From NCBI GenBank assembly GCA_044227145.1, contig JBGAFR010000002.1:48703-112702 (forward strand): a stretch of DNA of 64,000 bases, given 5' to 3'. The position numbers and the translations under genes were made by a program. The notes beneath the pieces were generated by a model. The model had not been told where the DNA came from and did no database searches. It worked only from the letters and a program-made list of their open reading frames with translations. Origin of the DNA: Lysobacteraceae bacterium (GTDB lineage Bacteria > Pseudomonadota > Gammaproteobacteria > Xanthomonadales > Xanthomonadaceae). This document shows, piece after piece, positions 1 to 64,000 of this stretch. How positions within the stretch are numbered: the first letter of the stretch is position 1; the number at the start of each line of letters is the position of its first letter.

Positions 1-1
1 G

Positions 2-142
2 CTGTCGGTCGGCAAGGCGGTGGAAGGCGTGGCCGAGAAGAGCCCGATCGTGCAGGAACTGCTGCAGAAGCTGATGTCGCTGCAGCTGGGTGGCGCCAAG
101 GCACCGGCCGTGCAGGTCGAAGCCGCGGCCGACCAAGCCTGA
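2..142 (+). CDS. 3' end of an upstream gene (partial), possibly a flotillin/SPFH-family protein
   Basis: Open frame LSVGKAVEGVAEKSPIVQELLQKLMSL...ADQA ends at TGA 140-142. The family is guessed only from recalled synteny with DUF3686 ATPases. Confidence 0.35.
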   Translation: MSVGKAVEGVAEKSPIVQELLQKLMSLQLGGAKAPAVQVEAAADQA

Positions 143-215
143 GTCCGTACGGTCGCACCATGTCCGCCAGCGCTTGCCGGCGGACGGGCACTGATGCATC
201 ACGAGGCAGGACACG

Positions 216-3200
216 ATGTCGGACAAGATCGAAACCGCCGCGGTCGACGCGGCGCCGGCCACGGACGCCGCGGTGGACCGCGCCGTCGCCGAAGGCGGCG
301 CCTACGAAGTGCTGCGCCGTCGCCTCGACGCGCAGGGCGAGACGCTGCGCACCCGCGTCGATGCGCTGAACACGGCCCGGATCGAGGCCTTCGGCGCGAG
401 CCGGATGGAGATGATCGGTCGCGTCCGCATCCGCACGGAGCACAACTGCGTCGCGCGCGACATCGTCCAGGTCGGCGACTGCCTGCTGTTCGGCTACAAC
501 GTGTTCATGGGGCTGAAGAAGACCACCCGGGTCGAGGACGTGTTCTCGCTGTACCGGCTGGTCGAGGGCGAGGCCGGCTACGACGTGGTGCCGGTGGAGA
601 TTGCCGGCAGCTTCCTCGCCGAGCCGGCGTTCGCGAAGGACTTCGGCGAGCTGTTCGCCTATTACCAGCATGCGCGCCTGCTGCAGCTGGTCGTGCGCGA
701 TGGCCTGTTCCTGGCTGCGTTCCAGATCGGCGAGCGCATCGAAGACATGCGCGTGTTCCGCTGGAGCGTCGGCGCGGACGGCAGCGTGCGCTACGTCGAC
801 AACCGCGGCGAGCGCGACATCGCGCTGCCGGCGCCGTACGACTTCGAATGGACCCGCGCCGGCCGCGAGCAGGCGGTGAACGGGCGCCACCCGCATCTGA
901 ACATCCTCGACACGCTGTTCGTGGAGACGGTCGGCGGCGACCTCACGATCAAGATCGAGAACAACACCGAATCCGGTCTCGGCCTCTACAGCGAGCCGGT
1001 GGAGGACAAGACCCAATCGCTGGACGACGCGCAGATCGAATACGCCCGCGTCGGCACGCTGGTGCTGCTGCGCGTGCTGCCGTACCGCGAGAAAACGTGG
1101 CGCCATCTCGCCTACAGCACCGTGGCGCGCAAGGTGTACCGCATCGACGCCATCGGCCAGGCCTGCGTGCAGTTGCCGGAGGACCACGGCATCGTGTTCC
1201 CGGGCGGCTATCTGCTGCAGAGCGGCGAACTGCGCACGTTCGACCAGGACGTGCAGGGCATGCGCTTCCGGCGCATGCTGCGCGCGCCCAACGGCGAGGA
1301 CGTGCTGTACCTGTTCTACGAGCCGGAGGACGGCCGCATCGCGCTGTGCGTCTACAACACCATCGAGCGCGGCATGCAGCCGCCGGTGATCGGCCACGGT
1401 TACGCGCGGCTGGGCGACGGGCGCATGGTGATCTTCAGCGCCGACTCCGCGGAACCGACGCGGGTCCATCCGATGCAGGTCTGGCGCACGCCGTTCGCGG
1501 CCGAGGAGCACGCACTCGCGCAGCCGGCCGGCACCGGCTTCTTCGCGCGCGTCGGCAATCCCGACCTGGTGCGTGGCCTGTCGGACCTTCGCGATCTCTC
1601 GCGCGAGATCGCGACCGAAGCGCTGTCCGCCGGGCACTACCAGCGCCTGAGCCAGAACGCGCGGCGGCTGTTCGATCGTCACCACTGGATCGAGGACCCG
1701 CAGTGCGAGGGCCTGGCGCCACTGCTGCGCGAGATCGTCGCCGGCAGCGAGGCGGTACTCGACGAGTACGAGAAGGTCGAAAGCCTGCGTCGTCGCGCCG
1801 CCGAGGCGATGCAAGAAGCCGAGACCCGGCAGCGCGAACTGCTCGACGGCCTGCACCCGGATCGCTGGGAGCGCGTGCAGGACTGCGTCGATGCGCTGAA
1901 TGCCCTGTCGGCGCAGCGCGGGCGCTGGATGACGCTGCGCGAGCAGCGCTATGCCGACCTGCCGGCGATCGATGCGATGGATGCCGGGTTGCAGGAAACG
2001 CAGGCGCGCACCGCGGCGGCGGCCGGCGACTTCCTCGCCGATGCGCGCGTGCTGCAGCCGTACGAGGTCCGCATCGGCGAACTCGACGCGCAGGTGCAGC
2101 AGGCGGAGGGCGCGGCCGCGCTGCGCGAGCCGCTCGATGCGATGCGCACGCTGTCCGCGGACCTCGACCTGCTGTCCGAACTGATGGCGACGCTGCCGGT
2201 GGACGATGCCGCGCAGCGCACCCGCGTGGTCGAAACGATCTCGGCGCTGTACGCGAAGCTCAACCAGGCCCGCGCTCGCGCCGAGCAGCGCCGCAAGCAG
2301 CTCGGTGCAGGCGAGGCGGTGGCCCAGTTCGGCGCCCAGTTCGCACTGTTCGGGCAGGGCATCGCCGGCGCGCTGTCGGCGGCACGCGATCCCGACGCCT
2401 GCGACCAGGCCCTGTCGCGACTGCTGCTGCAGCTGGAGGAGATCGAAGGCCGCTTCGGAGAACACGAACAGTTCCTCGCCGACATCGCCACCAAGCGCGA
2501 GGAGCTGATCGAGACCTTCGAGGCGCACAAGCAGGCGCTGCTCGACGAGCGCCAGCGCCGCGCGCAGTCGCTGGCCGACGCCGCGGCGCGGATCCTCGAC
2601 GGCTTACCGCGCCGCACCGAGCGGCTGGGCGATCCAGACGTGCTCAACGCGTTCTTCGCCGGCGATCCGCTGGTGCTGAAGCTGCGCGACCTCGCCGCGC
2701 GCCTGCGCGAGCTGCAGGACAGCGTGCGCGCGGACGACCTCGAGGCGCGGCTCAAGCGCGTCCGCGACCAGTCGGTGCGTGTGCTGCGCGACCGCAGCGA
2801 GCTGTTCGAGGAAGGCGGCAACGTCGTGCGCCTCGGTCCGCGCCACCGTTTCAGCGTCAACACCCAGTCGCTGGACCTCACCGTGCTGCCGCGCGGCGAC
2901 GGACTGGCGCTGCATCTCACCGGCACCGGCTATTTCGCGCCGGTGCAGGATGCCGAACTCGACGCGTTGCGCGACGTGTGGGACAGTCCGCTGGAATCGG
3001 AATCGCCGTGGCTGTGCCGTGCGGAATATCTCGCCGGCGCGGTGCTGGCCTCGGCCGAGGCGGGCGAGGACGGGCTCGACGCCGACGCGCTGCTGGCGCA
3101 GGCCAAGCAGCCGGAGCGGTTGGCGAAGACCGTCCACGATTTCGCCGCGCAGCGGTACCGCGAAGGCTACGAGAAGGGCATCCACGACCACGATGCGGTG

Positions 3201-5537
3201 AAGCTGCTGCTCGCGCTGCTGCCCTTGCGCGAGGCCGCGGGCACGCTGGCCCATGCGCCCGATGCGCGCGCATGGGCCAGCGTCGCATGGGCGCAACTGC
3301 ATGCGCGACCCGAGGCCGCGCAGTGGCCGACGCGCGCGCGGAACGCGCAGGGCATCGATCGCGTGTTCGCGCAGCGCACCGGCCTCGACGCGCTGCGCGG
3401 CGAACTCGCCGATACGCTGGCCGCGCTCGCCGAATCGGCCGGACTGACGTTCGACATGTCGCTGCAGACGCGCGCCGCCGCCTATCTGGTCGATGTACTG
3501 GCCGCGCCGCGGGCGACCTTCGCGTTCAGTCGCCATGCCCGCGCACTGTACGAGGCGCTGCGCCAGCGCCTCGACGGCGACCGGCTCTGGGACGAACTGC
3601 AGGCTGCGCTGAACGCGAGTACCGACGACCTCGGCACGCGCTGGCGGCTGGCGATGCAGTGGTGCGGCGCGCTGGCCGCGGATCCGGCATGCGTCGATCT
3701 CGCCGCGTATGCGCCCGAAGCCGCCGCCCTGCTGCTCCTCGGCGACGAAGCGCTGGCGCAGGTGCGCGAGACCGAATTGCGGGCGCGCGTCGACGGCCTG
3801 CTCGGCGAGCATCCGCGGATCTTCGACGGTGCCATCGTCCTCGGCGTGGACGACTTCGCCGAGCGCCTGCGTCGCCACCGCGAGGACTTCCTGCCGCGCT
3901 TCCGTCGCTGCCAGCAGTTGCGCCAGGCGCTGGTCGCGCGCGAGCGCGAGGCGCTGCGCCTGTCGGAATTCCAGCCGCAGCCGCTGACCTCGTTCGTGCG
4001 CAACAAGCTGATCGACGAGGTCTACCTGCCGCTGATCGGCGACAACCTCGCCAAGCAGATGGGCACCGTCGGCGAGGCCAAGCGCAGCGACCTGATGGGT
4101 CTGCTGATGCTGATTTCGCCGCCCGGCTACGGCAAGACCACGCTGATGGAGTACGTCGCGCACCGGCTCGGCCTGATCTTCATGAAGATCAACGGGCCGG
4201 CGCTGGGCCATGCGGTGCGCTCGCTGGACCCGGCGCAGGCGCCGGACGCGACCGCGCGGCAGGAGCTGGAGAAGCTCAACCTCGCGCTCGAGATGGGCGA
4301 CAACGTGATGCTGTATCTCGACGACATCCAGCACACGCACGCCGAACTGCTGCAGAAGTTCATTTCGCTGTGCGACGGCACCCGCCGCATCGAGGGCGTG
4401 TGGCGCGGCCGTACCCGCACCTACGACCTGCGCGGTCGCAAGTTCTGCGTGGTGATGGCAGGCAACCCGTACACCGAATCCGGCGAGGTGTTCCGCATCC
4501 CGGACATGCTGGCCAACCGCGCCGACGTCTACAACCTGGGCGACGTGCTCGGCGGCCGCGAACCGACGTTCCTGATGAGCTACCTGGAGAACGCGCTGAC
4601 CTCCAGCCCGGTGCTCGCGCCGCTGGCGCAGCGCGATCTCGGCGATCTGTACAGGCTCGTCGACAAGGTCGAGGGCCGGCCGTTCTCCGCGAACGCGCTG
4701 GCGCATGCCTACGGCCCGGCCGAGATCGACGAGATCGCGGCCACGCTCGAACGCCTGCTGCGCGTGCGCGACACGGTGTACGCGGTCAACCGCCAGTACA
4801 TCGCCAGCGCCGCGCAGGCCGACCGTTACCGCACCGAGCCGCCGTTCAAGCTGCAGGGCAGCTACCGCAACATGAACAAGCTGGCGGAGAAGGTGTCGCC
4901 GGCGATGAACGACGCCGAGCTGCAGCAGCTCATCGCCGACCACTACCGCGGCGAGGCGCAGCTGCTCACCGGCGGTGCCGAGGAGAACCTGCTCAAGCTC
5001 GGCGAGCTGCGCGGCACGCTGGACGCGACGCAGACCGAGCGCTGGGTGCAGATCCGGCGCGACTTCCTGCGCGACCGCGCGATGGGCGCGGGCGAGGCCG
5101 AGGTCGGTCCGCGCGTCGTCGCGCAGCTGCACGATCTGGTCGACGGCGTGCGTGGGCTGGCGTCGGCATCGGCGTCGAAGGCGGTCGAACCGCCGCCGGC
5201 CGTCGAGGCGCCATGGCCGCAACTGCTGGCCTCGCTGGAACGGCTGTCCGAACGCCTGACGCCTGCGCCGCCGCTTGCCCCGGCCGCAGCGGCCGCGAGC
5301 CCGGCGCCCGACTGGTTCGAGCGCCACGCCGAGCAGCAACAGCAGCTGCAGCAGGTGCTGGCGCTGCTCGCCGACCGGCTGTCGAGCCTGTCCGCGGCGC
5401 CGACGCCGGCCCCCGCGAAGCGCGGCAAGGCCATGCCGACCGAGGGCCCGGCGCTCGCCATGGCCCTGCGCGAGGAGCAGCTGAAGCAGGCGCTGGAGGA
5501 GTTCTCCGATCGCCTGCTGGGCAAGCCCAAGGGCTGA
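216..5537 (+). CDS. Giant AAA+ ATPase (DUF3686-type, usually annotated 'DNA repair ATPase'), 1773 aa
   Basis: Host-like codon usage. Walker A ISPPGYGKTT, Walker B VMLYLDD and a sensor-like AGNPY lie in the C-terminal third, after long helical/coiled-coil segments. Confidence 0.85.
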   Translation: MSDKIETAAVDAAPATDAAVDRAVAEGGAYEVLRRRLDAQGETLRTRVDALNTARIEAFGASRMEMIGRVRIRTEHNCVARDIVQVGDCLLFGYNVFMGLKKTTRVEDVFSLYRLVEGEAGYDVVPVEIAGSFLAEPAFAKDFGELFAYYQHARLLQLVVRDGLFLAAFQIGERIEDMRVFRWSVGADGSVRYVDNRGERDIALPAPYDFEWTRAGREQAVNGRHPHLNILDTLFVETVGGDLTIKIENNTESGLGLYSEPVEDKTQSLDDAQIEYARVGTLVLLRVLPYREKTWRHLAYSTVARKVYRIDAIGQACVQLPEDHGIVFPGGYLLQSGELRTFDQDVQGMRFRRMLRAPNGEDVLYLFYEPEDGRIALCVYNTIERGMQPPVIGHGYARLGDGRMVIFSADSAEPTRVHPMQVWRTPFAAEEHALAQPAGTGFFARVGNPDLVRGLSDLRDLSREIATEALSAGHYQRLSQNARRLFDRHHWIEDPQCEGLAPLLREIVAGSEAVLDEYEKVESLRRRAAEAMQEAETRQRELLDGLHPDRWERVQDCVDALNALSAQRGRWMTLREQRYADLPAIDAMDAGLQETQARTAAAAGDFLADARVLQPYEVRIGELDAQVQQAEGAAALREPLDAMRTLSADLDLLSELMATLPVDDAAQRTRVVETISALYAKLNQARARAEQRRKQLGAGEAVAQFGAQFALFGQGIAGALSAARDPDACDQALSRLLLQLEEIEGRFGEHEQFLADIATKREELIETFEAHKQALLDERQRRAQSLADAAARILDGLPRRTERLGDPDVLNAFFAGDPLVLKLRDLAARLRELQDSVRADDLEARLKRVRDQSVRVLRDRSELFEEGGNVVRLGPRHRFSVNTQSLDLTVLPRGDGLALHLTGTGYFAPVQDAELDALRDVWDSPLESESPWLCRAEYLAGAVLASAEAGEDGLDADALLAQAKQPERLAKTVHDFAAQRYREGYEKGIHDHDAVKLLLALLPLREAAGTLAHAPDARAWASVAWAQLHARPEAAQWPTRARNAQGIDRVFAQRTGLDALRGELADTLAALAESAGLTFDMSLQTRAAAYLVDVLAAPRATFAFSRHARALYEALRQRLDGDRLWDELQAALNASTDDLGTRWRLAMQWCGALAADPACVDLAAYAPEAAALLLLGDEALAQVRETELRARVDGLLGEHPRIFDGAIVLGVDDFAERLRRHREDFLPRFRRCQQLRQALVAREREALRLSEFQPQPLTSFVRNKLIDEVYLPLIGDNLAKQMGTVGEAKRSDLMGLLMLISPPGYGKTTLMEYVAHRLGLIFMKINGPALGHAVRSLDPAQAPDATARQELEKLNLALEMGDNVMLYLDDIQHTHAELLQKFISLCDGTRRIEGVWRGRTRTYDLRGRKFCVVMAGNPYTESGEVFRIPDMLANRADVYNLGDVLGGREPTFLMSYLENALTSSPVLAPLAQRDLGDLYRLVDKVEGRPFSANALAHAYGPAEIDEIAATLERLLRVRDTVYAVNRQYIASAAQADRYRTEPPFKLQGSYRNMNKLAEKVSPAMNDAELQQLIADHYRGEAQLLTGGAEENLLKLGELRGTLDATQTERWVQIRRDFLRDRAMGAGEAEVGPRVVAQLHDLVDGVRGLASASASKAVEPPPAVEAPWPQLLASLERLSERLTPAPPLAPAAAAASPAPDWFERHAEQQQQLQQVLALLADRLSSLSAAPTPAPAKRGKAMPTEGPALAMALREEQLKQALEEFSDRLLGKPKG

Positions 5538-5660
5538 CGACGACCGCCGCGGCGACCCGGCCGCGGTGCCAAACCGGGGGGCAGGGCTTATCCTTGGCGG
5601 TCCTGTTCCCTGGCCGCCGCGCGCGGTGGAACGCTTTCCCGCGCCGATGCCGCCGACGAC

Positions 5661-6566
5661 ATGCCGCCCATGAGCACTCCCGCCTACCCCGACTATCCCT
5701 TCACCCCGCAGCGCTTCGAGGTCCGGCCGGGCATCGCGATGTCCTACCTCGACGAGGGTCCGCGCGACGGCGAAGTGGTGGTCATGCTCCACGGTAATCC
5801 GTCCTGGAGCTTCTACTGGCGCCACCTCGTGCTCGGCCTGAAGGACCGCTACCGCTGCATCGTGCCGGACCACGTCGGCATGGGCCTGTCGGACAAGCCC
5901 GGCGACGATCACTACCGCTACACCCTGCAGTCGCGCGTCGACGACCTCACCGCGTTGCTGAAGCACCTCGGCATCGACGGGCCAGTGACGCTGGCCGTGC
6001 ACGACTGGGGCGGGATGATCGGCTTCGGCTGGGCGCTGTCGCACGAGGCGCAGGTGCGCCGGCTGCTGATCACCAACACCGCGGCGTTCCCGCTGCCGCC
6101 GGCCAAGCCGATGCCGTGGCAGCTGACGCTCGGCCGCGACATGAAGCTGGGCGCGCTGCTGATCCGCGGCTTCAACGCCTTCGCCGCCGGCGCCGCCCGC
6201 GACGGCGTGGTGCGGAAGATGCCGGCCGACGTGCGCAAGGCGTACCTGGCGCCCTACGACTCGTGGGCGAACCGCATCTCGACGCTGCGCTTCGTGCAGG
6301 ACATCCCGCTGGCGCCGGGCGACGCGGCGTGGATGCTGGTCGATGCGGCGGGCAAGCGCCTGCCTGCCTTCGCCGACCGTCCGGCCTTCATCGGCTGGGG
6401 CCTGCGCGATTTCGTGTTCGATCATCATTTCCTGGAAGGCTTCCAGCGCGCGCTGCCGGAGGCCGAGTCGCACGCCTTCGAGGACGCCGGCCACTACGTG
6501 CTGGAAGACAAGCACGAGGTGCTGGTGCCGGCGATGCGGCGGTTCCTGGACACGCATCCGATCTGA
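5661..6566 (+). CDS. oleB: OleB beta-lactone decarboxylase (haloalkane-dehalogenase-like alpha/beta hydrolase)
   Basis: Motifs HGNPSWS, VHDWGG nucleophile elbow and GHYVLED; oleC and oleD lie downstream. Confidence 0.85.
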   Translation: MPPMSTPAYPDYPFTPQRFEVRPGIAMSYLDEGPRDGEVVVMLHGNPSWSFYWRHLVLGLKDRYRCIVPDHVGMGLSDKPGDDHYRYTLQSRVDDLTALLKHLGIDGPVTLAVHDWGGMIGFGWALSHEAQVRRLLITNTAAFPLPPAKPMPWQLTLGRDMKLGALLIRGFNAFAAGAARDGVVRKMPADVRKAYLAPYDSWANRISTLRFVQDIPLAPGDAAWMLVDAAGKRLPAFADRPAFIGWGLRDFVFDHHFLEGFQRALPEAESHAFEDAGHYVLEDKHEVLVPAMRRFLDTHPI

Positions 6567-6667
6567 CGGACTCGGCGGCGGCCCGTCCGCCCGCTTGACC
6601 CGGATCAACGCCGCGCCCGGCCGCGCCGCCTAACCTGCCGCCTCCGCAATCGCCGCGAGGGCGCGCC

Positions 6668-7930
6668 ATGGCCGAGGCAACCGGCACTTCCCTGCGTCCG
6701 TCCGAGACGGCGTTCGACCTCGTCGTGGTCGGCGCCGGGCCGGCCGGGCTGTGCTTCGCCCGCTCGCTGGCCGGCAGCGGCCTGCGCATCGCGCTGGTCG
6801 AGCGCCAGCCGCGCGCGGCGCTGGCCGAACCCGCCGAGGACGGCCGCGAGATCGCGTTGACCCACCGTTCGCAGCGGTTGATGGCCGATCTCGGCCTGTG
6901 GGCGCGGCTTGCCGAGGACGAACCGTCGGTGCTGCGCGACGCGCTGGTGCTGGACGGCGACGACGCCGACGGCCTGCGTTTCCGCCACGAGGACAGCGGC
7001 CGAGACCATCTCGGCTGGCTGGTGCCGAACCACGCGATCCGGCGCACCGCGTTCGCCGAGGCGATGACGAATCCCGATGTGACCTTGTTCGACGGCCGCA
7101 ACGTCACCGGCGTCCGCACCGATGCCGATGGCGCCGAGGTGCGGCTGGACGACGGCACCGCGCTGCGCGGCGACCTGATCGTCGCCGCCGACAGCCGCTT
7201 CTCCGAGACGCGCCGGGCGATGGGCATCGGTGCGGACATGCGCGACTTCGGCCGCACCATGCTGGTCTGCCGCGTGCGCCACGAGCGCGATCACGAGCAG
7301 ACCGCGTGGGAGTGGTTCGACTACGGCCAGACGCTGGCGCTGCTGCCGCTGCGCGACCGCCAAGCCTCGTCGGTGGTATTGACGCTGCCGCATGCCGAGG
7401 CCGCGGCGGTGCAGGCGCTGGCGCCCGAAGCCTTCGGCGCGGACATGACCCGGCGCTTCCGCGGCCGGCTGGGCGCGATGACCTTCACCGGCCCGTGCTG
7501 CGCGTATCCGCTGGTCGGCGTGTATCCGCGGAAGTTCGCGGCCGAGCGCTTCGTCGCGATCGGCGATGCCGCGGTCGGCATGCACCCGGTGACCGCGCAC
7601 GGCTTCAACTTCGGCCTGCTCGGCCAGGACACGCTGGCGAAGGCGATCCGCACCGCGCGCGCCGCCGGCCGGCCGTACTGGACGCCGGCGCTGCTGGCCG
7701 ACTACGAGCGTGCGCATCGCCGGGCGACCCGGCCGCTGTACCTCGCGACGCAGTGGCTGGCGGGGCTGTACACCGACGAACGCGCGCCGGCGAAGCACCT
7801 GCGGCGCATGGCGCTGCGCGCGGCGGCGACGTTCGCGCCGTTCCGACGGCTGGTCGCCGCGGGCCTCGTCGACGACGGCCGCGGTCCGCCGCTGCCGGGC
7901 GTGCTGGCGCGGCTGCGGCCTGCGCGCTGA
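6668..7930 (+). CDS. ubiM: FAD-dependent ubiquinone hydroxylase, UbiM-like
   Basis: GAGPAG FAD motif and IGDAAVGMHPVTAHGFNFGL, typical of the UbiH/UbiM family. Confidence 0.75.
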   Translation: MAEATGTSLRPSETAFDLVVVGAGPAGLCFARSLAGSGLRIALVERQPRAALAEPAEDGREIALTHRSQRLMADLGLWARLAEDEPSVLRDALVLDGDDADGLRFRHEDSGRDHLGWLVPNHAIRRTAFAEAMTNPDVTLFDGRNVTGVRTDADGAEVRLDDGTALRGDLIVAADSRFSETRRAMGIGADMRDFGRTMLVCRVRHERDHEQTAWEWFDYGQTLALLPLRDRQASSVVLTLPHAEAAAVQALAPEAFGADMTRRFRGRLGAMTFTGPCCAYPLVGVYPRKFAAERFVAIGDAAVGMHPVTAHGFNFGLLGQDTLAKAIRTARAAGRPYWTPALLADYERAHRRATRPLYLATQWLAGLYTDERAPAKHLRRMALRAAATFAPFRRLVAAGLVDDGRGPPLPGVLARLRPAR

Positions 7931-7933
7931 GCC

Positions 7934-8296
7934 TCAGCCAGCGGCGAGCGCCGCCACGACCGCGTCCTGCGTCAGCGGCGGCAATCCGTACACGGCGCGG
8001 GCCCGGTCGCACTGCGGGTTCGGGCCGCCGTCTTCCCACGACATCCGCAGCTCGCGGCAGGGCGACGGGCGGGCGTCGTAGATCGTGCAGTGGACCGCAT
8101 CGCCGACTGTGCCGGCGAGGGCGATGCAATGCGGGCGCTCGGCCCAGGTGCCGCGCATGCAGCGGCGGTGGCCGTCCAGCACTTCGGTGAGTTCGACCGG
8201 CACGCGGCCGCCGAGCGACGGCTCGGTTTCCGACCAGTGCATCGACACGCGGTAGGCGGCGCAGCAGGCGCCGCAGGACAGGCAGGGATGCGGCAT
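7934..8296 (-). CDS. YkgJ-family cysteine cluster protein
   Basis: MPHPCLSCGACC...CIAL...CTIYDARPSPCRE...CDRAR cysteine pattern; ATG at 8296. Confidence 0.8.
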   Translation of the reverse strand: MPHPCLSCGACCAAYRVSMHWSETEPSLGGRVPVELTEVLDGHRRCMRGTWAERPHCIALAGTVGDAVHCTIYDARPSPCRELRMSWEDGGPNPQCDRARAVYGLPPLTQDAVVAALAAG

Positions 8297-8418
8297 GCGG
8301 GTTCGTGGCCGTGCGGCCGGGCGAGGGGAGGGACGCGGCCGCATTCTGCCGCAGCGTCCGGCGTTCGCAAGCGGCCGTCGATTGGCAACCGGGCCCGCCC
8401 GCGGGGGACAATGCCGGG

Positions 8419-10077
8419 ATGACGACCGCCGACGCCCCCGCCACGCCCTGCAACATCGCCGCCTGCCTGCCGCCGCTGGCCGCGGCCCGGCCCGACCAGG
8501 TGGCGATGCGCTGCCCCGGCCGCGACGGCGCCTACGACATCGCGCTGACCTACGCCGACCTCGATCGCCGCAGCGACGCCATCGCCGCCGGGCTCGCCAC
8601 CCGCGGCATCGTCCGCGGCACCCGCACGGTGGTGATGGTGCGGCCCACGCCCGAGTTCTTCCTGCTGATGTTCGCGCTGTTCAAGGCCGGCGCGGTGCCG
8701 GTGCTGGTCGATCCCGGCATCGACCGCCGCGCACTGCGGCAGTGCCTGGACGAAGCGAAGCCGGAGGCGTTCATCGGCATCCCGCTGGCGCAGGTCGCGC
8801 GCGTGCTGTTGCGCTGGGCGCGCAGCGCGAAGGTGCGGGTGACGACCGGTGCGCGCGCGATCCTCGCCGACGTGACGCTGGCCGAGCTCGAACGCGCCGG
8901 CGCCGGCGCCGGGCCGCAGCTCGCCGACGCCGCGCCCGACGATGTCGCCGCGATCCTGTTCACCAGCGGCTCCACCGGCATCCCGAAGGGCGTGGTCTAC
9001 CGTCATCGCCATTTCGTCGGCCAGATCGCGATGATGGGGCAGGCGTTCGGCATCGCGCCGGGCGGCACAAACCTGCCGACGTTCCCGCCGTTCGCGCTGT
9101 TCGATCCCGCCCTCGGCACCACGTCGATCATTCCCGACATGGACCCGACGCGCCCCGCGCAGGCCGATCCGCGCAAGCTGCACGCGGCAATCAAGCGTTT
9201 CGGCGTGGACCAGTTGTTCGGCTCGCCGGCGCTGATGCGCGTGCTGGCCGACCACGGCCAGCCGCTGGCGGGCGTGAAGACGGTGATGTCGGCCGGCGCG
9301 CCGGTGCCTGCGGACGTGGTCGCGAAGATCCGTTCGCTGCTGCCGCCGGACGCGAATTTCTGGACGCCCTACGGCGCCACCGAATGCCTGCCGGTCGCGA
9401 TCATCGAAGGCCGCGAACTGCTGACGCTGCGTGAGCGCACGGAGCAGGGCGCCGGCACCTGCGTCGGCCGCGCGGTGCCGCCGAACGACGTGCGCCTCAT
9501 CCGCGTCGACGACGCGGCGATCGAACGCTGGTCGGACGATCTGCTGGTGCACGGCGGCCTTGTCGGCGAGATCACCGTCGCCGGTCCCACCGCCACCGAT
9601 GAATACTTCGGCCGCGAGGCGCAGACGCGGCTGGCGAAGATCCGCGAGACGCTGCCCGACGGACGCGAGCGCATCGTGCACCGCATGGGCGATCTCGGCT
9701 ATTTCGACGCCGAAGGCCGGCTGTGGTTCTGCGGCCGCAAGACCCAGCGCGTGGTCACCGCCGACGACACGCTGTGCACCGAACAGATCGAGCCGGTGTT
9801 CAACGCGCATCCCGACGTGCGCCGCACCGCGCTGGTCGGCCTCGGCACGTTCGGGTCGCAGCGGCCGGTGCTGTGCGTCGAACTGCGTGCGGGCGTCGCC
9901 GCTTCCGAATGGCCGCGCATCGAAGACGAACTCCGCCACCTCGGCGAAGGCTTCGTCCACACCGCGAAGGTGACGACGTTCCTGCATCACCCGAAACCGT
10001 TCCCGGTCGACATCCGCCACAACGCCAAGATCGGGCGCGAGAAGCTGGCGGTGTGGGCGGCGGAGCGGATGCGGTGA
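8419..10077 (+). CDS. oleC: OleC beta-lactone synthetase (AMP-binding/ANL family)
   Basis: FTSGSTGIPKG, YGATE, HRMGDLGY and the C-terminal PVDIRHNAKI; ole cluster context. Confidence 0.9.
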   Translation: MTTADAPATPCNIAACLPPLAAARPDQVAMRCPGRDGAYDIALTYADLDRRSDAIAAGLATRGIVRGTRTVVMVRPTPEFFLLMFALFKAGAVPVLVDPGIDRRALRQCLDEAKPEAFIGIPLAQVARVLLRWARSAKVRVTTGARAILADVTLAELERAGAGAGPQLADAAPDDVAAILFTSGSTGIPKGVVYRHRHFVGQIAMMGQAFGIAPGGTNLPTFPPFALFDPALGTTSIIPDMDPTRPAQADPRKLHAAIKRFGVDQLFGSPALMRVLADHGQPLAGVKTVMSAGAPVPADVVAKIRSLLPPDANFWTPYGATECLPVAIIEGRELLTLRERTEQGAGTCVGRAVPPNDVRLIRVDDAAIERWSDDLLVHGGLVGEITVAGPTATDEYFGREAQTRLAKIRETLPDGRERIVHRMGDLGYFDAEGRLWFCGRKTQRVVTADDTLCTEQIEPVFNAHPDVRRTALVGLGTFGSQRPVLCVELRAGVAASEWPRIEDELRHLGEGFVHTAKVTTFLHHPKPFPVDIRHNAKIGREKLAVWAAERMR

Positions 10078-10451
10078 ATCGCGACGACGCGCCGCTGCCG
10101 TCGCGGGAAGACCTGCGCTGGGGCTGGTGTTTCGGCTTGTTGGTGATCGTTTGCATGACGGCCGGCATGTTCACGGCGCTGGCATGGCTGGCGCCCGCAT
10201 GTCGCGATGTGCCGGGTGCCCCACATGCGGACATCTCGCCAGAAGTCGTCGAACCCCTGTGCATCTCGCTCGGCGCTTTCGTCGGCGTGCTGTGCGCTGC
10301 GACGATCGCGAGATGGCTGCAGCGGCATCGGGTGCCTGCCGCGACACGGCGGCGCTGGCGGCTGCAATTCGACGCGATGCATGCGCAGGCGGCGCCTTTG
10401 ATGAAGCCCGTGATGCGCGCGCTGCATCGCCTGCTGTTCGTGCCGGATTGA
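10074..10451 (+). CDS. Small two-TM hypothetical membrane protein
   Basis: GTG start overlaps the oleC stop (GTGA); two hydrophobic segments. Confidence 0.55.
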   Translation: MNRDDAPLPSREDLRWGWCFGLLVIVCMTAGMFTALAWLAPACRDVPGAPHADISPEVVEPLCISLGAFVGVLCAATIARWLQRHRVPAATRRRWRLQFDAMHAQAAPLMKPVMRALHRLLFVPD

Positions 10452-10468
10452 TCGACGCCGGAAACGAA

Positions 10469-10494
10469 ACGGGCCCGGCATGCGCCGGGCCCGT
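10469..10494. terminator. Intrinsic terminator-like hairpin between convergent genes
   Basis: Perfect 11-bp stem ACGGGCCCGGC-ATGC-GCCGGGCCCGT, followed by a short T run on the minus strand. Confidence 0.7.
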
Positions 10495-10520
10495 CGTGTC
10501 GCGGTGATGCGTGGATCGGC

Positions 10521-11900
10521 TTACGGGCCGAAGTAGGTCGAGATGCTGGAATACACGTCCGCGAAGCGCGAGTAGTAGTCCGGCGAAGTCGTGGCCGAGC
10601 ACGAGGCGTAGCCGCCGTAGAGGCCGCCGGTGAGCTGGTAGGTGCCGTCGGTCGCGATCTTGAACAGCGCCGAGCCCGACGAACCGCCTTCGGTGGTACC
10701 GGTGGTCCACTTCACCTGGTACAGCGGCGACTTGCCGCTGAGCGAACTCGACAGTGCGGTCACGCTGCCCAGCGAGTACATCTTGGCGTCGCCCGCCGGG
10801 TGGTGGATGCCTTCGATCGCGGTGCCGGTGGCGGCGATGGCGGCGCTGGTCCAGCCCGCGTACACGGCACCGGCCGGCGGCGCGGTTTTCAGTTCCAGCA
10901 GGAGGGTGTCTCGCGTGGTGTTCGAGTAGCGCAGATAGGCACCGCCGGTCAGGGTCACCGCGCCCGCGGCCTGGGTGGTGCCGCCGCAGGTGGTCGCCTT
11001 GTAGAACCAGTAGGTCTGCAGCGTGTTGGCGACGGTCTGGGTACTGATGCAGTGCGCCGCGCTCCAGAACAGGTGGCGCTTGGTCGCGTTGCTGTTGTTG
11101 AGCAGCGTGCCGGTGCACAGGTACGAGCTGCCGCCCTTGGTGAACAGCATCCGCGCCACGGCCTTCTCGGCGGCGAGGAAGCCGGCGGTCGGGCTGGTGC
11201 GGCAGACGATGTCGCGGTTGCAGCTGCCGCTCTCGCCGATCTTCGCGAACGCGGCGATCTGCGCGTCCTCGGCCAGCGGACTCATGTCGAGGTGCGAGAT
11301 CTGCGGCATCGCCAGGGCGAACTGCTGCGGGCGCAGGCCCTTCGCCAGCACGACCTCGACGCTGGACGTCGCGCCCATCGTCACCGGCGACCAGCCGGCC
11401 TGCTTGCCGGCGAACTCGCGGCCGTTCATCTCGAACACGCGGCCGTCGTTGCCGCCGAAGCGGAAGGTCACCCCGGCCGGATTCGCGCCGCGGCCGACGG
11501 CCTTCAGCGAGAACGCGGCGCGCATCGCGACGGCGTCGGCAGAACCGATCTCGAAGCGGGTGGCGTAGCGCCCGTCGGACAGTTTCTGCCAGCCGAGGCG
11601 GGCGAGGGCGATGCGCGGATTGGGCACGTCGCGGGCGAAACCGATCTCGAACGGCTGGCCCTGCTTGGCCTGCGCCTGGCGGCGGCTCTTGAGGGCGCGT
11701 GCGTCGCCGACCGACGGCGAGGACAGGGCGACGAGGGTCGGGCCGCGCGAGGCGACGGCGAATTCGGCGGCGCCCAGCGCCTTGGCCGACGGCGCCGCGG
11801 CGACGACGTCGGAGGTCATTTCCACGGGCGCGGCGTGCGCGAGCGGGGCGAGGGACAGCGCGGCGAGGAGCGCGGCGTGCAGCGAGGTGTTGCGAACCAT
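10521..11900 (-). CDS. Secreted lysyl-endopeptidase-like serine protease (S1) with pro-region
   Basis: Signal peptide; CTGTLLNN, SAAHC (catalytic His), IHHPAGD and EGGSSGS (catalytic Ser). Confidence 0.85.
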   Translation of the reverse strand: MVRNTSLHAALLAALSLAPLAHAAPVEMTSDVVAAAPSAKALGAAEFAVASRGPTLVALSSPSVGDARALKSRRQAQAKQGQPFEIGFARDVPNPRIALARLGWQKLSDGRYATRFEIGSADAVAMRAAFSLKAVGRGANPAGVTFRFGGNDGRVFEMNGREFAGKQAGWSPVTMGATSSVEVVLAKGLRPQQFALAMPQISHLDMSPLAEDAQIAAFAKIGESGSCNRDIVCRTSPTAGFLAAEKAVARMLFTKGGSSYLCTGTLLNNSNATKRHLFWSAAHCISTQTVANTLQTYWFYKATTCGGTTQAAGAVTLTGGAYLRYSNTTRDTLLLELKTAPPAGAVYAGWTSAAIAATGTAIEGIHHPAGDAKMYSLGSVTALSSSLSGKSPLYQVKWTTGTTEGGSSGSALFKIATDGTYQLTGGLYGGYASCSATTSPDYYSRFADVYSSISTYFGP

Positions 11901-12160
11901 GACGATGCTTCCTTGTGTCGTTGGGTACGGAAAAGCCGTCGGCCGATGCGCGGCTGCGCCGCGCTTCCGGTGGCCGGTGGCGATGGTCTGCGCAGGACGA
12001 ACGTCGCGCAGCCCGACGATCCTAGCGACGGGCCGTCTCGCGGAATGCGATGGCGGTCGGTGTTCGGCGCAGCACGCAGCGCCCCCGGGCGTACCCGGCG
12101 CCGGCGTGTCGCGATCGGTTCAACGCCGGTGTCGCGCGGCGCGCAACGCCGCGCCGGCGG

Positions 12161-12919
12161 TCACTTGAAGACGCGGCGCAGCAGGTCGCTGGTGCGCGCG
12201 AGCGGGTTCTGGCGGATCTGCCGTTCCTGGTCGGCGATGACGTGGAACAGGCCGTCGATGGTCCGTCGGGTGACGTAGCCGTCGAGATCGGCACCGTTCA
12301 TCGGCTGGCCGCTGCCGCCGCCGAGCAGCGCGCCGGCCAGCGCGTTGCCGCCGGCCTTCTTCGAGAAATCCTTGTACTTGCGGGTCACGCCGACTGCGGC
12401 GGTCTGCTTCTGGACGATCGGCAGGAAGGAATCGTAGAGCTTCTGTTCGCTGGTGCGACGGAAGAAGTCGGTGGCCGAGGTGTCGCCGCCGCGGACCAGG
12501 CCGATAGCGTCCTGCACCGTCATCTTGCGTACCGAGTCGGCGAGGATGTTCGCCGCCATCGGCACGGCCTTTTCCGCGGCGCGGTTCATCGACAGCTCGA
12601 AGGCGTCCACCTGCTTGCCCGCGCCGAGCTTGCGCGCGAGGTCCGCGGCCTTGCGCAGGCGCTCGGGCACGAGAATCTTCACCGTCTGGTCGCGGAAGAA
12701 ACCGTCGGGGGTGCCGAGCTGGCGCACCGCGCGATCCACGCCCTGCGCCAGCGCCTCGCGGATGCCGCCGGCGGCGTCCTTCTCGCTGAGCCCGGCGGTG
12801 CTGCTGCCGGTATTGCCGCCGAGCAGGCGATCCTTGAGCTGCTGTTCCAGCGACTGCGCGCCGGCTGCGGTGGCGAAGACCAGGCAGGCGGTGAGGACGG
12901 ACAGGGACGAACGGCGCAT
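12161..12919 (-). CDS. DUF4197-family exported protein
   Basis: Signal peptide; GIREALAQGVDRAVRQLG..DGF, SMNRAAEKA and IADQERQIRQNP patterns. Confidence 0.8.
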   Translation of the reverse strand: MRRSSLSVLTACLVFATAAGAQSLEQQLKDRLLGGNTGSSTAGLSEKDAAGGIREALAQGVDRAVRQLGTPDGFFRDQTVKILVPERLRKAADLARKLGAGKQVDAFELSMNRAAEKAVPMAANILADSVRKMTVQDAIGLVRGGDTSATDFFRRTSEQKLYDSFLPIVQKQTAAVGVTRKYKDFSKKAGGNALAGALLGGGSGQPMNGADLDGYVTRRTIDGLFHVIADQERQIRQNPLARTSDLLRRVFK

Positions 12920-13082
12920 GGCGGGCTCCTCGCGGGGGTCTGCGGATCAGGATACGCCCCCGCTCTGCCTCCACGGAGCTTTTCCGAGCCGCAACAAGGC
13001 AGATTTCCGACCTTCGGGCGTGGCGTACACCGGCACCGCATCCGTTTCGGACAGTAGACGCTTTGCGGGAGCCGTTGCTTTT

Positions 13083-13127
13083 CTCCCTCCCTTTCGCCGA
13101 AGGCGAAGGGGAGGGTTGGGGAGGGGT
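13083..13127 (+). repeat. Left arm of a 45-bp inverted repeat (REP-like, internally palindromic)
   Basis: CTCCCTCCCTTTCGCCGAAGGCGAAGGGGAGGGTTGGGGAGGGGT matches the reverse complement of 13485-13529 at 42/45 positions. Confidence 0.9.
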
Positions 13128-13145
13128 CGAACGACAGGAGATGCC

Positions 13146-13532
13146 ATGACGACACTGCGACAACGTGCCCGCCGCCTGCGTAACAAGGCGACCGACGCCG
13201 AGCGCCGTCTGTGGCAGGCGCTTCGCCGCAGGGAGATCGAGGGATTCCGCTTCCGGCGGCAGGTGCCGCTGGCGGGCTGCATCGTCGATTTCCTGTGCCC
13301 GCAGGCGAAATTGGTGGTCGAAGTCGACGGCGACCAGCATGCGGGCGCCATCGAATACGACGAAGTGCGCACCGCGAGGCTCGTGCTGGCGGGGTATCTC
13401 GTGCTTCGCTACGCCAATCGCGAGGTGCTGCTGAGGACGACGCTTGTTGTCGATGACATCCATCGTGAGCTGACGCGCGATTTCACCCCTCCCCAACCCT
13501 CCCCTGCGCCTATGGCGAAAGGGAGGGAGTAA
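13146..13532 (+). CDS. DUF559 / Vsr-like PD-(D/E)XK endonuclease
   Basis: ARRLRNKATDAERRLW..LR, FRRQVP, IVDFLC..KLVVEVDGDQH, VLRYANREV; GGAG ribosome-binding site before ATG 13146. Confidence 0.85.
   Translation: MTTLRQRARRLRNKATDAERRLWQALRRREIEGFRFRRQVPLAGCIVDFLCPQAKLVVEVDGDQHAGAIEYDEVRTARLVLAGYLVLRYANREVLLRTTLVVDDIHRELTRDFTPPQPSPAPMAKGRE
13485..13529 (-). repeat. Right arm of the 45-bp inverted repeat, overlapping the DUF559 3' end
   Basis: ACCCCTCCCCAACCCTCCCCTGCGCCTATGGCGAAAGGGAGGGAG. Confidence 0.9.
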
Positions 13533-13635
13533 GGACACAAGCGCTTCGCAACGCTGGCAGCGCGGGTAGGGCACCGCGTTACCATGTGCGCCAGTACCGA
13601 ACACGGCAACACGGGCACGGCATGAAGGTCACGGC

Positions 13636-14634
13636 ATGATGATCCTGGTCACGGGCGGCGGCGGTTTCCTCGGGCATGCGCTGTGCCGCGGGCTGGTCGA
13701 ACGCGGGCACGAGGTCGCGAGCTACAACCGCGGCCATTACGCCGATCTCGATCCGCTGGGCGTGCGCCAGATCCGCGGCGACTTGGCTGATCGCGACGCC
13801 GTCATCGCCGCCTGCGCCGGCGTGGACGCGATCTTCCACAACGCCGCAAAGGCCGGCGCCTGGGGCAGTTACGACAGCTACCACCAGGCGAACGTCGTCG
13901 GCACCGACAACGTGCTCGCCGCCTGCCGTGCGCACGGCATCGGCCGGCTGGTCTACACCTCCACGCCGAGCGTGACCCATCGCGCGACGCATCCGGTCGA
14001 AGGCGGCACCGCCGACACCGTGCCCTACGGCGAAGGCTTCAAGGCGCCGTACGCGACCACCAAGACCATCGCAGAGAAGGCGGTGCTGGCGGCGAACGAT
14101 GCGAACCTCGCGACCGTCGCGCTGCGGCCGCGGCTGATCTGGGGCCCGGGCGACCAGCAACTGGTGCCGCGGCTGGCCGATCGCGCGCGCGCCGGTCGGC
14201 TGCGCTTCGTCGGGGGCGGCCACAACCGCATCGACACCACCTACATCGACAACGCCGCGCAGGCGCATTTCGACGCCTTCGACCACCTCGCGCCGGGCGC
14301 GGCCTGCGCCGGCAAGGCCTACTTCATCAGCAACGGCGAGCCCAAGCCGGTGCGCGAGATCGTCAACGCGCTGCTGCGCGCGGTCGGTGCGCCGGAGGTC
14401 GACAAGGCGCTGTCGTTCCGTGCCGCGTATGCCATCGGCGCGGTTTGCGAAGGCCTGTGGACGGTGCTGCCATTGAAGGGCGAACCGCCGCTGACGCGCT
14501 TCCTCGCCGAGCAGCTGAGCACGACGCACTGGTACGACATGGCGCCCGCGACCCGCGACTTCGGCTACGTGCCGAAGGTGACGATCGCCGAAGGCCTGGC
14601 GCGGCTGGCTGCGGCGCATGCCGGCGCGAGCTGA
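13636..14634 (+). CDS. oleD: OleD 2-alkyl-3-oxoalkanoate reductase (extended SDR / 3-beta-HSD family)
   Basis: TGGGGFLG Rossmann motif and YATTK catalytic motif; ole cluster context. Confidence 0.85.
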
Positions 14635-14698
14635 GCGTTCCCCGGCATGCGGAACGCCCGGCGACCGTGCCGGCGGTGCCCCCGGCTAGAATGCCCGC

Positions 14699-15379
14699 AT
14701 GACTGCCTCCCCCCTCGACTGGAAGCCGCTGGCCGGCCGCGCGCTGGAATCGGCGCTCAACCGCGCCGTCGCCCTCGATCCCGACACCCGCGAGGCGCTG
14801 CCGCCGCTGGATGGCCGCAGCGTGGTGCTGGCGCTGGCGGGCGGCGACGGCTCCGATGCGCCGCCGCTGGCGCTGCGCATGACCGTCGACGGCGACCGGC
14901 TGCGCGTCGGCCCGGTTGACCCCGCGGCCACGCCGGATCTCGCGGTCCGCAGCACGCTCGGCGGGGTGGTGTCGTTCGGGTTGCGCAACGTGCTGCCGCG
15001 ACTGCTGGGTACCGCGCCGGACGACGCCGACGCGCTGCCGGTCGGGCGCATGCGGATCGAGGGCGATGCCGACCTCGCGCGTCGCCTGCAGCGCCTCGCG
15101 GAGCGCTTCGACCCCGACTGGCAGAAACCTTTCGCCGACGTGTTCGGCGACGTGCTCGGCGTGCAGATCGCCAATGGCGTCGCGGCCGCGCTGCGCGGTG
15201 CGCGCGAGGGCGGGCGCCGGTTCGCAGGGGCCGCGGCCGAATACGTGACCGAGGAATCGCGCGACGTGGTGCCGCGCGCCGAGCTCGACGCCTTCCTCGA
15301 CGATGTTGACGCGCTGCGCGACGACGCGGCGCGTCTGGCTGCGCGGGTGACGCGCCTGCAGAAGCGGGTCGACGCATGA
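14699..15379 (+). CDS. ubiJ: UbiJ (SCP2-domain ubiquinone biosynthesis accessory factor)
   Basis: [30 protein letters not shown] and [11 protein letters not shown]; lies directly upstream of ubiB. Confidence 0.8.
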
Positions 15380-15404
15380 GCGCGGCTCCCGAGAGGGCCG
15401 CCGC

Positions 15405-17063
15405 ATGAATGCCGTCCTGCGCGCCACCCGCATCGGTCGCGTCCTGCTGCGCTATCGCCTCGACGACCTGCTCGACGGCACGCCGGCCGAGCGCTGGCTC
15501 AAGCTCGCGCGCCCGTTCGTGCCGCGCGCGTCGGCCGAGGTCGCCGCGATGTCGCGCGGCGCGCGCCTGCGCCTGGCGCTGCAGGAGCTGGGGCCGATCT
15601 TCGTCAAGTTCGGGCAGATCCTCTCCACCCGCCGCGACCTGATGCCGCCGGACATCGCCACCGAGCTGGCGCTGCTGCAGGACCGGGTCGCGCCGTTCGA
15701 CGGCGAGACCGCGCGTCGCATCGTCGAGACCGCGCTGGCGCAGGACATCCGCGAGGCCTTTGAGCACTTCGACACCGCGCCGCTGGCGTCGGCGTCGATC
15801 GCGCAGGTCCACGCCGCGCGCCTGCCCGGCGGCCGCGAGGTCGTGGTGAAGGTGCTGCGCCCGGACATCGAGCGCCAGATCGACGGCGACATCGCGCTGC
15901 TGTCGAGCATCGCCGCGCTGGTCGAACGCGCCCACCCCCGCGCCGAGAAGATCCGGCCGCGCGAAGTGGTGCGCGAGATCGAGACCACGCTGGCCGCCGA
16001 ACTCGACCTGCAGCGAGAGGGCGCGAACGCGTCGGTGATCCGCCGCTTCTGGAAGGATTCGCCCGACCTCTACGTGCCCGAGGTGATCTGGAGCCACACC
16101 GCCGAGCGCGTGCTCACGCTCGAACGCGTGTACGGCATCCCCAGCGACGACGTGGTCGCGCTCGACGCCGCCGGCATCGACCGCAAGGCGCTGGCGGCCA
16201 AGGGCGTGCGCGTGTTCTACACCCAGGTGTTCCGCGACAACTTCTTCCACGCCGATGCGCACGCCGGCAACATCTGGGTCGACAGCGACCCGGCGCGCAA
16301 GGACAACCCGCGGTTCATCGCGATCGACTTCGGCATCGTCGGCCAGCTTTCCAGCGAGGACCAGTACTACCTCGCCGAGAACTTCATGGCGATATTCAAC
16401 CGCGATTACCGGCGCATCGCCGAGCTGCACGTGCAGGCCGGCTGGATGCCGGCGACCACCCGCATCGACGAGCTGGAAGCCGCCGCGCGCGCCGTGTGCG
16501 AGCCGTACTTCACGCGGCCGCTGTCGGAAATCTCACTGGCCGAGGTGCTGGTCAAGCTGTTCCGCACCGCGCAGAAATACGAGCTGACCCTGCAACCGCA
16601 GCTGATCCTGCTGCAGAAGACCCTGCTCAACATCGAGGGCGTGGGCCGTCAGCTCGACCCGCAGCTCGACATCTGGGCGGTGGCCAAGCCGGTGCTGGAG
16701 AAGATCCTGGTCGAGCGCTACAGCCCGGCGCGGCTGGCGAGCGAGTTCCGCAAGCGCCTGCCCGAACTGGTCACGCGCGCGCCGGAGATGCCCAAGCTGC
16801 TGCACGACTGGCTGAGCCAGCAGACCAGCGGCCGCCACGAACTCGGCATGCGCTCGACCGATCTCGCCGACCTCGCCGACACCGTGCGCGCCATGCAGCG
16901 GCGGATCGTCTCGGCGATCCTCGGCACCGGGCTGCTGATCGTCGCGGCGGTGCTGTACGCACTGGAAGCCGGCGGACCGCGCATCATCAACGTCCCGGCC
17001 GCCGCGTGGATCGCCGGCCTCGGCGGCCTCTGGGCCCTGATCGCGGCCTGGCCGCGGCGGTGA
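15405..17063 (+). CDS. ubiB: UbiB protein-kinase-like ubiquinone biosynthesis protein
   Basis: [49 protein letters not shown] and C-terminal TM helices. Confidence 0.95.
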
Positions 17064-17091
17064 GGCATCCGCGTCGTCTCGTGGGAATCCC

Positions 17092-17212
17092 GTAGGGCGG
17101 GCCCTGGCCCGCCGTCATTGCCTATCCGCCTGCCGCGAATGGGGATCGAAGCCGTCGATCGCCGGACGTGACCACCGGAGCGTTGGAGATGGCGGGCCGG
17201 GGCCCGCCCTAC
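17092..17212. repeat. GTAG-type REP doublet (REPIN) between convergent ubiB and the M16 peptidase gene
   Basis: GTAGGGCGGGCCCTGGCCCGCC (17092-17113) and its inverted copy GGCGGGCCGGGGCCCGCCCTAC (17191-17212), with 1 mismatch. Confidence 0.8.
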
Positions 17213-17234
17213 ACCGCAACTCCGGCCTGCGGCA

Positions 17235-20015
<2,781 letters not shown>

Positions 20016-20120
20016 GCGCGTTCCTTGGGCGGGTCGGTGGCGGGTCGGCGGCCCGGATGGCGGGACAGGGGCGGCCGATCGGCGAAAATGGCGATTGTGC
20101 GACGCGCTGCGACCCCGGAC

Positions 20121-20852
20121 ATGGCCGAAAAGTTTGCCCCGCCCCCCGACGACACCGATCCGATCCCGGTCCTATACCGCGACGAGCGCCTCGCCGTGGT
20201 CGACAAGCCGGCCGGGCTGATGGTCCACGACAGCGCGCTGGCGCGCGGCGAAACCGATTTCATGGCCGACCGCCTGCGCGAGCAGTTCGGCCGGCCGGTG
20301 TTCCTCGTGCATCGTCTCGATCGCGCCACCAGCGGCTGCCTGCTGCTGGCCTTCGATCGCGAGGCGGCCTCGGCGCTGGGCAAGACGCTGATGTCCGGCG
20401 AGGTCGAAAAGGCCTATCTCGCCATCTGTCGCGGCTGGCCCGCGGAGGCGGCGTTCACCGTCGACCATCCGCTGGACGGCGGCCCGGGCAAGCCGCAGAA
20501 GAAGCCGGCGATCACGCGGTTCGAACGGCTGGCGACCTGCGAGCTGGCGTTGCCGTCGGCGGGCTTTCCGACCTCGCGCTACGCGCTGTTGCAGGCGTGG
20601 CCGCAGACCGGGCGCTTCCGCCAGATCCGTCGCCACCTCAAGCACCTGTCGCACCATCTCATCGGCGACACCAGCCACGGCGATGGCCGCCACAACCGCC
20701 AGTTCCGCATGCTCGGCATCCACCGCATGCTGCTCCACGCCGAGCAATTGGGCTTCGCGCATCCCGACGACGGCCGGCGGATCGTGGCGACCGCGCCGCC
20801 GGAGGGCGAATTCGCGAAGGCGCTGGCGCTGTTCGCGCCGCCGGCCGGCTGA
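20121..20852 (+). CDS. truC: RluA-family pseudouridine synthase, TruC-like
   Basis: VDKPAGLMVH, HRLDRATSG (catalytic Asp), TGRFRQIRRHL..HHLIGDTSHGDG. Confidence 0.75.
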   Translation: MAEKFAPPPDDTDPIPVLYRDERLAVVDKPAGLMVHDSALARGETDFMADRLREQFGRPVFLVHRLDRATSGCLLLAFDREAASALGKTLMSGEVEKAYLAICRGWPAEAAFTVDHPLDGGPGKPQKKPAITRFERLATCELALPSAGFPTSRYALLQAWPQTGRFRQIRRHLKHLSHHLIGDTSHGDGRHNRQFRMLGIHRMLLHAEQLGFAHPDDGRRIVATAPPEGEFAKALALFAPPAG

Positions 20853-20861
20853 GCCGCGGGG

Positions 20862-21377
20862 TCAGCGGCGCTCGGGCGCGGCCTTGCCGTCGTCGTGCAG
20901 TTCGCGCTCGAAGTCGCGCTGCATGCGGTCGACCGTCTCTTCGATCATCGGCCGCATCTCGTCGGTGGCGAGCTGCATCGCCTGCGGCAGCTTGGCGAGG
21001 ATGCTGCGGCCGGTGTCGCTGCCGTAGAAGGCGATCATGGCGTCGACCTCCTCGGCAGTGAAGGTACGGGTGTAGATGCGCCGATACACCGGGCTGAGCT
21101 TGTCCCAGGTCAGCATCCCGCGCAGCGCGTCGTGCTGGCGGTCGAGGAGGCGCTGCATCTTCGCCCGGGCCTCCGGGGTGGGGTCGGGGCCGATCGCGCG
21201 CTCTGCGCCGATCGCGGCGCCCTGGTCCATCTGCGCCACGATCTGGTTCACCAATTGCGGCATGTCGAGCGCGGCGAACAGCCGGTCGATCTGGGCGTCG
21301 GTCGGCGGGGCAGCGAGGGCCGGGGCCGTCGATGCCAACAACAGCAGCGGCAGCAGGCGCGTGGCGAAACGACGCAT
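20862..21377 (-). CDS. DUF2059-domain exported protein
   Basis: Signal peptide; FTAEEVDAMIAFYGSDTGRSILAKLP. Confidence 0.75.
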   Translation of the reverse strand: MRRFATRLLPLLLLASTAPALAAPPTDAQIDRLFAALDMPQLVNQIVAQMDQGAAIGAERAIGPDPTPEARAKMQRLLDRQHDALRGMLTWDKLSPVYRRIYTRTFTAEEVDAMIAFYGSDTGRSILAKLPQAMQLATDEMRPMIEETVDRMQRDFERELHDDGKAAPERR

Positions 21378-21394
21378 CGGGGCCGGCAGCGCGG

Positions 21395-22027
21395 TCAGCG
21401 CCGGCTGCGGTTGCGCAGTTCGGTGTCGAAGCCGCGTTTCATGTCGCCCAGCATCGGCAGCAGCAGGTCCTCGAGGCCCTGCATCGCTTCCGCGGCGTCG
21501 CGGGTGCCGCCGAGCATCTGGTCCTCGATCTGGCCGTTGTCGCCGTAGGGCGAGCGGTAGCGCTCTTCCTTGGCGTCGGGATGGCGCGTGCCGTAGCCGG
21601 AGGTGTAGAGGTCGCGAGTGACCGGGCTGAGGCGGTCCCAGTAGCGGCGGACCAGCTGTTCGGCGTCGGCGCGGTAGCGGGCGGCGGCGGCGCGGTCGGT
21701 CATGGCGTTGCCGCTGGTGGCGCTGCCGTCCATCTGGCCCTGGACGAGGCCGAGCAGCGCCTGGACTTCGTCCGCGGCGCGCTGGGACGAGGCCGGGCCG
21801 CCCCCCATCTCGCCGCCGAAGCCGCCGGTGAGGCTGGCGGCGGGGCCGAAGTCCTGGCCGCCGGCGGTCGCCGGCGCGGACGGGGCCCAGTTGCGGGAAC
21901 CGCCCACCAGGGCCGGATCGCCGCCGCCGCCGCCGACCATGGCCCGGTCCTGCGCCGAGGCGGAGAGGATCGGCAGTGCCGACAGGCAGGCGAGGAGGAC
22001 GAGGGACAGGGGCGTGCGAGGGGACAT
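21395..22027 (-). CDS. Hypothetical exported protein with a Gly-rich N-region
   Basis: ATG at 22027 followed by signal peptide MSPRTPLSLVLLACLSALPILSASA. Confidence 0.6.
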   Translation of the reverse strand: MSPRTPLSLVLLACLSALPILSASAQDRAMVGGGGGDPALVGGSRNWAPSAPATAGGQDFGPAASLTGGFGGEMGGGPASSQRAADEVQALLGLVQGQMDGSATSGNAMTDRAAAARYRADAEQLVRRYWDRLSPVTRDLYTSGYGTRHPDAKEERYRSPYGDNGQIEDQMLGGTRDAAEAMQGLEDLLLPMLGDMKRGFDTELRNRSRR

Positions 22028-22177
22028 GACCGGGACTCTCCGTGCGATCGGGGGGCTGTCTGCAGGCGGCGGCCCGCGTCTGCGGGCGTGAAGGGCCATC
22101 TTCCGGCAGCGCTCGTGGCCGGTCAATCGACCGGCGCCCGCCCGCCGACGGCCGGGAGCGCTCGCTACAATCGTCGT

Positions 22178-22588
22178 ATGGACAGCGAGATCGTCATCCC
22201 CGAGTCGGAACTGGTGGAGCGCTTCGTGCGCGCCTCGGGCCCGGGCGGGCAGAACGTCAACAAGGTCGCCACCGCGGTCGAGCTGCGGTTCGACATCGCC
22301 GCTTCGCCGACCCTGCCCGATGCCGTCCGCGAGCGCCTGCTCGCGCGCCGCGACCGGCGGGTGACCGTCGAGGGCGTGCTGGTGATCAGCGCCCAGCGGT
22401 TCCGCACCCAGGAGCGCAACCGCGAGGACGCCCGCGAGCGCCTGGCCGCGTTCGTGGCGGCGGGCCAGCACGTGCCGACGCCGCGGGTCGCGACCAAGCC
22501 GTCCCGCGCGGCCAAGAAGCGCCGGCTCGACGACAAGCGCCAGCGCGCCGGGGTCAAGCGCGAACGCACCCGCAGGGACTGGGACTGA
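22178..22588 (+). CDS. arfB: Alternative ribosome rescue peptidyl-tRNA hydrolase ArfB (YaeJ)
   Basis: RASGPGGQNVNKV GGQ motif, RTQERNREDA and a basic C-terminal tail. Confidence 0.92.
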   Translation: MDSEIVIPESELVERFVRASGPGGQNVNKVATAVELRFDIAASPTLPDAVRERLLARRDRRVTVEGVLVISAQRFRTQERNREDARERLAAFVAAGQHVPTPRVATKPSRAAKKRRLDDKRQRAGVKRERTRRDWD

Positions 22589-23199
22589 TGGCCGCCGGCC
22601 CGCCGGACGCCCCGCAACCCCTGCTGACGCTGCCTCCGCGCCTGCCGCGCGTCCCGCGCAGCGGCTTCTCGCGCTGGCTCGGGCGCACGATCCTGCGGCT
22701 CGGTGGCTGGCGCCTGGTCGGCAGCTTCCCGGACATTCCCAAGGCGGTGCTGATCGGCGCGCCGCATTCCTCGAACTGGGACGGGCTGTGGGGGTTCGCC
22801 GCGAAGGCGGCGCTGGGCCTCGACCTCCGGATCTTCGCCAAGCACCAGTTGTTCTGGTGGCCGCTGGGCCCGGTGCTGCGCCGCTTCGGCCTCATCCCGG
22901 TCAATCGCGGCGACCCGCGCGGCCTGATCGACCAGATGCTGCAGCGCTTCCACGACCAGGACGCCTTCTGGCTGGGGATCGCGCCCGAGGGCACCCGCCG
23001 GCGGGTGGAGCGCTGGAAACCGGGGTTCTGGAAGATCGCGCACGCGGCCGGCGTGCCGATCGTGCCGGCGTACTTCCACTACCCGGAGAAGATCATCGGC
23101 ATCGGCGCGCCGTTCGTGACCAGCGACGACATGGACGCAGACCTCGCCCGCATCCGGGCGTGGTACGCGCCGTGGCAGGGCAAGCGCCGCGGCGTGTGA
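22588..23199 (+). CDS. Lysophospholipid acyltransferase (PlsC-like)
   Basis: HX4D motif (PHSSNWD) and PEGTR; start overlaps the arfB stop. Confidence 0.85.
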   Translation: MAAGPPDAPQPLLTLPPRLPRVPRSGFSRWLGRTILRLGGWRLVGSFPDIPKAVLIGAPHSSNWDGLWGFAAKAALGLDLRIFAKHQLFWWPLGPVLRRFGLIPVNRGDPRGLIDQMLQRFHDQDAFWLGIAPEGTRRRVERWKPGFWKIAHAAGVPIVPAYFHYPEKIIGIGAPFVTSDDMDADLARIRAWYAPWQGKRRGV

Positions 23200-23281
23200 G
23201 CCCGCATGCCCTGCGCTCACTGGCATTGCCCCCGCCTTCCCGTATCCTTGCCGTGTTCATCCTGACGGGGCCGGGGACGCC

Positions 23282-24004
23282 ATGGCGACACTCAAACGCA
23301 TCCTGGAAGCGGCGCGGCTGATCGAGTCGGCCGACGCGCCGCCACCCGTGCCCGCGGACGACGGCGACATCGACGCGATCATCCGGCGCGCGGCGGCGGC
23401 CGAGTCGCGCGGCGCACGTGCGCCCGAGCAGGCGCCCGCACCCGCGCAGGCGCAGGCCGTCGAGGCCGAGCCCGCGGCGACGGCGCTGGCCGGCGTCGAG
23501 GAAGGCCTGGCCTTCCCCGACATCTACGCCCGCCAGGGCCTGGCCGAGGCCGCGTTCCCGGTCGAACGGCTGCAGAAGCTGGTCGACGGCCTGCGCACCC
23601 TGGACCCGACCACCCGCCGCGCCGCGATCACCGCGATGGACGTCGCCGACGAGACCTGGTCGATGGACCAGGTGCTGGCCGATGCCGATGCCAAGATCGA
23701 CGCGCTCCGCGGCCACCAGCGCCACCTGCAGGCCGGCGCCGACGCGCTGGTCCAGCACAACCGCGAGCGCATCGCCGAACTGGAGAGCGGCCGCGACACC
23801 CGTGTCGCCGAGCTGCGCCGGCAGATCGCCGCGCTCGAGGCGCAGGTGCAGGACGCGATCGGCGCCACCGCCGCGGACGTCGCCCGCCTGCAGTCGGAAT
23901 CCGAATCGAACAAGGCCGCGCTGCAGCGCGAGACCCAGCGCCTCGACACGCAGGTCGCCGGCCTGCAGGACCTCGTCGCCCAGTTCCGGGCGCCGGCGGC
24001 ATGA
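23282..24004 (+). CDS. Hypothetical coiled-coil protein, first gene of the PspA/ABC/AAA operon
   Basis: Host-like codon usage; helical C-terminal half with heptad character. Confidence 0.7.
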   Translation: MATLKRILEAARLIESADAPPPVPADDGDIDAIIRRAAAAESRGARAPEQAPAPAQAQAVEAEPAATALAGVEEGLAFPDIYARQGLAEAAFPVERLQKLVDGLRTLDPTTRRAAITAMDVADETWSMDQVLADADAKIDALRGHQRHLQAGADALVQHNRERIAELESGRDTRVAELRRQIAALEAQVQDAIGATAADVARLQSESESNKAALQRETQRLDTQVAGLQDLVAQFRAPAA

Positions 24005-24100
24005 CCCGGCGACGCCCCGTTTCCCGTTTTTCCTCTTTCGCGTGCGCGTCGATCCCGCAGGGTCGCGCATACCGCATCCCCTTCGCGTAAGGAGCCTGCC

Positions 24101-25768
24101 ATGGCCGTCAAACTCACCCCCTTCGCCAAGCTGCTGATCGGCGCCATCGTCATCGTCGGCAGCGGGTCGGTGCTGTGGAACCTCTACAAGAACCGCCAGG
24201 CCGGCGACGACACGCCTGCCGCCGCCACCCAGGGCGCCGGCAAGACCGCCACCGCCGGCAGCTATGCCGGCAGCGGCAAGGGCGACGGCGCGCTCGGTTC
24301 GGCCGGCAATCCGCTGAAGGTCAGCATCGTCAGCTTCCACGGCTACGCGCCCGCGCTGGTCGCCAACGGCAACAGCCTGACCACCAAGGCCGGCTCGCTG
24401 TACGACAAGGAAGGCCTGAACGTCGAGTTCGTGATCCAGGACGACATTCCGGCGATCGCCACCGTGTTCGAGTCGAACACCGCGCAGTGCGTGTGGCGCA
24501 CCTCGGACTTCTGGGCGCAGGAGCAGCCGAACCTGCGCAACAGCGGCCACGACGGCCGCGCGGTGATGATCGTCGACAACACCCGCGGCGCCGACGCGAT
24601 CATCGCCAAGGACCCGTCGATCCGCACCGTCGAGGACCTCGCCGGCAAGAAGGTCGCGCTGCTGCAGTTCACGCCGTCGCACGGCATGACCATCGACGCG
24701 ATCGACAACTCCTCGCTGTCGGCGCGCAGGAAGCAGAGCATCGAGTACGTCTTCATCAACGCCGAGGACGGCCTGGCCGGCGTGCGCGCCGCGCTGGAAT
24801 CCGGCAGCGTCGACGCCGCCGTGTTGTGGGATCCGGACCTGTCGCTGGCGCTGCGCGCGACCAAGGGCCATGTCGTGTATTCCACCCGCACTGCTTCCAA
24901 CCTGATATTCGACGTGATCGTCTGCGACAAACGCGTGCTCGACGACGCGCAGGGCGCCGCCGCCGTGCAGAAGCTGGTCAACGGCTGGATGAAGGGCGTC
25001 GACGCGGCCAAGGCCAATCCCGACAACGCCGTCGACGCGCTGGTCAACACCGAGGAGTTCTTCACCCTGCTGGCCAAGGACGAAGGCAAGCCGTTCGTGA
25101 AGGGCCTGTTCGACAACCTGCTGTGGACCGGCGTCGGCGACAACGCGCGCATCCTCGGCATGAGCGGCGGCACCAACCACTACGCCCGCGTCTACCAGCG
25201 CTTCGACCAGATCTACCGCGCCGCCGGCGCGCTGGCGAATCCGAAGTCGCCGGTGATCAATCCCTCCGACAGCTTCGACACCCGCTTCATCCGCACCCTG
25301 TACGACGCCAGCACCCAGGCGCAGGCCGAGGCGCAGAAGACCGAGACCTTCACCGCCCAGGCCCGCGAGCAGGCGGTGCAGGCGGCGCCGGCCGAAGTCA
25401 CCAAGCCGGTGGTCGTGAACTTCGCCAGCGGCCAGTCGGCGCTGACCAAGCGCGCCGAGAAGACCATCGACACCGACATGGTGCCGTTCATCGAGAACAA
25501 CGGCAGCGCCTACTTCGAGATCAGCGGCAACACCGACAGCACCGGCAGCGCCGCGGTCAACGATCGCCTGTCCGAGGCGCGGGCGCGCGCCGTGGTCGAC
25601 TACCTCGTGCAGCAGTGGGAGTTCCCGCGCGAGCGCTTCAAGATCGTCGGCAACGGCTCCAGCCGTCCGCTGTGCAACGAAGGCGCGCCGGAAGCCGAAG
25701 GCCTGAGCCTCGACGCCTGCCGCGAAGCCAACCGCTCCACGCGCATCGCCGTGTTCGGCGCGCGCTGA
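24101..25768 (+). CDS. SsuA/NMT1-like substrate-binding protein fused to a C-terminal OmpA-like peptidoglycan-binding domain
   Basis: N-terminal TM anchor; periplasmic binding fold (IRTVEDLAGKKVAL, DAAVLWDP); OmpA motif ISGNTDSTGSAAVNDRLSEARARAVVDYL...NRSTRI. Confidence 0.8.
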   Translation: MAVKLTPFAKLLIGAIVIVGSGSVLWNLYKNRQAGDDTPAAATQGAGKTATAGSYAGSGKGDGALGSAGNPLKVSIVSFHGYAPALVANGNSLTTKAGSLYDKEGLNVEFVIQDDIPAIATVFESNTAQCVWRTSDFWAQEQPNLRNSGHDGRAVMIVDNTRGADAIIAKDPSIRTVEDLAGKKVALLQFTPSHGMTIDAIDNSSLSARRKQSIEYVFINAEDGLAGVRAALESGSVDAAVLWDPDLSLALRATKGHVVYSTRTASNLIFDVIVCDKRVLDDAQGAAAVQKLVNGWMKGVDAAKANPDNAVDALVNTEEFFTLLAKDEGKPFVKGLFDNLLWTGVGDNARILGMSGGTNHYARVYQRFDQIYRAAGALANPKSPVINPSDSFDTRFIRTLYDASTQAQAEAQKTETFTAQAREQAVQAAPAEVTKPVVVNFASGQSALTKRAEKTIDTDMVPFIENNGSAYFEISGNTDSTGSAAVNDRLSEARARAVVDYLVQQWEFPRERFKIVGNGSSRPLCNEGAPEAEGLSLDACREANRSTRIAVFGAR

Positions 25769-25787
25769 GGCACGGGCGACGCACGGC

Positions 25788-26585
25788 ATGAACAGCGCCT
25801 GGAACCCCTACGCCTCACTCCCCGGTGCGCAACGGCGACGCCTCGGCATCGCCGGGGTCGCCGTCGTGCTGCTGCTCTGGGCGGCGCTGTCCGGCAGCGG
25901 CTGGATCAGCCCGAACAAGCTGCCGTCGCCGTGGGCGGTGGCGCGCGCGTTCGCCTACCTCGCCTGGCACGACGGCAAGAGCCTGCTGTTCGACGCCACG
26001 CTGTGGTCGGTCGGTCGCGTCGCGGCCGCCGGCGTGCTGGTGGTGCTGCTGGGCGTGCCGCTGGGCATCCTGATGGGCGCCTCGCCGAAGTTGAACGCGG
26101 TGCTGTCGCCGCTGATCGACCCGTTCCGCTCGGCGCCGGTGGTGGCGCTGCTGCCCATCCTGGTGATGTGGCTGGGCATCGGCGAGTCGATGAAGATCGC
26201 GTTCCTGTTCCTCGGCGCGGTGGTCTACCTCGTGCCGATGGTGCGCGACGCGCTGCAGGCGGTGCCGCAGAGCTACTGGATCGGCGCCCGTGACCTCGGC
26301 GCCTCGCCGTGGGAATGCATCCGCCATGCGGTGGTGCCGATCGCTATGCCGCGCATCGCCGACGCGATCATCGTCAGCGTGTCGGTGATGTGGACCTACA
26401 TCACCGTCGCCGAATACGTGAACGCCAAGGTCGGGCTCGGCCAGCTGATCCAGAACGCCCGCCGCTTCAGCGCGATGGACCAGGTGTTCGCCGGCATCTT
26501 CGTGATCATCGCGCTGGCGCTGGTGACCTACCAGACGATGCGCACGGTCAAGCGCCACCTGTATCCGTGGGAGACCCAGGCATGA
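25788..26585 (+). CDS. ABC transporter permease (SsuC/TauC type)
   Basis: Multiple TM helices; EAA-like loop ARDLGASPWECIRHAVVP; AEYVNAKVGLG. Confidence 0.85.
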   Translation: MNSAWNPYASLPGAQRRRLGIAGVAVVLLLWAALSGSGWISPNKLPSPWAVARAFAYLAWHDGKSLLFDATLWSVGRVAAAGVLVVLLGVPLGILMGASPKLNAVLSPLIDPFRSAPVVALLPILVMWLGIGESMKIAFLFLGAVVYLVPMVRDALQAVPQSYWIGARDLGASPWECIRHAVVPIAMPRIADAIIVSVSVMWTYITVAEYVNAKVGLGQLIQNARRFSAMDQVFAGIFVIIALALVTYQTMRTVKRHLYPWETQA

Positions 26586-27421
26586 CCGCGACCGCAGACG
26601 TCACGCCGGCGGTCATCGCACTCGACCGGATCGTGCAGGAGTTCCCGCGCCCCGAGGGCGGCACCAACCGGGTCATCGACGACCTCAACCTGCGCTTCAC
26701 CGGCCCCAGCATCAACATGCTGCTGGGCCCTTCCGGCTGCGGCAAGAGCACGCTGCTGTACATGATGGGCGGCGTGCGCCCGCACAACCAGGTCATGCCC
26801 ACCAGCGGCACGATCAGCATCGACGGCAAGCCCTGCACCGATGCGCACGACGATGCGGTGATGGTGTTCCAGCGCTACGCCAACCGGCCGGACCTCACCG
26901 TTTACGACAACGTCGCCTTCCCGTTCCGGCTGAAGCTGTGGCGCGACCGCGTCCCGGCCGCGCAGCGCGACGGGCTGGTGATGCACATGCTCGAATCGGT
27001 GGGCCTGGCCGACAAGGCGAAGCTACGGCCGAGCCAGCTTTCCGGCGGGCAGAACCAGCGCATCGCGCTGGCCCGCGCGCTGATGCTCAAGCCGCGCATC
27101 CTGCTGATGGACGAACCGTTCGGCGCGCTCGATGCGCAGACCCGCGAAGAGATGCAGAAGCTGCTGGTGAAGCTCTACCGGGAACACCCGTGCCTGATCG
27201 TGTTCGTCACCCACGACGTCACCGAGGCGCTGCTGCTGGGCGACCGGGTGGTCGTGCTGTCGACGCAGCCGGCGCGGATCGCCGACGATTTCGAGATCGC
27301 CGCGCCCCAGCCGCGCGACAGCGGCTGGCTGCGCATGCCCGAGGCCGCCGCGCTGGAGCAGCGCATCCTCAGCCGCCTGCACCAGGCGGCAGGCAAGGGC
27401 AACATGCGGGTGACGATCTGA
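26582..27421 (+). CDS. ABC transporter ATP-binding protein (SsuB/TauB type)
   Basis: GPSGCGKST, LSGGQNQR, LLMDEPFGALD, FVTHD; ATGA overlap with the permease stop. Confidence 0.92.
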   Translation: MTATADVTPAVIALDRIVQEFPRPEGGTNRVIDDLNLRFTGPSINMLLGPSGCGKSTLLYMMGGVRPHNQVMPTSGTISIDGKPCTDAHDDAVMVFQRYANRPDLTVYDNVAFPFRLKLWRDRVPAAQRDGLVMHMLESVGLADKAKLRPSQLSGGQNQRIALARALMLKPRILLMDEPFGALDAQTREEMQKLLVKLYREHPCLIVFVTHDVTEALLLGDRVVVLSTQPARIADDFEIAAPQPRDSGWLRMPEAAALEQRILSRLHQAAGKGNMRVTI

Positions 27422-27425
27422 ACCG

Positions 27426-28322
27426 ATGAATGCGTCGCCGAAGCCCGTCAGCTATCTCCGCGCCTGGCTGACCAGCCAGACCAACCTCACCGCCGTGCTC
27501 GGCGGCGGCCTGGCGGCGGCCGTGGCGTCGATTCCCGCGGGCGCCGCGGGCGCGCTCGGCGCGCTGGTGGTGCTGGGCGCGGCGCAGGTGCTGGCGGCGC
27601 TGGTGGTGCCGGACCTGCCGACCTTCCGCAGTCGGATCGACCGCCAGACCCGGCGTGCGGCCATCGACCAGCGCCGCGGCCAGCTGCAGCAGGAGCTGTT
27701 CCAGGTCTACGGCGGCATGCAGCGGGTGATGGGCATGCCGATGTGGCAGAAGTACCGCGTCATCGTCGAGCGTTCCGAAGTGCTGTACCGCATCGCCGGC
27801 GAGGAGGCCAGCCAGCTGTCGTACGACGACGCCGAGCGCGTCGACAAGGCCTCGGTCGATTTCCTCGCGCTGTGGCTGGCGCAGGTGACGATCCAGGAGC
27901 GTCTGCGCAGCGGCGAGGAGGCCACGCTCGACCGTCGCCTGCGCGAGGCCGAGCGCGCGCTGTCCGACGTCGAGGAAAGCGACCCGCGCTACCGCCTCCT
28001 GAAGATGGCCCGCGACGACTACGCGGCGATCAAGCTGCGCCACGACCGCCTGGTCGCGCGCCGCATGTCGATCGACGCCGCGCTGGTGTCGCTCCCCGAC
28101 CAGGTCGAGGAGGTCTACCAGCTCGTCGTCGCCAGCCCCTATTCCACGACCCTCGGGTCCAAGCTCGGCGAGTCGCTGTCGCGGCTGCAGCTGGAAGAGG
28201 ACATCGAGATGGAACTGTCGCAGAACGACCTCGACAGCCACTACTTCAAGACTCACGCCGCATCCGCAGCGCAGCAGGCCCAGGCGAAATCCGCCGGGCA
28301 GGCCGCGGGCGGCGCGCGCTGA
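27426..28322 (+). CDS. Hypothetical membrane-anchored helical protein
   Basis: Two N-terminal hydrophobic helices followed by long amphipathic coiled coils. Confidence 0.7.
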
Positions 28323-28349
28323 CCGCACCTTCTTCCCCAGGAGACCTCC

Positions 28350-29048
28350 ATGAACCTCTTCAGCCGACTGGCCAACCTCGTGCGCGGCTTCCTCTCGCTC
28401 TTCGTCACCGGCCTGGAGCAGCAGCATCCGGAGATCGCGTACGAGAACGCGATCAACACGATGATCGAGAAGTACAACAAGCTCAAGAACGCCACCGCCG
28501 GCCTGATCCGCCTGCGCGAGGACGCCGCCGACCGCCTGCAGAAGGCGCAGCGGCAGCAGGCCGAACTGAGCGCGATGCTCGAACAGGCGATGGCGACCGG
28601 CCAGGACGACCTCGCGGTCGAGCTGATCGAGCGCAAGGACGCCGTCGATGCCGACATCACGTCGCTGCAGGGCGAGCTCGAAGGCGCCCAGAAGGACGTG
28701 GAGACCGCCAAGAACGCGCTGACCGAGGTCAAGGGCGAGATCACCAAGCTCAAGGCCGAGAAGGACCGCATGCTCGCCAAGATGCAGAGCGCCCAGGCCC
28801 GCACCCGCATCAACGACCAGCTCGAAGGGCTGTCGGTGGACGCCGAACTGCGCGCGCTGGAGAACGTCCGCACCGGCATCAAGGACACCATCGCCAAGGC
28901 CAAGCTCGGCGACGAACTGCGCGAGTCGGATCTCGACACCCGCCTCAACGCGCTGAAGGCCAGCAGCAGCAAGGCCACCGCGCGCGCCAAGCTAGAAGCG
29001 CTGAAGAAGGAGCGCGCCGGGCAGGGTGCGGGCGATCGCACGATCTGA
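28350..29048 (+). CDS. PspA/IM30 (ESCRT-III-like) family protein
   Basis: [15 protein letters not shown] amphipathic N-helix, (E)HPE..YENAI, 232-aa coiled coil and C-terminal LDTRL..LK. Confidence 0.8.
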
Positions 29049-29176
29049 CCTGCGCCGATGGGAAATCCTCTCCGCGAAGGAGAGGCAGCGAAAGACGCGA
29101 AGCCCCTCGGACGCGCAGTTCCTCACGCAGGGCCGTCGCGAACGCTCGACACGTTCGCTCGGCCGGGATCGAGACC

Positions 29177-30997
29177 ATGACCACCCTCAACGGCACTTCG
29201 ACGCAGCCCTCCGACCTTCCGCGCTGGGCCGACGAGCTCAAGCGCCGCTACCTCGCCGGCGAGGCCGGGCTGTTCCTGCTCCACGGCAACGTCCACGACG
29301 GCGTGCCGCACGAGGGCCGACTGCTGCCGTTCGCGGACTACCTGCAGGACGTGGTGCTGTCGGCGAAGCCGCAGCGCTACGAGCTCGCGCTGCGCCACGC
29401 CGGCCTCAAGCGTCGCGGCGAGGGGACCAAGCCGATCGAACACGGCGAATCGCTGCTGTCGGACATGGCGGCGCTCGAGCTGCGCCTGCGCACGGGCGAC
29501 GGCATCGCGCTGGTGCTGCCGCATGCCGGCGACCTCGTGCCGAACGCCGACACCACGTTCCTGAGCACCGACGAGCGCGGCCTGCTGGAGATCTTCCACG
29601 ACTGGTCGCTGGGCGGCCTGCTGTTGCAGCGCAACCACATCGTCGTGCTGCTGTGCGCGTCGCTGGCGGAGCTGCATCCGTCGCTCAACACCAATCCGCG
29701 CATCGCGGCGATCGAAATACCGCTGCCCGACGAGGCCGCGCGCGCGCAGCTGGTTGCGCAGTCGGCGCCGCACATGCCGGCCGATCGGCAGGCGCTGGTC
29801 GCCAAGCACACCGCCGGCCTGCGCCTGCTGGAGATCGACGGCATCGTCGCCGAGCGTCCCGACGCCGGCCTGCCAGAAGCCGAGCGCAAGGCGCTGGCGC
29901 TGCAACTGCTCGGCGACGCGCCCGACGCGGCGAAGCGCGCAGAGGCCTACGCCGGTGTCACCGCCGGCAAGTCGCGCGAGGAAATCGCGTTCCTGATCCT
30001 CGGCCACGACGCGCCGCAGACCGGCGAAGACCCGGTGAGCGCGATGCTCGCGGTCATCGGCCAGCGCAAGCGGGAGATCATCCAGCGCTCCTGCGGCGAG
30101 CTGATCGAATTCCTCGATCCGACCTACGGCCTCGACGCGGTCGGCGGCTACGACCAGATCAAGGCCGAGCTGATGAAGATCGCGGCGCTGATCCGCAGCG
30201 GCGACGGCCGGCTCGCGCCGATGGGCCTGCTCGCGGTCGGGCCGATGGGCGTCGGCAAGACCTTCGTCATCAAGGCCTTCCTCAAGGAAGCCGGGCTGCC
30301 GGGCGTGGTGCTGAAGAACTTCCGCTCGAAGTGGGTGGGTTCGACCGAATCCAACCTGGAGCGCGTGCTGAAGATCATCCGCGCGATGAGTCCGATCGCG
30401 CTGGTCATCGACGAAGGCGACCGCAGCTTCGGCAACGGCGAGGGCGGCGAGACCGATGGCGGCACGTCGTCGCGCGTCATCGCCCGGCTCAAGGACTTCA
30501 TGTCCGACCCGGACAACCGCGGCCACGTGCTGACGATCCTGATGACCAATCGCCCGGACAAGCTCGACGTCGACATCAAGCGCCCGGGGCGGCTCGACCG
30601 CAAGATCCCGTTCTTCTACGCCGACACCGCGACCGATCGCCTGCGCATCGTCCAGGCGATCCTCAAACGCAACGGCGCGGCGCTGCCGGACGCGGACGCG
30701 ACGGCATTGACCGAGGCGCTGGAAGGCCTCGACGGCTATTCCAACGCCGACCTCGAAGCCATCGCGCTGCTCGCGCTCGACAACGCCCGCAACGACGGCG
30801 CGTCGTTCGCGCTGTCGCATCTGCAGCAGGCGATCGGCGATTTCATCCCGCCGCAGCACGTCGACACCATCCAGCTGATGGAGCTGCTGGCGGTGCAGGA
30901 ATCCTCGCGTCGCAGCCTGCTGCCGGAGCGCTTCGCGAAGCTGGCGCCGGCGGAAGTCTCGACCCTGATCGCGGAGCTGAAGCGGCGCATCCGCTGA
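29177..30997 (+). CDS. Classical-clade AAA ATPase (CDC48/Vps4/Ycf46-like) with a degenerate N-terminal domain
   Basis: Walker A GPMGVGKT, FRSKWVGSTE pore loop, Walker B LVIDEGD, and SRH MTNRPDKLD...KRPGRLD. Confidence 0.88.
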   Translation: MTTLNGTSTQPSDLPRWADELKRRYLAGEAGLFLLHGNVHDGVPHEGRLLPFADYLQDVVLSAKPQRYELALRHAGLKRRGEGTKPIEHGESLLSDMAALELRLRTGDGIALVLPHAGDLVPNADTTFLSTDERGLLEIFHDWSLGGLLLQRNHIVVLLCASLAELHPSLNTNPRIAAIEIPLPDEAARAQLVAQSAPHMPADRQALVAKHTAGLRLLEIDGIVAERPDAGLPEAERKALALQLLGDAPDAAKRAEAYAGVTAGKSREEIAFLILGHDAPQTGEDPVSAMLAVIGQRKREIIQRSCGELIEFLDPTYGLDAVGGYDQIKAELMKIAALIRSGDGRLAPMGLLAVGPMGVGKTFVIKAFLKEAGLPGVVLKNFRSKWVGSTESNLERVLKIIRAMSPIALVIDEGDRSFGNGEGGETDGGTSSRVIARLKDFMSDPDNRGHVLTILMTNRPDKLDVDIKRPGRLDRKIPFFYADTATDRLRIVQAILKRNGAALPDADATALTEALEGLDGYSNADLEAIALLALDNARNDGASFALSHLQQAIGDFIPPQHVDTIQLMELLAVQESSRRSLLPERFAKLAPAEVSTLIAELKRRIR

Positions 30998-31022
30998 CGC
31001 GCCGCTTCCCGACAGCCGCCGA

Positions 31023-32489
31023 TCAGCGCTGGCCGACGCGCTCGCGCATCGGCGGCGCATCCGGCCAGCCGCCGGCCAGCGCCTTGTACAGGGCCACCGC
31101 GCTGGTCGTCGTGCGCGTGCGTGCGTCCGCGAACGCATCCTGCGCCTGCAGTCGCGTGCGCTCGGCGTCGAGCAGTTCCAGCAGTCCCGTCGCGCCCGCC
31201 TGGTAGCGCTTGCGCGCGAGCGCGGCGGCGGCGGTGCTGTCCTGCGCGGCCTGCGCCAGCAGCGTGTCCTCCTCGCGAGCGCGGGTGTGGCGGACCAGCG
31301 CGTTCTCGGTGTCCTCCAGCGCCAGCAGCACGGTGCGTTCGTAGCCGGCCAGCGCGCCGGAGGCGTCGGCGTCGGCCGCCGCGATCCGTGCGCGCACCCG
31401 GCCCACGTCGAGGAACGACCAGTCGATGCCGAACGACACCAGCCGCGTCTCGCTGTCGCGTTTGAAGAGTGCATCGCTGTCGATCGCCTGGCTGCCGATC
31501 AGCCCGCCCAGCGTGAACCGCGGAAACAGGTCGGCGGTGGCGACGCCGACGCGCGCCGTCGCCGCATGCAGCCGCGCTTCGGCGGCGGCGATGTCGGGGC
31601 GGCGGCGCAGCAGGTCGCCCGGGGTGCCGGCGTCGATGCGATCCGGCAGCGACGGCAGTGCTTTCGGCGTCGACAGGTCGCCGACCAGCGCATCCGGCGT
31701 CTGTCCGCTCAGCACCGCGAGGCGATGCATCGCGATCGCGATCTGCGCTTCCAGCGCGGGAATCCGCGACGCGGTCGACGCCTGCTGCGCGCGGGCACGG
31801 GCGGCGTCGAATTCGCTGTCGGCGCCGGCCTGGAACCGCGCTTCGACCAGGCGCAGCGTCTCGCGCTGGGTGTCGGCATTCTCCTGGGCGACCCGCAACC
31901 GTTCCTGCAGGCCGCGCAGCTCGAAATAAGTGCGCGCGACCTCGCCGACGATCGCGACCTGCGCGGCGGCGAGGTCGGCGGCACCGGCCGCGGCATCGGC
32001 ACGGCCCGCTTCCACGCCGCGACGGATGCGACCGAACACATCGAGTTCCCAGGCCGCGTTCGCGGCGGCGGCGTAGGACTCGACGTCGCGATCCTTGCGC
32101 GACACGCCCGGCAGCTGATCGGCGCTGCTGCGACTGTCGCTGGCGGACGCGCTGCCGGTGATCGTCGGCAGTCGGTCGAACTTCGCGCCGCGCAACAGCG
32201 CGTTGGCGCGGTCGTACTGCGCCAGCGCGATGCGCAGGTCGTGGTTGGCGGCCAGCGTCCGGTCGATCAGTGCGTCGAGCTGCGGGTCGCCGAAGTCGCG
32301 CCAGAATGCGGCATCGACCGCCGGCAGCGGCGCATCGGCGTTCGTGGCGGGCGGCGCTTCGACGAAGCGTTCCGGCACCGCCATCGCGGGCCGGACATGG
32401 TTCGGGCCGACCGCGCAGGCGCCGAGTGCGAGCGTCAGCGCGGCGGTCGTGAGCAGCGCGGGGGTGGTCGCGCGCGACGGATGTGGCAT
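31023..32489 (-). CDS. RND outer-membrane channel lipoprotein (NodT/OprN family, SmeX-like)
   Basis: Lipobox LGAC; WELDVFGRIRR and LLRRRPDIAAAEARL; position in the efflux operon. Confidence 0.9.
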   Translation of the reverse strand: MPHPSRATTPALLTTAALTLALGACAVGPNHVRPAMAVPERFVEAPPATNADAPLPAVDAAFWRDFGDPQLDALIDRTLAANHDLRIALAQYDRANALLRGAKFDRLPTITGSASASDSRSSADQLPGVSRKDRDVESYAAAANAAWELDVFGRIRRGVEAGRADAAAGAADLAAAQVAIVGEVARTYFELRGLQERLRVAQENADTQRETLRLVEARFQAGADSEFDAARARAQQASTASRIPALEAQIAIAMHRLAVLSGQTPDALVGDLSTPKALPSLPDRIDAGTPGDLLRRRPDIAAAEARLHAATARVGVATADLFPRFTLGGLIGSQAIDSDALFKRDSETRLVSFGIDWSFLDVGRVRARIAAADADASGALAGYERTVLLALEDTENALVRHTRAREEDTLLAQAAQDSTAAAALARKRYQAGATGLLELLDAERTRLQAQDAFADARTRTTTSAVALYKALAGGWPDAPPMRERVGQR

Positions 32490-32533
32490 GGGAGTTCTCC
32501 GGAAGGAAGTGGAAGCGCCGGCGCCGCGGGTCC

Positions 32534-33268
32534 TTACCAGCGCAGCGTCTCTCCGAGGTGAGTGAAGCTGCCGGTGGGACCGTCCGCGCCGAGCAGGGCC
32601 ATCTCGACGCTGCTCTTCGCGCCGGTCTCGATGTCGAGGTCGCCGTTGGCGTTCATGTCGGTCTTCACCGAGCCCGGATGGATCGCGTTGACCTTGATCG
32701 GCGTGGCGCGCAGTTCGTGCGCCAGGTGCACCGTCCATGCGTTCAACGCGGTCTTGGACACGTTGTAGGCCGGCACCTTGTATTCGTAGATCGCGGAGGC
32801 GGGATCCTGGTGCTCGGCGAGCGAGCCGAGCAGGCTGGAGACGTTGACGATGCGGCCGGCATCGGAGGCCTGGAGCAGCGGCAGGAAGGCCTGGGTGGTC
32901 GCGATGACCCCGAACAGATTGGTGTCGAAGGTGTCGCGCCATGCCGACAGCGATTGCTCGGAAGGCGTGCGGTCGAACGCGTCGCGGAACACGCCGGCGT
33001 TGTTGACGAGCATGTCGAGGCGGCCGTGGCGCTCGCGCACCTGGTTGGCGGCGAGCAGGACGCTGTCGGCGTCGGTGACGTCGAGCGCGATCGCCTCCAC
33101 CGGCAGGCCGTCGGCCTGCAGTTTCAGCGCGGCCTCGACGGCCTTGCCGCGATCGCGACCGGCGAGCAGGGTGTGCACGCCGGCGGCGGCGAGCTGGCGG
33201 ACGGTTTCGAGGCCGATGCCGCGGGTGGCGCCGGTGACGAGGGCGATGCGGGTGGTGTCGATGGACAT
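32534..33268 (-). CDS. Short-chain dehydrogenase/reductase (SmeU2-like)
   Basis: TGATRGIG, VNNAG and YNVSK; lies between the RND and OMP genes, as in smeU1VWU2X. Confidence 0.85.
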   Translation of the reverse strand: MSIDTTRIALVTGATRGIGLETVRQLAAAGVHTLLAGRDRGKAVEAALKLQADGLPVEAIALDVTDADSVLLAANQVRERHGRLDMLVNNAGVFRDAFDRTPSEQSLSAWRDTFDTNLFGVIATTQAFLPLLQASDAGRIVNVSSLLGSLAEHQDPASAIYEYKVPAYNVSKTALNAWTVHLAHELRATPIKVNAIHPGSVKTDMNANGDLDIETGAKSSVEMALLGADGPTGSFTHLGETLRW

Positions 33269-33448
33269 GGTGGGACTCCGATGAGGGGGAAAGCGGGGTG
33301 AGGGAGGGCGACGCCTGCGGCATGGCCGCGGCGGTCAGATGCCCGCCGGCGTCGGCCGTGCGGGCGTGACAGGGTGGAAGGAGCCGTCGCGGCGCGCTAT
33401 CCGATGTTTGCGATGCGCGCCGCGATGGCGGCCGGTGTCGTGTGTGGA

Positions 33449-36400
33449 TCAGACCTGCGTCGCGTGCGGCGTATCGTGGCTGGTGTGCGCGAGACCCGCG
33501 TGTGCGGGATCGTCGTGCGAGACCAGCGGACGATTCGCGAGCTTGCGCAGCGCCACGTAGAACACCGGGGTGAGGAACAGGCCGAACAGGGTGACGCCGA
33601 GCATGCCGGCGAACACGGTGATGCCGGTGACCGAGCGGACCTCGGCGCCCGCGCCGTGCGAGAACACCAGCGGCACGGTGCCGGCGATGAACGCGACCGA
33701 CGTCATCACGATCGGGCGCAGGCGCAGTCGGCAGGCTTCCAGCGCGGATTCGACGATGCCCTTGCCGTGCAGTTCGAGCTCGCGGGCGAATTCGACGATC
33801 AGGATCGCGTTCTTGCACGCGAGGCCCATCAGCACGACCAGGCCGACCTGCACGAACACGTTGTTGTCGCCGCCGGTGAGCTTCACGCCCAGCAGTGCGG
33901 ACAGCAGCGTCATCGGCACGATCAGGATCACCGCCAGCGGCAGGGTCCAGCTTTCGTACAGCGCGGCCAGCACGAGGAAGGCCAGCAGCACCGCCAGCGG
34001 GAACACCACCAGCGCGGCCTTGCCCTGGGTGGCTTCCTGGTAGCTCAGGTCGCTCCAGTCGATGCCCATGCCATTCGGCAGCACCTTGCCGGCGAGTTCG
34101 GTGACCTTGGCCATCGCCTGTGCCGACGACAGCAGGTTCGGGTCCGCTTCGCCGAGCAGGTCGGCCGCGGGATAGCCGTTGAAGCGGATCACCGGGTCGG
34201 GACCGTAGCTGCGCTTGATCGTCACCATCGAGCCGATCGGCACCATCTCGCCGGCGGCGTTCCTGGTACGCAGGTTGGCGATGTCCTCGACGTTGTCGCG
34301 GTACGGGCCGTCGGCCTGCGCGATCACCTGCCAGGTGCGGCCGAACAGGTTGAAGTCGTTGACGTAGGACGAACCGAGGTAGGTCTGCAGCGTGCCGAAC
34401 AGTTCGGTCAGCGGCACACCCTGCGCCTTGGCCTTGACCCGATCGACCTCGGCGTCGAGCTGCGGCACGTTGGCCTGGTAGCTGCTGATCGGGAAGCCCA
34501 TGCCCGGCGTCTGCGAGGCCGCGCCCTGGAAGGCCTGCACCGCGCTCTGCAGCGCGCCGTAGCCGAGGTTGGCGCGGTCCTCGACGAACAGCGAGTAGCC
34601 CGAACCGTTGCCGAGGCCCTGGATCGGCGGCGGCATCAGCGCGAAGGTGAAGCCTTCCTGGATGCCGGCGATCTTCTGGTTCAACTCGTCGTTGATCTCC
34701 TTCGCGGTGCGATGGCGCTGGCCGAACGGCTCGAGGGTGAGGAACATCACGCCGCTGTTCGGGGTGTTGGTGAACTGCAGCGGATTGAGGCCCGGGAACG
34801 ACACTTCGTAGCCGACCTGGTTCACGCCCTCGATGCCCTTGGCGATCGTCGCGATCTTCTTCAGCACCGCGTCGGTGCGTTCGATCGACGCGCCTTCCGG
34901 CATCTTCACGCCCGCGATCAGGTAGAGCTTGTCCTGCAGCGGGATGAAGCCGCGCGGCACCCACTGGAACACCAGCCCGGCCGCGACCAGCAGCACCGCG
35001 TACACCGCGAACACCGCGCCGCGGCGGCCGAGGGTGCGCGACACCGCGCCCTGGTAGCGGTCGGAGTTGCGCTTGAAGAAGCGGTTGAACGGACGGAAGA
35101 CCCAGCCGAACAGGCGGTCGATCAGGCGCGAGGGGCGGTCCTTCGGCGCGTCGTGCGGCTTGAGCAACTTGGCGGCGAGCGCCGGCGACAGGGTCAGCGA
35201 GTTGATCGCGGAGATCACGGTCGAGATCGCGATGGTCACCGCGAACTGCTTGTAGAACTGCCCGGTGACGCCGTTGAGGAAAGCCATCGGCACGAACACC
35301 GCGCACAGCACCAGCGCGATCGCGATGATCGGCCCGGAGACCTCGGTCATCGCCTTGTGGGCGGCGGCGAGCGGCGTCAGTCCTTCCTCGATGTTGCGCT
35401 CCACGTTCTCGACGACCACGATCGCGTCGTCGACCACGATGCCGATCGCCAGCACCAGCCCGAACAGGGTCAGCGTGTTGATCGAGAAGCCGAGCAGGTA
35501 CAGCGCGGCGAACGTGCCGACCACCGACACCGGCACCGCGATCAGCGGGATGATCGACGCACGCCAGGTCTGCAGGAACAGGATCACCACCAGCACCACC
35601 AGCAGGATCGCCTCGAACAGGGTCGAGACGACGGCCTTGATCGAATCGCGCACGAAGACGGTGGTGTCGTAGATCGACTTGTACTCGACGCCCGGCGGGA
35701 ACTGCTTCGACAGCTCGTCCATGGTCTGGATGACCGCGTCGCGGATCTCCAGCGCGTTCGCGCCCGGCGCCTGGAAGATGCCGATCGCCGCCGCGTCCTT
35801 GCCGTCGAGGCGGGAGCGCAGCGTGTAGTCGCCGGCGCCGAGTTCGATGCGGGCGACATCGGACAGCCGCACCACCTCGCCGTCGGCACCGGTCTTGATC
35901 ACGATGTCGCCGAACTCCTGCGTGGTCTGCAGCCGGCCCTTGGCGTTGATCGGCAGCAGGAAATCGCTGCCGTTGGGCATGGGCTCGGCGCCGAGCTGGC
36001 CGGCGGAGACCTGCACGTTCTGCTCGCGCACGGCGTTGAGAACGTCGTTGGCGGTAAGGCCGCGCGAGGCGACCTTGTCGGGATCCAGCCACAGCCGCAT
36101 CGCGTAGTCGCCGCCGCCGAACTGCTGCGCATCGCCCACGCCGCGGATGCGCGAGAGCGCGTCCTTGACGTGCAGCCGCATGTAGTTGCGCAGGTACAGC
36201 GTGTCGTACTTGCCGTCGGTGGACACCAGGTGCACCACCATCAGGAACACCGGCGACTGCTTCTGCGTGGTCACGCCCTGGCGACGCACGTCCTCGGGCA
36301 GCCGCGCCAGCGCCTGGCTGACCCGGTTCTGCACGCGCACCGCGGCGTCGTCGGCGTCGGTGCCCGCCTCGAAGGTGACGGTCATCTGCAGCACGCCGTC

Positions 36401-36658
36401 GGAGCCGGCGACCGACTTGACGTAGAGCATGCCCTCGACGCCGTTGATCGCTTCCTCCAGCGGGGTCGCGACGGTTTCGGCGATCACCTTGGGGTTCGCG
36501 CCGGGATAGACGGTGCGCACCACCACGGAGGGCGGCACCACCTCGGGATATTCGCCGACCGGCAGCAGCGGGATCGCGATCAGGCCGGCGGCGAAGATCA
36601 CGATCGACAGCACCGCAGCGAAGATCGGTCGGTCGATGAAGAAACGGGAGAAATCCAT
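33449..36658 (-). CDS. RND efflux permease (MexF/SmeW-like)
   Basis: FFIDRPIFAAVLS, GIVVDDAIVVVENVER, KNAILIVEFA, RLRPIVMTS. Confidence 0.95.
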   Translation of the reverse strand: MDFSRFFIDRPIFAAVLSIVIFAAGLIAIPLLPVGEYPEVVPPSVVVRTVYPGANPKVIAETVATPLEEAINGVEGMLYVKSVAGSDGVLQMTVTFEAGTDADDAAVRVQNRVSQALARLPEDVRRQGVTTQKQSPVFLMVVHLVSTDGKYDTLYLRNYMRLHVKDALSRIRGVGDAQQFGGGDYAMRLWLDPDKVASRGLTANDVLNAVREQNVQVSAGQLGAEPMPNGSDFLLPINAKGRLQTTQEFGDIVIKTGADGEVVRLSDVARIELGAGDYTLRSRLDGKDAAAIGIFQAPGANALEIRDAVIQTMDELSKQFPPGVEYKSIYDTTVFVRDSIKAVVSTLFEAILLVVLVVILFLQTWRASIIPLIAVPVSVVGTFAALYLLGFSINTLTLFGLVLAIGIVVDDAIVVVENVERNIEEGLTPLAAAHKAMTEVSGPIIAIALVLCAVFVPMAFLNGVTGQFYKQFAVTIAISTVISAINSLTLSPALAAKLLKPHDAPKDRPSRLIDRLFGWVFRPFNRFFKRNSDRYQGAVSRTLGRRGAVFAVYAVLLVAAGLVFQWVPRGFIPLQDKLYLIAGVKMPEGASIERTDAVLKKIATIAKGIEGVNQVGYEVSFPGLNPLQFTNTPNSGVMFLTLEPFGQRHRTAKEINDELNQKIAGIQEGFTFALMPPPIQGLGNGSGYSLFVEDRANLGYGALQSAVQAFQGAASQTPGMGFPISSYQANVPQLDAEVDRVKAKAQGVPLTELFGTLQTYLGSSYVNDFNLFGRTWQVIAQADGPYRDNVEDIANLRTRNAAGEMVPIGSMVTIKRSYGPDPVIRFNGYPAADLLGEADPNLLSSAQAMAKVTELAGKVLPNGMGIDWSDLSYQEATQGKAALVVFPLAVLLAFLVLAALYESWTLPLAVILIVPMTLLSALLGVKLTGGDNNVFVQVGLVVLMGLACKNAILIVEFARELELHGKGIVESALEACRLRLRPIVMTSVAFIAGTVPLVFSHGAGAEVRSVTGITVFAGMLGVTLFGLFLTPVFYVALRKLANRPLVSHDDPAHAGLAHTSHDTPHATQV

Positions 36659-36823
36659 GGGAGGTCCTCGGCAGTCCTCGGGAATGGCGGTCCCGCGCGC
36701 AGGCCGGGCCTGCGTTCGGGCGAAGCGTGAAGCGACGAAAAGCGATGCGACGGCCGCCGCCCCTCCGCGGTCGGGGGAGGGGAGAAACGAAGGGGCGGCG
36801 CCGTCAAACCGATGCGGTATGCG

Positions 36824-38011
36824 TCATGGCGCCTGGGCCACGGCCGGTGCGGGGGCGGCGCCCATCGCGACCGTCTTCGGCGCGACCGGCATGCCGGGGA
36901 AGAACACCTTCTGCACGCCGTTGACGATCACGCGATCCTGCGCGGTCAGACCGGAGGTCACGATGCGCAGGCCGTCGGCGGTACCGCCGAGGACCACGTC
37001 CTTGCGCAGCGCCTGGTTGCCCGGGCCGACCACGTAGACGTACTTGCGATCCTGGTCGGTGAGCACCGCCTTGTCGTCGATCAGCAGCGCGGCGACGTCG
37101 GTGCTGCCTTCGAGCTGCACGCGCGCGAACAGGCCGGGCGTGAACGCGCGATCGGGATTGGGCAGCACCGCGCGGGCGCGGATGGTGCCGGTGGCGGGGT
37201 CGACCTGGTTGTCGACGAAATCGACGGTACCGGCGTGCGGATAGCCGTCCTCGTCGGCGAGGCCCACGCGCACCGGGTTGCGGGTGCTGGCGCGCTGGCC
37301 GTCGCGGGCGAGCTTGCCGTAGCGCAGGAACGCCTGTTCGTCGCTGTCGAAGTAGACGTACATCGGGTCCAGCGACACCACCGAGGTCAGCACCGTGGCG
37401 TCGGCCTGGGCGAGGTTGCCGGTGGTGACCAGCGCGCGGCCGGCGCGGCCGTCGATCGGCGAGCGCACTTCGGTGAACTGCAGGTCGAGACGCGCGGTCG
37501 CGACCGCCGCTTCGGCCGCGCGCACCATGGCGTCGCTCTGCGCGGTGGCGGCCTTGCGGGTGTCGAATTCCTCTCGCGAGATCGCCTGGGCCGCGATCAG
37601 CGACTGCGCGCGCGCGTTCTGCGAATGGGCGAGCCGCGACTCGCTGCGGGCGCGTTCGAGATCCGCCTGGGCACGCGCGAGCGCGGCGCGGTAGGGACGC
37701 TGGTCGATCACGAACAGCAGCTGGCCCTTGCGCACGTCGTCGCCCTCCCGGTACGCGACGCGTTCGATGTAGCCGCTCACGCGCGGACGCAGGTCGACCG
37801 TTTCCACCGCGGCCACGCGGCCGGTGAAGGCGTCCCATTGGCTGACCTGCTTGCTCAGCACCTTGGCGACGCTGACTTCGGGCGGCGGCGCGGCGGCGGT
37901 GGGTTCGGCCTGGCTGCTGCAGGCGGCGATGGTCATCGCGGCGGCGAGGGCGAGCACCAGGGCGCTGAAGGACGGCAGCGTTCGCGAATCGAGGGAGAGG
38001 CGGGTGTGCAT
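36824..38011 (-). CDS. RND membrane fusion protein (MexE/SmeV-like)
   Basis: Lipobox IAAC; VDLRPRVSGYI, SPIDGRAG, DNQVDPATGTI. Confidence 0.9.
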   Translation of the reverse strand: MHTRLSLDSRTLPSFSALVLALAAAMTIAACSSQAEPTAAAPPPEVSVAKVLSKQVSQWDAFTGRVAAVETVDLRPRVSGYIERVAYREGDDVRKGQLLFVIDQRPYRAALARAQADLERARSESRLAHSQNARAQSLIAAQAISREEFDTRKAATAQSDAMVRAAEAAVATARLDLQFTEVRSPIDGRAGRALVTTGNLAQADATVLTSVVSLDPMYVYFDSDEQAFLRYGKLARDGQRASTRNPVRVGLADEDGYPHAGTVDFVDNQVDPATGTIRARAVLPNPDRAFTPGLFARVQLEGSTDVAALLIDDKAVLTDQDRKYVYVVGPGNQALRKDVVLGGTADGLRIVTSGLTAQDRVIVNGVQKVFFPGMPVAPKTVAMGAAPAPAVAQAP

Positions 38012-38097
38012 GGCGGTGGGGATCCTGGAGGTGATGTCGGGACGGTTCCGGCGGGCGACGACGGGCCCGGACGAGGGTAAGGTGCGGGCCTGCGCAT

Positions 38098-39000
38098 TCA
38101 TGGCAGCAGGGTGTTGTCGGCACGCAGCAGCGGGACGGCGGCGATGTCGCGGAGCAGCCTGCGCGCGGCGTCCCGGTCGCGGTCGCCAACGGGCGCCGGC
38201 GTCGTCGATCGCTGATCGCTCGCATCGATGTCGTCCGAGCGCAGCACGTCCGGGCGCAGCGCCGGCGGCGCGGGGGTTCCGGCGTAGCGCACCACCGCAT
38301 CGCGCGGTGCGGTGTCGCGATCGAGCAGCGACAGCGCGCGACGCGCCACCGCACCGACGTGCGGCCAGCCGGGGCAGGCGTGCTGCGCGTTGTCGTCGGT
38401 GCGCAGCGGCGCGTCCACGCCGAGCAGGTGCACCCGCACGCCGACCGTGCGCGCCTCGTCGTGCAGCACCCGCGCGAGCATGCGCAGCGCCGCGGCGACG
38501 ATCGAGTGGTGGCCGTAGCCGGCCCAGGGCTGGTCCGCGCCTGGCCCGCCGACCAGCACGTAGCCGGCGCCCGTATGCTCGGCCAGCAGCGGCAGCAGCC
38601 GGCGCGCGGCGAACAGGTGCGGCAGCAGCTCCTCGTCGAGGCGCCGGCGCAGGAAATCCTCCGGCTGGTCGAGCAGGCGGCCGCGCACCGGCGTGCCGCG
38701 GATCGCCGCGATCACGCCCGACAGCGGCCGACCGCGCATGCGCAGCCGCGCGACGAGGTCCGCGGCATCGGCATCGCGGGCGATGTCGGCCCGGAGCGTC
38801 GTCAGCGCTTCGCCGGCCTGCGGATGGCGGGCCTGCAGCGCCGCCAGCGCATCGGCATCGCGGCCGGTGGCGACGACCCGATGGCCAGCCCCGAGCGCGG
38901 CGTCGACCAGGGCGCCGCCGAGGCAGCCGGTAGCGCCCAGGATCAGCAGATCGCCGTCGGCGTCATGGGCGATTGTCCCGAAAGGAATTGTCCCGTTCAC
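38098..39000 (-). CDS. SDR-like oxidoreductase (SmeU1-like)
   Basis: LGATGCLG Rossmann motif; lies directly upstream of the MFP gene. Confidence 0.7.
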   Translation of the reverse strand: MNGTIPFGTIAHDADGDLLILGATGCLGGALVDAALGAGHRVVATGRDADALAALQARHPQAGEALTTLRADIARDADAADLVARLRMRGRPLSGVIAAIRGTPVRGRLLDQPEDFLRRRLDEELLPHLFAARRLLPLLAEHTGAGYVLVGGPGADQPWAGYGHHSIVAAALRMLARVLHDEARTVGVRVHLLGVDAPLRTDDNAQHACPGWPHVGAVARRALSLLDRDTAPRDAVVRYAGTPAPPALRPDVLRSDDIDASDQRSTTPAPVGDRDRDAARRLLRDIAAVPLLRADNTLLP

Positions 39001-39242
39001 GGGATTTTTTCTCCCGAAAAGTGCACCTCACCGGGGATGATCCGACCGCTGACGAGGTCGTCGGCCCAGCGCCGGAGCAGCCCGAACGCGGTCAGCGCCG
39101 GTGCGAGGCCGATGCCCCAGGACCAGGCATCGCTCACGCCAAATAATTGATTCAAAAGGAGAGAGGCGCCGGCGTAGACGTCGGCGACGATCAGGCTCAG
39201 CAGGCTGGTGCGCAGCAATCTGCGCTGGGCGGCGGCGCTCAC
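38997..39242 (-). CDS. Small two-TM protein heading the efflux operon
   Basis: 81 aa with two hydrophobic segments; stop overlaps the next start (ATGA). Confidence 0.5.
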   Translation of the reverse strand: MSAAAQRRLLRTSLLSLIVADVYAGASLLLNQLFGVSDAWSWGIGLAPALTAFGLLRRWADDLVSGRIIPGEVHFSGEKIP

Positions 39243-39366
39243 GGTGGTGTCCCGCGGGAAGATGCGGCGTAATCTACGGACCGATCGGCCGCTTGATTAG
39301 TCCATGAATCGGGGAATAATTGTCCCGAAATCGGTCCAATTCTCATTTCCATCGCCGGAGCCCGCC

Positions 39367-40431
39367 ATGTCGCGCGATCTCAACGACACCCTCATCTTCG
39401 TCAAGGTCGTCGAACACGGCAGCTTCATCGCCGCGGCGAATGCCTTGCGCCTGCCCAAGACCACCGTCAGCCGCAAGGTGCAGGACCTGGAGACCCGCCT
39501 CGGCGCGCAGCTCCTGCATCGCACCACCCGCAAGCTCGGGCTGACCGAGGCCGGCAACGTCTACTACGAACACTGCCAGCGCATCGCACGCGAACTGGAC
39601 GAGGCCGAGAGCGCCGTCGGCCAGCTGCAGGCCGGCCCGCGCGGGTGGCTGCGCTTCACCGCGCCGTACTCGTTCGGGATCATGTGGATCGCGCCGCTGC
39701 TGGGCGAGTTCTACGCTCGCCACCCGGAACTGCGCGTGGAGATGGTGCTGAGCAACGATTCGGTCGACATCATCGACCAGGAGATCGACGTCGCGCTGCG
39801 CGGCGGCGTGCTGCCGGACTCCAACCTCGTCGCGCGCCGGCTGTCGGTGTTCCGCACCCAGGTCTATGCCAGCCCGCAGTACCTCGAGCGCTACGGCGAG
39901 CCCGTGCATCCCGACGACCTGCTGCACCATCGCACCCTGGCGATGCCGAAATGGCGCCGCGGCGGCCAGTATTTCTGGGGGCTGAGCGATGGCGAGCGCA
40001 CCCAGGACTACCGCATCGACCCGATCCTCGTCGCCAACGACCCGGGCGCGCTCACCGGTGCGCTGATCTGCGGCGAGGGCCTGCTGCTCAACAGCGACGT
40101 GACCATGAAGGCGCACGTCGAACTCGGCCAGGTGCAGCGCGTGCTCGCCGGCTGGACCGGACCGGAATACGAGTTCAGCGCGGTGTTCCCGCGCGGCCGC
40201 GTCGCCTCGCCCAAGGTGCGGGCGTTCGTGGATTTCCTCGTGGAACGGCTCAACTTCGACGTCGACTACATGCAGGCCGTCTGTCCGAACCGCAAGCATT
40301 TCCTCGCCGCGGAACAGGCCGCGGCTGTCGCCAAGGCGGAGATGCAGCGCGCGCGCAGCCGGCTCGATGCGGCGCCGGCAGACGCCGTCGATGGCCCTGC
40401 CGCCGCGGGCACGGTGTTCGCCGGCGAGTGA
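39367..40431 (+). CDS. LysR-family regulator divergent from the efflux operon (SmeRv-like)
   Basis: LNDTLIFVKVVEHGSFIAAA...VSRKVQDLETRLG..LLHRTTR HTH. Confidence 0.9.
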   Translation: MSRDLNDTLIFVKVVEHGSFIAAANALRLPKTTVSRKVQDLETRLGAQLLHRTTRKLGLTEAGNVYYEHCQRIARELDEAESAVGQLQAGPRGWLRFTAPYSFGIMWIAPLLGEFYARHPELRVEMVLSNDSVDIIDQEIDVALRGGVLPDSNLVARRLSVFRTQVYASPQYLERYGEPVHPDDLLHHRTLAMPKWRRGGQYFWGLSDGERTQDYRIDPILVANDPGALTGALICGEGLLLNSDVTMKAHVELGQVQRVLAGWTGPEYEFSAVFPRGRVASPKVRAFVDFLVERLNFDVDYMQAVCPNRKHFLAAEQAAAVAKAEMQRARSRLDAAPADAVDGPAAAGTVFAGE

Positions 40432-40515
40432 ATCCCGGGTCGCCGCATGCGCGGCGACGGCGCATCACGGCGTCCGGGTCGCGGACGCCGTCGATGCGGA
40501 CCGCGCGTCGAAGGG

Positions 40516-41205
40516 TTACGGCTCGTCGCTGGTGACGACGCGGTGGAGCAGGGCGCCGACGATGCCGCCCACGATCGGTGCCAGCCAGAACAGCCAGAGC
40601 TGCGACATCGCCCAGTCGCCCACGTACAGCGCGACGCCGGTGCTGCGCGCCGGATTGACCGAGGTGTTGGTCACCGGGATCGAGATCAGGTGGATCAGCG
40701 TCAGCGCCAGGCCGATCGCGATCGGTGCGAAGCCCTGCGGCGCGTTCTTGTGGGTGACGCCGAGGATGATGAACAGGAAGAACGCCGTCATCACGACTTC
40801 GCAGACCAGTGCTGCGGTCAGCGAATAGCCGCCCGGCGAGTGCGCGCCGTAACCGTTCGACGCGAATCCCGAGGCGACATCGAAACCGGGCGCGCCGGAG
40901 GCGATCACGTAGAGCACGCCGCCGGCCGCGATCGCGCCGAGCACCTGCGACACCACGTACGGCAGGATCCCCGAGGCCGGGAACCGCCCGCCGGCCCACA
41001 GGCCGATCGTGACCGCGGGATTGAGATGGCAGCCGGACACGTGGCCGATCGCGTAGGCCATGGTCAGCACGGTCAGGCCGAACGCGAGCGAGACGCCCAG
41101 CAGGCCGATGCCGACGTCCGGGAAGGCGGCCGCCAGCACGGCGCTGCCGCAGCCGCCGAGGACCAGCCAGAACGTACCGAGGAATTCCGCCGCATACCGT
41201 TTCAT
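40516..41205 (-). CDS. aqpZ: Aquaporin Z
   Basis: [10 protein letters not shown] and two NPA motifs (HLNPAV, SVNPARS). Confidence 0.95.
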
Positions 41206-41402
41206 CGTCTGTCTCCCCCATGGTCAGGTGGTTCGATCCTACGCCCATCGGCCGGCCGGATGCGGCGTCCGCGGCTTTTTTTCAATGCGTGCCATCACCG
41301 CTGCGGCGGTGCGGGATGCAGCTTCCGAGGCGCTCGCTACAATGCGGACACCGATCCGGACGACGCGATACGCGTCCGGCGGCATCTCCGGGGGCTTCCA
41401 CG

Positions 41403-43121
41403 ATGAACATGTTGCGAGCGGGTGCGCTGTTGTTCGCCGCTTTCGCCTGCCAGGCCGGCGCGGCAGGCGCCGCGGATACCCTCACGGTCCGCCTGCAGTT
41501 CCGCAGCCAGGGCGCCATCGCGCCGATCGTGGTCGCGGAGCGTGCCGAGCGCAGTGCCGGCGCATTGATCCCGCTGCCACTGGACGAGGTCGAGGCCGCG
41601 CGCAGCTGGTGGCTGCTCGGGTTCGACGCGCGCGGCAGGACGGTGCTGCGCACGCCGGTGCGCAACCAGGCCTGGCGCAGGCTGGAAGCCTTCGACCCGG
41701 TCACCGGGCACGTCACCGACGTGCAGGAACTCCAGGTGCCGCAGGGCGCGTTCGAGGTGTCGTTCCCCGACGATCCGCGCATCGCGCGCATCGCATTGCG
41801 CGCGGGCGATGCGCGCGGCGCCGCGGGCGCGGCGTCCGCGACCATGATCGAACTCGATCGCGGCCACGTGGATCGCCTGCTGCGCACCAGCGCCGCGAAG
41901 GCGACGACGAAGGCCGCGTCCACCACGACGCTGGTGGACAGCGGCGCCGCGGCCGATCGCCTCGACCTGGTCTTCGTCGGCGACGGCTACACCGCCGCGG
42001 AGATGGGCAAGTGGCAGACCGATGCCCAGACGGTCGTCAACGGGCTGATGTCCGATCCGCTGTTCAACGTCTACCGCCGGCGCATCAACATCCGTCGCGT
42101 CGACGTCGCCAGCGCCGAATCCGGCGTGGACGAGCCCGACCTCGGCATCTTCCACGACACCGCGATGGATTCGGCGTTCAACTGCGCCAACATCGATCGC
42201 CTGCTGTGCGCGAACAACGCCAAGGTGCAGTCGATCGTCGGCTCCGTGCTGCAGCCCGACGCGCGCGACGTGGTCATCGTCGTCGCGAATTCGACGCGAT
42301 ACGGCGGTTCCGGCGGTTCGATCGCCGCGATCTCGATGCACGCAGCCGCGGTCGAACTCGCGCTGCACGAACTCGGCCACACCCTGTTCGGCCTCGCCGA
42401 CGAATACGACTACGGGACCTGCAGCCTGGCGTCCGAACCGCCGGACGGCAACGCCTCGCTCGTCGCGAGCCGCGCGGTGAAGTGGGGAGCGATGATCAGC
42501 CGCTTCACGGCCGTGCCGACGACCGCCGGGCAGTATCCGAACGGCACCGTCGGCGTGTTCGAAGGCGCGCAGTACTGCAAGACCGGCAAGTACCGGCCGA
42601 CCGAGGATTCCAAGATGCGCAACCTCGGCCGGCCGTGGCACGCCGTGAACGAACAGGTCGCCTACGAGCGATTCGCGCTCTACGCCCGCAACAGCGCGAA
42701 GCCGCGGATCCGGCTGCCGGCGACGATGCAGCGGGTCGAGACACCGCACGCGAAGTCGGCACGCCGCAGCGTGCGCCGCTGCGCGGCAGGACGTTGCCGA
42801 GGCCCTGAGACAGGGCCTCACCGGGGGGCGGGCGTGTCGCCCAACACCCCCTGCTCCCTGAGCCAGGCCTCAAGCAGCGTCGGCCACGACGACACGGCCT
42901 TCCCGGTCTTGCGCAGACCGAACGCATGGCCGCCCTTTGCGAACAGATGCACCTCCGACGGCACGCCCGCGTCGTCGAGGGCACGCGCGTACAGCGTGCT
43001 GTTGCAGAGCTCGTCGACCGGATCGTCCCAAGCCTGCAGCAGGAAGGTGGGCGACGTCCGCTTCGTCACGTGCAGATCGGGGTCGAACGTCGTCCCGCGC
43101 CGGCAGATGTGGCCGGGGTAG
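41403..43121 (+). CDS. Secreted M64 (IgA-peptidase-like) metallopeptidase; 3' end uncertain
   Basis: Signal peptide; DLVFVGDGY, HELGHTLFGLADEY zinc motif, EGAQY...YRP..SKM. The frame runs 304 bp into the convergent gene. Confidence 0.75.
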   Translation: MNMLRAGALLFAAFACQAGAAGAADTLTVRLQFRSQGAIAPIVVAERAERSAGALIPLPLDEVEAARSWWLLGFDARGRTVLRTPVRNQAWRRLEAFDPVTGHVTDVQELQVPQGAFEVSFPDDPRIARIALRAGDARGAAGAASATMIELDRGHVDRLLRTSAAKATTKAASTTTLVDSGAAADRLDLVFVGDGYTAAEMGKWQTDAQTVVNGLMSDPLFNVYRRRINIRRVDVASAESGVDEPDLGIFHDTAMDSAFNCANIDRLLCANNAKVQSIVGSVLQPDARDVVIVVANSTRYGGSGGSIAAISMHAAAVELALHELGHTLFGLADEYDYGTCSLASEPPDGNASLVASRAVKWGAMISRFTAVPTTAGQYPNGTVGVFEGAQYCKTGKYRPTEDSKMRNLGRPWHAVNEQVAYERFALYARNSAKPRIRLPATMQRVETPHAKSARRSVRRCAAGRCRGPETGPHRGAGVSPNTPCSLSQASSSVGHDDTAFPVLRRPNAWPPFANRCTSDGTPASSRARAYSVLLQSSSTGSSQACSRKVGDVRFVTCRSGSNVVPRRQMWPG

Positions 43122-43885
43122 AACACCACCGCGAAATCCGGCCGGCTGCTGATACGGTCGATGGCGTCCACCGGCGTGTAGGCCGGCGCGAAAATGTTGC
43201 TGGTCTGCACGGCGAGATAACCACCGGCCGAAAAACCCATCACGCCGATGCGCTGCGGGTCGATACCGAGTGACTGCGCACGCGCACGCACCAGCCGGAT
43301 CGTGCGCTGCGCGTCCTGCAGCGCACGCGGCACTTTCGGCGTGACCGCGCAGCGGCAGTCCGGGTCCCAATGGTGGGCTGTCTTCGGCACGCGGTACTTC
43401 GACAGGATGCAGGTCATGCCCTGCGCCGTGATCCAGTCGCAGATCTCGGTGCCTTCCACCGTCACCGCCAGGATCTTGAACCCGCCGCCCGGGAACACGA
43501 TCACCGCCGCGCCGGTGTTGCGGCCCTTCGGCGGGAACACCGTCATCGTCGGCACCGACACGTCGAACACCGCCTGCGACGTGCGTCCGGCGAGCGCTTC
43601 GGGCGTGTCCGCAGTCAATACGCTTTCCGGCGGCCATGTCACGTCCGCCATGTCGGGCGCGGCGCCGGGCCAGATCGGCACCTGCTCCAGTCCCGCGGGC
43701 GGCTGCCACACGCCAACGCGCTGCACCTTGCCGCCCGGTGGTGGCGATGGTGTTGCGGGAGAGGCGGGCATGGCGGCGACTGTCGCCGGTGCAGCATCGA
43801 CCGAAGCCTCGGGCGTCGCGGCTTGACTGCAGGCCGTGCCGGCCGCACACAACATCGATACCAGAACCAAAACCGCTGCACGCAT
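42818..43885 (-). CDS. Exported alpha/beta hydrolase (BD-FAE/acetylesterase-like)
   Basis: FPGGGF oxyanion motif, GFSAGG nucleophile, DPVD and GGHAFG. Confidence 0.8.
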   Translation of the reverse strand: MRAAVLVLVSMLCAAGTACSQAATPEASVDAAPATVAAMPASPATPSPPPGGKVQRVGVWQPPAGLEQVPIWPGAAPDMADVTWPPESVLTADTPEALAGRTSQAVFDVSVPTMTVFPPKGRNTGAAVIVFPGGGFKILAVTVEGTEICDWITAQGMTCILSKYRVPKTAHHWDPDCRCAVTPKVPRALQDAQRTIRLVRARAQSLGIDPQRIGVMGFSAGGYLAVQTSNIFAPAYTPVDAIDRISSRPDFAVVFYPGHICRRGTTFDPDLHVTKRTSPTFLLQAWDDPVDELCNSTLYARALDDAGVPSEVHLFAKGGHAFGLRKTGKAVSSWPTLLEAWLREQGVLGDTPAPR

Positions 43886-44199
43886 GATCGTTCTCCCCGT
43901 CGTTGGAAGCGTCGCGCCCATGGATCGCTGGTTTCGGCCGTTGACGATCGACGGATGCGCGTGAGTCGAGGAGTGTGCGAGTGGTGTGTCGTAGCGGACA
44001 GGGCGGAGGGTGTATCGGGTGTCACACCGTTTCGGACATGGTGTCTCGAGCATGATCGCGTCCGCGAGGGGTAACTGGCCGGCCTCGAACGTCGACCGGA
44101 GCGATGCCGATCTGCATCGGAATGCGACCCGAAGGCGGCTGACCCACGATCCGCTGGCGGATCGCCGGCGGTACACTCCCACCGTCAGGAGGACGCACC

Positions 44200-45039
44200 A
44201 TGCGCATCGTGTATCAGTCGACGAACATCGCCGATGTCTACCTGCTCCGCGACCTGCTTGTGCAGGCGGACATCCAGGCGCATGTACAGGGTGAATACCT
44301 CCGGGGCGGGATCGGCGAATTGCCTGCCGACACGCCCGTCTCACTGGCGGTGCCTGACGAGCAGGCCGAGGCGGCCCGCGAGATCATCCTCGATTGGGAG
44401 CGCACGCGACCCGAGGAGGAGGTGGTGGAGGATGTCGAGGAGGCGGCCGTTTCCGACGCGCCGCCTCCGCGTCGTGGTGCCTCCGTCGCGCAGGTCTTCG
44501 GCGCGCTGGTGCTGGGTGCCTTCTGCGGCGGCGCCATCGTCTGGGCGATCTACAACCATCCCGCAAACGGCCCGCTGCGGGATTTCGACGGTGATGGCCG
44601 CGTCGACGAGCGCGTGATCCTGGCCGGCGACCGCGTCGATCGGGTCGAGAGCGATCGCAATCGCGACGGCAAGGTCGACCACATCGTGCACTATGGGCCG
44701 GATCACCTGATCGACGCTGCCGAATACGACGACGATTTCGATGGACAGCTGGAGCGACGGGCGCGCTACGACGAGAACCTGCCCGTGGAATGGACCGTTG
44801 ATTTCGACGGCGATGGCGTCGTCGACATGCGCGGGGTGTACGAACACGGTGTCGTCGCCAAGGAAGAGACCTTCGACAAGAGCACCCGCATCGTCAGGGT
44901 CGTCCGCTATCAGGGCGGCGTCCCGGTGTCCGGCGAGTTCGACTCAGACGACGATGGTGTGCTCGATACGGCACGGACCTACGATGCGAGCGGCGAGATC
45001 ACTGCGTCCAATCCGCTTCCCGCGGACAAGGGCGGTTGA
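44200..45039 (+). CDS. DUF2007-domain membrane protein with DxDxDG repeats
   Basis: N-terminal DUF2007-like LLRDLLVQADI..GEYLRGGIGELP, a TM helix, then repeats DFDGDG, DRNRDG, DDFDG, DFDGDG and DSDDDG. Confidence 0.65.
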   Translation: MRIVYQSTNIADVYLLRDLLVQADIQAHVQGEYLRGGIGELPADTPVSLAVPDEQAEAAREIILDWERTRPEEEVVEDVEEAAVSDAPPPRRGASVAQVFGALVLGAFCGGAIVWAIYNHPANGPLRDFDGDGRVDERVILAGDRVDRVESDRNRDGKVDHIVHYGPDHLIDAAEYDDDFDGQLERRARYDENLPVEWTVDFDGDGVVDMRGVYEHGVVAKEETFDKSTRIVRVVRYQGGVPVSGEFDSDDDGVLDTARTYDASGEITASNPLPADKGG

Positions 45040-45090
45040 TGCCGCTCAGGATGCATTGGCATCCTTGGCAGATGTTCGTTTGCTTTGCTG

Positions 45091-45621
45091 TCAGCCCCAC
45101 ACCTCTGCCCACAGGTCGCGACCGCTCATCCAGTCATCGAGCCACTGATCGAGTGTGTCCTTGTGCGGAAGCACGATCGACGACATCGGCGCGCCGATGT
45201 CCTTCACGCCGGCATCGACATAGAACACCGGATGCGGCGCGACGGCATCGACGACGGAGTAGATGTTGCAGCCCCAGTGGCAGAAGGGGAGCCACAGGGG
45301 TCCCCACTCCCATCCGGGATCGGACGGATCGGGTGCGAGGAAGGTCTGGTATCGACCGACGGCCGTCATCTTCCGATCGTCGGTGAAGCCACCTTCGATG
45401 CCCATCACGCCGTAGCCCGGCCCGAAGCCACCGTTTGCCACGTCGAGGTAGATCGCCCGCAGCGTTGCGGGCAGCGCAAAGCCAAGCGTGGCTTCGGCGC
45501 GCGTCACCGCCGCAGGCGAGGCCGTTGGCGATGCGCGGAAGGTGGTGCCGGTGATGTCGCGGGACAGCGGATCGGCTGCGAGGCGTTCTCGCAGGCGGCG
45601 GACGATGTCGGTGGTGACCAT
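45091..45621 (-). CDS. SMI1/KNR4 (SUKH) family immunity protein
   Basis: PASPAAVTRAEATLGFALPATLRAIY..VANGG and PFCHWGCNIYSVVD. Confidence 0.8.
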   Translation of the reverse strand: MVTTDIVRRLRERLAADPLSRDITGTTFRASPTASPAAVTRAEATLGFALPATLRAIYLDVANGGFGPGYGVMGIEGGFTDDRKMTAVGRYQTFLAPDPSDPGWEWGPLWLPFCHWGCNIYSVVDAVAPHPVFYVDAGVKDIGAPMSSIVLPHKDTLDQWLDDWMSGRDLWAEVWG

Positions 45622-45820
45622 ACAGAGTCTTCGAGGGTGGGTGGCCGAACTTATAGGCAGAGCATCGCATGCCTGCTGCTGTCACACCGGCCGCCGAATA
45701 GTCTGCATTCGGCCCAACTTGCGATTCGGATTTCCTAATCTTCAGAACATGCGTCTGGGCGCACCCTACGATCGGAGTCATTTTTTTTGGAGCGTGCTGA
45801 AGCACGCCACTCTGTGCCGG

Positions 45821-46410
45821 TTACAGGCCTTCAAAACTGAGGGCGTCCGAGGATATAGCGGACAACCTAAATTTCTGAATTTCAAGGACTGACAAGGGCT
45901 CCCGTCGCATGTGGGCGATTCTGTGACAAGTCGGGCATAGAGACACTAGTTCATCGATGTGGACTTCGCGAATTCCAGACTGAGCCACCGGCTTTAGATG
46001 GTGGCACTCGATCACGAACTTGCCCGACACCTCGAGACGAAATTTGCATGCCACGCATTGGTAGTTGTCGCGCCTTTTTCGCTCATCTGCAATCTGGGGG
46101 TTGCGTGCGTATTGGAGGGTTTTTCTGTCTATTTCGTAGCCTTCTATCGCGCGTGGGTCGTCTATCGGGTAGATTTCTTGTGACACCTCTGGGCGTAGTT
46201 TCGCTTTATGACTGAGCGTGCATGCGGCATTTCGTTTGGCGTGCTCGAAATGAGGTGTGTGCCCCTTTCTGCTCCCGTGCGGACCCACGGCCTCTCCGCA
46301 TTCCGTGCACGTAAAAAATAGTTTCCGCGAGGGGTGGAATTCTTGATCTGAATGGCCTCATCCACAGAGATCTCTCGGTCTTGGAACATACAGGTAACGG
46401 CTTTCGGCAC
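45821..46410 (-). pseudogene. Zn-ribbon + HNH endonuclease split across two frames (frameshifted or recoded)
   Basis: Frame A from GTG 46410 (VPKAVTCMFQDREISVDEA...GNY) continues in the -1 frame as FFTCTECGEAVGPH..PHFEH..C and CVAC...ECHH...LCPTCH (HNH). The switch is at T TTT TTA, 46318-46312. Confidence 0.7.
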
Positions 46411-46673
46411 AGAAAATCCCTTGAAGGTGAGTTCTAACTGGTTTGAGAAACACAATATGATGTGTAACGCGTTTCGGATATTGGTGGTCGCTAGTGAGAA
46501 GAATCGATATCTGTAAGGTGTGCTTTCCCGGAATCCCAATGGCCTACTGGTGATTGCCTGTCAGAAAGTGATTTTCGCTATCGATATATAATGCGTACTT
46601 ACACAATATCTTGAATCTGCCCCCGGCGACCCTTGGCTTCCACCTGTCAAATCCGACAGGTATGCCGCAACCC

Positions 46674-47642
46674 TCACCTCTCCGAATGCCCCGTCTCGTC
46701 GTACCCCCGCGACGCCAGCATCTGCGGCCGGATCAGTTCGATGAAATCCCGCGCCTGCTGGGACAGGTATTTGCCCTTGCGCACCACCACGCCGTAGCTG
46801 CGTGACGGGAAATACTTCGCGAGCGAGCGGATCGCGAGGCGGTCGCGGTCGGCGTCGGTGAGGCAGATGGCGGTGACGATGCTGATGCCCAGGCCCATCG
46901 CGACGTACTGCTTGATCACTTCCCAGCCGCCGACTTCGAGGGCGACGGTGTAGGGCACGCGGTTCTGCTGGAACACCAGGTCGACGAGGCGGTAGGTGGT
47001 GAGGCGCTGCGGCGGCAGGATCAGGCCGTAGGGCGAGAGGTCTTCGAGCTTGAGGTCGGCCTTCGTCGCCAGCGGATGGCCGCGGGGGGCGATGAGCATC
47101 GGCTCGAAGCGGTAGACCGGGGCGTAGTCGAGGTCGGCGGGAACGTCGAGCATCGAACCCACGGCCAGGTCCACGCTGTCGCTGCGCAGTAGGTCCAGGC
47201 CGCCGGCGCCGGTGACGTTGTGCAGGATCAGGCGCACGTCCGGGTGGGCGTGGCGGTAGGCCTCCACGATCTTCGGCAGCAGGTAGAGGATGGTCGAACT
47301 GCCCGCGGCGACATGCAGTTCGCCCCCGTCCAGGCCCTTGATCTGCTCGCGGAAGGCGTCCGGCAGGCGATCGATGCCTTCCACCAGCGGCCGGGCCAGT
47401 TCGTACAGGGCGTCGCCCTCGCGGGTGAGCGCGAGCCGGCGCCCGACCCGCTCGAACAGCTTCACCCCCAGTTCCCGTTCCAGCGCCTGCAGCTGGAGGG
47501 TGATGGCCGGCTGGCTGAGGTAGAGCGCCTCGGCCGCGCGCGAGACGGACCCCAGCCGGGCGACCTGGCAGAAGGCCCGGAGTGGCTTCAGGCGGTCGGC
47601 CTTGTAGCCGAAGCGGGGGCTGGGGACGGTCTCTTCGGTCAT
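46674..47642 (-). CDS. LysR (CysB-like) regulator divergent from aceBA
   Basis: SVSRAAEALYLSQPAITLQLQALERELGVKLFER HTH; VALEVGGWEVIKQYV. Confidence 0.88.
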   Translation of the reverse strand: MTEETVPSPRFGYKADRLKPLRAFCQVARLGSVSRAAEALYLSQPAITLQLQALERELGVKLFERVGRRLALTREGDALYELARPLVEGIDRLPDAFREQIKGLDGGELHVAAGSSTILYLLPKIVEAYRHAHPDVRLILHNVTGAGGLDLLRSDSVDLAVGSMLDVPADLDYAPVYRFEPMLIAPRGHPLATKADLKLEDLSPYGLILPPQRLTTYRLVDLVFQQNRVPYTVALEVGGWEVIKQYVAMGLGISIVTAICLTDADRDRLAIRSLAKYFPSRSYGVVVRKGKYLSQQARDFIELIRPQMLASRGYDETGHSER

Positions 47643-47837
47643 GGCTGCGCTCGCGGTTTCGGACGAACGGAGGGTTCCGCGTCGTTGTTGCAATGCAAAA
47701 TCAATGAGTTGCGCCGTATTCGACCTTGGTCGAAGTCGTTGTATTTGCATTTCTTATGAAACACATTGCCAAAACTGTGTTGTCAAATACAGTACCCGGA
47801 CGGATGGTGAGCCTCCCACGTCGTTCCGGAGCCACCC
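47643..47837. promoter_or_regulatory. AT-rich divergent promoter region between lysR and aceB
   Basis: AT-rich intergenic segment containing the palindrome TTCGACC-TT-GGTCGAA (47719-47734) and the inverted pair AATGCAAA/TTTGCATT. Confidence 0.45.
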
Positions 47838-49487
<1,650 letters not shown>

Positions 49488-49499
49488 TCCGCCGTCTTT

Positions 49500-49562
49500 G
49501 TAGGAGCGCCGGAAGGCGCGACATGAGCCGTGGAAAGCGGCCGCCCCTTCCGGCGCTCCTAC
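49500..49562. repeat. GTAG-type REP doublet (REPIN) between aceB and aceA
   Basis: GTAGGAGCGCCGGAAGGCGCG ... CCGCCCCTTCCGGCGCTCCTAC inverted pair. Confidence 0.8.
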
Positions 49563-49605
49563 AACAAGAACCCACCGCATTCACCTCCCACGCGAGACCA
49601 CGCCC

Positions 49606-50907
49606 ATGAAGACCACGCTCCCCACCGCCGAACAACTGAAGCTGGACTGGACCAACAATCCGCGCTGGGCCGGCGTGACCCGCCCGTACAGCGCCGAGGA
49701 CGTGGTCCGCCTGCGCGGCACGATCCCGGTCGACCACTCCATCGCCCGCCTCGGCGCCGAAAAGCTGTGGAAGTACCTGCAGACCGAGGACTTCGTGAAC
49801 GCGCTGGGCGCGCTCACCGGCAACCAGGCGATGCAGCAGGTCAAGGCCGGCCTCAAGGCGATCTACCTCAGCGGCTGGCAGGTCGCTGCCGACGCCAACA
49901 TCGCCGGCGAGATGTACCCGGACCAGTCGCTGTATCCGGCGAACTCGGTGCCGCAGGTGGTCAAGCGCATCAACAACACGCTGCTGCGCGCGGACCAGAT
50001 CCAGTGCGCCGAAGGCACCGGCGATGTCGATTTCCTGCAGCCGATCGTGGCCGACGCCGAGGCCGGTTTCGGCGGCGTGCTCAACGCGTTCGAGCTGATG
50101 AAGGCGATGATCGAGGCCGGCGCCTCGGGCGTGCACTTCGAGGACCAGCTCGCCAGCGTCAAGAAGTGCGGCCACATGGGCGGCAAGGTGCTGGTGCCGA
50201 CGCGCGAGGCCGTCGAGAAGCTCGTCGCCGCGCGCCTCGCCGCCGACGTCATGGGCACGCCGACGATCATCGTGGCCCGCACCGACGCCGAGGCCGCCGA
50301 CCTGCTGACCAGCGACATCGACCCGAACGATGTGCCGCACTGCACCGGCGAGCGCACCGTCGAAGGTTTCTACAAGACGAAGAACGGCCTCGACCAGGCG
50401 ATCAGCCGCGGCCTCGCCTATGCACCCTACGCCGATCTGGTGTGGTGCGAGACCGGCAAGCCGGATCTCGAGTTCGCGCGCAAGTTCGCCGAAGCGATCC
50501 ACGCGAAGTACCCCGGCAAGCTGCTGGCCTACAACTGCTCGCCGAGCTTCAACTGGAAGAAGAACCTCGACGACGCCACGATCGCGAAGTTCCAGAAGGA
50601 AATCGCCAGCTACGGTTACAAGTTCCAGTTCATCACCCTGGCCGGCTTCCACGCGCTGAACTACTCGATGTTCAACCTCGCGCACGGCTATGCGCGCCGC
50701 CAGATGAGCGCGTTCGTCGAGCTGCAGGAAGCCGAGTTCGCCGCTGCCGACAAGGGCTTCACCGCGGTGAAGCATCAGCGCGAAGTCGGCACCGGCTATT
50801 TCGACAGCGTGACCCAGACGATCCAGGGCGGGCAGTCGTCGACGGTGGCGCTGAAGGGGTCGACCGAGGAAGAGCAGTTCCACGATCGACCGGCGGCTGC
50901 TGCCTGA
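49606..50907 (+). CDS. aceA: Isocitrate lyase
   Basis: KKCGHMGGK signature, [22 protein letters not shown]. Confidence 0.97.
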
Positions 50908-50935
50908 ACGCAGCGAGCTGAACGCAACGACGCTT

Positions 50936-50972
50936 CATCCCCCTACCATGACCTTCGTCAGGGTGGGGGATG
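50936..50972. terminator. Stem-loop downstream of aceA
   Basis: CATCCCCC(T)ACC / GGTGGGGGATG stem with an inner TGAC-CTTC-GTCA hairpin; no clear U-tract. Confidence 0.45.
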
Positions 50973-51021
50973 GCGTCGGGTGTGCTGGAATGCGGAACCC
51001 CTCCGTTCGTCTGGATTTCGC

Positions 51022-51471
51022 ATGCGGATTCCGCTTTCCCTCGTTCTCCTCGCCGCGTCCACCTTCTGTACGCCCGCCTTCGCCGAAGACGCCGCCATCC
51101 TTTCGGTGACGCCCGACCAGATCCGCGCACAACAGGCCGATCTTCGCCAGGCCATCGAAAGGAAGTCCGGCAACTACGCCCAGTACAGCGAAGAGGAGCG
51201 CAAGACGATCCTCGCGCGCCAGGACGACGTCCTCGCCGTGCTCGGGGACAAGACGTCGATCGACGACCTCGGTCCGGAAGGCAAGGTCCGGCTCACGAAT
51301 GCGCTGGCAGCGGTCGACGCCGCGGTGAATCGCGCAGAGGACAACCGGATGATCTGCGAGATCGTCAAGCGGACCGGCTCGAATCGTTCGGAGCAGAAGT
51401 GCATGACCGTCGGCCAGCGCCGCCAGATGCGCGAGCGCCTGGAACGCAACGGCATCAGCACTTCGCGCTGA
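51022..51471 (+). CDS. Hypothetical exported protein
   Basis: Signal peptide MRIPLSLVLLAASTFCTPAFA; C-terminal MIC..KRTGSNR..KCMT motif. Confidence 0.7.
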   Translation: MRIPLSLVLLAASTFCTPAFAEDAAILSVTPDQIRAQQADLRQAIERKSGNYAQYSEEERKTILARQDDVLAVLGDKTSIDDLGPEGKVRLTNALAAVDAAVNRAEDNRMICEIVKRTGSNRSEQKCMTVGQRRQMRERLERNGISTSR

Positions 51472-51630
51472 GTCGAAGCGCGTCGCAGTAAGCGGCTGGC
51501 GTCGAGCCGGCCGCTTCGCTTTCAGGAGCAGGGCTTCTCGCGCGCACGATCCGTGAACCGTCCGGGCACGCGCGACGCATCATCGATCGCGACCGACCGG
51601 GGACACAGTCGCTCTGCGTGATCACGGACC

Positions 51631-52044
51631 TCAATCGACGTCCGGCGCCGGTTTGCGCGGCAGGCCGTCGCCCGGGTCCACCGCGGCCCAGTCCACGTGG
51701 GTGTCCCAGAACACATGCGCCATCGGCGCCTGGTCCGCGTCGCCGTCGAGGTTGGCCAGGGCGATGTGCAGCTCGCCCGGCCAGCGCTGAGAGCGGAAGA
51801 ACAGCGAACTGCCGCAGCGCGTGCAGAAGCCGCGCTCGGCGCCGGGCGAGGAGACGTACCAGCGCAGCGATCCGGCGGCCTCGTCGATGCGCACGCGGTC
51901 TTCCGCCATCCCGAACCAGGTGACGAACGCGGCGCCGTGCGCGCGCCGGCACATTGAACAGTGGCAGTGCGCGACCCACACGCTGGGCCAGTCCACGGTG
52001 AAGCGCACGTTGCCGCAGAGGCAGCCGCCGTGGGATGAGGCCAT
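51631..52044 (-). CDS. GFA (CENP-V/glutathione-dependent formaldehyde-activating) family protein
   Basis: GGCLCG, HCHCSMCRR and FCTRCGS zinc motifs. Confidence 0.9.
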   Translation of the reverse strand: MASSHGGCLCGNVRFTVDWPSVWVAHCHCSMCRRAHGAAFVTWFGMAEDRVRIDEAAGSLRWYVSSPGAERGFCTRCGSSLFFRSQRWPGELHIALANLDGDADQAPMAHVFWDTHVDWAAVDPGDGLPRKPAPDVD

Positions 52045-52119
52045 GTGGGTGCTCCGTGGTCGCGAGAGCGGCACCATCGCATGCGGTCGCCGCGACCGCC
52101 AGTTCCCGATCGGGCGCGC

Positions 52120-52599
52120 TCAGGCGGCCCGCGACGGGCTCGCGCGGTCGCCGCGTCGATATCCGATCGCCTCCGCCACATGCGGCCCGAGGATGTCGTC
52201 GCTGCCGGCCAGATCGGCGATGGTGCGGGCGACGCGCAGGATGCGGTGCATCGAACGCGCCGAGAGCTGCAGCAGGTCGATGGCGTTCTCCAGCATCGCC
52301 TGGTCATCCGGTGCCAACCGGCAAACGGCATTCGTCTGCGCCTGGTCGAGGTGGGCGTTCAGTCGCTCCGCGCGCCGCAGCTGGGCTGCGCGGGCGCGGA
52401 CGACGCGGCTGCGGACCGTCTCGCTGGATTCGCCGGGCAGGGCGTCCGGGCGCAATTCGGCGGGCGGCAGGCGCGGGACGTCGAGGTGGAGGTCGATGCG
52501 TTCCAGCAGCGGCCCCGAGATCTTGCCGCGATAGCGCAGGATCGCTTCCGGATGGCAGCGACACCGCCCAGACGGATCGCCCGCCCAGCCACAAGGGCA
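52120..52599 (-). pseudogene. comM: Displaced 3' fragment of comM/yifB (Mg-chelatase-like ATPase), copy 1
   Basis: Begins at CPCGWAGD...YRGKISGPLLERIDL...SARSMHRILRVARTIADL...EAIGYR. No 5' half is upstream; the frame runs into island sequence. Confidence 0.9.
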
Positions 52600-52615
52600 T
52601 AGAGGCGTTGCCTTT

Positions 52616-53059
52616 TTGCCATACGTGCAGATTCGGCGTAAGTCGTTGATCCAGAAAGCATGGGGCTTCGAGCTGCAGACCTTGGGCGAGCACATCCGCC
52701 GCCGCCGGTTCATGCTCGCCATCACCCAAGAGGAGGCAGCAGCGCTCCTCGGGGTGAACGCTTGGACGGTTCACAACTGGGAGACGGGGCAGAGGAAGCC
52801 CGAGATTCGGTTCATCCCGGCTCTCGTCGAGTTCCTCGGCTACGACCCGGAGCCAGTCGATGAGGGGACACTCGCCGGTCGGCTGGTCGCTAAGCGCCGG
52901 GAGCTTGGCCTTTCTCAGCGGGAGGCAGCCCGCTCCCTCCAGATCGACCCCGGCACCTGGGCCGGGTGGGAACTCGGGGCAAGGATCGCGCGGGAGGCCC
53001 ATAGGAGGGCGCTGGAGCGGTTCTTAGAGTCCCCCGGCACAGCTTCGCAACTTGCTTAG
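52616..53059 (+). CDS. Tandem XRE helix-turn-helix protein, copy 1
   Basis: Two HTHs (TQEEAAALLGVNAWTVHNWETG; SQREAARSLQIDPGTWAGWELG); TTG start abuts the comM junction. Confidence 0.75.
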   Translation: MPYVQIRRKSLIQKAWGFELQTLGEHIRRRRFMLAITQEEAAALLGVNAWTVHNWETGQRKPEIRFIPALVEFLGYDPEPVDEGTLAGRLVAKRRELGLSQREAARSLQIDPGTWAGWELGARIAREAHRRALERFLESPGTASQLA

Positions 53060-53241
53060 GGTCGCGGCTTATCGCCCAGATTCAGGGGGCCGAAGTGCCT
53101 CTCTCGAAAAGCTGATCATTTGTTGTGTCGGCAGCCATGCCGAGCATCGCTTTCCTGTTGAAGGATGGGTCAAAGTTAGCTAGTGTGGCTCGCAAATGGA
53201 CAGGAGGCGGCATGCCTCCGCGGAGCACGGGAGGAGGGCCT

Positions 53242-53712
53242 GTGGCCGATTTGAAGAACGTGTTTATCAGTCACGTCCATGAAGATGATTCTGGATTGCA
53301 GAAGCTGAAGGATCTGCTCGCGACGAAGGGGATGACCATTCGCGATGCATCGATCCATACGGGTAAGTTCAACAACGCCAAGGATCCGGACTACATCAAG
53401 TCCGGCATCCTTGCGCCACTGATCAAGTGGGCCGGAACTTTCATTTGTTACGTATCGCCGTTGACTAAGAACAGCGAATGGGTCAACTGGGAGATCGAGT
53501 ACGCCGCGAAGCAGGGCATGCGCATCATCGGCGTCTGGCAGCAAGGCGACAAAGGCTGCGAACTCCCGGATGCGTTGAAGGAGTACGCCGACGCCGTTGT
53601 GGGATGGAATGGCGATTCGATCATTGATGCCATCAATGGCAGGGACAGCTGTGAGATGCCCGATGGAAGTCCGTGGTCACCTGTCCCGCTCAAGAGGCAC
53701 CCCTGCGGGTGA
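53242..53712 (+). CDS. TIR-domain protein (DUF1863/ThsB-like), TIR1
   Basis: VFISH, SEWVNWEIEYA (catalytic Glu) and IIGV; GGAGG ribosome-binding site before GTG 53242. Confidence 0.85.
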   Translation: MADLKNVFISHVHEDDSGLQKLKDLLATKGMTIRDASIHTGKFNNAKDPDYIKSGILAPLIKWAGTFICYVSPLTKNSEWVNWEIEYAAKQGMRIIGVWQQGDKGCELPDALKEYADAVVGWNGDSIIDAINGRDSCEMPDGSPWSPVPLKRHPCG

Positions 53713-54332
53713 GACTCTACTCATACGTTGTTCGGTACGACAGCGGATTTGCGCCCAATCCGTTCTATGGATGGTGCACCCTAGCCACCTGCAAACCCAA
53801 GATTCGCAAATCGGCGCAGGTCGGCGATTGGATTGTCGGCACGGGCAGTGACGACAAAAAAGTTCGACGCGGGAAACACCTCGTCTATGCCATGCACGTC
53901 ACCGAGATACTGACGTTCAACGAATACGATAACGACCCACGCTTTGGATCAAAGAAGCCATATCGCACGGGCAGTCGTAAGCAGAGCTGCGGCGACAACA
54001 TCTACTTTCGGAATGCGAAGAATACGCAATGGTGTCAGCGCGACTCCTTTCATTCAAATGCCGACGGCACGCGACGCTCCGATCATGTTGCCCGCGACAC
54101 GGGCGTGAACCGGGTGCTATTGAGCGATGATTTCGTCTATTTTGGCGGCAGCGGGCCACGTATCCCAGAGAGGCTGATAGCCACCAATGGCCACTCTCTT
54201 TTTAAGAAAGGTCCAGGCTACTGTGTATTTGACGACCCGCAGTTTATCGCACAAGTGGAAAAGTGGGTCGCATCGCTTGGCGATCCTGGCTACCAGGGTG
54301 CCCCATTCGAATGGATATCGCTTCGTGAATAA
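53709..54332 (+). CDS. Nmad2 (nucleotide-modification-associated domain 2) protein
   Basis: LYSYVVRYDSGFAPNPFYGWCTLATCKPKIR...GDWIVG, GDNIY, VLLSDDFVYFG; GTGA overlap with TIR1. Confidence 0.75.
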   Translation: MRLYSYVVRYDSGFAPNPFYGWCTLATCKPKIRKSAQVGDWIVGTGSDDKKVRRGKHLVYAMHVTEILTFNEYDNDPRFGSKKPYRTGSRKQSCGDNIYFRNAKNTQWCQRDSFHSNADGTRRSDHVARDTGVNRVLLSDDFVYFGGSGPRIPERLIATNGHSLFKKGPGYCVFDDPQFIAQVEKWVASLGDPGYQGAPFEWISLRE

Positions 54333-55464
54333 GCCATCGATTACAAACGGTTCCATCCTGCTGTCGGACTATGCATCGCAGATCGTGCCGACCGATGTGC
54401 TCGATGCAATAGACTTGCGGCCGGTGCAACACGGTCTTTTTGGCGAGGTGGGCGGCATCATGTCAACGGCCAAGAAGCATATCCGGGACAAGAAGGGGTT
54501 TCCGGAATACCGCCGGGCTGCGGAAGAAGAGTTTGGCGACACGCTCTGGTATTTGGCCGCGTTGTGTCGTCGTTGCGGCATTGGATTGGATGCTGTCTTC
54601 GAGCAAGCGGTGGGTGACGGGAAATATGCAACGGCACTGGCTGCGAGTGATCTTGCAACGGGATCCATTGCCACGGTGGTGGTTCCGGTGACATCGCCCG
54701 AGCTGGATGCGACGCTTGCATCGCTGGGGGTGGCGACCGCAAAACTGATGCAGGGCCAGCCCTCGATGTCCGCATTAGTCAGCTTCGCAAGGCACTACCT
54801 TGATGCGCTTCATGCGACGGGGCTGACGTTTTCGAACGTCGTCCAAGCGAACTTGCGGAAGGCGCGCAGCGCATTCTTGGAACCAGAAATCGCTGACCTC
54901 ATCAACTTCGATGCTGAATTCAAAGAAGAAGAGCAGCTACCCCCTGTTTTTCGTATTCGAATCGACCAGCGGTCCAGCGGCAAAAGCTATCTTAAGTGGA
55001 ACGGCGTCTTCATCGGCGACCCTTTGACTGATAACATCGCTGATCCCGATGGCTACCGGTTTCACGACGTGTTTCATCTCGCAAATGCCGCTATTCTTCA
55101 CTGGTCACCGGTGTTCAGAGCACTTATCAAGCACAAGCGAAAAAGTAACCAGAAGTATGACGAAGAGCAGGATAGTGGCCGGGCAATCGTTGTCGAAGAA
55201 GGGCTGACGGCTTGGTTGTTTTCTCGTGCCAAGGCTTTGGATTACTTTGAGGGTCATGATCGCGTATCGTTGGGCATCCTCAAAACGGTCCAGGAATTTG
55301 TTGCTGGGTACGAGGTTGAGCGGTGCCCGATGAAGCTGTGGGAACGATCCATTCTTCAAGGGTATGACGTCTTTCGTCAGGTGCGTGAAGCGAAGGGCGG
55401 GTTTGTGATCGGTGATCGAAAAGCCAGGACTCTGCAATACGAACCACTGGAGGGCAAAGCATGA
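54325..55464 (+). CDS. MazG-like nucleotide pyrophosphohydrolase with a MazG_C domain
   Basis: GLFGEVG and EEEFGDTLWYLA acidic motifs; C-terminal DGYRFHDVFH...RKS...DSGRAIVVEEG. Confidence 0.8.
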   Translation: MNKPSITNGSILLSDYASQIVPTDVLDAIDLRPVQHGLFGEVGGIMSTAKKHIRDKKGFPEYRRAAEEEFGDTLWYLAALCRRCGIGLDAVFEQAVGDGKYATALAASDLATGSIATVVVPVTSPELDATLASLGVATAKLMQGQPSMSALVSFARHYLDALHATGLTFSNVVQANLRKARSAFLEPEIADLINFDAEFKEEEQLPPVFRIRIDQRSSGKSYLKWNGVFIGDPLTDNIADPDGYRFHDVFHLANAAILHWSPVFRALIKHKRKSNQKYDEEQDSGRAIVVEEGLTAWLFSRAKALDYFEGHDRVSLGILKTVQEFVAGYEVERCPMKLWERSILQGYDVFRQVREAKGGFVIGDRKARTLQYEPLEGKA

Positions 55465-56147
55465 GCGTTCATCCTTTCGTCAAGGCAGTATCGTCTCTGC
55501 GCTTTGAAAATGCATTTAACCCTTACTCTGATCGCTGCGAAGTGCATGATCGCCAGGACGCACCACAGCGCCGTGCGAAGGCATTGTCTGCGGTCGTCTC
55601 GAAGGCGACGGAGACAGCCGTTGATGCGGTGTGGATCGGTCGTGACCTTGGATACCGCGGTGGGCGACGGACGGGTCTTGCACTGACCGATGACGTACAC
55701 GTTTCTCGGCATGCAGAGCGCTGGAATGTGCGCGCAGAACGGCAGACGGTGGGAGAAGCCGTCTCCGAACGAACGGCTGCGGTGATATGGGGCATGCTCG
55801 ATCAGATCGATGAGCCCATATTTCTCTGGAATGTGTTTCCTTTGCACCCCCACGAAGCCGGATCACCGTTTACGAATCGTCAGCATAATGTGCGCGAGCG
55901 CCAAGCTGGAGAGGAAATCCTGAGCTTGTTGTTGGACTTGCTGAGGCCGCGCCGTGTCCTCGCAGTGGGCAACGATGCGTTTGGTGCCGCGGCGCGGGTC
56001 GCCAGCCAGTGCGCAGTGACGCTGGTTCGGCACCCCAGCTACGGAGGGCAACGTCAGTTTGAACGTCAGGTGGCAGATCTTTATGACTTGCGTGGACGCA
56101 ACGGCTCGTTCGCGTTCCCATGTCAAGAAGAAATGGCGCACGCCTAA
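55461..56147 (+). CDS. Uracil-DNA glycosylase superfamily protein
   Basis: FNPY, IGRDLGYRGGRRTGLALTD motif A, LWNVFPLHPH..NR, and VRHPSYGG motif B; ATGA overlap with MazG. Confidence 0.8.
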   Translation: MSVHPFVKAVSSLRFENAFNPYSDRCEVHDRQDAPQRRAKALSAVVSKATETAVDAVWIGRDLGYRGGRRTGLALTDDVHVSRHAERWNVRAERQTVGEAVSERTAAVIWGMLDQIDEPIFLWNVFPLHPHEAGSPFTNRQHNVRERQAGEEILSLLLDLLRPRRVLAVGNDAFGAAARVASQCAVTLVRHPSYGGQRQFERQVADLYDLRGRNGSFAFPCQEEMAHA

Positions 56148-56216
56148 CTAAGTGTGAGGTCGGTCGGTCTGCTGGTAACGGTGGCGTGCTAGCGAAATTA
56201 ATTGACTGGAATCAAT

Positions 56217-56798
56217 ATGGCGTTACTTTCAGAGGCGATGGTAAGGCAAGCGGCCGCACGCACTAAGGTTGTTGCTTCGATGGAAAGTGCAAGTGAAATC
56301 TTGCGTGAAGCACGGAAAACAACCCGAAGCAGCTTTGACATTTTCTTGTCCCACTCGAAGCTAGATAGCGACTTGGTCTTAGGAGTCAAATCTGTTCTCG
56401 AATCTATCGGGAAAACAGTCTACGTTGATTGGATTGATGATCCTCTGTTGGATCGTAGCAACGTAACGCCGAAGACTGCCGAAAAGCTTCGCATGCGTAT
56501 GCGTCAGTGCAAATCTCTTTTCTATGCGCATTCTGAAAATGCAACCACTTCGCGATGGATGCCGTGGGAAATCGGATATTTTGACGGCTTCAATTCAAAC
56601 GTGGCGATCTTGCCGATTTCCCGCAGCGAAAATCAGACCACCTTCGCTGGGGTTGAATATCTGGGCTTGTATCCGTATGTCGATGTAACCGGGCGTACCG
56701 TGTCTTCGGCAGGAACTCTCTATTTGCACCGTAATGCAGGCGACTACGCGGGGTTTGATCGGTGGGTCTTGTCGACAGACAAACTGCGCCCGCTCTAA
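56217..56798 (+). CDS. TIR-domain protein, TIR2
   Basis: FDIFLSHS, VYVDWIDD and SRWMPWEIGYFDG (catalytic Glu). Confidence 0.85.
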   Translation: MALLSEAMVRQAAARTKVVASMESASEILREARKTTRSSFDIFLSHSKLDSDLVLGVKSVLESIGKTVYVDWIDDPLLDRSNVTPKTAEKLRMRMRQCKSLFYAHSENATTSRWMPWEIGYFDGFNSNVAILPISRSENQTTFAGVEYLGLYPYVDVTGRTVSSAGTLYLHRNAGDYAGFDRWVLSTDKLRPL

Positions 56799-56834
56799 TG
56801 GCTTGACGAATTACTTACCTAGTGAGGTTGTGAT

Positions 56835-57974
56835 ATGGCCCTCTACGAGATAGCGGTGCTCGGAGATCCGACTGAAGAGCAATTGGACCTGTTGACGGAC
56901 GGATTGAAGACGGCAGCAAACGACTTTCAGCTTACATACGGAACAGACCTTCTCCTTCACATAAATCCGCACAAATTTGAGCCGGGGGATAGGTCGGCTG
57001 CCGTGGCCGTCTTCTTTGGTAGTCCCGATGTAGTGGCGACAGACCTTCAGGTGCATTTCGATACTTCCAGAATTCCTGTCTTACCTGTTGCATCAAGCGA
57101 GAAGCGCGTGGGGGCGGAGATTCCAGAGTCGCTGAAGACGATCAACTGCCTGCTTTACGACAAAGCGAGTGCGCAACTTGTGCCTGCCATATTGAGTAGT
57201 TTGGGGCTCATGTTGCGGACGCGCAGAGTTTTTTTAAGCTACAGAAGAACGGAGTCAACGCCAGCCGCAGTTCAGCTATTCGGCGAAATATCTGCGAGAC
57301 GTTTTGACGTGTTCCTCGATACGCATAGCGTGAACGTCGCGGAAGAATTCCAAGATGAATTGTGGCACCAGCTATGCGATTCGGATGTGCTCGTGTTGTT
57401 GCAGACGCCAGGATACTTTGAAAGTCGCTGGACAATGGCCGAGTGGGGCAGGGCTCTCTCAAAAGGAGTTGGCATACTCAGTGTCGATTGGCCTGATTCC
57501 ACGCCTTCGATCCATACAGGAACGGCGAGCCGCGTGGAGTTGATACGCTCGGAAATCAATGCAGATGGCACTTTGGCGGCATCGGCAGTGGAGAGAATCT
57601 GTCACCAGATTGAGAAAGTGAGAATTACAAGCCAAGCGGTAAGACACATCTCACTAATCACTTCTGTCCAGGATGCGGTTACCAAAATTGGCGGAAGACT
57701 TCTTCGCATCAGCGCGAATCGAACACTTCACGTAACGCTGGCTACAGGGCGAAAGATTGCAGTGCAGCCAAGAATAGGTGTGCCAACTTCCCTAACAGCC
57801 CAAGAGGCGCTCGATAGGGCTCAAGGAGACCATGCGGCGGTTGTGTACGATCATTTAGGGATTCGTCCGAACTGGCAAAAGCATCTACGTTGGCTAGGGG
57901 AGCATGTTCCATCGGCAAGATGGGTTAAAGCGAGTGAAGCGGGCTGGACATTCGCAGGATGGGAGACTCCATGA
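56835..57974 (+). CDS. Multidomain TIR protein, TIR3
   Basis: Central RVFLSYRR...DVFLD...DSDVLVLL..FESRWTMAEW, with uncharacterised N- and C-terminal alpha/beta domains. Confidence 0.8.
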   Translation: MALYEIAVLGDPTEEQLDLLTDGLKTAANDFQLTYGTDLLLHINPHKFEPGDRSAAVAVFFGSPDVVATDLQVHFDTSRIPVLPVASSEKRVGAEIPESLKTINCLLYDKASAQLVPAILSSLGLMLRTRRVFLSYRRTESTPAAVQLFGEISARRFDVFLDTHSVNVAEEFQDELWHQLCDSDVLVLLQTPGYFESRWTMAEWGRALSKGVGILSVDWPDSTPSIHTGTASRVELIRSEINADGTLAASAVERICHQIEKVRITSQAVRHISLITSVQDAVTKIGGRLLRISANRTLHVTLATGRKIAVQPRIGVPTSLTAQEALDRAQGDHAAVVYDHLGIRPNWQKHLRWLGEHVPSARWVKASEAGWTFAGWETP

Positions 57975-58585
57975 GCGCCATTTTTCTATCAGCAAGCATC
58001 CCTGTTGCAGGGCGTGGCACCTACTATGAGGATGCTGATCCTTTCCTCATACAGTTCGCGGTGAGGGAACTCCTTGTCGTTGCATTAGGAAGGCGTCCGA
58101 TTGTGTGGGGTGGGCATCCTGCTATCACGCCTATGGTGTGGAGCGTGTGCGAAGACCTAGGTGTTCAGTATGCGCAATCCGTGCTGCTCTTCCAGAGCAA
58201 ACTCTTTCAGGACTTCTTCCCACAAGAGAACGAACGTTTTGCAAATGTTCGTTATGTCGATGCAGTCCAAGATGATCGAGAGAGAAGCCTTCAATCTATG
58301 CGGAAAAGCATGATGGAGGGTGAGTTTGAGGCGGGTGTTTTTATTGGCGGCATGAATGGGGTTGAAGAGGAGTGCGATCTCTTCATGCAGTTGCACCCTC
58401 GCGCCAAGATCATTGCGCTCGGCTCTCCTGGTGGTGCTGCAAAGCGGATCGCCAAGAAACGCGATGAGGACATTGAACGAATAGACTACCTACGCCTATT
58501 TGCAGAGCGCCTTGAAATAGATACAACCGAGCCGCGAAATTCACGTGTTTTTGAGAACGATCATATCGCTAGGCCAAGCTTCTAA
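57971..58585 (+). CDS. Stand-alone SLOG-domain protein
   Basis: IFLSASIP, IVWGGHPAIT, SLQSMR, GVFIGGMNGVEEE and GSPGGAA; ATGA overlap with TIR3. Confidence 0.8.
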   Translation: MSAIFLSASIPVAGRGTYYEDADPFLIQFAVRELLVVALGRRPIVWGGHPAITPMVWSVCEDLGVQYAQSVLLFQSKLFQDFFPQENERFANVRYVDAVQDDRERSLQSMRKSMMEGEFEAGVFIGGMNGVEEECDLFMQLHPRAKIIALGSPGGAAKRIAKKRDEDIERIDYLRLFAERLEIDTTEPRNSRVFENDHIARPSF

Positions 58586-58628
58586 TGTCTCAAATAAAAG
58601 GGTCAGGGCAATTTTCGTCAAGACTTCT

Positions 58629-59108
58629 TCATGCTGCCCTTGTCGGAGTCGCCCTCTCCCCGCGCCGATAACCGATGGCTTCCGCAACGTGCGGGCCGAG
58701 GATATCGGCACTTCCGGCGAGGTCGGCGATGGTGCGGGCCACGCGGAGGATTCGGTGCATCGAACGCGCCGAGAGTTGCAGCAGGTCGATCGCGTTCTCC
58801 AGCATGGATTGATCATCGGGCGCGAGCCGGCACACCGCGTTCGTTTCGGATTGATCCAGATGCGCGTTGCAGCGGCCGGCGCGTTGTCGCTGCACTTCGC
58901 GCGCACGGACGACGCGGGTGCGGACGACGTCGCTGGATTCGCCCGCGGGTGCGTCGGGGCGCAGTTCGGCGGGCGACAGTCGCGGCACGTCGAGATGCAG
59001 GTCGATGCGTTCGAGCAGCGGCCCGGAGATCTTGCCGCGATAGCGTGCGATCGCTTCGGGATGGCAGCGGCAGCGGCCGGACGGATCGCCGGCCCAGCCG
59101 CAGGGGCA
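58629..59108 (-). pseudogene. comM: Displaced 3' fragment of comM/yifB, copy 2
   Basis: CPCGWAGD...ISGPLLERIDL...EAIGYR; same 480-bp length as copy 1 with synonymous divergence. Confidence 0.9.
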
Positions 59109-59577
59109 TAGAGGCGTTGCCTTTTTGCCATACGTGAGGATTCGGCGTAAGTCGCTGATTCAGAAAGCATGGGACTTCGAGCCGAAGAGCTTGGGCGACC
59201 ACATCCGCCGTCGCCGGCTCATGCTCGCCATCACCCAAGAGGAGGCGGCGCAGCGCCTCGGCGTGAACGCCTGGACGGTTCACAATTGGGAGACGGGGCA
59301 GAGGAAGCCCGAGATTCGGTTCATCCCTGCCCTTGTCGCATTCCTCGGCTATGACCCGGAGCCGGTCGATGAGGGGACGCTCGCCGGTCGGCTGGTCGCT
59401 AGGCGGCGTCAGCTTGGCCTCTCTCAGCGCGAGGCAGCCCGTTCCCTCCAGATCGACCCCGGCACATGGGCTGGGTGGGAGCTTGGGGCCAGTATCGCTA
59501 GGGAAGCCCACAGGAGGGCGGTGGAGGGGTTCTTAGAGAACCCCGGCACAGCTTCGCAACTTGCTCAAGGTCGCGGC
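58629..59577. repeat. Direct repeat copy 2 (comM 3' fragment + double-HTH gene)
   Basis: Colinear with 52120-53068. Confidence 0.9.
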
Positions 59578-59583
59578 CGATGA
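59125..59583 (+). CDS. Tandem XRE helix-turn-helix protein, copy 2
   Basis: Near-identical paralog of 52616-53059; the TAG stop is replaced by CAA, extending the ORF by 5 codons. Confidence 0.75.
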   Translation: MPYVRIRRKSLIQKAWDFEPKSLGDHIRRRRLMLAITQEEAAQRLGVNAWTVHNWETGQRKPEIRFIPALVAFLGYDPEPVDEGTLAGRLVARRRQLGLSQREAARSLQIDPGTWAGWELGASIAREAHRRAVEGFLENPGTASQLAQGRGR

Positions 59584-59784
59584 TGGTGCGGAGCGGCGTC
59601 CCGGTGGACGCTTCGGCCGTGCTGCCGGGGTGGAGACAGGATGCCTCGGGCGCATGCCGGGGGCTATCAGGGAAAGCCGGTATCGGGGGTAGGGGTTTTC
59701 TGACGCGACCCGTCACAAGCTCGCACGGTCGGCTCGGTGATGGGCTCGGACTTATGAAAGCTAGGAAAGGCGCCGTTAGGTCAC

Positions 59785-59812
59785 AAAAGACGACGCCCAC
59801 CGGAGTGGGCGT
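59785..59812 (-). terminator. Intrinsic terminator after the YjzC-like gene
   Basis: Stem ACGCCCAC-CGGA-GTGGGCGT, followed on the minus strand by CTTTT. Confidence 0.6.
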
Positions 59813-59839
59813 GCCCTCTTCCCTGACGTAGCCACGACC

Positions 59840-60010
59840 TCAGGCGTACTGGGTCAAGACCCAGGTAACCGCCTGACCGTTGTAGGGCGGCATGCGGTTG
59901 CCCTTCGCGATCGGAGCGGTCGTGTTGTAGCCACTCGGCTTCCAGACGCCACTCTCCGGGCAGGTTTCGCCCGTGCGGGCAGTCGTTCCAATCGGCTTGC
60001 GGGTACTCAT
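59840..60010 (-). CDS. YjzC-like small protein (56 aa)
   Basis: MSTRKPIGTTARTGETCPESGVW...APIAKGNRMPPY..VTWVL pattern; followed by a terminator. Confidence 0.65.
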   Translation of the reverse strand: MSTRKPIGTTARTGETCPESGVWKPSGYNTTAPIAKGNRMPPYNGQAVTWVLTQYA

Positions 60011-60059
60011 AGATACAATCCTCAGCCAAGCCCGCCGGGAGTATTCCCGACGACTAAAG

Positions 60060-60101
60060 CTTGACGGAAGCGACAATAACATAATTGTCGACTCCGTCAA
60101 G
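60060..60101. promoter_or_regulatory. Palindromic operator overlapping divergent -35 boxes
   Basis: CTTGACGGAAGCGACAAT-AACATA-ATTGTCGACTCCGTCAAG (16/18 inverted match); TTGACG on both strands. Confidence 0.7.
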
Positions 60102-60136
60102 TATGCTTTGACAACGACCAGACCAAGGGGCCGGCA

Positions 60137-60469
60137 ATGGCATCAGACTTTCCCTCCCGCCTAAAGGCGACCCGTGAGCTACGTGAACTAACCCAGGGAG
60201 ACTTAAGCAAGCTTGCAGGTCTACCAGCGACCACGATCTCTCACTTCGAGAGTGGTTCTCGAAAGCCATCGTTTGATAACCTGAGGCGGCTGGCTAAGGC
60301 GTTAAGTGTCAGCACTGATTACTTAATGGGTATCACTGATACACCCGATGCAACCACCGCCGCTACGCGGATAGCAAGACATCTCCCAAATGCCACTGAA
60401 GACGAGATATCGATGCTAGAAGCTGTAGCAAAATCACTAGCTGATAGGAGACCGCCAAGCGATGGATAG
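60137..60469 (+). CDS. XRE-family HTH repressor
   Basis: RLKATRELRELTQGDLSKLAGLPATTISHFESGSRKPSFDNLRRLAKAL. Confidence 0.9.
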   Translation: MASDFPSRLKATRELRELTQGDLSKLAGLPATTISHFESGSRKPSFDNLRRLAKALSVSTDYLMGITDTPDATTAATRIARHLPNATEDEISMLEAVAKSLADRRPPSDG

Positions 60470-61322
60470 TTTGCGGCGTCGAACGATTGAGGCAAAAGCA
60501 GAAGAGCTTTTGCATGATGCAGGGATAGCAGCTTTACCAGTCAAGCCGCAACAATTGGCCGAACATCTTGGCATTCAAGTACACGCTAAGCCTGCTTCGA
60601 TCAAGGGTGCCTCCGGTTGGTTGGTTCGATCCGGGGACGAGTTCGCAATCATCTACGCTACATATATCGATAGCATCGGCTTTCAACACTTCAGCATAGC
60701 CCACGAGTTGGGCCATTACATGCTGGATGGTCATCCCGAGCATGTGTTCCGCAATGGTGGCGAGCATGCGTCGCATGCTGGTTTCGAAGCAGCGGATCAC
60801 ATTGAGCGAGAAGCCGATCACTTCGCAGCATGCCTGCTCATGCCGAAGGAGTTGTGCCGATCTCTGATTGGCCGCAGTCGCGACGGATTAGAGGCAGTTC
60901 TCCATATTGCCAATCAATGCGAAACGTCATTGACCGCCGCTGCGCTCCGCTATGCAGAGATTGGGCAGCTTCCAGTCGGCATCGTCCAAGCTTACCAAGG
61001 CAAAGTCGAATTCTGTGCGGCCTACCCTATGCAAGCGCATGTTGGTTGGGCTAGACCGCTTCTGCGCAATGCAAAAGTCCCCGTTGACAGTGCAACGAGT
61101 CGCCTGTCTCAAGACCAGGAAGCGATTCTGCGAGGCGGTGAAGATAGCGACAGCAGTCAAGCGAGCGATTGGTTTCCAGGAGCAGATTCTAAAGCCGGGC
61201 TCATAGAGGAAGTGATCGGTCTCGGCAAGTTCGGTCGGACGCTGACCATTCTCACTCTCGATCCGGACGCAGCAGGCACGGATGAAGATGATGATGGTTG
61301 GGAAGAGCCACGCTTTCGCTAG
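60462..61322 (+). CDS. ImmA/IrrE (CapP-like) zinc metallopeptidase
   Basis: FSIAHELGHY HEXXH motif, EREADHFAACLLMP and ETSLTAAALRY; overlaps the XRE stop. Confidence 0.88.
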   Translation: MDSLRRRTIEAKAEELLHDAGIAALPVKPQQLAEHLGIQVHAKPASIKGASGWLVRSGDEFAIIYATYIDSIGFQHFSIAHELGHYMLDGHPEHVFRNGGEHASHAGFEAADHIEREADHFAACLLMPKELCRSLIGRSRDGLEAVLHIANQCETSLTAAALRYAEIGQLPVGIVQAYQGKVEFCAAYPMQAHVGWARPLLRNAKVPVDSATSRLSQDQEAILRGGEDSDSSQASDWFPGADSKAGLIEEVIGLGKFGRTLTILTLDPDAAGTDEDDDGWEEPRFR

Positions 61323-61339
61323 CGAGATTTGAGACTGAC

Positions 61340-62095
61340 ATGGCGGCCTTACCATATCTAATCGCATATCTCGGAGCAGGGTTCTTGCTCGCGTGCGGAT
61401 TTTTAATGAACAACAAGATTTCTTGGCCGAAGAAATTTCTGGTGGCCGGAATTATGATGGTCTTTTGGCCGCTATTTGCATTTGCGGTGCCGGAATCATT
61501 TTTCAAGCCAAGCAAGGAAGAGGCAGCGGCCAGAAACGGAGATCGGCTAACAATAGAGCTAACAAAGCTCTTGCAAGGAGAGTCTGACGGCCTATCTCAG
61601 GTCTTGGGAGAAAAAGTCGCTCGTGTAGCGAAAGGGGGCGATAAAGCAGTTACTTACTTCGGTGTCCCAGGTAGCTTAGATGATGTGCTAGAGGCATTCT
61701 GGGATGAAAATATCCCACCATCGATATACATCAGTCTGCTTTGGGCGCGGGATGAGCTAAAAGAACATGAGCCTCACGATGGGCCGCTTTTCAGTCGCCG
61801 TCCACCTGATTGGTACGTGGGATTTTCACACGAATTTCTCAAGTGCATAGCAAAAGCTGATGGCAAGTTAAGGGGGCGCATACTGGATGCAATCGGCAAG
61901 ATATCTGAGGCTCCTATGGAAGCCGTAGGCGATACTGTCAAGCCGCTTACCAGCAATCTGTCTGGGCTCTGGCGCTATCGAATAGGTGATGATCGTCTTG
62001 TGTATTTCCCGGATCACGAAGAAAAGAAGATCACGTTGATCTTTTTTGGGGCTCGGGGCGATGTGTATAAAAAGGTGTCGCCGCTAGACTCATGA
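61340..62095 (+). CDS. Membrane-anchored protein with a C-terminal RelE/ParE toxin domain
   Basis: Two N-terminal TM helices; C-terminal WYVGFSHEFLK...RILDAI...KPLTSNLSGLWRYRIGDDRLVY...GARGDVY. Confidence 0.7.
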   Translation: MAALPYLIAYLGAGFLLACGFLMNNKISWPKKFLVAGIMMVFWPLFAFAVPESFFKPSKEEAAARNGDRLTIELTKLLQGESDGLSQVLGEKVARVAKGGDKAVTYFGVPGSLDDVLEAFWDENIPPSIYISLLWARDELKEHEPHDGPLFSRRPPDWYVGFSHEFLKCIAKADGKLRGRILDAIGKISEAPMEAVGDTVKPLTSNLSGLWRYRIGDDRLVYFPDHEEKKITLIFFGARGDVYKKVSPLDS

Positions 62096-62145
62096 TCCGA
62101 TCATATCCCGTATGCCATCTGTCAAAGTCTCTGTGGAGGTCGATA

Positions 62146-62433
62146 ATGAAGCAGGTAGACACAAACAAGCTTCGAGAAATTATTGAGTCGGAAGTAAAAT
62201 CGGACACCGAGCAGATGTTCTACAAGGATGCGTTCGCGGCTGGCTGCTACCTTCACAAAGAAGGGCATCACGCGGCAGCGGGCAAGCTATGTAACGGTGT
62301 GCTCAAGTCGCTTGGGTACAACAAGAGGAAGACGTACTTTGCTGAGTTGCTTGATAACATGAGTGGCAATGAAGACCTCTACGCGCAGTGCATGTGGGCT
62401 CATCATGAGCTCAATGAGCTTTTCCGTTCTTGA
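62146..62433 (+). CDS. Hypothetical protein (95 aa)
   Basis: GGAGG ribosome-binding site before ATG 62146; no recognised motif. Confidence 0.55.
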   Translation: MKQVDTNKLREIIESEVKSDTEQMFYKDAFAAGCYLHKEGHHAAAGKLCNGVLKSLGYNKRKTYFAELLDNMSGNEDLYAQCMWAHHELNELFRS

Positions 62434-62975
62434 CCTCTGAGGTGCGCGTGATTACCGATCACTTGAAGGCAAAGGTTCTGGCATCTGTCGCTAGCGGCAT
62501 GTCGATCTCGGAGGCTGCTGCGCGGCATGGCATCGATGTTAGCCAGGCCAGGAATGGTATTGCGCGCATCTGTAGGGATAGCAAGCTGCCGTCTGAGGTA
62601 TCCAAGATACATGCCAATCCAGCGCCCTACAAAAAGGCCGCAGAGAGGGTCATAAACACGCCTCGCTATGGATTGAGGAAAGCCCTGCGCAAAGACATGG
62701 AGTATCAATTGCAGCTTCAGTCTGCCGACCAAATTGAGCCGGGCTACATCTCCAATCTGACTGCGGCTATGATTCTCGATGCTGGAATCACGGATGTTGG
62801 CCTTGCTGAGATTCAAGAATGGATGGCTGGCTATGACGCAAGTCTCAAGAAGAAAGCCCCAGGGAGTGCCGAGCATCTAGTTTTGGTCAGAAGAGCAATG
62901 TATGTGCTCGACTCCTTTGGTGTTGAGGTGGAAAGCGCAAAGAAGCAGATTGAATCCTTTACGCAGGAAGACTGA
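62430..62975 (+). CDS. Hypothetical protein with a possible N-terminal HTH
   Basis: GMSISEAAARHGIDVSQARNGIARIC resembles an HTH; start codon uncertain. Confidence 0.55.
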   Translation: MTSEVRVITDHLKAKVLASVASGMSISEAAARHGIDVSQARNGIARICRDSKLPSEVSKIHANPAPYKKAAERVINTPRYGLRKALRKDMEYQLQLQSADQIEPGYISNLTAAMILDAGITDVGLAEIQEWMAGYDASLKKKAPGSAEHLVLVRRAMYVLDSFGVEVESAKKQIESFTQED

Positions 62976-63015
62976 TCACTTGCAAGATTGGCAGCAAGAA
63001 TGGAGTCATGGAATT

Positions 63016-63774
63016 ATGAACAAGAAAAAAGCACTAGCGCTCTTTGCCATGATGCTCAGTGTCATTGGCATGGCTGCGTGTGCGCAACCTACTCCAAGCA
63101 CTCAGGCTCGATCAGAAGTATCCGATCCAGCGACAGAGGAAGCTGCACGGGTAGCCGAAGCGGCCGACGCGGCTGCAATAGCGTCAGGATCAGAGGATGG
63201 CAAGAAGGAGGGTGTGCCCGTGACTACAGAATCAATGTCTGAGAAGACAGTAGGCCCATCAATTGCATCAACGTTGCTGGAAGAGCGCATCTTGCGCTTT
63301 GTTGACGGCATACGCTCGTCACCAGATATGACGCGCAGTCGTCTCGAAGAGGTGATGCAGGTGAGGCTAGAGCAGGATACAGAACTGCAAGGATGGTGGT
63401 GGTACACCGGTGCCGCTGATGAAAAGTGGCAATACACGATAAAGATTGACGAGAGAAGCAAGGATGATTCTCTCCCGCTAGTCACAATCAGCTTTTCGGC
63501 GGGAGACGTCGAAGGAAATGCAAGGGCGACGGTCTGCACCTATGAGCTTGAAGCCTTCGCTCAATCGCTTATCGCGATTGGATACACCCGCCATTCCGGC
63601 TGGAAGCAGCCAGGTGGGCATCTTGTATTCAGTAGGGAACGGGCTGGTACGCGGTTCAGCTCGACCGTGAAAGTGCGCAAGTACATCCAGCAGACCGGAT
63701 CAGGCGTGAACGATTACCAGTATTGCGTCTACGCAATCAGCATGTCGGCTGGAGAGCTACTCGATGGCGAGTAA
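63016..63774 (+). CDS. Lipoprotein, candidate immunity protein
   Basis: MNKKK plus hydrophobic core plus MAAC lipobox; 3' end overlaps the next ORF by 11 bp. Confidence 0.6.
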   Translation: MNKKKALALFAMMLSVIGMAACAQPTPSTQARSEVSDPATEEAARVAEAADAAAIASGSEDGKKEGVPVTTESMSEKTVGPSIASTLLEERILRFVDGIRSSPDMTRSRLEEVMQVRLEQDTELQGWWWYTGAADEKWQYTIKIDERSKDDSLPLVTISFSAGDVEGNARATVCTYELEAFAQSLIAIGYTRHSGWKQPGGHLVFSRERAGTRFSSTVKVRKYIQQTGSGVNDYQYCVYAISMSAGELLDGE

Positions 63775-64000
63775 GCTGCCGCCCCACTTGCAACACCTTA
63801 CCGAAGGATTGCCGGCGAATCGACGTGCAGAGGTCGAAGAGTCGATCCTCTCTTCCAACTACCTGCAAACCCGCCTTGCAGAAGAGTCAAAGGCAGATCG
63901 ACTCGATCAGATCCGCATTCTCCCGCCGGGCAGCAATTCGGGTGGTCACTTCAGTGAGACAGATAAGTCGATCTACATTGACGCGGGCTTGTTCTCTGAT
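63764..64000 (+). CDS. 5' part of a protein of unknown function, candidate secreted effector (partial)
   Basis: ATG 63764, open to the window end (MASKLPPHLQHL...GGHFSETDKSIYID). Confidence 0.5.
   Translation, partial: MASKLPPHLQHLTEGLPANRRAEVEESILSSNYLQTRLAEESKADRLDQIRILPPGSNSGGHFSETDKSIYIDAGLFSD

Follow-up and report, generated by a model that had tools for sequence, protein, structure and literature searches.

ESCRT-III is disassembled by the AAA ATPase Vps4, and the MIT domain is a defining feature of Vps4-type ESCRT-III recognition; systems of this kind (ESCRT-III with Vps4 or CdvC) are those of eukaryotes and archaea. In the PspF–PspABC system of Enterobacteria and the LiaIH system of Bacillus the effector is PspA, and PspF is an NtrC-type AAA+ enhancer-binding protein. 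The closest described relative of the locus examined here is an operon type listed by comparative genomics by Ravi et al. (2024; mSystems, PMC11237479, section 18 and Table S3; example OGG56892.1, Candidatus Handelsmanbacteria), who independently drew an ESCRT-III/Vps4-like inference for it. By the description in that paper, both share PspA, an ABC ATPase, a permease, a TM-anchored helical protein, an OmpA-fused solute-binding protein and a tandem AAA protein with a dead N-terminal copy.

In the window, the whole stretch of 64,000 nucleotides that was analysed, we found seven tightly packed genes (g1–g7), all on the + strand, within positions 23282–30997, with the gene content and orientation that the sequence-only reading had proposed. 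The intergenic gaps are, in order, 96, 19, −4, 4, 27, and 128 bp; the start of g4 overlaps the stop codon of g3 (ATGA), and no terminator-like site was detected on the + strand inside the g1–g7 span. The genes lie downstream of an acyltransferase, ArfB, DUF2059, pseudouridine synthase, and M16 peptidase genes and upstream of OEP and SDR genes. A defence-like island, separate from the operon, is located about 23 kb downstream. Binding protein, permease, ATPase, and TM protein follow one another in the middle block as described by Ravi et al. (2024), whereas here the PspA gene is flanked by those for the TM protein and the AAA protein, and the operon starts with a gene for a coiled-coil protein with no detectable similarity to PspA. 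As in the PspB/C and LiaI systems, a small membrane protein that could act as a recruiter is encoded beside PspA. In line with the claimed absence, neither the operon nor the flanking genes tested upstream and downstream include pspF, pspB, or pspC, and the AAA protein, unlike PspF, is a classical-clade unfoldase and no transcription activator.

Loss of gene order had been named beforehand as one of the observations that would speak against the reading. The order g1–g7 is kept in 55 of the 59 informative loci (those with enough upstream sequence), from Lysobacteraceae, Rhodocyclales/Burkholderiales, Desulfuromonadales/Geobacteraceae, Methylococcaceae, Panacagrimonas (which we take to be a member of the Nevskiaceae), and Salinisphaerales. 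Because the identical order spans three proteobacterial classes, the linkage is far beyond chance, and by sequence comparison the locus is a genuine, strongly conserved seven-gene operon, predicted to encode PspA, an AAA protein, and an ABC importer with a wall-anchored binding protein. In two loci (L043 and L067) g1 has been relocated behind the AAA gene, yet it is still in the cluster. Insertions of unrelated genes were observed at the g5/g6 junction in Undibacterium and at the g6/g7 junction in one Lysobacter subclade. In a syntenic relative with 91% nucleotide identity (L003), an exact deletion corresponding to window positions 23314–28336 has removed g1–g5, while part of the g1 start survives and the PspA and AAA genes are intact. 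Because this clean loss spared the PspA–AAA pair, the pair constitutes a separable core that can do without the ABC module. In 37 of the 40 loci from outside Lysobacteraceae, the AAA gene is followed by an eighth gene, whose product has a TerB domain (PF05099), a membrane-stress domain; Ravi et al. (2024) do not mention this gene.

The product of g6 (28350–29048, 232 aa) matches the Pfam PspA_IM30 model with 74.5 bits (cut-off 33.9) over aa 2–222 of a 220-position model, and solved PspA and Vipp1 structures over its full length (E-value about 2e−9). With its N-terminal amphipathic helix and Ala/Gln-rich C-terminal tail, it is assigned by these matches to full-length PspA/IM30, of the ESCRT-III superfamily. 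The sequence-only reading had described g7 (29177–30997, 606 aa) as an intact classical AAA ATPase, which is right for the motifs of its second domain, D2, but not for a single-domain protein, since aa 1–310 form a dead AAA-like domain, D1 (29177–30106). In the alignment, D1 lacks both the Walker A motif (LHGNVHD) and the Walker B acidic pair (LVLPHAGD). Its profile aligns with several classical AAA proteins over the lid and the last part of their large subdomain (E-values 8e−4 to 0.1), while single-sequence Pfam and D1-versus-D2 hhalign searches were not significant. The same region is annotated as "inactive classical AAA" by Ravi et al. (2024), and the alignment and profile evidence identifies it as a conserved, catalytically dead AAA-like domain. 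D2 (30107–30997; Pfam AAA PF00004, aa 352–479, 82 bits) contains Walker A (GPMGVGKT, residues 354–361), the pore loop (KWVG, 384–387), Walker B (VIDEGD, 410–415), sensor-1 (TNRPD), and arginine fingers (RPGRLDRK, 469–476), and at least 98% of the 76 aligned sequences (the window's g7 and 75 orthologues) retain its catalytic and pore-loop motifs.

The pairing of an ESCRT-III-superfamily polymer protein with an adjoining classical-clade AAA gene, and an AAA domain with aromatic pore loop and arginine fingers, are common to this operon and to the ESCRT-III–Vps4/CdvC systems. In contrast, we found no MIT domain in g7 and no identifiable MIM motif, and g7 scores only 35 bits against CdvC (cut-off 650); the AAA protein is a tandem of dead D1 and D2, whose best PDB matches are Cdc48/p97 D2 (E-value 2e−41), with AFG2, NVL, and Rix7 as other close solved relatives. 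Genes resembling those of ESCRT-I or ESCRT-II are absent here, and the ABC importer and peptidoglycan anchor have no ESCRT counterpart. The proposal that g7 is a Vps4 relative was therefore rejected, and "Vps4-like" can stand as a functional analogy only. The proximity of D2 to Cdc48/p97 D2, AFG2, NVL, PAN, and FtsH rather than to Vps4/CdvC, together with the missing MIT domain, is also what would be expected if the tandem AAA served membrane-protein quality control, acting like Cdc48, Msp1, or FtsH without a protease domain. Its task would then be to pull membrane proteins that are damaged or stalled, for example g5 or the ABC permease, out of the membrane, while PspA merely seals lesions; PspA would be its partner and not its substrate. 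The membrane proteins g3 and g5 and the membrane-anchored g2, encoded beside the AAA gene, fit this explanation. However, the L003 pair outlived the loss of every linked membrane protein, and the PspA–AAA dyad recurs alone in Firmicutes and Actinobacteria (Ravi et al. 2024), so that we regard quality control as unlikely.

Neither of the two helical proteins g1 and g5 belongs to a Pfam or NCBIfam family. The g1 product (23282–24004, 240 aa) is a cytoplasmic coiled-coil protein that begins with an amphipathic helix and further comprises a linker that is disordered and rich in Pro and Ala, a small helical domain that is conserved (FP.E.LL.L.DGLR..D..TR.AA..AMD.AD..W), and a single helix of about 108 residues. 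Its orthologues, found in 64 loci, are all linked to the operon; its AF2 model (pLDDT 73) gave no match in a fold search, and hhalign revealed no likeness to PspA. The g5 product (27426–28322, 298 aa) has an N-terminal hydrophobic hairpin (aa ∼20–61, positions 27483–27608) followed by a cytoplasmic helical domain of about 230 aa with a conserved acidic helix at its end; its AF2 model is all helical (pLDDT 70), and it forms a family of its own with about 209 clusters at 50% identity. The reading of g5 as a "divergent Snf7" (Ravi et al. 2024) was not reproduced, as Foldseek, Pfam, PDB profile search, and hhalign all failed to detect ESCRT-III similarity.

The remaining genes, g2–g4, are predicted to encode a complete NitT/TauT-type ABC importer. 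The g2 product (24101–25768, 555 aa) combines an N-terminal TM anchor (aa ∼8–27), an NMT1/SsuA-like binding domain (aa 74–316, positions 24320–25048; Pfam NMT1, 26.6 bits), and an OmpA-like domain (aa 441–531, positions 25421–25693; Pfam OmpA, 56 bits), with the motif GNTDSTGSAAVNDRLSEARA directly readable in the sequence. It matches the C-terminal domains of OprF and OmpA in the PDB, and SsuA weakly, and is a predicted membrane-anchored, peptidoglycan-tethered solute-binding protein (a TM–SBP–OmpA fusion). Pfam matches identify g3 (25788–26585, 265 aa; BPD_transp_1, 92 bits) as a permease of this type and g4 (26582–27421, 279 aa; ABC_tran, 95 bits) as an ATPase whose translation shows intact Walker A, LSGGQ, Walker B, and H-loop motifs. 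The operon thus shares its permease fold, ATPase family, and binding domain with SsuABC, TauABC, and NrtABC, but its ABC proteins score far under every curated equivalog cut-off (g2, 72.7 bits against SsuA_fam, cut-off 163.5; g3, 141.8 against TauC, cut-off 342; g4, 182 against ntrCD, cut-off 291.8, and 178 against SsuB, cut-off 395), its binding protein carries the two additional anchors, and it has no linked ssuDE, tauD, or nitrate-assimilation genes. Type-I BPD_transp_1 importers are unlikely lipid transporters, and the suggestion that the module moves lipid, judged from this general knowledge of ABC folds, is therefore improbable.

An importer in which every motif typical of a functional type-I system is present could be ordinary and merely co-transcribed with the PspA stress pair, both functions being needed under one condition and no physical coupling existing; its solute might then be an organosulfur, nitrogen, or osmoprotectant compound. 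The persistence of the L003 pair without the importer and the insertions tolerated at g5/g6 and g6/g7 are compatible with such co-regulation. Conversely, three classes share the same gene order, no part of the operon is better conserved than the ABC proteins (63–76% identity across classes), the unusual g2 fusion is maintained at 63–66%, and the block invariably includes g5 and g1, neither of which has a role in transport. Assimilation or utilisation enzymes were linked in no lineage examined, and, with the curated sulfonate, taurine, and nitrate models all under cut-off, the sequence-only reading's own counter-case of an ordinary sulfonate or nitrate importer is not borne out. We thus consider co-regulation alone a doubtful explanation.

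The site of the operon is one of conserved synteny amid housekeeping genes, it does not differ in GC content from the chromosome around it, and no copies were found on the plasmids and phages searched. These features do not suit an anti-phage or abortive-infection system sensing envelope injury. PspA was originally discovered through its induction by phage, the island downstream is defence-like, and there is weak likeness to defence components (the OmpA part of ZorB, E-value 2e−5, and the IetA AAA, E-value 3e−8), but the PADLOC matches are generic domain matches and no defence-system model matched the operon. Such a role is very improbable. The lack of mobile copies and of defence-model matches supports instead a maintenance function.

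We give about an even chance to the operon being a chromosomal envelope-stress and membrane-maintenance system with a PspA–AAA core and an accessory layer of g1, g2–g4, and g5. The core would consist of a polymer of PspA, a bacterial ESCRT-III, and a dedicated tandem AAA unfoldase. We infer that g7 hexamerises, most likely via a dead D1 ring, and that D2 draws PspA subunits, or the flexible tails of these, through its aromatic pore loops, by which inner-membrane PspA assemblies would be disassembled, recycled, or remodelled. The TM-hairpin protein g5 may bring PspA to the membrane or nucleate it there, and g1 may be an adaptor. Fixed between the inner membrane by its N-terminal anchor and peptidoglycan by its OmpA-like domain, g2 would, with g3 and g4, either import a small solute or report the state of the periplasm and cell wall to the cytoplasmic machinery. 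The domain assignments, the conserved D2 motifs, the kept gene order, the linkage of g1 even where it has moved, the L003 pair, the frequent TerB neighbour, and the strong conservation of the ABC proteins support this reading, while the missing MIT domain, the L003 core deprived of g1–g5, and the lack of ESCRT-III likeness in g5 and g1 weaken it. PspA/Vipp1 polymers are also reportedly controlled otherwise, for example by their own nucleotide hydrolysis or by Hsp70, which counts against it, as does the statement of a 2025 review that a Vps4-like ATPase appears to be missing in bacteria. We found no functional study of this architecture in the literature, in agreement with the sequence-only reading, but both the architecture and the inference were already in Ravi et al. 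(2024). The operon is not a new discovery, then, but one of an already predicted, uncharacterised kind, and a good entry point for experiments.

The seven genes lie together at window positions 23282-30997, all on the plus strand by ORF calling, and they have the composition that the sequence-only reading had claimed for this operon: a coiled-coil protein (g1), an OmpA-fused binding protein, a permease and an ATPase of an ABC importer (g2, g3, and g4), a helical protein with a transmembrane hairpin (g5), PspA/IM30 (g6), and a 606-residue AAA protein (g7). The intergenic gaps from g1 to g7 are 96, 19, -4, 4, 27, and 128 bp, and a promoter and terminator scan found no terminator-like site on the plus strand inside 23282-30997; more generally, the scan gave no informative signal in this DNA of 70% GC (about 70% for the window). 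Predicted RNA structures of the g1-g2 and g6-g7 spacers were not significant (z = -0.4 and -1.5, respectively). The latter spacer, which separates the PspA and AAA genes (29049-29176, 128 bp), contains a 7-bp GC-rich hairpin (CCUCUCC...GGAGAGG) just 3' of the PspA stop codon; it is not followed by a U-tract, its fold is statistically ordinary (z = -1.5), and it might lower the expression of the AAA protein relative to PspA.

The operon is preceded by housekeeping genes (M16 peptidase, pseudouridine synthase, DUF2059, ArfB, and acyltransferase) and followed by a convergent RND outer-membrane factor gene, which ends 26 bp past g7. In the canonical Psp regulon (PspF-ABC), pspF, pspB, and pspC adjoin pspA, whereas none of the three was found among the seven genes or the flanking genes tested, in agreement with what had been read from the sequence. 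Over 14.9 kb, the window shares 96% identity with a contig from a MAG labelled 'Proteobacteria bacterium OH_PDB_150'; among named organisms, Lysobacteraceae are its closest relatives. Near-identical DNA was found in bioreactor, sludge, and biofilm metagenomes, and the runs holding operon sequence are all DNA metagenome runs. Elsewhere in the window, a low-GC island (53673-62095, plus strand; GC 0.52-0.56 vs. about 0.70 outside the island) holds genes for Nmad2, MazG_C, a UDG-like protein, two TIR-domain proteins, a SLOG cluster-3 protein, an IrrE/M78 peptidase, and a YoeB-like toxin-domain protein; the whole has the appearance of a nucleotide-modification or conflict (defence) island gained by horizontal transfer.

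The g6 product matches the Pfam PspA/IM30 family (PF04012) with 74.5 bits (cut-off 33.9), and the alignment is full length, residues 2-222 covering positions 1-218 of the 220 in the model. Residues 1-213 also match solved PspA/Vipp1 structures (8qbw, 6zvr, and 7o3w; E about 2e-9). An amphipathic N-terminal helix (alpha0) is readable in the translation, and the conservation profile reveals a conserved, Ala/Gln-rich C-terminal tail. Judged on its sequence, g6 is thus a bona fide PspA/IM30 protein of the ESCRT-III superfamily.

The AAA protein g7 has two parts. Its C-terminal domain (D2) matches PF00004 (AAA; 82 bits) and carries a complete set of motifs, GPMGVGKT (Walker A), KWVG (pore loop), VIDEGD (Walker B), TNRPD (sensor 1), and RPGRLDRK (arginine fingers), which are kept in at least 98% of 76 aligned sequences. 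In a PDB search, its best solved relatives were the D2 domain of Cdc48/p97, AFG2/SPATA5, NVL, and Rix7 (E down to 2e-41). The first 310 residues (D1) form a separate domain, highly conserved in the alignment and devoid of Walker motifs. The D1 profile weakly matches several classical AAA proteins, over the end of their large subdomain and the lid (E 8e-4 to 0.1), in agreement with the published label of an 'inactive classical AAA' (Ravi et al. 2024). A direct comparison of D1 with D2 by hhalign was not significant (E 0.35; only the Walker-B strand aligned), and a single-sequence Pfam search with D1 retrieved no AAA family at E ≤ 1.

Scores on curated models (CDC48, 80 bits; PAN, 63; FtsH, 58; CdvC, 35) place g7 in the classical clade of AAA proteins but outside the Vps4 group. 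Vps4 and CdvC combine an N-terminal MIT domain with a single AAA domain, whereas g7 has instead a 310-residue degenerate AAA-like N-terminus; its score on the CdvC model NF041006 is 35 bits for a cut-off of 650, and Vps4 is not named among its 60 best PDB matches. Nor does g7 belong to the Cdc48/p97/VAT family as defined by TIGR01243 (80 bits, cut-off 802), the members of which have a double-psi barrel N-domain followed by two AAA domains, whereas D1 is degenerate in g7 and no Cdc48-type N-domain was detected. The resemblance to Cdc48/p97 is therefore confined to D2. Composition and conservation bear out part of the earlier interpretation of the operon, in which the term 'Vps4-like' holds as a functional analogy only.

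The importer genes match the families expected of a NitT/TauT-type system, all above Pfam cut-offs (BPD_transp_1, 92 bits; ABC_tran, 95 bits; NMT1/SsuA-like, 26.6 bits), and g2-g4 are accordingly, at the level of sequence families, a complete importer of this type. The g2 protein has a hydrophobic N-terminal anchor and a C-terminal OmpA-like domain, which matches PF00691 (56 bits, cut-off 27.2) and, among PDB entries, the C-terminal domain of OprF (E 3e-9); the predicted peptidoglycan-binding motif NTD...N..LS..RA is present as GNTDSTGSAAVNDRLSEARA. One rival explanation of the operon is that this is an ordinary importer merely co-regulated with the stress pair formed by PspA and the AAA protein. 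None of g2, g3, and g4 reached the curated NCBIfam cut-off of a sulfonate, taurine, or nitrate model: SsuA_fam scored 72.7 bits (cut-off 163.5), TauC 141.8 (342), SsuC 78 (347), ntrCD 182 (291.8), and SsuB 178 (395). These models thus do not identify the module as an ordinary sulfonate or nitrate importer. Lipid transport, which the sequence-only reading had considered, is improbable with a permease of this fold.

The two remaining proteins are helical. In g5, basic residues lie on either side of the hydrophobic hairpin, so the helical domain of about 230 residues should be cytoplasmic. This protein forms a separate family of about 209 clusters at 50% identity. The possibility that it is a divergent Snf7/ESCRT-III protein, a reading published for the TM protein of such operons (Ravi et al. 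2024), was put to four tests and supported by none: Snf7 and PspA_IM30 are both missing among the 25 Pfam families listed of the 181 matched by 92 family members at E ≤ 1; a profile search of PDB sequences at E ≤ 10 yielded no ESCRT-III match; in hhalign, the probability of a match to the operon's own PspA family was 5%; and the top 50 Foldseek matches of an AF2 model of moderate confidence (pLDDT 70) include no ESCRT-III structure. A remote homology may nonetheless exist, as it may for long helical proteins in general. The name 'ABC-type transporter Mla MlaB component', given by JGI to some g5 homologs, is backed by no domain match. The g1 product is a cytoplasmic protein whose AF2 model has an amphipathic helix at the N-terminus and a small helical domain, both conserved, together with a disordered linker and a single helix of 108 residues. 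We rejected the hypothesis of a divergent PspA for g1, given an hhalign probability of 0.3%, an AF2 model that is not a helical hairpin, and the lack of a fold match in Foldseek.

By scanning 185,579 species, each represented by one genome, with the D1-domain alignment, we identified 146 relatives, of which the best 80 loci were fetched and all their ORFs surveyed with phmmer against g1-g7. Gene order was counted where the AAA gene was preceded by 6.8 kb or more of sequence, as it was in 59 loci, and the order g1-g2-g3-g4-g5-g6-g7 was found in 55 of these, which bears out the conservation on which the sequence-only reading depends. The exceptions are two Propionivibrio loci in which g1 is shifted to the end of the cluster, one locus with a split g7, and one, L003, which has g6-g7 only. 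The operon is carried by Lysobacteraceae, by Betaproteobacteria (Accumulibacter, Propionivibrio, Undibacterium, Tepidiphilus, Sulfuritalea, and others), by Geobacter, Trichlorobacter, and other Desulfuromonadales, and by Methylococcaceae, Panacagrimonas, and Salinisphaerales. Record titles suggest that several carriers are isolates, namely Lysobacter hankyongensis JCM 18204, Lysobacter brunescens CCUG 55585, Panacagrimonas perspica DSM 26377, and several Undibacterium strains. Across classes, identity is highest for the ABC proteins (63-76%), followed by PspA (54-58%) and the AAA protein (46-52%), and lowest for g5 and g1 (33-41%). The reading as a mobile element was considered and rejected, as no plasmid or phage copies of the operon were found. 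A contig labelled 'MAG: Chitinophaga pinensis' (L036) carries a Lysobacteraceae-type operon, with a D1 domain 76% identical to that of the window, and is probably mis-binned. Two short contigs from Lysobacteraceae MAGs carry, 5' of the AAA gene (L005 1-742 and L006 1-696), sequence that matches neither PspA nor the rest of the window, which may reflect a rearrangement or an assembly break; ORFs were listed for L005 only, and its positions 1-742 contain no convincing one.

The core-only locus L003 is syntenic with the window, both flanks being about 91% identical in nucleotide sequence, and lacks the segment corresponding to window positions 23314-28336 (g1-g5). At L003 9040-9220, the first 30 or so bases of g1 persist as a diverged remnant; some 100 bp of unrelated sequence come next, after which g6 starts, preceded by its ribosome-binding site. 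The PspA and AAA genes are intact. The absence of g1-g5 from this locus indicates that PspA-AAA is a separable core and g1-g5 a module that can be lost all at once. As the L003 sequence is from a MAG, the gap may be an assembly artefact, which we consider less likely than a natural deletion.

Among the loci L040-L080 with room after the AAA gene, all from outside Lysobacteraceae, 37 of 40 have a TerB-domain gene (about 150 residues; PF05099, 33 bits) directly 3' of the AAA gene, for example at L040 11862-12311. These loci belong to Betaproteobacteria, to Desulfuromonadales of the Geobacter type, and to Gammaproteobacteria other than Lysobacteraceae; the gene is absent from the window and from all Lysobacteraceae loci. 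No TerB partner is mentioned in the earlier literature on operons of this type. Lineage-specific insertions were also observed: in Undibacterium, g5 and g6 are separated by a gene for a 285-residue protein without Pfam family (L046 8270-9127), and in a Lysobacter subclade, g6 and g7 are separated by one for a 237-residue protein, the N-terminus of which resembles a signal peptide (L016 9248-9961).

Ravi et al. (2024; PMC11237479; preprint 2020) reported that bacterial PspA occasionally co-occurs with a protein of two AAA+ domains, the N-terminal copy of which is inactive, described operons of the present type, and suggested an ATP-dependent membrane remodelling comparable to that of Snf7/Vps4 and tied to solute transport. 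The operon is therefore a Lysobacteraceae member of a predicted, uncharacterised system and not a new kind of system, and the novelty first attributed to it was overstated. A 2025 review states that a Vps4-like ATPase appears to be absent from bacteria, and we found no functional study of this operon type in the literature.

By analogy, our analysis gives roughly even odds to a core mechanism in which the AAA protein would use ATP to turn over the PspA assemblies of the inner membrane. A g7 hexamer would be assembled on a dead D1 ring, and the D2 pore loops would pull PspA subunits from polymers, possibly beginning at the Ala/Gln-rich C-terminal tail. A rival explanation gives the AAA protein another substrate, with membrane proteins being extracted by it and PspA acting as a helper. 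Another rival, phage defence, was examined with PADLOC, the matches of which were generic only (OmpA, ABC, AAA, and coiled-coil regions); no system model fits, and we rejected the identification as an anti-phage defence system. Turnover of PspA by the AAA protein can be extended to the other genes, g5 presumably recruiting PspA to the membrane and g1 bridging components, while the importer, predicted to be fixed between membrane and peptidoglycan, would either import a specific small solute or report the state of the periplasm or cell wall; TerB would add a further membrane-stress input in most lineages. We put forward only tentatively, as a rather doubtful proposition, the complete scenario of an independently assembled bacterial counterpart of ESCRT-III/Vps4, in which cycles of AAA-threaded PspA would be coupled through g5 and g1 to a wall-clamped importer and mostly also to a TerB sensor.

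The question at stake is which factors are responsible for the assembly, remodelling, and recycling of bacterial PspA/Vipp1 polymers. To the published prediction, our survey adds the tight linkage of the seven genes, a natural core-only variant, the TerB partner, and isolate genomes with the operon. With this operon family, one can ask directly whether a dedicated AAA unfoldase serves PspA polymers in some bacteria, and also how membrane repair might be wired to solute transport and the cell wall. If the complete scenario is true, its carriers would possess an envelope-spanning machine that senses damage to the wall or periplasm and repairs or reshapes the membrane.

Follow-up and report, generated by a model that had tools for sequence, protein, structure and literature searches.

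A probable composite island of large serine recombinase elements in comM, including a recombinase-less defence cassette

Organisation of the locus

A repeat search of the window (the whole stretch of DNA analysed, 64,000 nt) returned one family of direct repeats, with copies at 52120 and 58629 and thus a spacing of 6509 bp. The two regions (52120–53070 and 58629–59580) were aligned by MAFFT without gaps and both edges of the similarity are abrupt, in agreement with the two colinear blocks of ~950 bp described in the sequence-only reading. Each block comprises a 480-nt 3' fragment of comM starting at the CPCG codons, as translation and Pfam confirmed, followed by a double-HTH gene. On the minus strand the fragment reads as 159 comM codons and a stop, beginning with LCPCGW, and matches Pfam Mg_chelatase and Mg_chelatase_C in both blocks. 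The double-HTH ORF, on the plus strand, begins 16–25 bp beyond the comM fragment, and its product carries two HTH_3/HTH_31 domains in either block. The comM fragments, copies A and B (Table 1), share ~80% DNA identity with a dN/dS of 0.083 and a dS of 0.93, and neither has a frameshift or an internal stop; the two double-HTH ORFs, HTH1 and HTH2, share ~89% (dN/dS 0.175). Over the ~33 nt that span the joint there is no difference between the blocks.

Farther left of the GFA-family gene that marks the island edge, genes for isocitrate lyase, malate synthase and a LysR regulator were identified (Pfam ICL, MS_TIM-barrel and LysR), and the GC content is ~0.67–0.70 to the left of this edge versus 0.52–0.63 to the right. 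The GC content at third codon positions (GC3) is 0.85 in copy A and 0.77 in copy B. Copy A is the displaced 3' end of comM and, because its composition looks native, the B half of a first left junction, attL1. Copy B is a replacement 3' end carried by the first unit of the island and displaced by the arrival of the second, and forms the B half of attL2; the earlier proposal that the inner unit brought its own comM 3' end and displaced the previous one agrees with these GC3 values.

Table 1. Features of the locus, with coordinates in the window
Feature	Position	Strand	Evidence and remarks
GFA-family gene, native neighbour downstream of comM	51631..52077	-	Pfam GFA; island left edge
comM 3' copy A	52120..52599	-	159 codons, CPCGW to stop; displaced; Pfam, translation, GC3
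Crossover dinucleotide CA of attL1 (putative)	52598..52599	.	attP/attB/attL/attR comparison and 83 distinct junctions
P' arm of attL1, TAGAGGCGTTGCCTTTTTGCCATAC	52600..52624	+	Motif scan, junction list, near-palindrome with the L091 P arm
HTH1, double-HTH ('XRE') ORF, first gene of cassette 1	52616..53059	+	Pfam HTH_31/HTH_3, two stretches
ThsB-type TIR protein, cassette 1 cargo	53125..53712	+	Pfam ThsB_TIR 2e-20; PADLOC ThsB
Nmad2 (nucleotide-modification-associated domain 2), cassette 1 cargo	53673..54332	+	Pfam Nmad2 2e-73
MazG-like protein with MazG_C, cassette 1 cargo	54187..55464	+	Pfam MazG_C 2e-78; true start probably internal
UDG-superfamily-like protein, cassette 1 cargo	55461..56147	+	Pfam UDG 3e-5, weak match
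Two TIR-domain proteins, cassette 1 cargo	56202-56798 and 56835-57974	+	Pfam TIR_2
SLOG cluster-3 protein, cassette 1 cargo	57959..58585	+	Pfam LD_cluster3 3e-63
comM 3' copy B	58629..59108	-	Cassette 1 right end; translation, identity to copy A, GC3
Crossover dinucleotide CA of attL2 (putative)	59107..59108	.	Four-site att comparison
P' arm of attL2	59109..59133	+	Identical to the attL1 P' arm
HTH2, double-HTH ORF of element 2	59125..59583	+	Pfam; circular permutation versus L042/L094 at the LSR|HTH point
Element 2, left part	59584..64000	+	Pfam; Logan contig 100% identical to window 59298-64000
HTH_3 gene of element 2	60137-60469	+	Pfam
M78 peptidase of element 2	60462-61322	+	Pfam
YoeB-like protein of element 2, then small ORFs	61298-62095	+	Pfam

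Unit 1 (52600–59108) is a non-autonomous cassette of 6509 bp, composed of a putative HTH remnant, cargo and its own comM 3' end. None of its seven or eight genes encodes a recombinase according to Pfam, and the cargo consists largely of defence genes (Pfam, PADLOC); on both points, as on the non-autonomous nature of the inner unit, the sequence-only reading was correct. The cassette lies between attL1 and attL2, with identical P' arms and no recombinase gene. Copies ~98–99% identical to it were found in sludge, aquatic and plastisphere metagenomes, in all three of which the chromosomal flank (50934–52334) was low or absent; element 2 was missing from the sludge run that holds cassette 1.

Unit 2 starts at 59109, and within the window its HTH_3 gene and M78 peptidase make up an ImmR/ImmA-like pair. 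The matching Logan contig carries it beyond the window, where a large serine recombinase (LSR) gene lies at the window-equivalent position ~80,156, about 16–17 kb past the window end, on the plus strand and ~21 kb downstream of HTH2; a recombinase had been anticipated there, beyond 64 kb. The contig ends 129 codons into this gene; the N-terminus thus encoded gives a Pfam Resolvase match and shows 86% identity, over 126 aligned positions, to the LSR of a relative, L042. Element 2 has the gene order of L042 and L094 after rotation between LSR and HTH, and is a circular permutation of these two elements. Unit 2 appears to be an autonomous element of about 22–23 kb.

Attachment sites

Comparison of attP, attB, attL and attR across loci left the central CA(GGG) as the sole sequence common to all four, and the four types are related by exchange at one central dinucleotide. 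The attP is an imperfect inverted repeat centred on CA; in L042, its arms match at their 14 outer positions. Both junctions in the window consist of a B arm and a P' arm, and the CA of attL1 corresponds, in the sense of comM, to the TG of the first Cys codon of CPCG. The core motif of the P' arm, GCGTTGCCTTTTTGC, occurred only at these junctions in the motif scan. A unitig of the source sample resembling copy B continues past 59108 into comM 5' sequence (GGGATTCATCGCGGCC...), and the uninterrupted comM junction, or attB form, is present in the same sample as the window.

All 83 distinct junctions in the collection share a conserved element end, and for 67 of 95 XRE starts a comM 3' fragment beginning at residue 342–346 is present within 60 bp. 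The same junction architecture recurs in dozens of unrelated contigs. Both repeated blocks are attL junctions of LSR elements specific to comM, and the tandem accretion of elements at one point in this gene, proposed previously, is upheld.

The recombinase gene and its split forms

In three relatives (L042, L074 and L067) a single uninterrupted frame encodes a protein with Resolvase and Recombinase domains, crosses GCAAAAGAGCAACG-N13-CGTTGCTCTTTTGC and continues into the double HTH. In L091 and L092, a split LSR of 524–540 aa, with a complete catalytic and DNA-binding core, directly adjoins a comM 5' fragment, followed by BMFP and P-II genes. The comM 5' fragment beside autonomous relatives has 346 residues, ends with ...AAMNP* and lacks a replacement 3' end. 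The LSR of element 2 lies outside the window and is represented by its Resolvase-matching N-terminus; full-length relatives match both Pfam Resolvase and Recombinase. The LSR family numbers more than 5600 database proteins at E<=1e-40 and falls into two classes, of ~650–685 aa with HTH_3/HTH_31 and of ~515–610 aa without; at least 53 of the best 120 proteins end with ...QGF[I/M]AA..., which is antisense comM. The fused form is present within long contigs as well (L094, 185 kb), from which it follows that residence at some site does not require the elements to use this attP.

Because the LSR ORF runs in frame through attP into the double HTH, integration would split the recombinase gene. HTH1 and HTH2 have HTH_3-type domains with in-frame TTG/GTG starts (TTG at 52616 or GTG at 52625 in HTH1) and are under purifying selection, yet in unrecombined elements this sequence forms the LSR C-terminus, and both ORFs appear to be C-terminal remnants of a split LSR-HTH gene and not independent genes of the elements. 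The tandem XRE of the sequence-only reading is retained as a double HTH at each junction, but probably not as a separate gene, since it is fused to the LSR ORF in the three relatives named above.

Cassettes and comM in relatives

In relatives, one to four recombinase-less cassettes were found beside an intact, compositionally chimeric comM. In L002, L008, L009, L017, L061 and L081 the host 5' part of comM continues in frame into a diverged 3' copy carried by the element, and the native 3' end persists as a displaced fragment. In the intact comM of L002, L003, L008 and L009, GC3 is 0.83–0.90 in the 5' part and 0.51–0.66 in the 3' part, with the break at CPCG in all four; L002, L008 and L009 have cassettes and L003 has an XRE remnant only. 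A 378-kb contig holds a recombinase-free array of four cassettes between chromosomal genes and an intact comM. The target gene is restored in these relatives; copy B has the same structure, but was itself displaced by unit 2. Neither Resolvase nor Phage_integrase was among the 25 most frequent or strongest Pfam families in 15 delimited cassettes with 55 cargo proteins, although a weakly matching recombinase could occur in cargo outside these families, and tblastn with the LSR found no LSR-like sequence in the 15 cassettes.

Proposed history of the island

We consider it probable that the locus is a composite island of LSR elements in comM, in which both blocks are attL sites and cassette 1 is followed by the autonomous element 2. 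The window region would represent the left two-thirds of this island, built by one LSR family with comM as its target. In the free or unrecombined element, the LSR gene would be continuous through attP into the C-terminal double-HTH domain; recombination with attB, at the TG of the first Cys codon of CPCG, would cut this ORF and leave the double HTH at the left junction, back-to-back with the displaced comM 3' end (attL), and the catalytic part at the right one, next to the 5' portion of comM (attR). The 3' end of cassette 1 may once have completed comM and, by doing so, rebuilt attB, into which unit 2 would have integrated later.

How cassettes spread is a more tentative part of this history. 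The favoured route is co-excision with a neighbouring element, in cis: the LSR of the neighbour would recombine attL1 with attR, cassette and element would leave together, and the cassette and a repaired comM would remain once the outer element had later excised by itself. The near-identical copies of cassette 1 that have other flanks in other metagenomes are circumstantial evidence for such a route. Cargo may be swapped through homologous exchange in the conserved flanks, HTH on one side and comM 3' on the other, and the cassette architecture may have had a rare origin with subsequent diversification. Integration and excision are indicated indirectly, by the circular permutation of element 2 and by the attB form in the source sample. 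Several points weigh against the proposed history: neither an excised or composite circle nor an attP junction was seen at this locus, the fused LSR-HTH form exists within long contigs, and canonical LSR chemistry gives no account of how a cassette first gained a comM 3' end and bars a lone cassette circle, which has an attL-type site, from entering attB.

Alternative explanations

The island could instead consist of gene-restoring elements, each of which brings a comM 3' replacement, with a tyrosine or serine recombinase and an intact comM beyond the window and the XRE as an ordinary regulator. In its favour, a replacement 3' end by which comM is completed is present in cassette 1 and in many relatives, and a serine recombinase lies beyond the window. 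However, in autonomous relatives that share this LSR and backbone, comM stays interrupted at residue 346 with no replacement; a tblastn search of the readable 21.4 kb of element 2 gave no comM-like sequence; and in unrecombined elements the XRE and the LSR form one continuous ORF, all of which makes this alternative unlikely. The earlier assumption that every element brings a comM 3' copy therefore holds for cassette 1 and fails for autonomous relatives. Relatives suggest that element 2 brought no such copy and leaves comM split, and because autonomous relatives adjoin the 346-residue fragment without a replacement, a split, not an intact, comM is expected beyond the window.

Slightly less probable still is a hotspot maintained by homologous recombination only, in which one ancient insertion was followed by RecA-dependent exchange between comM/XRE flanks, for example after natural transformation, with no site-specific recombinase involved. 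The conserved flanks under purifying selection, the differing cargo between the same flanks, the relatedness of cassette-borne comM 3' ends as a low-GC3 group and the capacity of unequal exchange at 480-bp repeats to add or delete units are all in keeping with it. Against it, the breakpoints are exact to the nucleotide at the centre of the LSR attP palindrome in lineages whose comM is ~45–55% identical, comM changes composition sharply at that same point, and an autonomous LSR element of the same family occupies the very next slot. Homologous recombination probably contributes to the turnover of cargo, but the junctions are not explained by it, and mobilisation by this means alone, as had been suggested, fails to account for a break at the same dinucleotide at every junction.

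A repeat created by faulty assembly, or by recent duplication of a single unit in tandem, is conceivable given the metagenome-bin origin of the window and the breaks of short unitigs at the repeats. It is refuted by the divergence of the copies (~20% in the comM part and 11% in the HTH part, mostly synonymous), on which the sequence-only reading had already argued against an artefact, and by the wholly different gene content of the two units, and it is at odds with the even depth of the region (~48) in public contigs of the source sample and with the recurrence of the layout in independent genomes and dozens of unrelated contigs.

Two further candidates were rejected: an integron, as there is no tyrosine recombinase and the sole inverted repeat is the LSR attP of unrecombined relatives, and a Tn7-like comM island of the AbaR type, as the units have no rve/Tns genes and the junctions reflect dinucleotide exchange, not duplication.

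Comparison with known systems

The composite LSR island shares the Resolvase, Recombinase and zinc-ribbon domains with LSR elements known to reside in genes (Listeria A118 in comK, SPbeta in spsM, skin in sigK and Bxb1 in groEL1), as well as a short, imperfectly palindromic attP with a central dinucleotide and a conserved coding target split by an autonomous element. Unlike in those systems, attP here lies inside the recombinase ORF, integration would detach a C-terminal double-HTH domain, and alongside the comM family there are cassettes that lack a recombinase and repair the target gene. We found no literature description of a bacterial LSR with attP inside its ORF and an HTH lost on integration, nor of this comM array of LSR elements and cassettes.

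In archaeal fuselloviruses of the SSV1 type, the int gene is partitioned on integration and restored on excision; these integrases are tyrosine recombinases that target tRNA genes, and the split inactivates the enzyme. The attachment site within the integrase gene is common to both systems, but here the serine recombinase core stays whole and only the extra HTH domain is detached. CIMEs, known from accretion-mobilisation of streptococcal ICEs/IMEs, are recombinase-less units bounded by att sites of a related autonomous element; they depend on tyrosine recombinases, and attL and attR stay substrates for further integration. Cassette 1 resembles them in that it is non-autonomous, has att-type ends and sits at the same target as an autonomous element, in tandem with it, and co-excision via the outer sites is possible in principle; in contrast to CIMEs, a new attB would be rebuilt here only because the cassette brings a 3' copy of the target gene.

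Phage 21 and e14 at icd are gene-restoring prophages with a diverged target 3' end. Serine-recombinase islands accumulate in tandem at one gene, ssrA, in Dehalococcoides (PMC3146451). The diverged target 3' copy and the persistence of displaced copies as direct repeats are shared with these systems, in which one and the same unit encodes the recombinase and supplies the replacement; here, the latter is found in the recombinase-less class, and the recombinase-bearing class appears, judging from relatives, to come without one. A module fused to the C-terminus of a serine integrase can alter the att pairs recombined, as reported for engineered integrase-RDF fusions by Olorunniji et al. 2017 (PMC5737554); that fusion is artificial, whereas the double-HTH module is natural. 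Finally, comM is a known hotspot for mobile elements, and the AbaR/Tn6022 islands (Tn7-like) of Acinetobacter share with the composite LSR island both this target gene and the carriage of accessory genes, but the latter has no Tns genes and no target-site duplication, occupies another site in comM and is delimited by serine-recombinase junctions.

Repeated blocks at the comM junction

The sequence-only reading had described two comM-3'/double-HTH blocks 6509 bp apart with no recombinase between them, which repeat search, gap-free alignment and Pfam confirmed. A single direct-repeat family was found in 48–64 kb, and its two copies aligned in MAFFT with zero gaps, the similarity stopping abruptly at both edges. 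The minus strand of each block carries a comM fragment of 159 codons plus stop, starting LCPCGWAGDPSGRCRC and matching Pfam Mg_chelatase and Mg_chelatase_C; it corresponds to ComM residues 346–504 of a full-length relative and is open as far as the natural stop codon. At a distance of 16–25 bp, a protein of approximately 145–150 aa with two HTH_3/HTH_31 domains (the 'XRE' ORF) is encoded on the plus strand. The comM parts of the two blocks differ at approximately 20% of positions (dN/dS 0.083, dS 0.93) and the HTH parts at approximately 11% (dN/dS 0.175). GC3 is native-looking in copy A (0.85) and not native-looking in copy B (0.77). Left of 52120 lie chromosomal genes (LysR regulator, malate synthase, isocitrate lyase and a GFA gene; GC approximately 0.67–0.70), and to the right the GC content falls to 0.52–0.63.

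Pfam searches of the genes between the blocks revealed three TIR proteins (one ThsB-type, two TIR_2), Nmad2, MazG/MazG_C, a weak UDG-like match and SLOG cluster 3, and no recombinase; the inner unit, named here cassette 1, is non-autonomous, as had been proposed. Its cargo resembles a defence set based on nucleotide modification or nucleotide signalling and not standard Thoeris. Further left, a stretch with a dip in GC content may be a small older insertion.

Several other explanations of the repeat were considered. By eye, the junction was unlike the dif consensus, which speaks against an XerCD/dif-type site. A chance or assembly repeat is ruled out by the divergence of the copies, by depth and by recurrence in other loci, and an integron-like array by the lack of both IntI and attC. 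Genes for a tyrosine recombinase or Tn7-like insertion are absent, and no tRNA or tmRNA that could have served as target lies within the window.

Features of the window and of related loci (unless another locus is named, positions are those of the window)
Feature	Locus	Position	Strand	Content
GC dip		44000–48000		GC 0.62–0.63; DUF2007 protein, 217-aa ORF, LysR regulator
Isocitrate lyase region		50000–50933
Chromosomal flank		50934–52334
First block		52120–53070
Copy A		52120–52599	minus	comM 3' fragment
CA centre, attL1		52598–52599
Cassette 1		52600–59108
Cassette 1 cargo		53125–58585
Second block		58629–59580
Copy B		58629–59108	minus	comM 3' fragment
CA centre, attL2		59107–59108
Element 2		from 59109
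ImmR/ImmA-type pair		60137–61322		HTH_3 gene, M78 peptidase
XVIPCD-domain protein	L006	4467–6017		window-equivalent 63764–65314
Second LSR	L090	13995–17079		window-equivalent approx. 75.8–78.9 kb
Second LSR	L042	1751–4650
Second LSR	L092	1–2603
Pre-XRE stretch	L027	58–1361
Pre-XRE stretches	L036	10103, 13525
Unrestored comM	L022 (= L023)	9499–11437
Mini-element	L087	8560–9320
Element with fused gene	L094	1–22058		GCA_964638585.1, 185-kb contig

The same junction in relatives

The XRE protein has approximately 170 close database relatives, several of which share one contig, and the window was compared with 77 metagenome loci and with at least three genome loci of Lysobacteraceae. At 67 of 95 XRE starts a minus-strand comM fragment beginning at residue 342–346 lies within 60 bp, and this adjacency persists at identities of 43–55% for XRE and 38–61% for the comM fragment, with queries taken from the window and from a Lysobacter relative. 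The element end beside comM, CAG(G/A)G..GCGTTGC(C/T)(C/T)TTTTGC, is kept in all 83 distinct junctions, and the motif was not found away from junctions in the loci scanned. Against 1.84 billion representatives, the HTH protein gave 32 matches at E<=1e-30 and 1735 at E<=1e-10, fused and split forms being pooled.

Non-comM sequences upstream of some XRE copies raised the possibility of a second target gene, which was dropped, as they have CNCG for CPCG together with stop codons, or deletions; they look like decayed comM 3' copies or deletions. In some arrays (L027, L036, L050, L055, L049 and L064) approximately 480 bp before XRE fall below comM scoring, with CNCG for CPCG and early stops, and are probably old, decayed displaced comM copies. 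Locus L027 also has an apparently cargo-free unit consisting of HTH and a decayed comM 3' end. Locus L022 has a displaced comM 3' end and XRE, followed directly by a comM 5' part cut at approximately residue 267, and is a decayed locus in which comM was not restored. The mini-element of L087, which does not adjoin comM, retains almost nothing but two element ends: a P' arm with a truncated double HTH, an internal deletion, the last approximately 65 LSR codons and a P-type arm.

A recombinase gene that spans its own attachment site

In three relatives' loci (L042, L074 and L067) a large serine recombinase (LSR; Resolvase and Recombinase domains) precedes XRE in place of comM, and its ORF continues in the same frame, stop-free, into the double HTH, crossing a perfect 14-bp inverted repeat, GCAAAAGAGCAACG-N13-CGTTGCTCTTTTGC. 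The XRE ORF, taken in the sequence-only reading for a separate gene of the element, is therefore contiguous with the recombinase ORF in these loci. The 701-aa fused ORF matched more than 5600 database proteins at E<=1e-40, in two length classes: approximately 650–685 aa with HTH_3/HTH_31, and approximately 515–610 aa without. Among the best 120 matches, none is identical to the LSR of the window, approximately 20 are fused forms and at least 53 end in ...QGF(I/M)AA..., the antisense of the comM codons AAMNP. Two short LSRs were looked up (L091 and L092), and each directly abuts a 346-residue comM 5' fragment ending AAMNP*, after which come genes for BMFP and P-II, as they do behind intact comM in relatives.

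Attachment sites around the CA centre
Site	Locus	Sequence
attP	L042	...GCAACGAATCCT CA GGGACGCGTTGC...
attR	L092	...AATGAATCCT CA GGGGTTCATTGCGGC...
attB	L002	...GCCGCAGGGG CA GGGGTTCATCGCGGC...
attL	window	...GCCGCAGGGG CA TAGAGGCGTTGCC...

The dinucleotide CA is the only centre common to the four sites; read in the comM sense, it is the TG within the first Cys codon of CPCG. When the P' arm of the window is set against the P arm of the Lysobacter-type attR (L091), 17 of 23 positions match, so that the two make up an imperfect palindrome. Because of the att-site comparison and the existence of split and fused LSR forms, we infer that integration splits the recombinase gene, and that the 'tandem-XRE gene' is the detached C-terminal part of the LSR.

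Locus L094 contains an element with the backbone of element 2 in which the fused LSR-HTH gene (685 aa) is intact; it sits inside a long contig and adjoins a DHHA1-domain gene, its attP seemingly unused.

Element 2

Window positions 59298–64000 are matched at 100% identity by a public contig from the source sample, which runs 16.5 kb further. Past the window it encodes, in order, an X-Tfe-type effector and a trio of DUF87/TrwB-like ATPases; RadC and an aldehyde dehydrogenase; a second, unrelated LSR on the minus strand; a 443-aa protein, an HTH_3 protein and a 177-aa protein; and, on the plus strand at its very end, the first 129 codons of an LSR 86% identical to that of L042. The genes stand in the same order as in L042 and L094, except for a rotation at the point between LSR and HTH, and L092 shows the same right-hand backbone (second LSR, 439-aa and 176-aa genes, LSR) with its LSR abutting the comM 5' part, as attP x attB recombination predicts. 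Element 2 thus appears, from its sequence, to be an autonomous member of the LSR family. The expectation that a serine recombinase would be met beyond 64 kb was borne out by the 129 LSR codons. Instead of an intact comM, a comM 5' fragment is expected after the LSR, by analogy with L091 and L092.

The second LSR (531–550 aa in element 2 and its relatives) is only 19% identical to the comM-specific enzyme, lies on the opposite strand and has as neighbour a conserved protein of approximately 440 aa without a Pfam match. This second LSR may represent a nested element or a further integration system, which might account for the fused LSR-HTH forms inside long contigs. Element 2 also carries a pair of ImmR/ImmA type, known from inducible elements, and a protein with the XVIPCD domain, which is found in Xanthomonadales type IV secretion effectors.

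Recombinase-less cassettes and chimeric comM

The second class of unit lacks the recombinase and, in several relatives, is followed by an intact comM. A Lysobacter MAG (L002) has a displaced comM 3' end, XRE, three genes (one caspase-like) and an intact 504-aa comM, and a 4.15-Mb Lysobacter assembly (L009) has the same arrangement with six genes. On one 378-kb contig (L008, L011, L012) four tandem cassette units lie between chromosomal genes and intact comM, and metagenome contigs (L061, L034) carry minimal units whose cargo is a single gene or two. Among the families listed for the 55 cargo proteins of 15 fully delimited cassettes there was no Resolvase or Phage_integrase, and the sole transposase was of IS3 type; the cargo is rich in TIR, ThsB, SLOG, caspase, Lamassu and Pycsar-cyclase matches.

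The intact comM of L002, L003, L008 and L009 is chimeric, with GC3 of 0.83–0.90 in the first 1035 nt and 0.51–0.66 in the last 480 nt, the break falling at the CPCG codons; cassettes are present in L002, L008 and L009, and L003 has a partial XRE only. We therefore conclude that the cassettes brought their own comM 3' ends. These ends are more alike among themselves than to native-looking copies, which argues for a rare origin of cassettes. The proposal that every element carries a comM 3' copy applies to the cassettes, which restore comM, but not to the LSR relatives L091 and L092, which abut a cut comM 5' fragment.

Order of events and occurrence

Accretion at comM, as originally suggested, holds for the window. 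Cassette 1 entered native comM first, displacing copy A and completing the gene with copy B; element 2 then entered the rebuilt attB and displaced copy B. Cassette 1 (53029–58866) was detected at approximately 98–99% identity in three metagenomes of other studies (sludge, aquatic and plastisphere), in all of which the chromosomal flank was low or absent. In sludge, a single 6417-nt contig covers 52451–58866, and element 2 was absent from that run. The isocitrate lyase region, with a contig depth of 75–545 and many variant unitigs in all four metagenomes examined, is a conserved gene common to many community members and lies outside the island.

In the source sample, depth was approximately 67–72 for the chromosomal flank and approximately 48 for the island. 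A 97-nt unitig (depth approximately 20) from this sample, copy-B-like with 2 mismatches in 60 nt, continues past 59108 into GGGATTCATCGCGGCCACC..., the comM 5' side. The simplest reading is a coexisting strain with an uninterrupted comM junction, the link between unitigs being presumed. Taken together, we regard the model of LSR elements at comM accompanied by recombinase-less cassettes as likely.

How cassettes would move and arise

The free form would encode an LSR with a C-terminal double HTH; integration into comM would leave a truncated recombinase and a free HTH protein, and excision would re-fuse them. Such rewriting of the gene may act as a built-in directionality or expression switch, without or alongside a separate directionality factor. 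The cassettes may exploit it by retaining the in-frame HTH half as a tail for the neighbour's recombinase on co-excision, by mending the host gene with the comM 3' end that they carry and, through this repair, by rebuilding attB for the next arrival. That the LSR family rewrites its own gene at each recombination, and that cassettes exploit this switch to turn comM into an expandable defence-cassette array, is a tentative proposal, which we hold to be somewhat less probable than its negation.

Cassettes have no enzyme of their own, and their circular form would bear an attL-type site. For serine integrases, no recombination of such a site with attB is known (PMC3783163). With canonical reactions only, two routes would remain. 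In the first, the neighbour's LSR would recombine attL1 with attR and excise cassette and element as one circle, with in-frame re-fusion of the LSR ORF to the cassette HTH because the two P' arms are identical; after integration elsewhere, the outer element alone could be excised (attL2 x attR), so that the cassette would stay behind with a repaired, chimeric comM. By the second route, a cassette circle would recombine with the attR of a resident element, a layout of which no example was found. The purifying selection on the cassette HTH fits either a regulatory role or its being kept usable as a recombinase tail. The presence of different cargo within shared flanks suggests that it is exchanged through homologous recombination. 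The first cassette with a comM 3' end may have arisen when an element, in a rare event, integrated at a pseudo-site a short way downstream of comM and its recombinase later decayed.

Significance and comparison with known systems

The comM gene is among those most often struck by mobile elements, and the usual interpretation of such strikes is that they sabotage natural transformation. The family described here, with thousands of members, has two opposite outcomes at one nucleotide position in comM: autonomous elements split the gene, whereas small recombinase-less cassettes, which mostly carry anti-phage genes, mend it and ready the site for further insertion. This offers a concrete, testable route for the building and moving of integrase-less defence islands. 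It also presents a natural serine integrase whose domain composition varies with the state of its att site, which bears on directionality control and on the application of such enzymes in genome engineering.

According to reviews, comM is often targeted, and inactivated, by 'various MGEs' (PMC12378983; PMC11472951). In the literature searched, which covers subscription journals thinly so that a prior description is possible, comM appears as an MGE hotspot only, and the LSR family, the split gene and the cassettes are not described. As far as could be found, three things are new: a bacterial serine integrase with attP inside its ORF, from which integration removes the double HTH; a class of defence cassettes that lack a recombinase, repair the target and rebuild attB; and the combination of these properties in one system.

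The system belongs to the LSR integrative elements. Its array follows the accretion logic of CIMEs and of the ssrA islands of Dehalococcoides, themselves an accretion array (PMC3146451); its gene-restoring comM 3' copy resembles the solution of phage 21 and e14 at icd, and the att site inside the integrase gene is reminiscent of archaeal integrases of the SSV1 type.

What the first reader, a model, noticed from the sequence alone, without database searches (positions are those of the whole stretch)
53242..56147. TIR-Nmad2-MazG-UDG: translationally coupled four-gene candidate defence system centred on modified or non-canonical nucleotides
Seen: four co-oriented genes with overlapping stop/start codons (53709, 54325, 55461) inside an island. 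They encode a TIR with its catalytic Glu (WEIEY), an Nmad2-like protein, a MazG pyrophosphatase fused to MazG_C, and a UDG-superfamily glycosylase. Known: TIRs are NAD+-processing signalling or effector enzymes in Thoeris and related systems; Nmad2 and MazG_C were defined computationally as nucleotide-modification-associated; MazG cleans (d)NTP pools; UDG-fold enzymes excise altered bases. Inference: the unit senses or destroys phage DNA or dNTPs carrying uracil or hypermodified pyrimidines, and couples that to TIR signalling or cell death. I do not recall an experimental characterisation of this four-gene combination.
Basis: partly seen in the sequence, partly recalled or inferred. Interest (0 to 1): 0.88.

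Follow-up and report, generated by a model that had tools for sequence, protein, structure and literature searches.

The report
TIR-Nmad2-MazG-UDG cassette beside Thoeris
Four tightly coupled genes for nucleotide-handling enzymes form a widely conserved, already predicted but untested candidate anti-phage module that almost always sits next to a Thoeris immune system, here a type III one.

Summary
Four co-oriented genes (53242-56147) overlap at their stop/start codons. They encode a ThsB-type TIR with its catalytic Glu, an Nmad2 protein, a MazG fused to MazG_C, and a divergent UDG-superfamily protein. All 75 species-level genomes whose contig was long enough keep the same order.

The combination is not new as a prediction. 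DeWeirdt et al. (Science 2026) picture a MazG/MazG-C, NMAD and UDG system as predicted but unvalidated. Their validated system DS-4 shares the TIR-Nmad2 pair (39% and 52% identity).

NCBIfam equivalog models match ThcB4 and ThcA. All seven genes are the whole cargo of a 6.5-kb low-GC cassette at comM.

Across genomes the cassette lies beside Thoeris III in 52 of 75 loci and beside Thoeris I in 7 more.

My best reading is a defence module that watches pyrimidine nucleotides and gives a TIR output, probably working with the neighbouring SLOG effector. The mechanism is inferred, not shown.

I file it as a new member of a known, predicted kind, of moderate to high interest.

The parts
53242..53712 (+). 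TIR1: a ThsB-type TIR protein of 156 aa. Its catalytic Glu is E84, in the motif WVNWEIE. The protein ends in an invariant Cys (KRHPCG).
   Evidence: PF08937 2e-20. PADLOC ThsB model PDLC00418 1.8e-80. E84 and the C-terminal Cys are invariant in 62 unique sequences, DS-4 included. It is 39% identical to the DS-4 TIR (3e-34).
53709..54332 (+). Nmad2 protein of 207 aa. It is very highly conserved, with invariant C23, C28, C94, H115 and D130. The fold is probably PUA-like (ASCH/EVE type).
   Evidence: PF18753 2e-73. There are 2285 homologues, 64-79% identical (one at 99%) among the 120 best. The AF2 model has pLDDT 75. The best Foldseek matches are ASCH, EVE, THYN1 and readers of modified DNA bases, but they are weak: E>=0.17 against PDB, and 5.7e-3 at probability 0.99 against BFVD. 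It is 52% identical to DS-4 Nmad2.
54325..55464 (+). MazG (all-alpha NTP pyrophosphohydrolase) fused to MazG_C, 379 aa. The metal-binding residues E41, E68, E69 and D72 are invariant. MazG_C keeps the motifs DxLTDN, YRFHDVFH, KRKS and EEG.
   Evidence: PF18722 2e-78. The profile matches iMazG 2q5z at 4e-5 and DCTPP1 at 3.6e-3. Foldseek gives iMazG probability 0.99, DCTPP1 0.96 and RS21-C6 with dm5CTP 0.94. PHROG 229, MazG-like, matches at 5e-33.
55461..56147 (+). Divergent UDG-superfamily protein of 228 aa. Its motifs are GRDLGYRGGRRTG, FLWNVFPLHPH, NR and VRHPSYGGQ. It has no Fe-S cysteine cluster.
   Evidence: PF03167 3e-5, 24.6 bits against a cutoff of 24.3. Profile against PDB: family-4 UDG 4zbx 2.9e-4, TM0511 3.5e-3, SMUG1 0.11. 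The family has 1193 clusters at 50% identity.
56202..56798 (+). TIR2: a ThsB-like TIR. The likely start is the ATG at 56217. It is the common third gene of type III Thoeris loci.
   Evidence: PADLOC ThsB model PDLC00422 5.5e-65. PF13676 matches at 9e-6. A TIR2-like gene lies directly next to ThcB4-ThcA in about 19 of the 80 loci anchored on the SLOG gene.
56835..57974 (+). ThcB4, the TIR protein of type III Thoeris (379 aa).
   Evidence: NCBIfam equivalog NF058526 at 1e-119, 399.8 bits against a cutoff of 220. PADLOC ThsB model PDLC00434 at 9e-69.
57971..58585 (+). ThcA, the SLOG (cluster 3) protein of type III Thoeris. Its start overlaps the ThcB4 stop as ATGA. It keeps the LOG-like motifs GGHPAITP and GGMxGxxxE.
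   Evidence: NCBIfam equivalog NF058525 at 9.5e-68, 227.5 bits against a cutoff of 110. PF18180 at 3e-63. Motifs come and the junction.
52616..53059 (+). Xre-type HTH gene at the head of the cassette. It is part of the repeated boundary module.
   Evidence: HTH_31 at 2.9e-16 and HTH_3 at 1.3e-14. A second copy lies at 59125-59583.
52120..52630 (-). The 3' fragment of comM/yifB (Mg-chelatase-like). Together with the HTH gene it forms a module of about 950 bp. The module is repeated at 58630-59580 and brackets the seven-gene cargo.
   Evidence: Mg_chelatase_C at 6e-31 for this copy and 2.8e-32 for the second. The repeat is 89% identical in the alignment. Contigs from other metagenomes end at this module.

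Best explanation
The four genes are one operon and form an anti-phage defence module.

Its invariant core is a ThsB-type TIR paired with Nmad2. To this core are attached two enzymes of pyrimidine deoxynucleotide chemistry. One is a MazG pyrophosphohydrolase of the DCTPP1/iMazG type, fused to MazG_C. The other is a UDG-like glycosylase.

Most likely course of events, with all steps inferred:
1. During infection MazG and the UDG-like enzyme act on non-canonical pyrimidine nucleotides, MazG in the dNTP pool and the UDG-like enzyme in DNA.
2. Nmad2, a PUA-like fold of the kind that reads modified bases, binds or processes the product.
3. TIR1, whose catalytic Glu is intact, turns this into NAD+ cleavage.
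4. The ADPR-derived product is read by the SLOG effector encoded next door. Here that is ThcA of a type III Thoeris system, and in other genomes it is ThsA of type I.

On this reading the cassette is a nucleotide-sensing input branch that usually works together with a Thoeris system.

What is shown: the genes, their domains, their conserved catalytic residues, the conserved synteny and the recurrent adjacency to Thoeris. What is inferred: the substrates, the signal, the coupling to ThcA and the anti-phage phenotype.
For: The operon is conserved.
- All 75 loci with enough contig keep the gene order and the overlapping junctions.

The enzymes look active.
- TIR1 E84 is invariant.
- The MazG residues E41, E68, E69 and D72 are invariant.
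- The UDG residues N124 and H191 are conserved in at least 90% of a diverse family.

A defence role is supported.
- The TIR-Nmad2 pair is homologous to that of DS-4, which reduced lambda plating about 9-fold in E. coli.
- DeWeirdt et al. 2026 picture a MazG, MazG-C, NMAD and UDG system as predicted-defensive.
- A variant lies between psu and int of a P4-like satellite.
- Nmad2 is absent from deposited phage genomes.
- In P. aeruginosa the cassette is cargo next to an integrase.

A nucleotide theme runs through the variants.
- Divergent TIR-Nmad2 cassettes swap in thymidylate-synthase-like, HMUDK-type kinase, dCTP-deaminase-like and radical-SAM genes.
- The Nmad2 model resembles ASCH/EVE folds.

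Coupling to Thoeris is suggested by position.
- ThcB4-ThcA lies within 3.4 kb (median 571 bp) in 52 of 75 loci, in four arrangements.
- The partner ThcA versions differ widely, at 40-58% identity to the window's.
- Seven more loci have ThsA (SIR2-STALD, 7e-154) plus ThsB at the same position downstream of UDG.
- The published background is that TIR signalling systems occur in at least 8% of genomes (abstract read).
- Three divergent TIR-Nmad2 cassettes also adjoin ThcB4-ThcA.
- Other loci carry patatin-like or small transmembrane neighbours.
- Compared with L001, the cassette is 81-91% identical in DNA while the Thoeris genes are about 50-60% identical, yet the two remain adjacent.
Against: No experiment exists for this gene set. 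DeWeirdt et al. state that none of these domains has been validated.

Several results argue against dependence on Thoeris.
- DS-4 was cloned as five genes with no Thoeris effector among them and still defended, although weakly.
- Sixteen of 75 loci have no recognised Thoeris neighbour.
- Thoeris III often occurs without the cassette: only about 18 of 80 loci anchored on the SLOG gene have a TIR-Nmad2 cassette.
- Defence systems cluster anyway, and many loci with the same gap of about 575 bp may be one island that has spread horizontally.

In two divergent variants (L167, L171) the TIR-like partner has lost the FISHxHxDD and WEIE motifs. TIR catalysis is therefore not universally needed by the Nmad2-MazG-UDG trio.

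The fold evidence is limited. The PUA-like assignment for Nmad2 rests on weak Foldseek scores and a model of pLDDT 75. The function of MazG_C is unknown.
Confidence: 0.4

Rival explanations
1. The cassette is an autonomous defence system, and its Thoeris neighbours merely share the island. MazG and the UDG-like enzyme attack phage-specific dNTPs and DNA bases directly. Nmad2 assists. TIR1 is the system's own NAD+-depleting effector or a regulatory subunit.
For: DS-4, which has the same TIR-Nmad2 core, defended E. coli without any Thoeris gene. Sixteen of 75 loci lack Thoeris. In the P4-like satellite locus L171 no ThcA or ThcB4 homologue was found. The Nmad2-MazG-UDG trio persists where the TIR is degenerate. 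The MazG domain resembles DCTPP1 and RS21-C6 (the latter solved in complex with dm5CTP).
Against: Adjacency to two different Thoeris types reaches 79%, in at least four arrangements and with divergent alleles. That is hard to explain by hitch-hiking alone. The DS-4 phenotype is weak, which would fit a missing partner.
Confidence: 0.3
2. The cassette is a biosynthetic pathway. It makes a modified nucleotide or nucleobase that acts as an antiviral analogue or as a signal. The TIR-like enzyme would work as an N-glycosidase or transglycosylase. MazG would make NMP from NTP, MazG_C would phosphorylate, and the UDG-like protein and Nmad2 would modify or exchange the base.
For: TIR, DrHyd and SLOG domains form one clade of enzymes that act on N-glycosidic bonds (PMC9503650). 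The variable partners are typical enzymes of base-hypermodification pathways: thymidylate-synthase-like, dNMP kinase and HMUDK. DeWeirdt et al. describe MazG-C as a predicted nucleotide kinase. Base-modified nucleotides do signal in the Kongming system.
Against: TIR1 belongs to the ThsB family (PF08937, PADLOC ThsB); characterised Thoeris TIRs act on NAD+. No product can be named. The UDG fold is known for acting on DNA rather than on free nucleotides.
Confidence: 0.17
3. The cassette is not immunity. It is a DNA base-modification, anti-restriction or repair function that benefits the mobile element carrying it.
For: By name, Pfam's Nmad2 is a 'nucleotide modification associated domain'. The cassette travels on islands, plasmids and a satellite.
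Against: Nmad2 is absent from 50,697 phage genomes. A ThsB-type TIR is always attached to it. The neighbours are Thoeris, patatin-like and similar effector genes. The homologous DS-4 restricts phage. The satellite variant sits between psu and int.
Confidence: 0.08

Closest known systems
Predicted MazG/MazG-C, NMAD and UDG system of DeWeirdt, Mahoney and Laub (Science 2026, Fig. 6F and S12B). The paper says a 2015 bioinformatic study (Burroughs et al., NAR) had already predicted several of these domains as defensive.
   Same: It has the same domain set. It is described as co-occurring with known defence systems and as not validated.
   Different: The figures themselves are not held, so I could not check gene order, whether the TIR is drawn in, or sequence identity. 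The paper makes no link to Thoeris types in the text I could read.
DS-4 of DeWeirdt et al. 2026 (working name NTTI), validated in E. coli.
   Same: The TIR to Nmad2 pair is translationally coupled and in the same order. The proteins are 39% and 52% identical to the window's.
   Different: Its partner enzymes are a thymidylate-synthase-like protein, a dNMP kinase and a 5-hmdU-DNA-kinase-like protein, not MazG-MazG_C and UDG. The only screen row I saw is lambda, at -log EOP 0.93 with smaller plaques.
Thoeris type III (van den Berg et al. 2024; effector called ThsD by Yirmiya et al. 2025, named ThcA and ThcB4 in NCBIfam).
   Same: The adjacent genes at 56835-58585 pass the NCBIfam equivalog cutoffs. 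TIR1 and TIR2 are ThsB-like. The published description, several TIR proteins plus a SLOG effector, fits the locus.
   Different: The four-gene cassette is not a defined part of type III. Nmad2, MazG and UDG have no Thoeris model. The type III signal is still uncharacterised.
Thoeris type I (ThsA SIR2-SLOG plus ThsB).
   Same: TIR1 matches the Pfam ThsB_TIR family and a PADLOC ThsB model over its full length. In seven genomes thsA-thsB directly follows the UDG gene.
   Different: There is no ThsA in this window, and no evidence that TIR1 makes 3'cADPR.
Kongming (KomABC), which signals through base-modified nucleotides.
   Same: It sets a precedent for immunity in which a non-canonical deoxynucleotide (dITP) is the message and NAD+ depletion is the output.
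   Different: The proteins are unrelated. The resemblance is conceptual and was not tested.
DCTPP1/RS21-C6 and integron iMazG house-cleaning pyrophosphatases.
   Same: The N-terminal domain matches them by profile and by fold, and it keeps the acidic metal-binding residues.
   Different: Here the domain is fused to MazG_C and embedded in a TIR operon. Its substrate is unknown.

Membership tests
Predicted MazG/MazG-C, NMAD and UDG defence system (DeWeirdt 2026) | One protein with a MazG domain followed by MazG_C | tested here: met
   PF18722 at 2e-78. The N-terminal domain matches iMazG at 4e-5 and Foldseek probability 0.99.
Predicted MazG/MazG-C, NMAD and UDG defence system (DeWeirdt 2026) | An Nmad2 (NMAD) gene in the same operon | tested here: met
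   PF18753 at 2e-73. Its start and stop overlap those of the neighbouring genes.
Predicted MazG/MazG-C, NMAD and UDG defence system (DeWeirdt 2026) | A UDG-superfamily gene in the same operon | tested here: met
   PF03167 at 24.6 bits against a cutoff of 24.3. The deeper profile reaches family-4 UDG at 2.9e-4.
Predicted MazG/MazG-C, NMAD and UDG defence system (DeWeirdt 2026) | Protection against phage | not testable with these tools
   The paper itself says the system has not been validated.
DS-4 (validated, DeWeirdt 2026) | A TIR plus Nmad2 pair | tested here: met
   39% identity (3e-34) and 52% identity (1e-49).
DS-4 (validated, DeWeirdt 2026) | Thymidylate-synthase-like, dNMP kinase and 5-hmdU-DNA-kinase-like genes | tested here: not met
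   None is present at 52616-58585. They do occur in other TIR-Nmad2 loci such as L129.
Thoeris type III | ThcA SLOG effector and ThcB4 TIR protein | tested here: met
   These are the neighbouring genes, not the four of the finding. NF058525 scores 227.5 against a cutoff of 110, and NF058526 scores 399.8 against 220.
Thoeris type III | The four-gene cassette is a defined component of the system | tested here: not met
   No NCBIfam or PADLOC Thoeris model hits Nmad2, MazG or UDG. TIR1 has no NCBIfam hit. Thoeris III commonly occurs without the cassette.
Thoeris (any type) | The TIR makes an ADPR-derived signal that activates the effector | not testable with these tools
   Only the catalytic Glu could be checked, and it is invariant.
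UDG family 4 | Uracil-pocket Asn, NR motif and motif B His-Pro-Ser | tested here: met
   The residues in WNV (N124), NR (N139, R140) and RHPS (H191) align to 4zbx in the earlier profile search and are at least 90% conserved.
UDG family 4 | Four-cysteine Fe-S cluster (defining feature taken from my own knowledge) | tested here: not met
   Only one Cys (C26) is conserved across the family. I therefore treat it as a separate UDG-superfamily lineage.
All-alpha NTP pyrophosphohydrolase (MazG/DCTPP1) | Acidic metal-binding motifs on a four-helix core | tested here: met
   E41, E68, E69 and D72 are invariant. The fold match has TM 0.70-0.73 and rmsd 3.0 A.

The most novel reading that the evidence does not exclude
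TIR-Nmad2 cassettes are interchangeable nucleotide-sensing input modules for TIR signalling. Each variant would use its own set of pyrimidine-nucleotide enzymes (here MazG-MazG_C and a UDG-like protein) to detect phage-specific nucleotides or DNA bases. It would then drive its ThsB-type TIR to make the signal read by a swappable neighbouring effector: ThcA, ThsA, a patatin-like protein or a small membrane protein. That would make type III Thoeris plus this cassette one seven-gene system, and it would name an input for the still uncharacterised type III pathway.
Probability: 0.3. Interest if true: 0.8.

Novelty: new member of a known kind. Interest (0 to 1): 0.6.

Why it matters
The cassette is found in Pseudomonas aeruginosa, Stenotrophomonas, Achromobacter, Paraburkholderia, rhizobia, sphingomonads and many environmental genomes. 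One MazG allele alone was seen on 423 contigs. Yet none of its three non-TIR proteins has a known activity in immunity.

If it senses or removes non-canonical pyrimidines, it would be a host answer to phages that replace thymine or cytosine.

If its TIR feeds the neighbouring SLOG protein, it would give type III Thoeris, whose signalling is unknown, a testable input. It would also show that Thoeris systems can gain enzyme-based sensors.

The P. aeruginosa version (L081) is a ready experimental handle.

Tried and rejected
Searches that found nothing or too little:
- Sequence searches of PDB found nothing for Nmad2 or for the single UDG sequence. Only profiles helped.
- The MazG_C fold could not be placed. 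The full-length model matched only through its N-terminal domain, and MazG_C had low pLDDT.
- Promoter and terminator scans gave no more sites than shuffled sequence.
- NCBIfam has no model for the four proteins.
- PHROGs has none for Nmad2 or UDG.

Papers I could not reach:
- Burroughs et al. 2015 and van den Berg et al. 2024 are not held. What I say about them comes from papers that cite them.
- A search for ThcA and ThcB returned cannabinoid papers.
- A search for a preprint of the van den Berg paper failed.

Expression:
- One run labelled RNA-Seq holds the region, but only as low-depth contigs. It says nothing about expression or operon structure.

Readings considered and rejected:
- Housekeeping dUTP or uracil repair does not fit the low GC, the mobile context, the attached TIR and the patchy distribution.
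- A phage-encoded DNA hypermodification pathway does not fit, because no deposited phage carries Nmad2.


Full report
**What is there**

The window has about 70% GC, but from about 53,000 onward it drops to 51-57%. Between 53242 and 56147 lie four genes on the + strand. Their ends overlap:
- GTGA at 53709
- an 8-nt overlap at 54325
- ATGA at 55461

The first gene starts at a GTG preceded by GGGAGGAGGG. The four proteins are as follows.
- **TIR.** It is a ThsB-type TIR: PF08937 at 2e-20 and PADLOC ThsB model PDLC00418 at 1.8e-80.
- **Nmad2.** PF18753 at 2e-73.
- **MazG-MazG_C.** PF18722 matches at 2e-78. Pfam misses the N-terminal MazG domain. A 25-sequence profile finds integron MazG at 4e-5 and DCTPP1 at 3.6e-3. 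Foldseek on an AF2 model gives iMazG probability 0.99 and TM 0.70.
- **UDG-like protein.** It barely passes Pfam's UDG cutoff. A profile of 35 diverse relatives reaches family-4 UDG at 2.9e-4, and all other matches are UDG-superfamily proteins.

Residues expected for activity are conserved:
- TIR E84 is invariant.
- MazG E41, E68, E69 and D72 are invariant.
- UDG N124, N139, R140 and H191 are conserved.

**Conservation**

An Nmad2 alignment pulled 80 loci from one-genome-per-species contigs.
- Every locus has TIR-Nmad2.
- All 75 loci whose contig is long enough have the four genes in the same order.
- The junctions are equally tight, with commonest spacings of -1, +3 or -8, and -4 nt.
- Hosts are Gamma-, Beta- and Alphaproteobacteria.

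So the unit is real, and it is one operon-like unit under selection.

**Prior knowledge**

DeWeirdt, Mahoney and Laub (Science 2026) show, among predicted systems, one with MazG, MazG-C, NMAD and UDG. They state that none of these domains has been validated. They say a 2015 bioinformatic study (Burroughs et al.) had already predicted several of these domains as defensive.

Their validated system DS-4 has five genes: a thymidylate-synthase-like gene, a dNMP kinase, a 5-hmdU-DNA-kinase-like gene, a TIR and Nmad2.
- The window's TIR is 39% identical to the DS-4 TIR, and its Nmad2 is 52% identical to the DS-4 Nmad2.
- The only DS-4 screen row I found is lambda, with an EOP reduction of 0.93 log and smaller plaques.

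The four-gene set is therefore a published prediction, not a characterised system.

The next three genes are two more TIR proteins and a SLOG cluster-3 protein.
- NCBIfam equivalog models name two of them Thoeris type III ThcB4 (399.8 bits against a cutoff of 220) and ThcA (227.5 against 110).
- Type III Thoeris is described as several TIR proteins plus a SLOG effector with unknown signalling.
- The seven genes are bracketed by two copies of a module of about 950 bp. The module is a comM 3' fragment plus an HTH gene, and the copies are about 89% identical.
- In other metagenomes, contigs break exactly at that module and the unit has higher depth than its flanks.

The seven genes are therefore the whole cargo of one mobile cassette.

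**Association with Thoeris**

Of the 75 complete loci:
- 52 have ThcB4-ThcA within 3.4 kb, at a median gap of 571 bp, in four arrangements. The ThcA partners range from 40% to 58% identity to the window's.
- 7 of the remaining 23 have ThsA (SIR2-STALD, PADLOC 7e-154) and ThsB directly after the UDG gene.
- Others have a patatin-like protein or a small membrane protein next door.

Starting from ThcA instead, ThcB4 is always its upstream partner, but only about 18 of 80 metagenomic loci carry a TIR-Nmad2 cassette. Three of those 18 have divergent cassettes with other enzymes:
- HMUDK-type kinase plus thymidylate-synthase-like
- MazG-MazG_C plus HMUDK
- dCTP-deaminase-like plus radical SAM

The link is therefore one-sided. 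The cassette seeks out Thoeris, and Thoeris does not need the cassette. Against its closest genome relative the cassette is 81-91% identical in DNA, while the adjacent Thoeris genes are only about 50-60% identical. The pairing has therefore been re-made rather than simply inherited.

**Variants elsewhere**
- TIR-Nmad2 occurs on plasmids of Cyanobacteria, Bacteroidota and Alphaproteobacteria, with kinase, radical-SAM, MazG, UDG or phospholipase partners.
- It is absent from 50,697 deposited phage genomes.
- In a P4-like satellite, MazG, UDG, a TIR-like gene and Nmad2 sit between psu and int.
- In that locus and one other, the TIR-like protein has lost its catalytic motifs but keeps the C-terminal tail with its Cys.

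**The Nmad2 fold**

The AF2 model has pLDDT 75 and pTM 0.76.
- Its best structural neighbours are ASCH and EVE domains, THYN1 and restriction enzymes that read 5-hmC.
- The scores are weak: E>=0.17 against PDB, and 5.7e-3 at probability 0.99 against viral models.
- A PUA-like base-reading or nucleoside-hydrolysing fold is a reasonable but unproven assignment.

**Interpretation**

A defence role is well supported by context and by homology to DS-4.

My preferred model has MazG and the UDG-like enzyme generating or removing such species, Nmad2 reading them, and TIR1 producing an NAD+-derived output. The neighbouring SLOG effector would use that output. I give this model 0.4.

The main rival, at 0.3, is an autonomous system that only shares islands with Thoeris. 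It is supported by DS-4 working alone and by the variants with a degenerate TIR.

A biosynthetic reading (0.17) and a non-immune reading (0.08) remain possible.

No substrate, signal or phenotype has been shown.

**Verdict**
- It is a new member of a known, predicted kind.
- The recurrent pairing with Thoeris I and III is the most useful new lead.

Noticed in passing
window 52120-53070 and 58630-59580: A module of about 950 bp occurs twice in tandem, with the copies about 89% identical. It consists of a comM/yifB 3' fragment on the - strand and an Xre-type HTH gene on the + strand. The two copies bracket the seven-gene cargo. No integrase and no 5' part of comM were found in the part of the window examined (44.5-64 kb). 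In other metagenomes, contigs end at this module and the unit has 3-7 times the depth of its flanks.
   Followed up: partly
window 59580-63774: A second low-GC cassette follows the second module. It carries an HTH_3 gene plus a Peptidase_M78 (ImmA/IrrE-like) gene at 60137-61322 and a protein with a YoeB-like region at 61298-62095. Several further ORFs have no family match.
   Followed up: no
window 53709-54332, compared with L001:2933-3553: Nmad2 is the most divergent gene of the cassette when compared with the closest genome relative. It is 65-75% identical in DNA, while TIR1 is 87-90% and MazG and UDG are 81-91%. This suggests allele exchange or faster evolution of Nmad2.
   Followed up: partly
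window 53692-53709 (TIR1 C-terminus), L167:1140-1637 and L171:7561-7995: TIR1 proteins end in an invariant Cys: KRHPCG here and NVVC in DS-4. The Cys survives even in TIR-like partners that have lost their catalytic motifs. Nmad2 has invariant C23, C28, C94 and H115. A shared metal site across a TIR1-Nmad2 interface is possible but untested.
   Followed up: partly
L071, L072, L074, L075, L077 and L080, about 20-64 bp upstream of TIR1: Sphingomonad loci lack Thoeris. Instead they have a conserved protein of about 230-250 aa directly upstream on the same strand, with a hydrophobic stretch that looks like a transmembrane helix. It has no Pfam or PADLOC match and may be an effector.
   Followed up: partly
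window 57971-58585: ThcA is a single-domain SLOG protein that keeps the LOG-type motifs GGHPAITP and GGMxGxxxE. It may itself be a nucleotide N-glycosidase rather than only a signal receptor.
   Followed up: no
window 45000-46600: A small low-GC patch (55-61%) holds an ORF on the - strand at 45821-46288 with an HNH-type cysteine/histidine motif.
   Followed up: no

What the first reader, a model, noticed from the sequence alone, without database searches (positions are those of the whole stretch)
53242..58585. All seven cargo genes may form one signalling network rather than two systems
Seen: TIR1-Nmad2-MazG-UDG and TIR2-TIR3-SLOG are contiguous and co-oriented, separated by only a 69-bp gap, with no obvious terminator hairpin. 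TIR1 has no evident effector unless it signals to the SLOG module. Inference: Nmad2, MazG and UDG could be sensors or signal editors feeding TIR1, with several TIRs acting as alternative phage sensors converging on one SLOG receptor.
Basis: inference. Interest (0 to 1): 0.7.

Follow-up and report, generated by a model that had tools for sequence, protein, structure and literature searches.

The report
Composite TIR–SLOG phage-defence gene cluster
The seven genes are a known anti-phage system (type III Thoeris: TIR proteins plus a small SLOG protein) joined to a mobile four-gene TIR–Nmad2–MazG–UDG cassette that, across many bacteria, sits next to Thoeris SLOG genes far too often for chance, so the two halves probably share one signalling pathway, although this has not been tested experimentally.

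Summary
Seven co-oriented genes lie at 53242-58585 with a 69-bp gap and no terminator-like hairpin in it.

TIR3 and SLOG are type III Thoeris proteins ThcB4 and ThcA; both pass NCBIfam equivalog cut-offs. TIR2 is a ThsB-type TIR.

TIR1-Nmad2-MazG-UDG is a rigid, translationally coupled cassette, with the same gene order in 80 of 80 genome loci. It is absent from PADLOC and NCBIfam as a system.

In this window the two halves were joined recently. The closest ThcB4/ThcA relatives (96/95% identity) have a small TIR gene where the cassette sits. The right breakpoint falls inside the 69-bp gap.

Across genomes the halves are not independent:
- 45 of 55 well-flanked cassette loci, or 21 of 31 dereplicated lineages, adjoin a Thoeris SLOG gene. 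This is ThcB4-ThcA in four arrangements, or canonical SIR2-SLOG ThsA.
- In several lineages TIR1 is the only small TIR beside ThcB4-ThcA, or the only TIR beside ThsA.
- About 70% of ThcB4-ThcA loci lack the cassette, and a third of cassette lineages stand alone.

Verdict: one modular TIR-to-SLOG network is likely (about 0.6). The roles of Nmad2, MazG and UDG remain inferred.

The parts
52120..52725 (-). comM/YifB (Mg-chelatase-like) 3' gene fragment, copy A. Left part of the ~950-bp direct repeat that brackets the seven genes.
   Evidence: Pfam Mg_chelatase_C 6e-31. Repeat 52120-53070 against 58629-59580 at ~86% identity.
52616..53059 (+). XRE-type HTH gene, copy A (probable ATG at 52709). Conserved gene upstream of the defence cargo in related islands.
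   Evidence: HTH_31 3e-16. The same gene precedes the Thoeris genes in L001-L005 and L168. Homology to cassette-less relatives ends at about 53068.
53242..53712 (+). TIR1: ThsB-type TIR protein, first gene of the cassette. Predicted catalytic Glu84 (53491-53493). Conserved C-terminal ...H-P-C-G tail.
   Evidence: ThsB_TIR 2e-20; PADLOC ThsB PDLC00418 1.8e-80. Directly upstream of Nmad2 in 80/80 loci. W-x-x-W-E motif kept in 81/82 relatives. Tail conservation.
53709..54332 (+). Nmad2 (nucleotide modification associated domain 2). GTG start overlaps the TIR1 stop (GTGA).
   Evidence: PF18753 2e-73. Overlap read. Many invariant Cys/His/Asp residues. Only weak fold resemblance to ASCH/EVE PUA-like domains.
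54325..55464 (+). MazG-type NTP pyrophosphatase with a MazG_C domain. Probable GTG start overlaps the Nmad2 end by 8 nt.
   Evidence: MazG_C 2e-78. EEFGDxLWY motif invariant in 68 relatives. Weak match of the N-terminal part to dCTP pyrophosphatase DCTPP1/RS21-C6. Homologue L182 also hits PF03819 MazG.
55461..56147 (+). UDG-superfamily (uracil-DNA-glycosylase-like) protein. ATGA overlap with the MazG gene.
   Evidence: PF03167 24.6 bits against cut-off 24.3. Motifs GRDLGYRG and RHPSYGG invariant in 66 relatives. No close solved structure.
56148..56216 (.). 69-bp intergenic gap. It contains the right-hand recombination joint (about 56194) between the cassette and the Thoeris III block.
   Evidence: blastn homology to cassette-less relatives starts at 56194. 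Alignment. No terminator-like site. Fold z = -0.84.
56217..56798 (+). TIR2: ThsB-type TIR protein. Predicted catalytic Glu118 (56568-56570).
   Evidence: PADLOC ThsB PDLC00422 5.5e-65. Matches PDB 8BTN TIR protein at 7e-46. Glu invariant in 22/22. The same family sits beside canonical ThsA in L033, L045, L058.
56835..57974 (+). TIR3 = ThcB4 of type III Thoeris. A 379-aa protein with a central TIR domain and extra N- and C-terminal regions. Predicted catalytic Glu203 (57441-57443).
   Evidence: NCBIfam NF058526 Thoeris_type3_ThcB4, 399.8 bits against cut-off 220. Immediately upstream of the SLOG gene wherever upstream sequence was present. Glu invariant in 94/94. TIR part aligns with the SARM1 TIR.
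57959..58585 (+). SLOG protein = ThcA of type III Thoeris. Overlaps the ThcB4 gene by 16 nt.
   Evidence: NCBIfam NF058525 ThcA, 227 bits against cut-off 110. PF18180 3e-63. Model pLDDT 87; best fold match is EcThsA 8wc0 (prob 0.96), then DprA, LOG and TRPM2. WGGHPAITP and GGMxGxxxE invariant in 116 relatives.
58629..59583 (.). Second copy of the comM 3' fragment (- strand, 58629-~59170) plus the XRE HTH gene (+ strand, 59125-59583). Right bracket of the seven genes and start of the next cargo block.
   Evidence: HTH_31 3e-17.

Best explanation
The locus is a composite of two exchangeable modules that most likely work as one TIR-to-SLOG (Thoeris-type) signalling network.

Module B (TIR2, ThcB4 = TIR3, ThcA = SLOG) is a type III Thoeris system. 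Its invariant core is the translationally coupled ThcB4-ThcA pair. Variable small ThsB-type TIR genes accompany that core.

Module A (TIR1-Nmad2-MazG-UDG) is a rigid, translationally coupled cassette whose TIR1 occupies a small-ThsB slot. In this window it replaced a 124-aa TIR gene that the closest relatives carry at that position.

Inferred mechanism:
- Each catalytically intact TIR protein responds to infection by converting NAD+ into an ADP-ribose-derived signal.
- TIR1 does so under the control of, or with the help of, its three pyrimidine-nucleotide/base-handling partners: Nmad2, a DCTPP1-like MazG pyrophosphatase, and a UDG-like glycosylase.
- The signals converge on the ThsA-like SLOG fold of ThcA. 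ThcA, together with its obligate partner ThcB4 (a probable TIR NADase), executes the response.

What is shown: gene content, module boundaries, the recent swap, the cross-genome linkage, and conservation of catalytic motifs.

What is inferred: the signal, its direction, the effector, and the roles of Nmad2, MazG and UDG.
For: 1. Identity of module B. NCBIfam equivalog hits to Thoeris type III ThcB4 and ThcA pass the curated cut-offs. The ThcA model's best fold match is the ThsA SLOG.

2. The cassette is one unit. TIR1-Nmad2-MazG-UDG shows the same order in 80/80 genome loci, with 4-8 nt gene overlaps.

3. Linkage to SLOG genes.
- Of 55 cassette loci with at least 5 kb on both sides, 39 have ThcB4-ThcA within 12-2700 bp: 29 convergent, 6 co-directional upstream, 4 co-directional downstream.
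- Six more have canonical SIR2+STALD ThsA.
- After dereplication at 90% identity: 16 lineages with ThcB4-ThcA, 5 with ThsA, 10 with neither, of 31 in total.
- Divergent cassettes (TIR1 about 40%, Nmad2 about 47% identity) also follow ThcB4-ThcA. Some carry a dCTP-deaminase-like enzyme and a radical SAM enzyme in place of MazG-UDG.

4. TIR1 behaves as the ThsB.
- Six-gene blocks in L008/9, L034, L038, L059, L066, L072 and L073 have no other TIR.
- Five-gene blocks TIR1-Nmad2-MazG-UDG-ThsA in L050 and L071 have no other TIR.
- Cassette-free ThcB4-ThcA loci have another small TIR in 28 of 30 cases, against 43 of 57 cassette-bearing loci (Fisher p = 0.046).

5. Slot exchange in this window. Window 56194-58589 matches L001 at 93%. 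L001 and L005 carry a 124-aa ThsB_TIR where the window has the 3.1-kb cassette.

6. All three TIRs keep the catalytic Glu. The SLOG, MazG and UDG motifs are invariant.

7. The P. aeruginosa ICE cargo is also a seven-gene block: the cassette plus ThsB_TIR-ThcA-ThcB4.
Against: - The modules are separable. Only about 30% of ThcB4-ThcA loci carry the cassette: 8 of 20 well-flanked metagenome loci and 0 of 7 further contexts.
- 10 of 31 cassette lineages have no SLOG gene within 8-10 kb.
- A divergent MazG-UDG-X-Nmad2 set sits alone between psu and int of a P4-like satellite, which suggests it can work on its own.
- The window's two halves have discordant histories. The cassette is nearest L008/9, whose ThcB4/ThcA are only about 50% identical to the window's.
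- Defence genes cluster in islands, so adjacency alone is not proof of function.
- The test of TIR1 substituting for a small TIR is only marginally significant, it is not corrected for shared ancestry, and divergent TIRs may have been missed.
- No expression, biochemical or phage data exist for this locus.
- The paper that defined type III Thoeris (van den Berg et al. 2024) could not be read.
Confidence: 0.6

Rival explanations
1. Two independent anti-phage systems lie side by side. One is a complete type III Thoeris (TIR2-ThcB4-ThcA). The other is a self-sufficient four-gene system in which TIR1 acts with Nmad2, MazG and UDG as its own effectors, for example by destroying pyrimidine nucleotides or attacking uracil-containing or modified phage DNA. 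On this view their frequent adjacency reflects defence-island accretion, co-mobilisation or synergy, not a shared signal.
For: - The closest relatives of the window's Thoeris block lack the cassette.
- Most ThcB4-ThcA loci lack it.
- 10 of 31 cassette lineages stand alone.
- A divergent version is the only cargo between psu and int of a P4-like satellite, a place where, from my own knowledge (Rousset et al. 2022, not read here), complete defence systems are found.
- The window's two halves were joined by recombination at an intergenic joint.
Against: - Random island clustering does not predict one specific partner class in 68-82% of loci. The partners are SLOG-bearing Thoeris receptors of two different families, at distances of 12-700 bp in four orientations.
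- It does not predict blocks in which TIR1 is the only TIR available to ThcB4-ThcA or to ThsA.
- No domain in the cassette is a known receptor of TIR products.
Confidence: 0.25
2. The two modules are coupled, but Nmad2, MazG and UDG are not sensors. On one version they chemically build or edit the signal: they process the TIR1 product or supply a base for TIR-catalysed base exchange. On another version they covalently prime TIR1, in the way that nucleotide-modification-like accessory enzymes prime the cyclase in type IV CBASS.
For: - TIR1 and Nmad2 are the invariant pair, while the downstream enzymes vary: MazG-UDG, or dCTP-deaminase-like plus radical SAM.
- All enzymes keep their catalytic motifs.
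- TIR1 and even its very divergent relatives keep a conserved C-terminal ...H/K-x-C-G tail outside the TIR fold.
- ThcA keeps a LOG-like GGxGxxxE motif.
- The precedent of deazaguanylation in type IV CBASS is cited in the reference list read. The parallel itself is my inference.
Against: - There is no direct evidence for any substrate.
- ThsA-type SLOG domains in L050 and L071 would be expected to read ordinary 3'cADPR (established knowledge of type I Thoeris, quoted). That argues against an exotic signal.
- The Nmad2 fold matches are too weak to assign a chemistry.
Confidence: 0.1
3. The cassette is not a defence system. It is a DNA or nucleotide modification/repair pathway, as its Pfam names suggest, that travels with mobile elements. 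TIR1 would act as a nucleotide-processing enzyme rather than an immune signal generator.
For: - The Pfam family names and the enzyme types: pyrophosphatase, glycosylase, and a variant with a dCTP-deaminase-like enzyme and a radical SAM enzyme.
- None of Nmad2, MazG or UDG hits any PADLOC model.
Against: - The cassette sits consistently in defence contexts: Thoeris I and III, Mrr and Schlafen-like helicase neighbours, ICE and P4 hotspot positions.
- TIR1 is a full-length match to a PADLOC ThsB profile.
- The cassette has a tight, orientation-independent linkage to SLOG receptors.
Confidence: 0.05

Closest known systems
Type III Thoeris (ThcA plus ThcB TIR proteins; van den Berg et al. 2024, Cell Host & Microbe 32:1427, known here only through NCBIfam models and a citing preprint)
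   Same: - ThcA and ThcB4 equivalog models are matched well above their cut-offs.
- Several TIR genes accompany one small SLOG protein, as a citing preprint describes the system.
- The ThcB4-ThcA pair is invariant across more than 100 loci.
   Different: - The window also carries TIR1-Nmad2-MazG-UDG in the position where the closest relatives have a plain small TIR gene.
- TIR1 and TIR2 match no Thc model.
- The signalling mode of type III is described as uncharacterised, so no mechanistic comparison is possible.
Type I Thoeris (ThsB TIR plus ThsA SIR2-SLOG)
   Same: - The logic is TIR generator plus SLOG receiver.
- The ThcA model's best structural match is EcThsA.
- TIR1, TIR2 and TIR3 all match PADLOC ThsB profiles.
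- The same cassette sits next to genuine ThsA (SIR2_2 + STALD) in L033, L045, L050, L054, L058, L070 and L071.
   Different: - The window has no SIR2 domain.
- Its SLOG belongs to Pfam LD_cluster3, not STALD, and is a stand-alone 208-aa protein.
- The effector is therefore not evident. It is proposed here to be the partner TIR protein ThcB4.
Type IV CBASS accessory enzymes (QueC-like and TGT-like proteins that conjugate a deazaguanine base to the cyclase; Wassarman et al. 2025, cited in the reference list read)
   Same: A nucleotide-second-messenger defence system whose signal-making enzyme is co-encoded with enzymes that resemble nucleotide or base modification enzymes, including a DNA-glycosylase-like protein.
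   Different: - The enzyme families are different, and the signal generator is a TIR rather than a CD-NTase.
- No conjugation has been shown here. The parallel is an analogy from my own knowledge, not a test.
Nucleotide-depleting defences and MazG/DCTPP1-type pyrophosphatases (dCTP deaminase and dGTPase defence systems)
   Same: - The MazG EExxD motif is conserved, and there is a weak match to dCTP pyrophosphatase 1.
- A variant cassette carries a dCTP-deaminase-like protein.
- The theme of acting on pyrimidine nucleotides is shared.
   Different: - Those systems are single enzymes.
- Here the pyrophosphatase is fused to MazG_C and is locked into an operon with a TIR, Nmad2 and a UDG-like protein.
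- No substrate is known.

Membership tests
Type III Thoeris | A ThcA-type stand-alone SLOG protein | tested here: met
   NF058525 Thoeris_type3_ThcA equivalog, 227.4 bits against cut-off 110. PF18180 3e-63.
Type III Thoeris | A ThcB4-type TIR protein encoded with ThcA | tested here: met
   NF058526 ThcB4 equivalog, 399.8 bits against cut-off 220. The gene overlaps thcA by 16 nt.
Type III Thoeris | Several TIR-domain proteins in the operon | tested here: met
   TIR1, TIR2 and TIR3 all have TIR domains with the catalytic Glu. The requirement is taken from the description quoted.
Type III Thoeris | Protection against phage; identity of the signal | not testable with these tools
   This needs plaque assays and metabolite analysis. 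The defining paper was not held.
Type I Thoeris | ThsA effector with a SIR2 domain fused to a STALD-type SLOG | tested here: not met
   No SIR2 domain in any of the seven proteins. The SLOG is LD_cluster3. No PADLOC ThsA hit.
Type I Thoeris | ThsB TIR protein with catalytic glutamate | tested here: met
   PADLOC ThsB profiles hit at 1.8e-80, 5.5e-65 and 9e-69. Glu conserved.
Uracil-DNA glycosylase superfamily | UDG fold and motifs A and B with catalytic residues; uracil excision activity | tested here: inconclusive
   PF03167 is only just above its cut-off (24.6 against 24.3 bits). GRDLGYRG and RHPSYGG are invariant in the family, but no solved relative was found. Activity is untested.
MazG / all-alpha NTP pyrophosphatase | MazG helical domain with the EExxE/D metal-binding motif | tested here: met
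   EEFGDxLWY invariant in 68 relatives. Weak DCTPP1/RS21-C6 match. Homologue L182 hits PF03819 MazG at 1.9e-10. MazG_C 2e-78.
Nmad2 (PF18753) | Full-length match to the family model | tested here: met
   246.6 bits against cut-off 26.1, covering profile positions 3-197 of 200. The function of the family is unknown.

The most novel reading that the evidence does not exclude
The TIR1-Nmad2-MazG-UDG cassette is a previously uncharacterised input branch of Thoeris immunity in which nucleotide and base chemistry is part of sensing or signalling. One version: the UDG-like and MazG enzymes release or process a pyrimidine base or nucleotide, possibly a phage-specific one, which TIR1 couples to ADP-ribose to make a new signal. 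Another version: the three enzymes covalently prime TIR1 at its conserved C-terminal Cys tail, as in type IV CBASS. Either output would be read by both type I (ThsA) and type III (ThcA) SLOG receptors.
Probability: 0.12. Interest if true: 0.85.

Novelty: new variant of a known kind. Interest (0 to 1): 0.6.

Why it matters
Type III Thoeris is described as having an uncharacterised mode of signalling, and its small SLOG protein has no obvious killing domain.

This analysis defines three things:
- An invariant ThcB4-ThcA core.
- Exchangeable small-TIR slots around that core.
- A widespread four-gene cassette that plugs into both type I and type III Thoeris. It is found in Pseudomonas aeruginosa ICEs, Stenotrophomonas, Achromobacter, Paraburkholderia and many environmental bacteria.

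If TIR1 feeds the SLOG receptors, the cassette would be the first Thoeris input that comes with dedicated nucleotide and base enzymes. That would give a concrete handle on how TIR sensors are triggered, or on what new ADP-ribose-derived signals exist. It would also show that type I and type III systems share a signal.

The practical gain is a short, clear list of epistasis and biochemical experiments.

Tried and rejected
- Co-transcription across the gap. The only runs labelled RNA that hold the locus are assembled metagenome contigs at depth 4-6. Their breaks fall inside genes as well as in the gap. This is uninformative, so RT-PCR is still needed.
- Literature. No held paper mentions Nmad2, LD_cluster3, MazG_C or ThcA. 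Burroughs et al. 2015 and van den Berg et al. 2024 are not held. Two reviews or comparative papers from the Aravind group gave only general statements on SLOG and TIR. I therefore cannot say whether the cassette-Thoeris neighbourhood was already noted computationally; the Pfam family names suggest it may have been.
- Sequence search of ThcA against solved structures found nothing useful. The fold search was needed.
- The Nmad2 fold search gave only non-significant ASCH/EVE/PUA-like matches (E at least 0.3). It is treated as a hint only.
- I first thought the small TIR of L001 might be a TIR1 homologue. BLASTP shows it is unrelated (E = 0.89).
- The mirror-tree correlation between MazG and ThcB4 identities is moderate (r = 0.59). 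It is not used as evidence because the loci are related by transfer.
- The P4-hotspot variant has no match in E. coli genomes.
- Treating the flanking comM-fragment/HTH repeats as the ends of a simple integrase-borne element was rejected. No integrase lies between the repeats, and the syntenic locus L005 has the island beside an intact comM.

Full report
**1. The observation**

The window is about 70% G+C, and 53.0-58.6 kb is a 51-57% G+C island. Seven + strand ORFs fill 53242-58585.

| Gene | Coordinates | Evidence |
|---|---|---|
| TIR1 | 53242-53712 | ThsB_TIR; PADLOC ThsB PDLC00418 1.8e-80 |
| Nmad2 | 53709-54332 | PF18753 2e-73 |
| MazG | 54325-55464 | MazG_C PF18722 2e-78 |
| UDG-like | 55461-56147 | PF03167, marginal: 24.6 bits against a cut-off of 24.3 |
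| TIR2 | 56217-56798 | PADLOC ThsB PDLC00422 5.5e-65 |
| TIR3 | 56835-57974 | PADLOC ThsB PDLC00434 9e-69 |
| SLOG | 57959-58585 | LD_cluster3 PF18180 3e-63 |

- The first four genes overlap by 4, 8 and 4 nt.
- TIR3 and SLOG overlap by 16 nt.
- The UDG-TIR2 gap is 69 bp. It has no terminator-like site and no structure beyond chance (z = -0.84).
- Single contigs from three other metagenomes carry the whole arrangement at about 98% identity.

**2. What the second half is**

NCBIfam names TIR3 "Thoeris type III ThcB4" (399.8 bits, cut-off 220) and the SLOG protein "Thoeris type III ThcA" (227 bits, cut-off 110). [quoted passage not shown] 2024. That paper is not held.

- The AlphaFold model of ThcA (pLDDT 87) is most like the E. 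coli ThsA structure. Next come DprA, LOG-type proteins and the ADPR-binding domain of TRPM2.
- TIR2 is close to a solved TIR protein, PDB 8BTN (7e-46).
- In about 100 SLOG-centred loci, ThcB4 lies immediately upstream of ThcA wherever upstream sequence was present.
- The pair is accompanied by one to three small ThsB-type TIR genes. Sometimes there is also a SLOG-cluster2-patatin protein or a TIR-TPR protein.

So the core is ThcB4-ThcA, and the small TIRs are variable add-ons.

**3. What the first half is**

A scan of one genome per species with an Nmad2 profile gave 80 loci.

- In all 80, TIR1 is directly upstream of Nmad2. MazG and UDG follow wherever the contig continues.
- None of Nmad2, MazG or UDG hits any PADLOC or NCBIfam model.
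- The predicted catalytic motifs are invariant across relatives: the TIR Glu, MazG EEFGDxLWY, and UDG GRDLGYRG and RHPSYGG.
- The N-terminal part of MazG weakly resembles dCTP pyrophosphatase 1.
- The Nmad2 model (pLDDT 75) has only non-significant matches, mostly to ASCH/EVE PUA-like domains.

**4. Are the two halves linked?**

*In this window they were joined recently.*
- The window's ThcB4 and ThcA are 96% and 95% identical to those of L001, and 93% and 88% to L005.
- Window 56194-58589 aligns to L001 at 93%.
- Between the conserved HTH gene and TIR2, those relatives carry a 124-aa ThsB_TIR gene unrelated to TIR1. The window has the 3.1-kb cassette there instead.
- The right joint lies inside the 69-bp gap. 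The left joint lies about 10 nt after the HTH stop.
- The cassette's nearest relatives are L008 and L009 (TIR1 92%, MazG 89%, UDG 87%). Their own ThcB4 and ThcA are only about 50% identical to the window's.

*Across genomes the halves are far from independent.* The table covers the 55 cassette loci with at least 5 kb on both sides and the lineages left after dereplication at 90% identity.

| Neighbour of the cassette | Loci (of 55) | Lineages (of 31) |
|---|---|---|
| ThcB4-ThcA | 39 | 16 |
| Canonical ThsA (SIR2_2 + STALD) | 6 | 5 |
| No SLOG gene | 10 | 10 |

- Of the 39 loci with ThcB4-ThcA, 29 are convergent, 6 are co-directional upstream and 4 are co-directional downstream. Two further divergent cases have shorter flanks.
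- Divergent cassettes (about 40-49% identity) also follow ThcB4-ThcA. Some carry a dCTP-deaminase-like enzyme plus a radical SAM enzyme in place of MazG-UDG.
- The P. aeruginosa ICE cargo is integrase, RelE/HTH, then the cassette convergent with ThsB_TIR-ThcA-ThcB4.

*In the other direction the link is weaker.* The cassette accompanies only about 30% of ThcB4-ThcA pairs: 8 of 20 well-flanked metagenome loci and 0 of 7 further contexts.

**5. Does TIR1 talk to SLOG?**

Two kinds of locus say so.
- Six-gene blocks (cassette plus ThcB4-ThcA) in at least seven lineages contain no other TIR, by homology search and by Pfam on their neighbours. Cassette-free ThcB4-ThcA loci carry a small TIR in 28 of 30 cases (Fisher p = 0.046, not corrected for ancestry).
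- In L050 (Brevundimonas) and L071 (a sphingomonad) the operon is TIR1-Nmad2-MazG-UDG-ThsA with no other TIR. Type I ThsA is activated by a TIR product (established knowledge, quoted).

Together with the slot exchange in this window, this makes TIR1 a ThsB-equivalent input.

**6. Evidence on the other side**

- Ten lineages have no SLOG gene nearby.
- A divergent MazG-UDG-X-Nmad2 set is the only cargo between psu and int of a P4-like satellite. The short protein X upstream of Nmad2 there was not recognised by Pfam. The X protein at the same position in L178 resembles TIR1 (hhalign 94.8% probability), whereas the L182 X protein reaches only 61%.
- The cassette may therefore be able to act alone. 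Adjacency in defence islands is not proof of function. Co-transcription could not be tested.

**7. Mechanism**

*Shown:*
- Module boundaries.
- The recent swap.
- The cross-genome linkage.
- Conservation of catalytic residues.

*Inferred:*
- Each TIR makes an NAD+-derived signal on infection.
- TIR1 does so together with its pyrimidine-nucleotide/base enzymes.
- ThcA binds the signal through its ThsA-like SLOG fold.
- ThcA acts with its obligate partner ThcB4, a TIR protein with intact catalytic Glu and SARM1-like core motifs, as a split analogue of SIR2-SLOG ThsA.

I put the single-network reading at about 0.6, two independent co-located systems at 0.25, a signal-editing or TIR-priming version at 0.1, and a non-defence modification pathway at 0.05.

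**8. Comparison and novelty**

- TIR2-ThcB4-ThcA is a member of type III Thoeris (known).
- In the sources I could reach, the cassette and its preferential attachment to type I and type III Thoeris are not described. The Pfam names suggest the neighbourhood may have been seen computationally, but I could not check this.
- I rate the whole as a new variant of a known kind.

**9. Context**

The seven genes lie between two copies of a 950-bp block made of a comM 3' fragment and an XRE HTH gene. A second low-G+C cargo block follows the second copy. Locus L005 is syntenic and carries the island next to an intact comM.

Noticed in passing
window 52120-53070 and 58629-59580: A ~950-bp direct repeat (~86% identity), each copy made of a comM/YifB 3' gene fragment (- strand) and an XRE HTH gene (+ strand), brackets the seven genes. 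No integrase lies between the copies. In the syntenic locus L005 (malate synthase, isocitrate lyase ... island ... intact 503-aa comM) the island sits beside a whole comM. This looks like tandem accretion or exchange of cargo blocks at a comM-linked hotspot.
   Followed up: partly
window 60137-63774: After the second repeat copy comes another low-G+C cargo block. It holds an XRE HTH (60137-60469), an IrrE/ImmA-like M78 peptidase (60462-61322), a 265-aa protein with a YoeB-like C-terminus (61298-62095) and three ORFs with no or only weak Pfam hits. It may be a separate toxin-antitoxin or defence unit.
   Followed up: partly
L091 10606-14329; L106 10715-14432: A variant cassette sits directly after ThcB4-ThcA. 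It has divergent TIR1 and Nmad2, followed by an unknown 231-aa ORF, a dCTP-deaminase-like protein (PF22769) and a radical SAM/SPASM enzyme in place of MazG-UDG. The invariant unit therefore seems to be TIR1-Nmad2, with interchangeable pyrimidine-nucleotide enzymes.
   Followed up: partly
L059 14248-15867 (-); L174 6799-8427 (+): A SLOG-cluster2-patatin phospholipase is encoded in the same operon as ThcB4-ThcA in two unrelated loci. It may be an extra SLOG-gated effector of type III Thoeris.
   Followed up: no
L182 2454-7924: In a P4-like satellite the order is Psu, MazG-MazG_C, UDG-like, a 144-aa protein, Nmad2, then an integrase on the opposite strand. This places a divergent form of the cassette alone in the satellite's known defence hotspot. 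There is no match in E. coli genomes.
   Followed up: partly
window 53650-53712 (TIR1 residues ~137-156): TIR1 has a tail outside the TIR fold with Asp141-Gly142, His153 and Cys155 conserved in at least 95% of 82 relatives. The divergent X proteins upstream of Nmad2 in L178 and L182 also end in ...K-C-G/Q. The function is unknown; it could be a contact or modification site.
   Followed up: partly
L169-L171 7434-20054 (Pseudomonas aeruginosa assemblies): The cassette plus ThsB_TIR-ThcA-ThcB4 is the first cargo after the integrase and a RelE/HTH pair of an element that also carries RadC, DUF932 and ParB. The same block is inserted at two different chromosomal sites. Near-identical cassettes occur in 13 species of several genera, which points to recent horizontal spread.
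   Followed up: partly
window 53709-54332 compared with L008 and L168: The cassette is a mosaic. TIR1, MazG and UDG are 87-92% identical to L008/L009, but Nmad2 is only 74% identical. A 2.9-kb farmland metagenome contig (L168) has a 99% identical Nmad2 in the same comM-fragment/HTH/TIR1 context.
   Followed up: no
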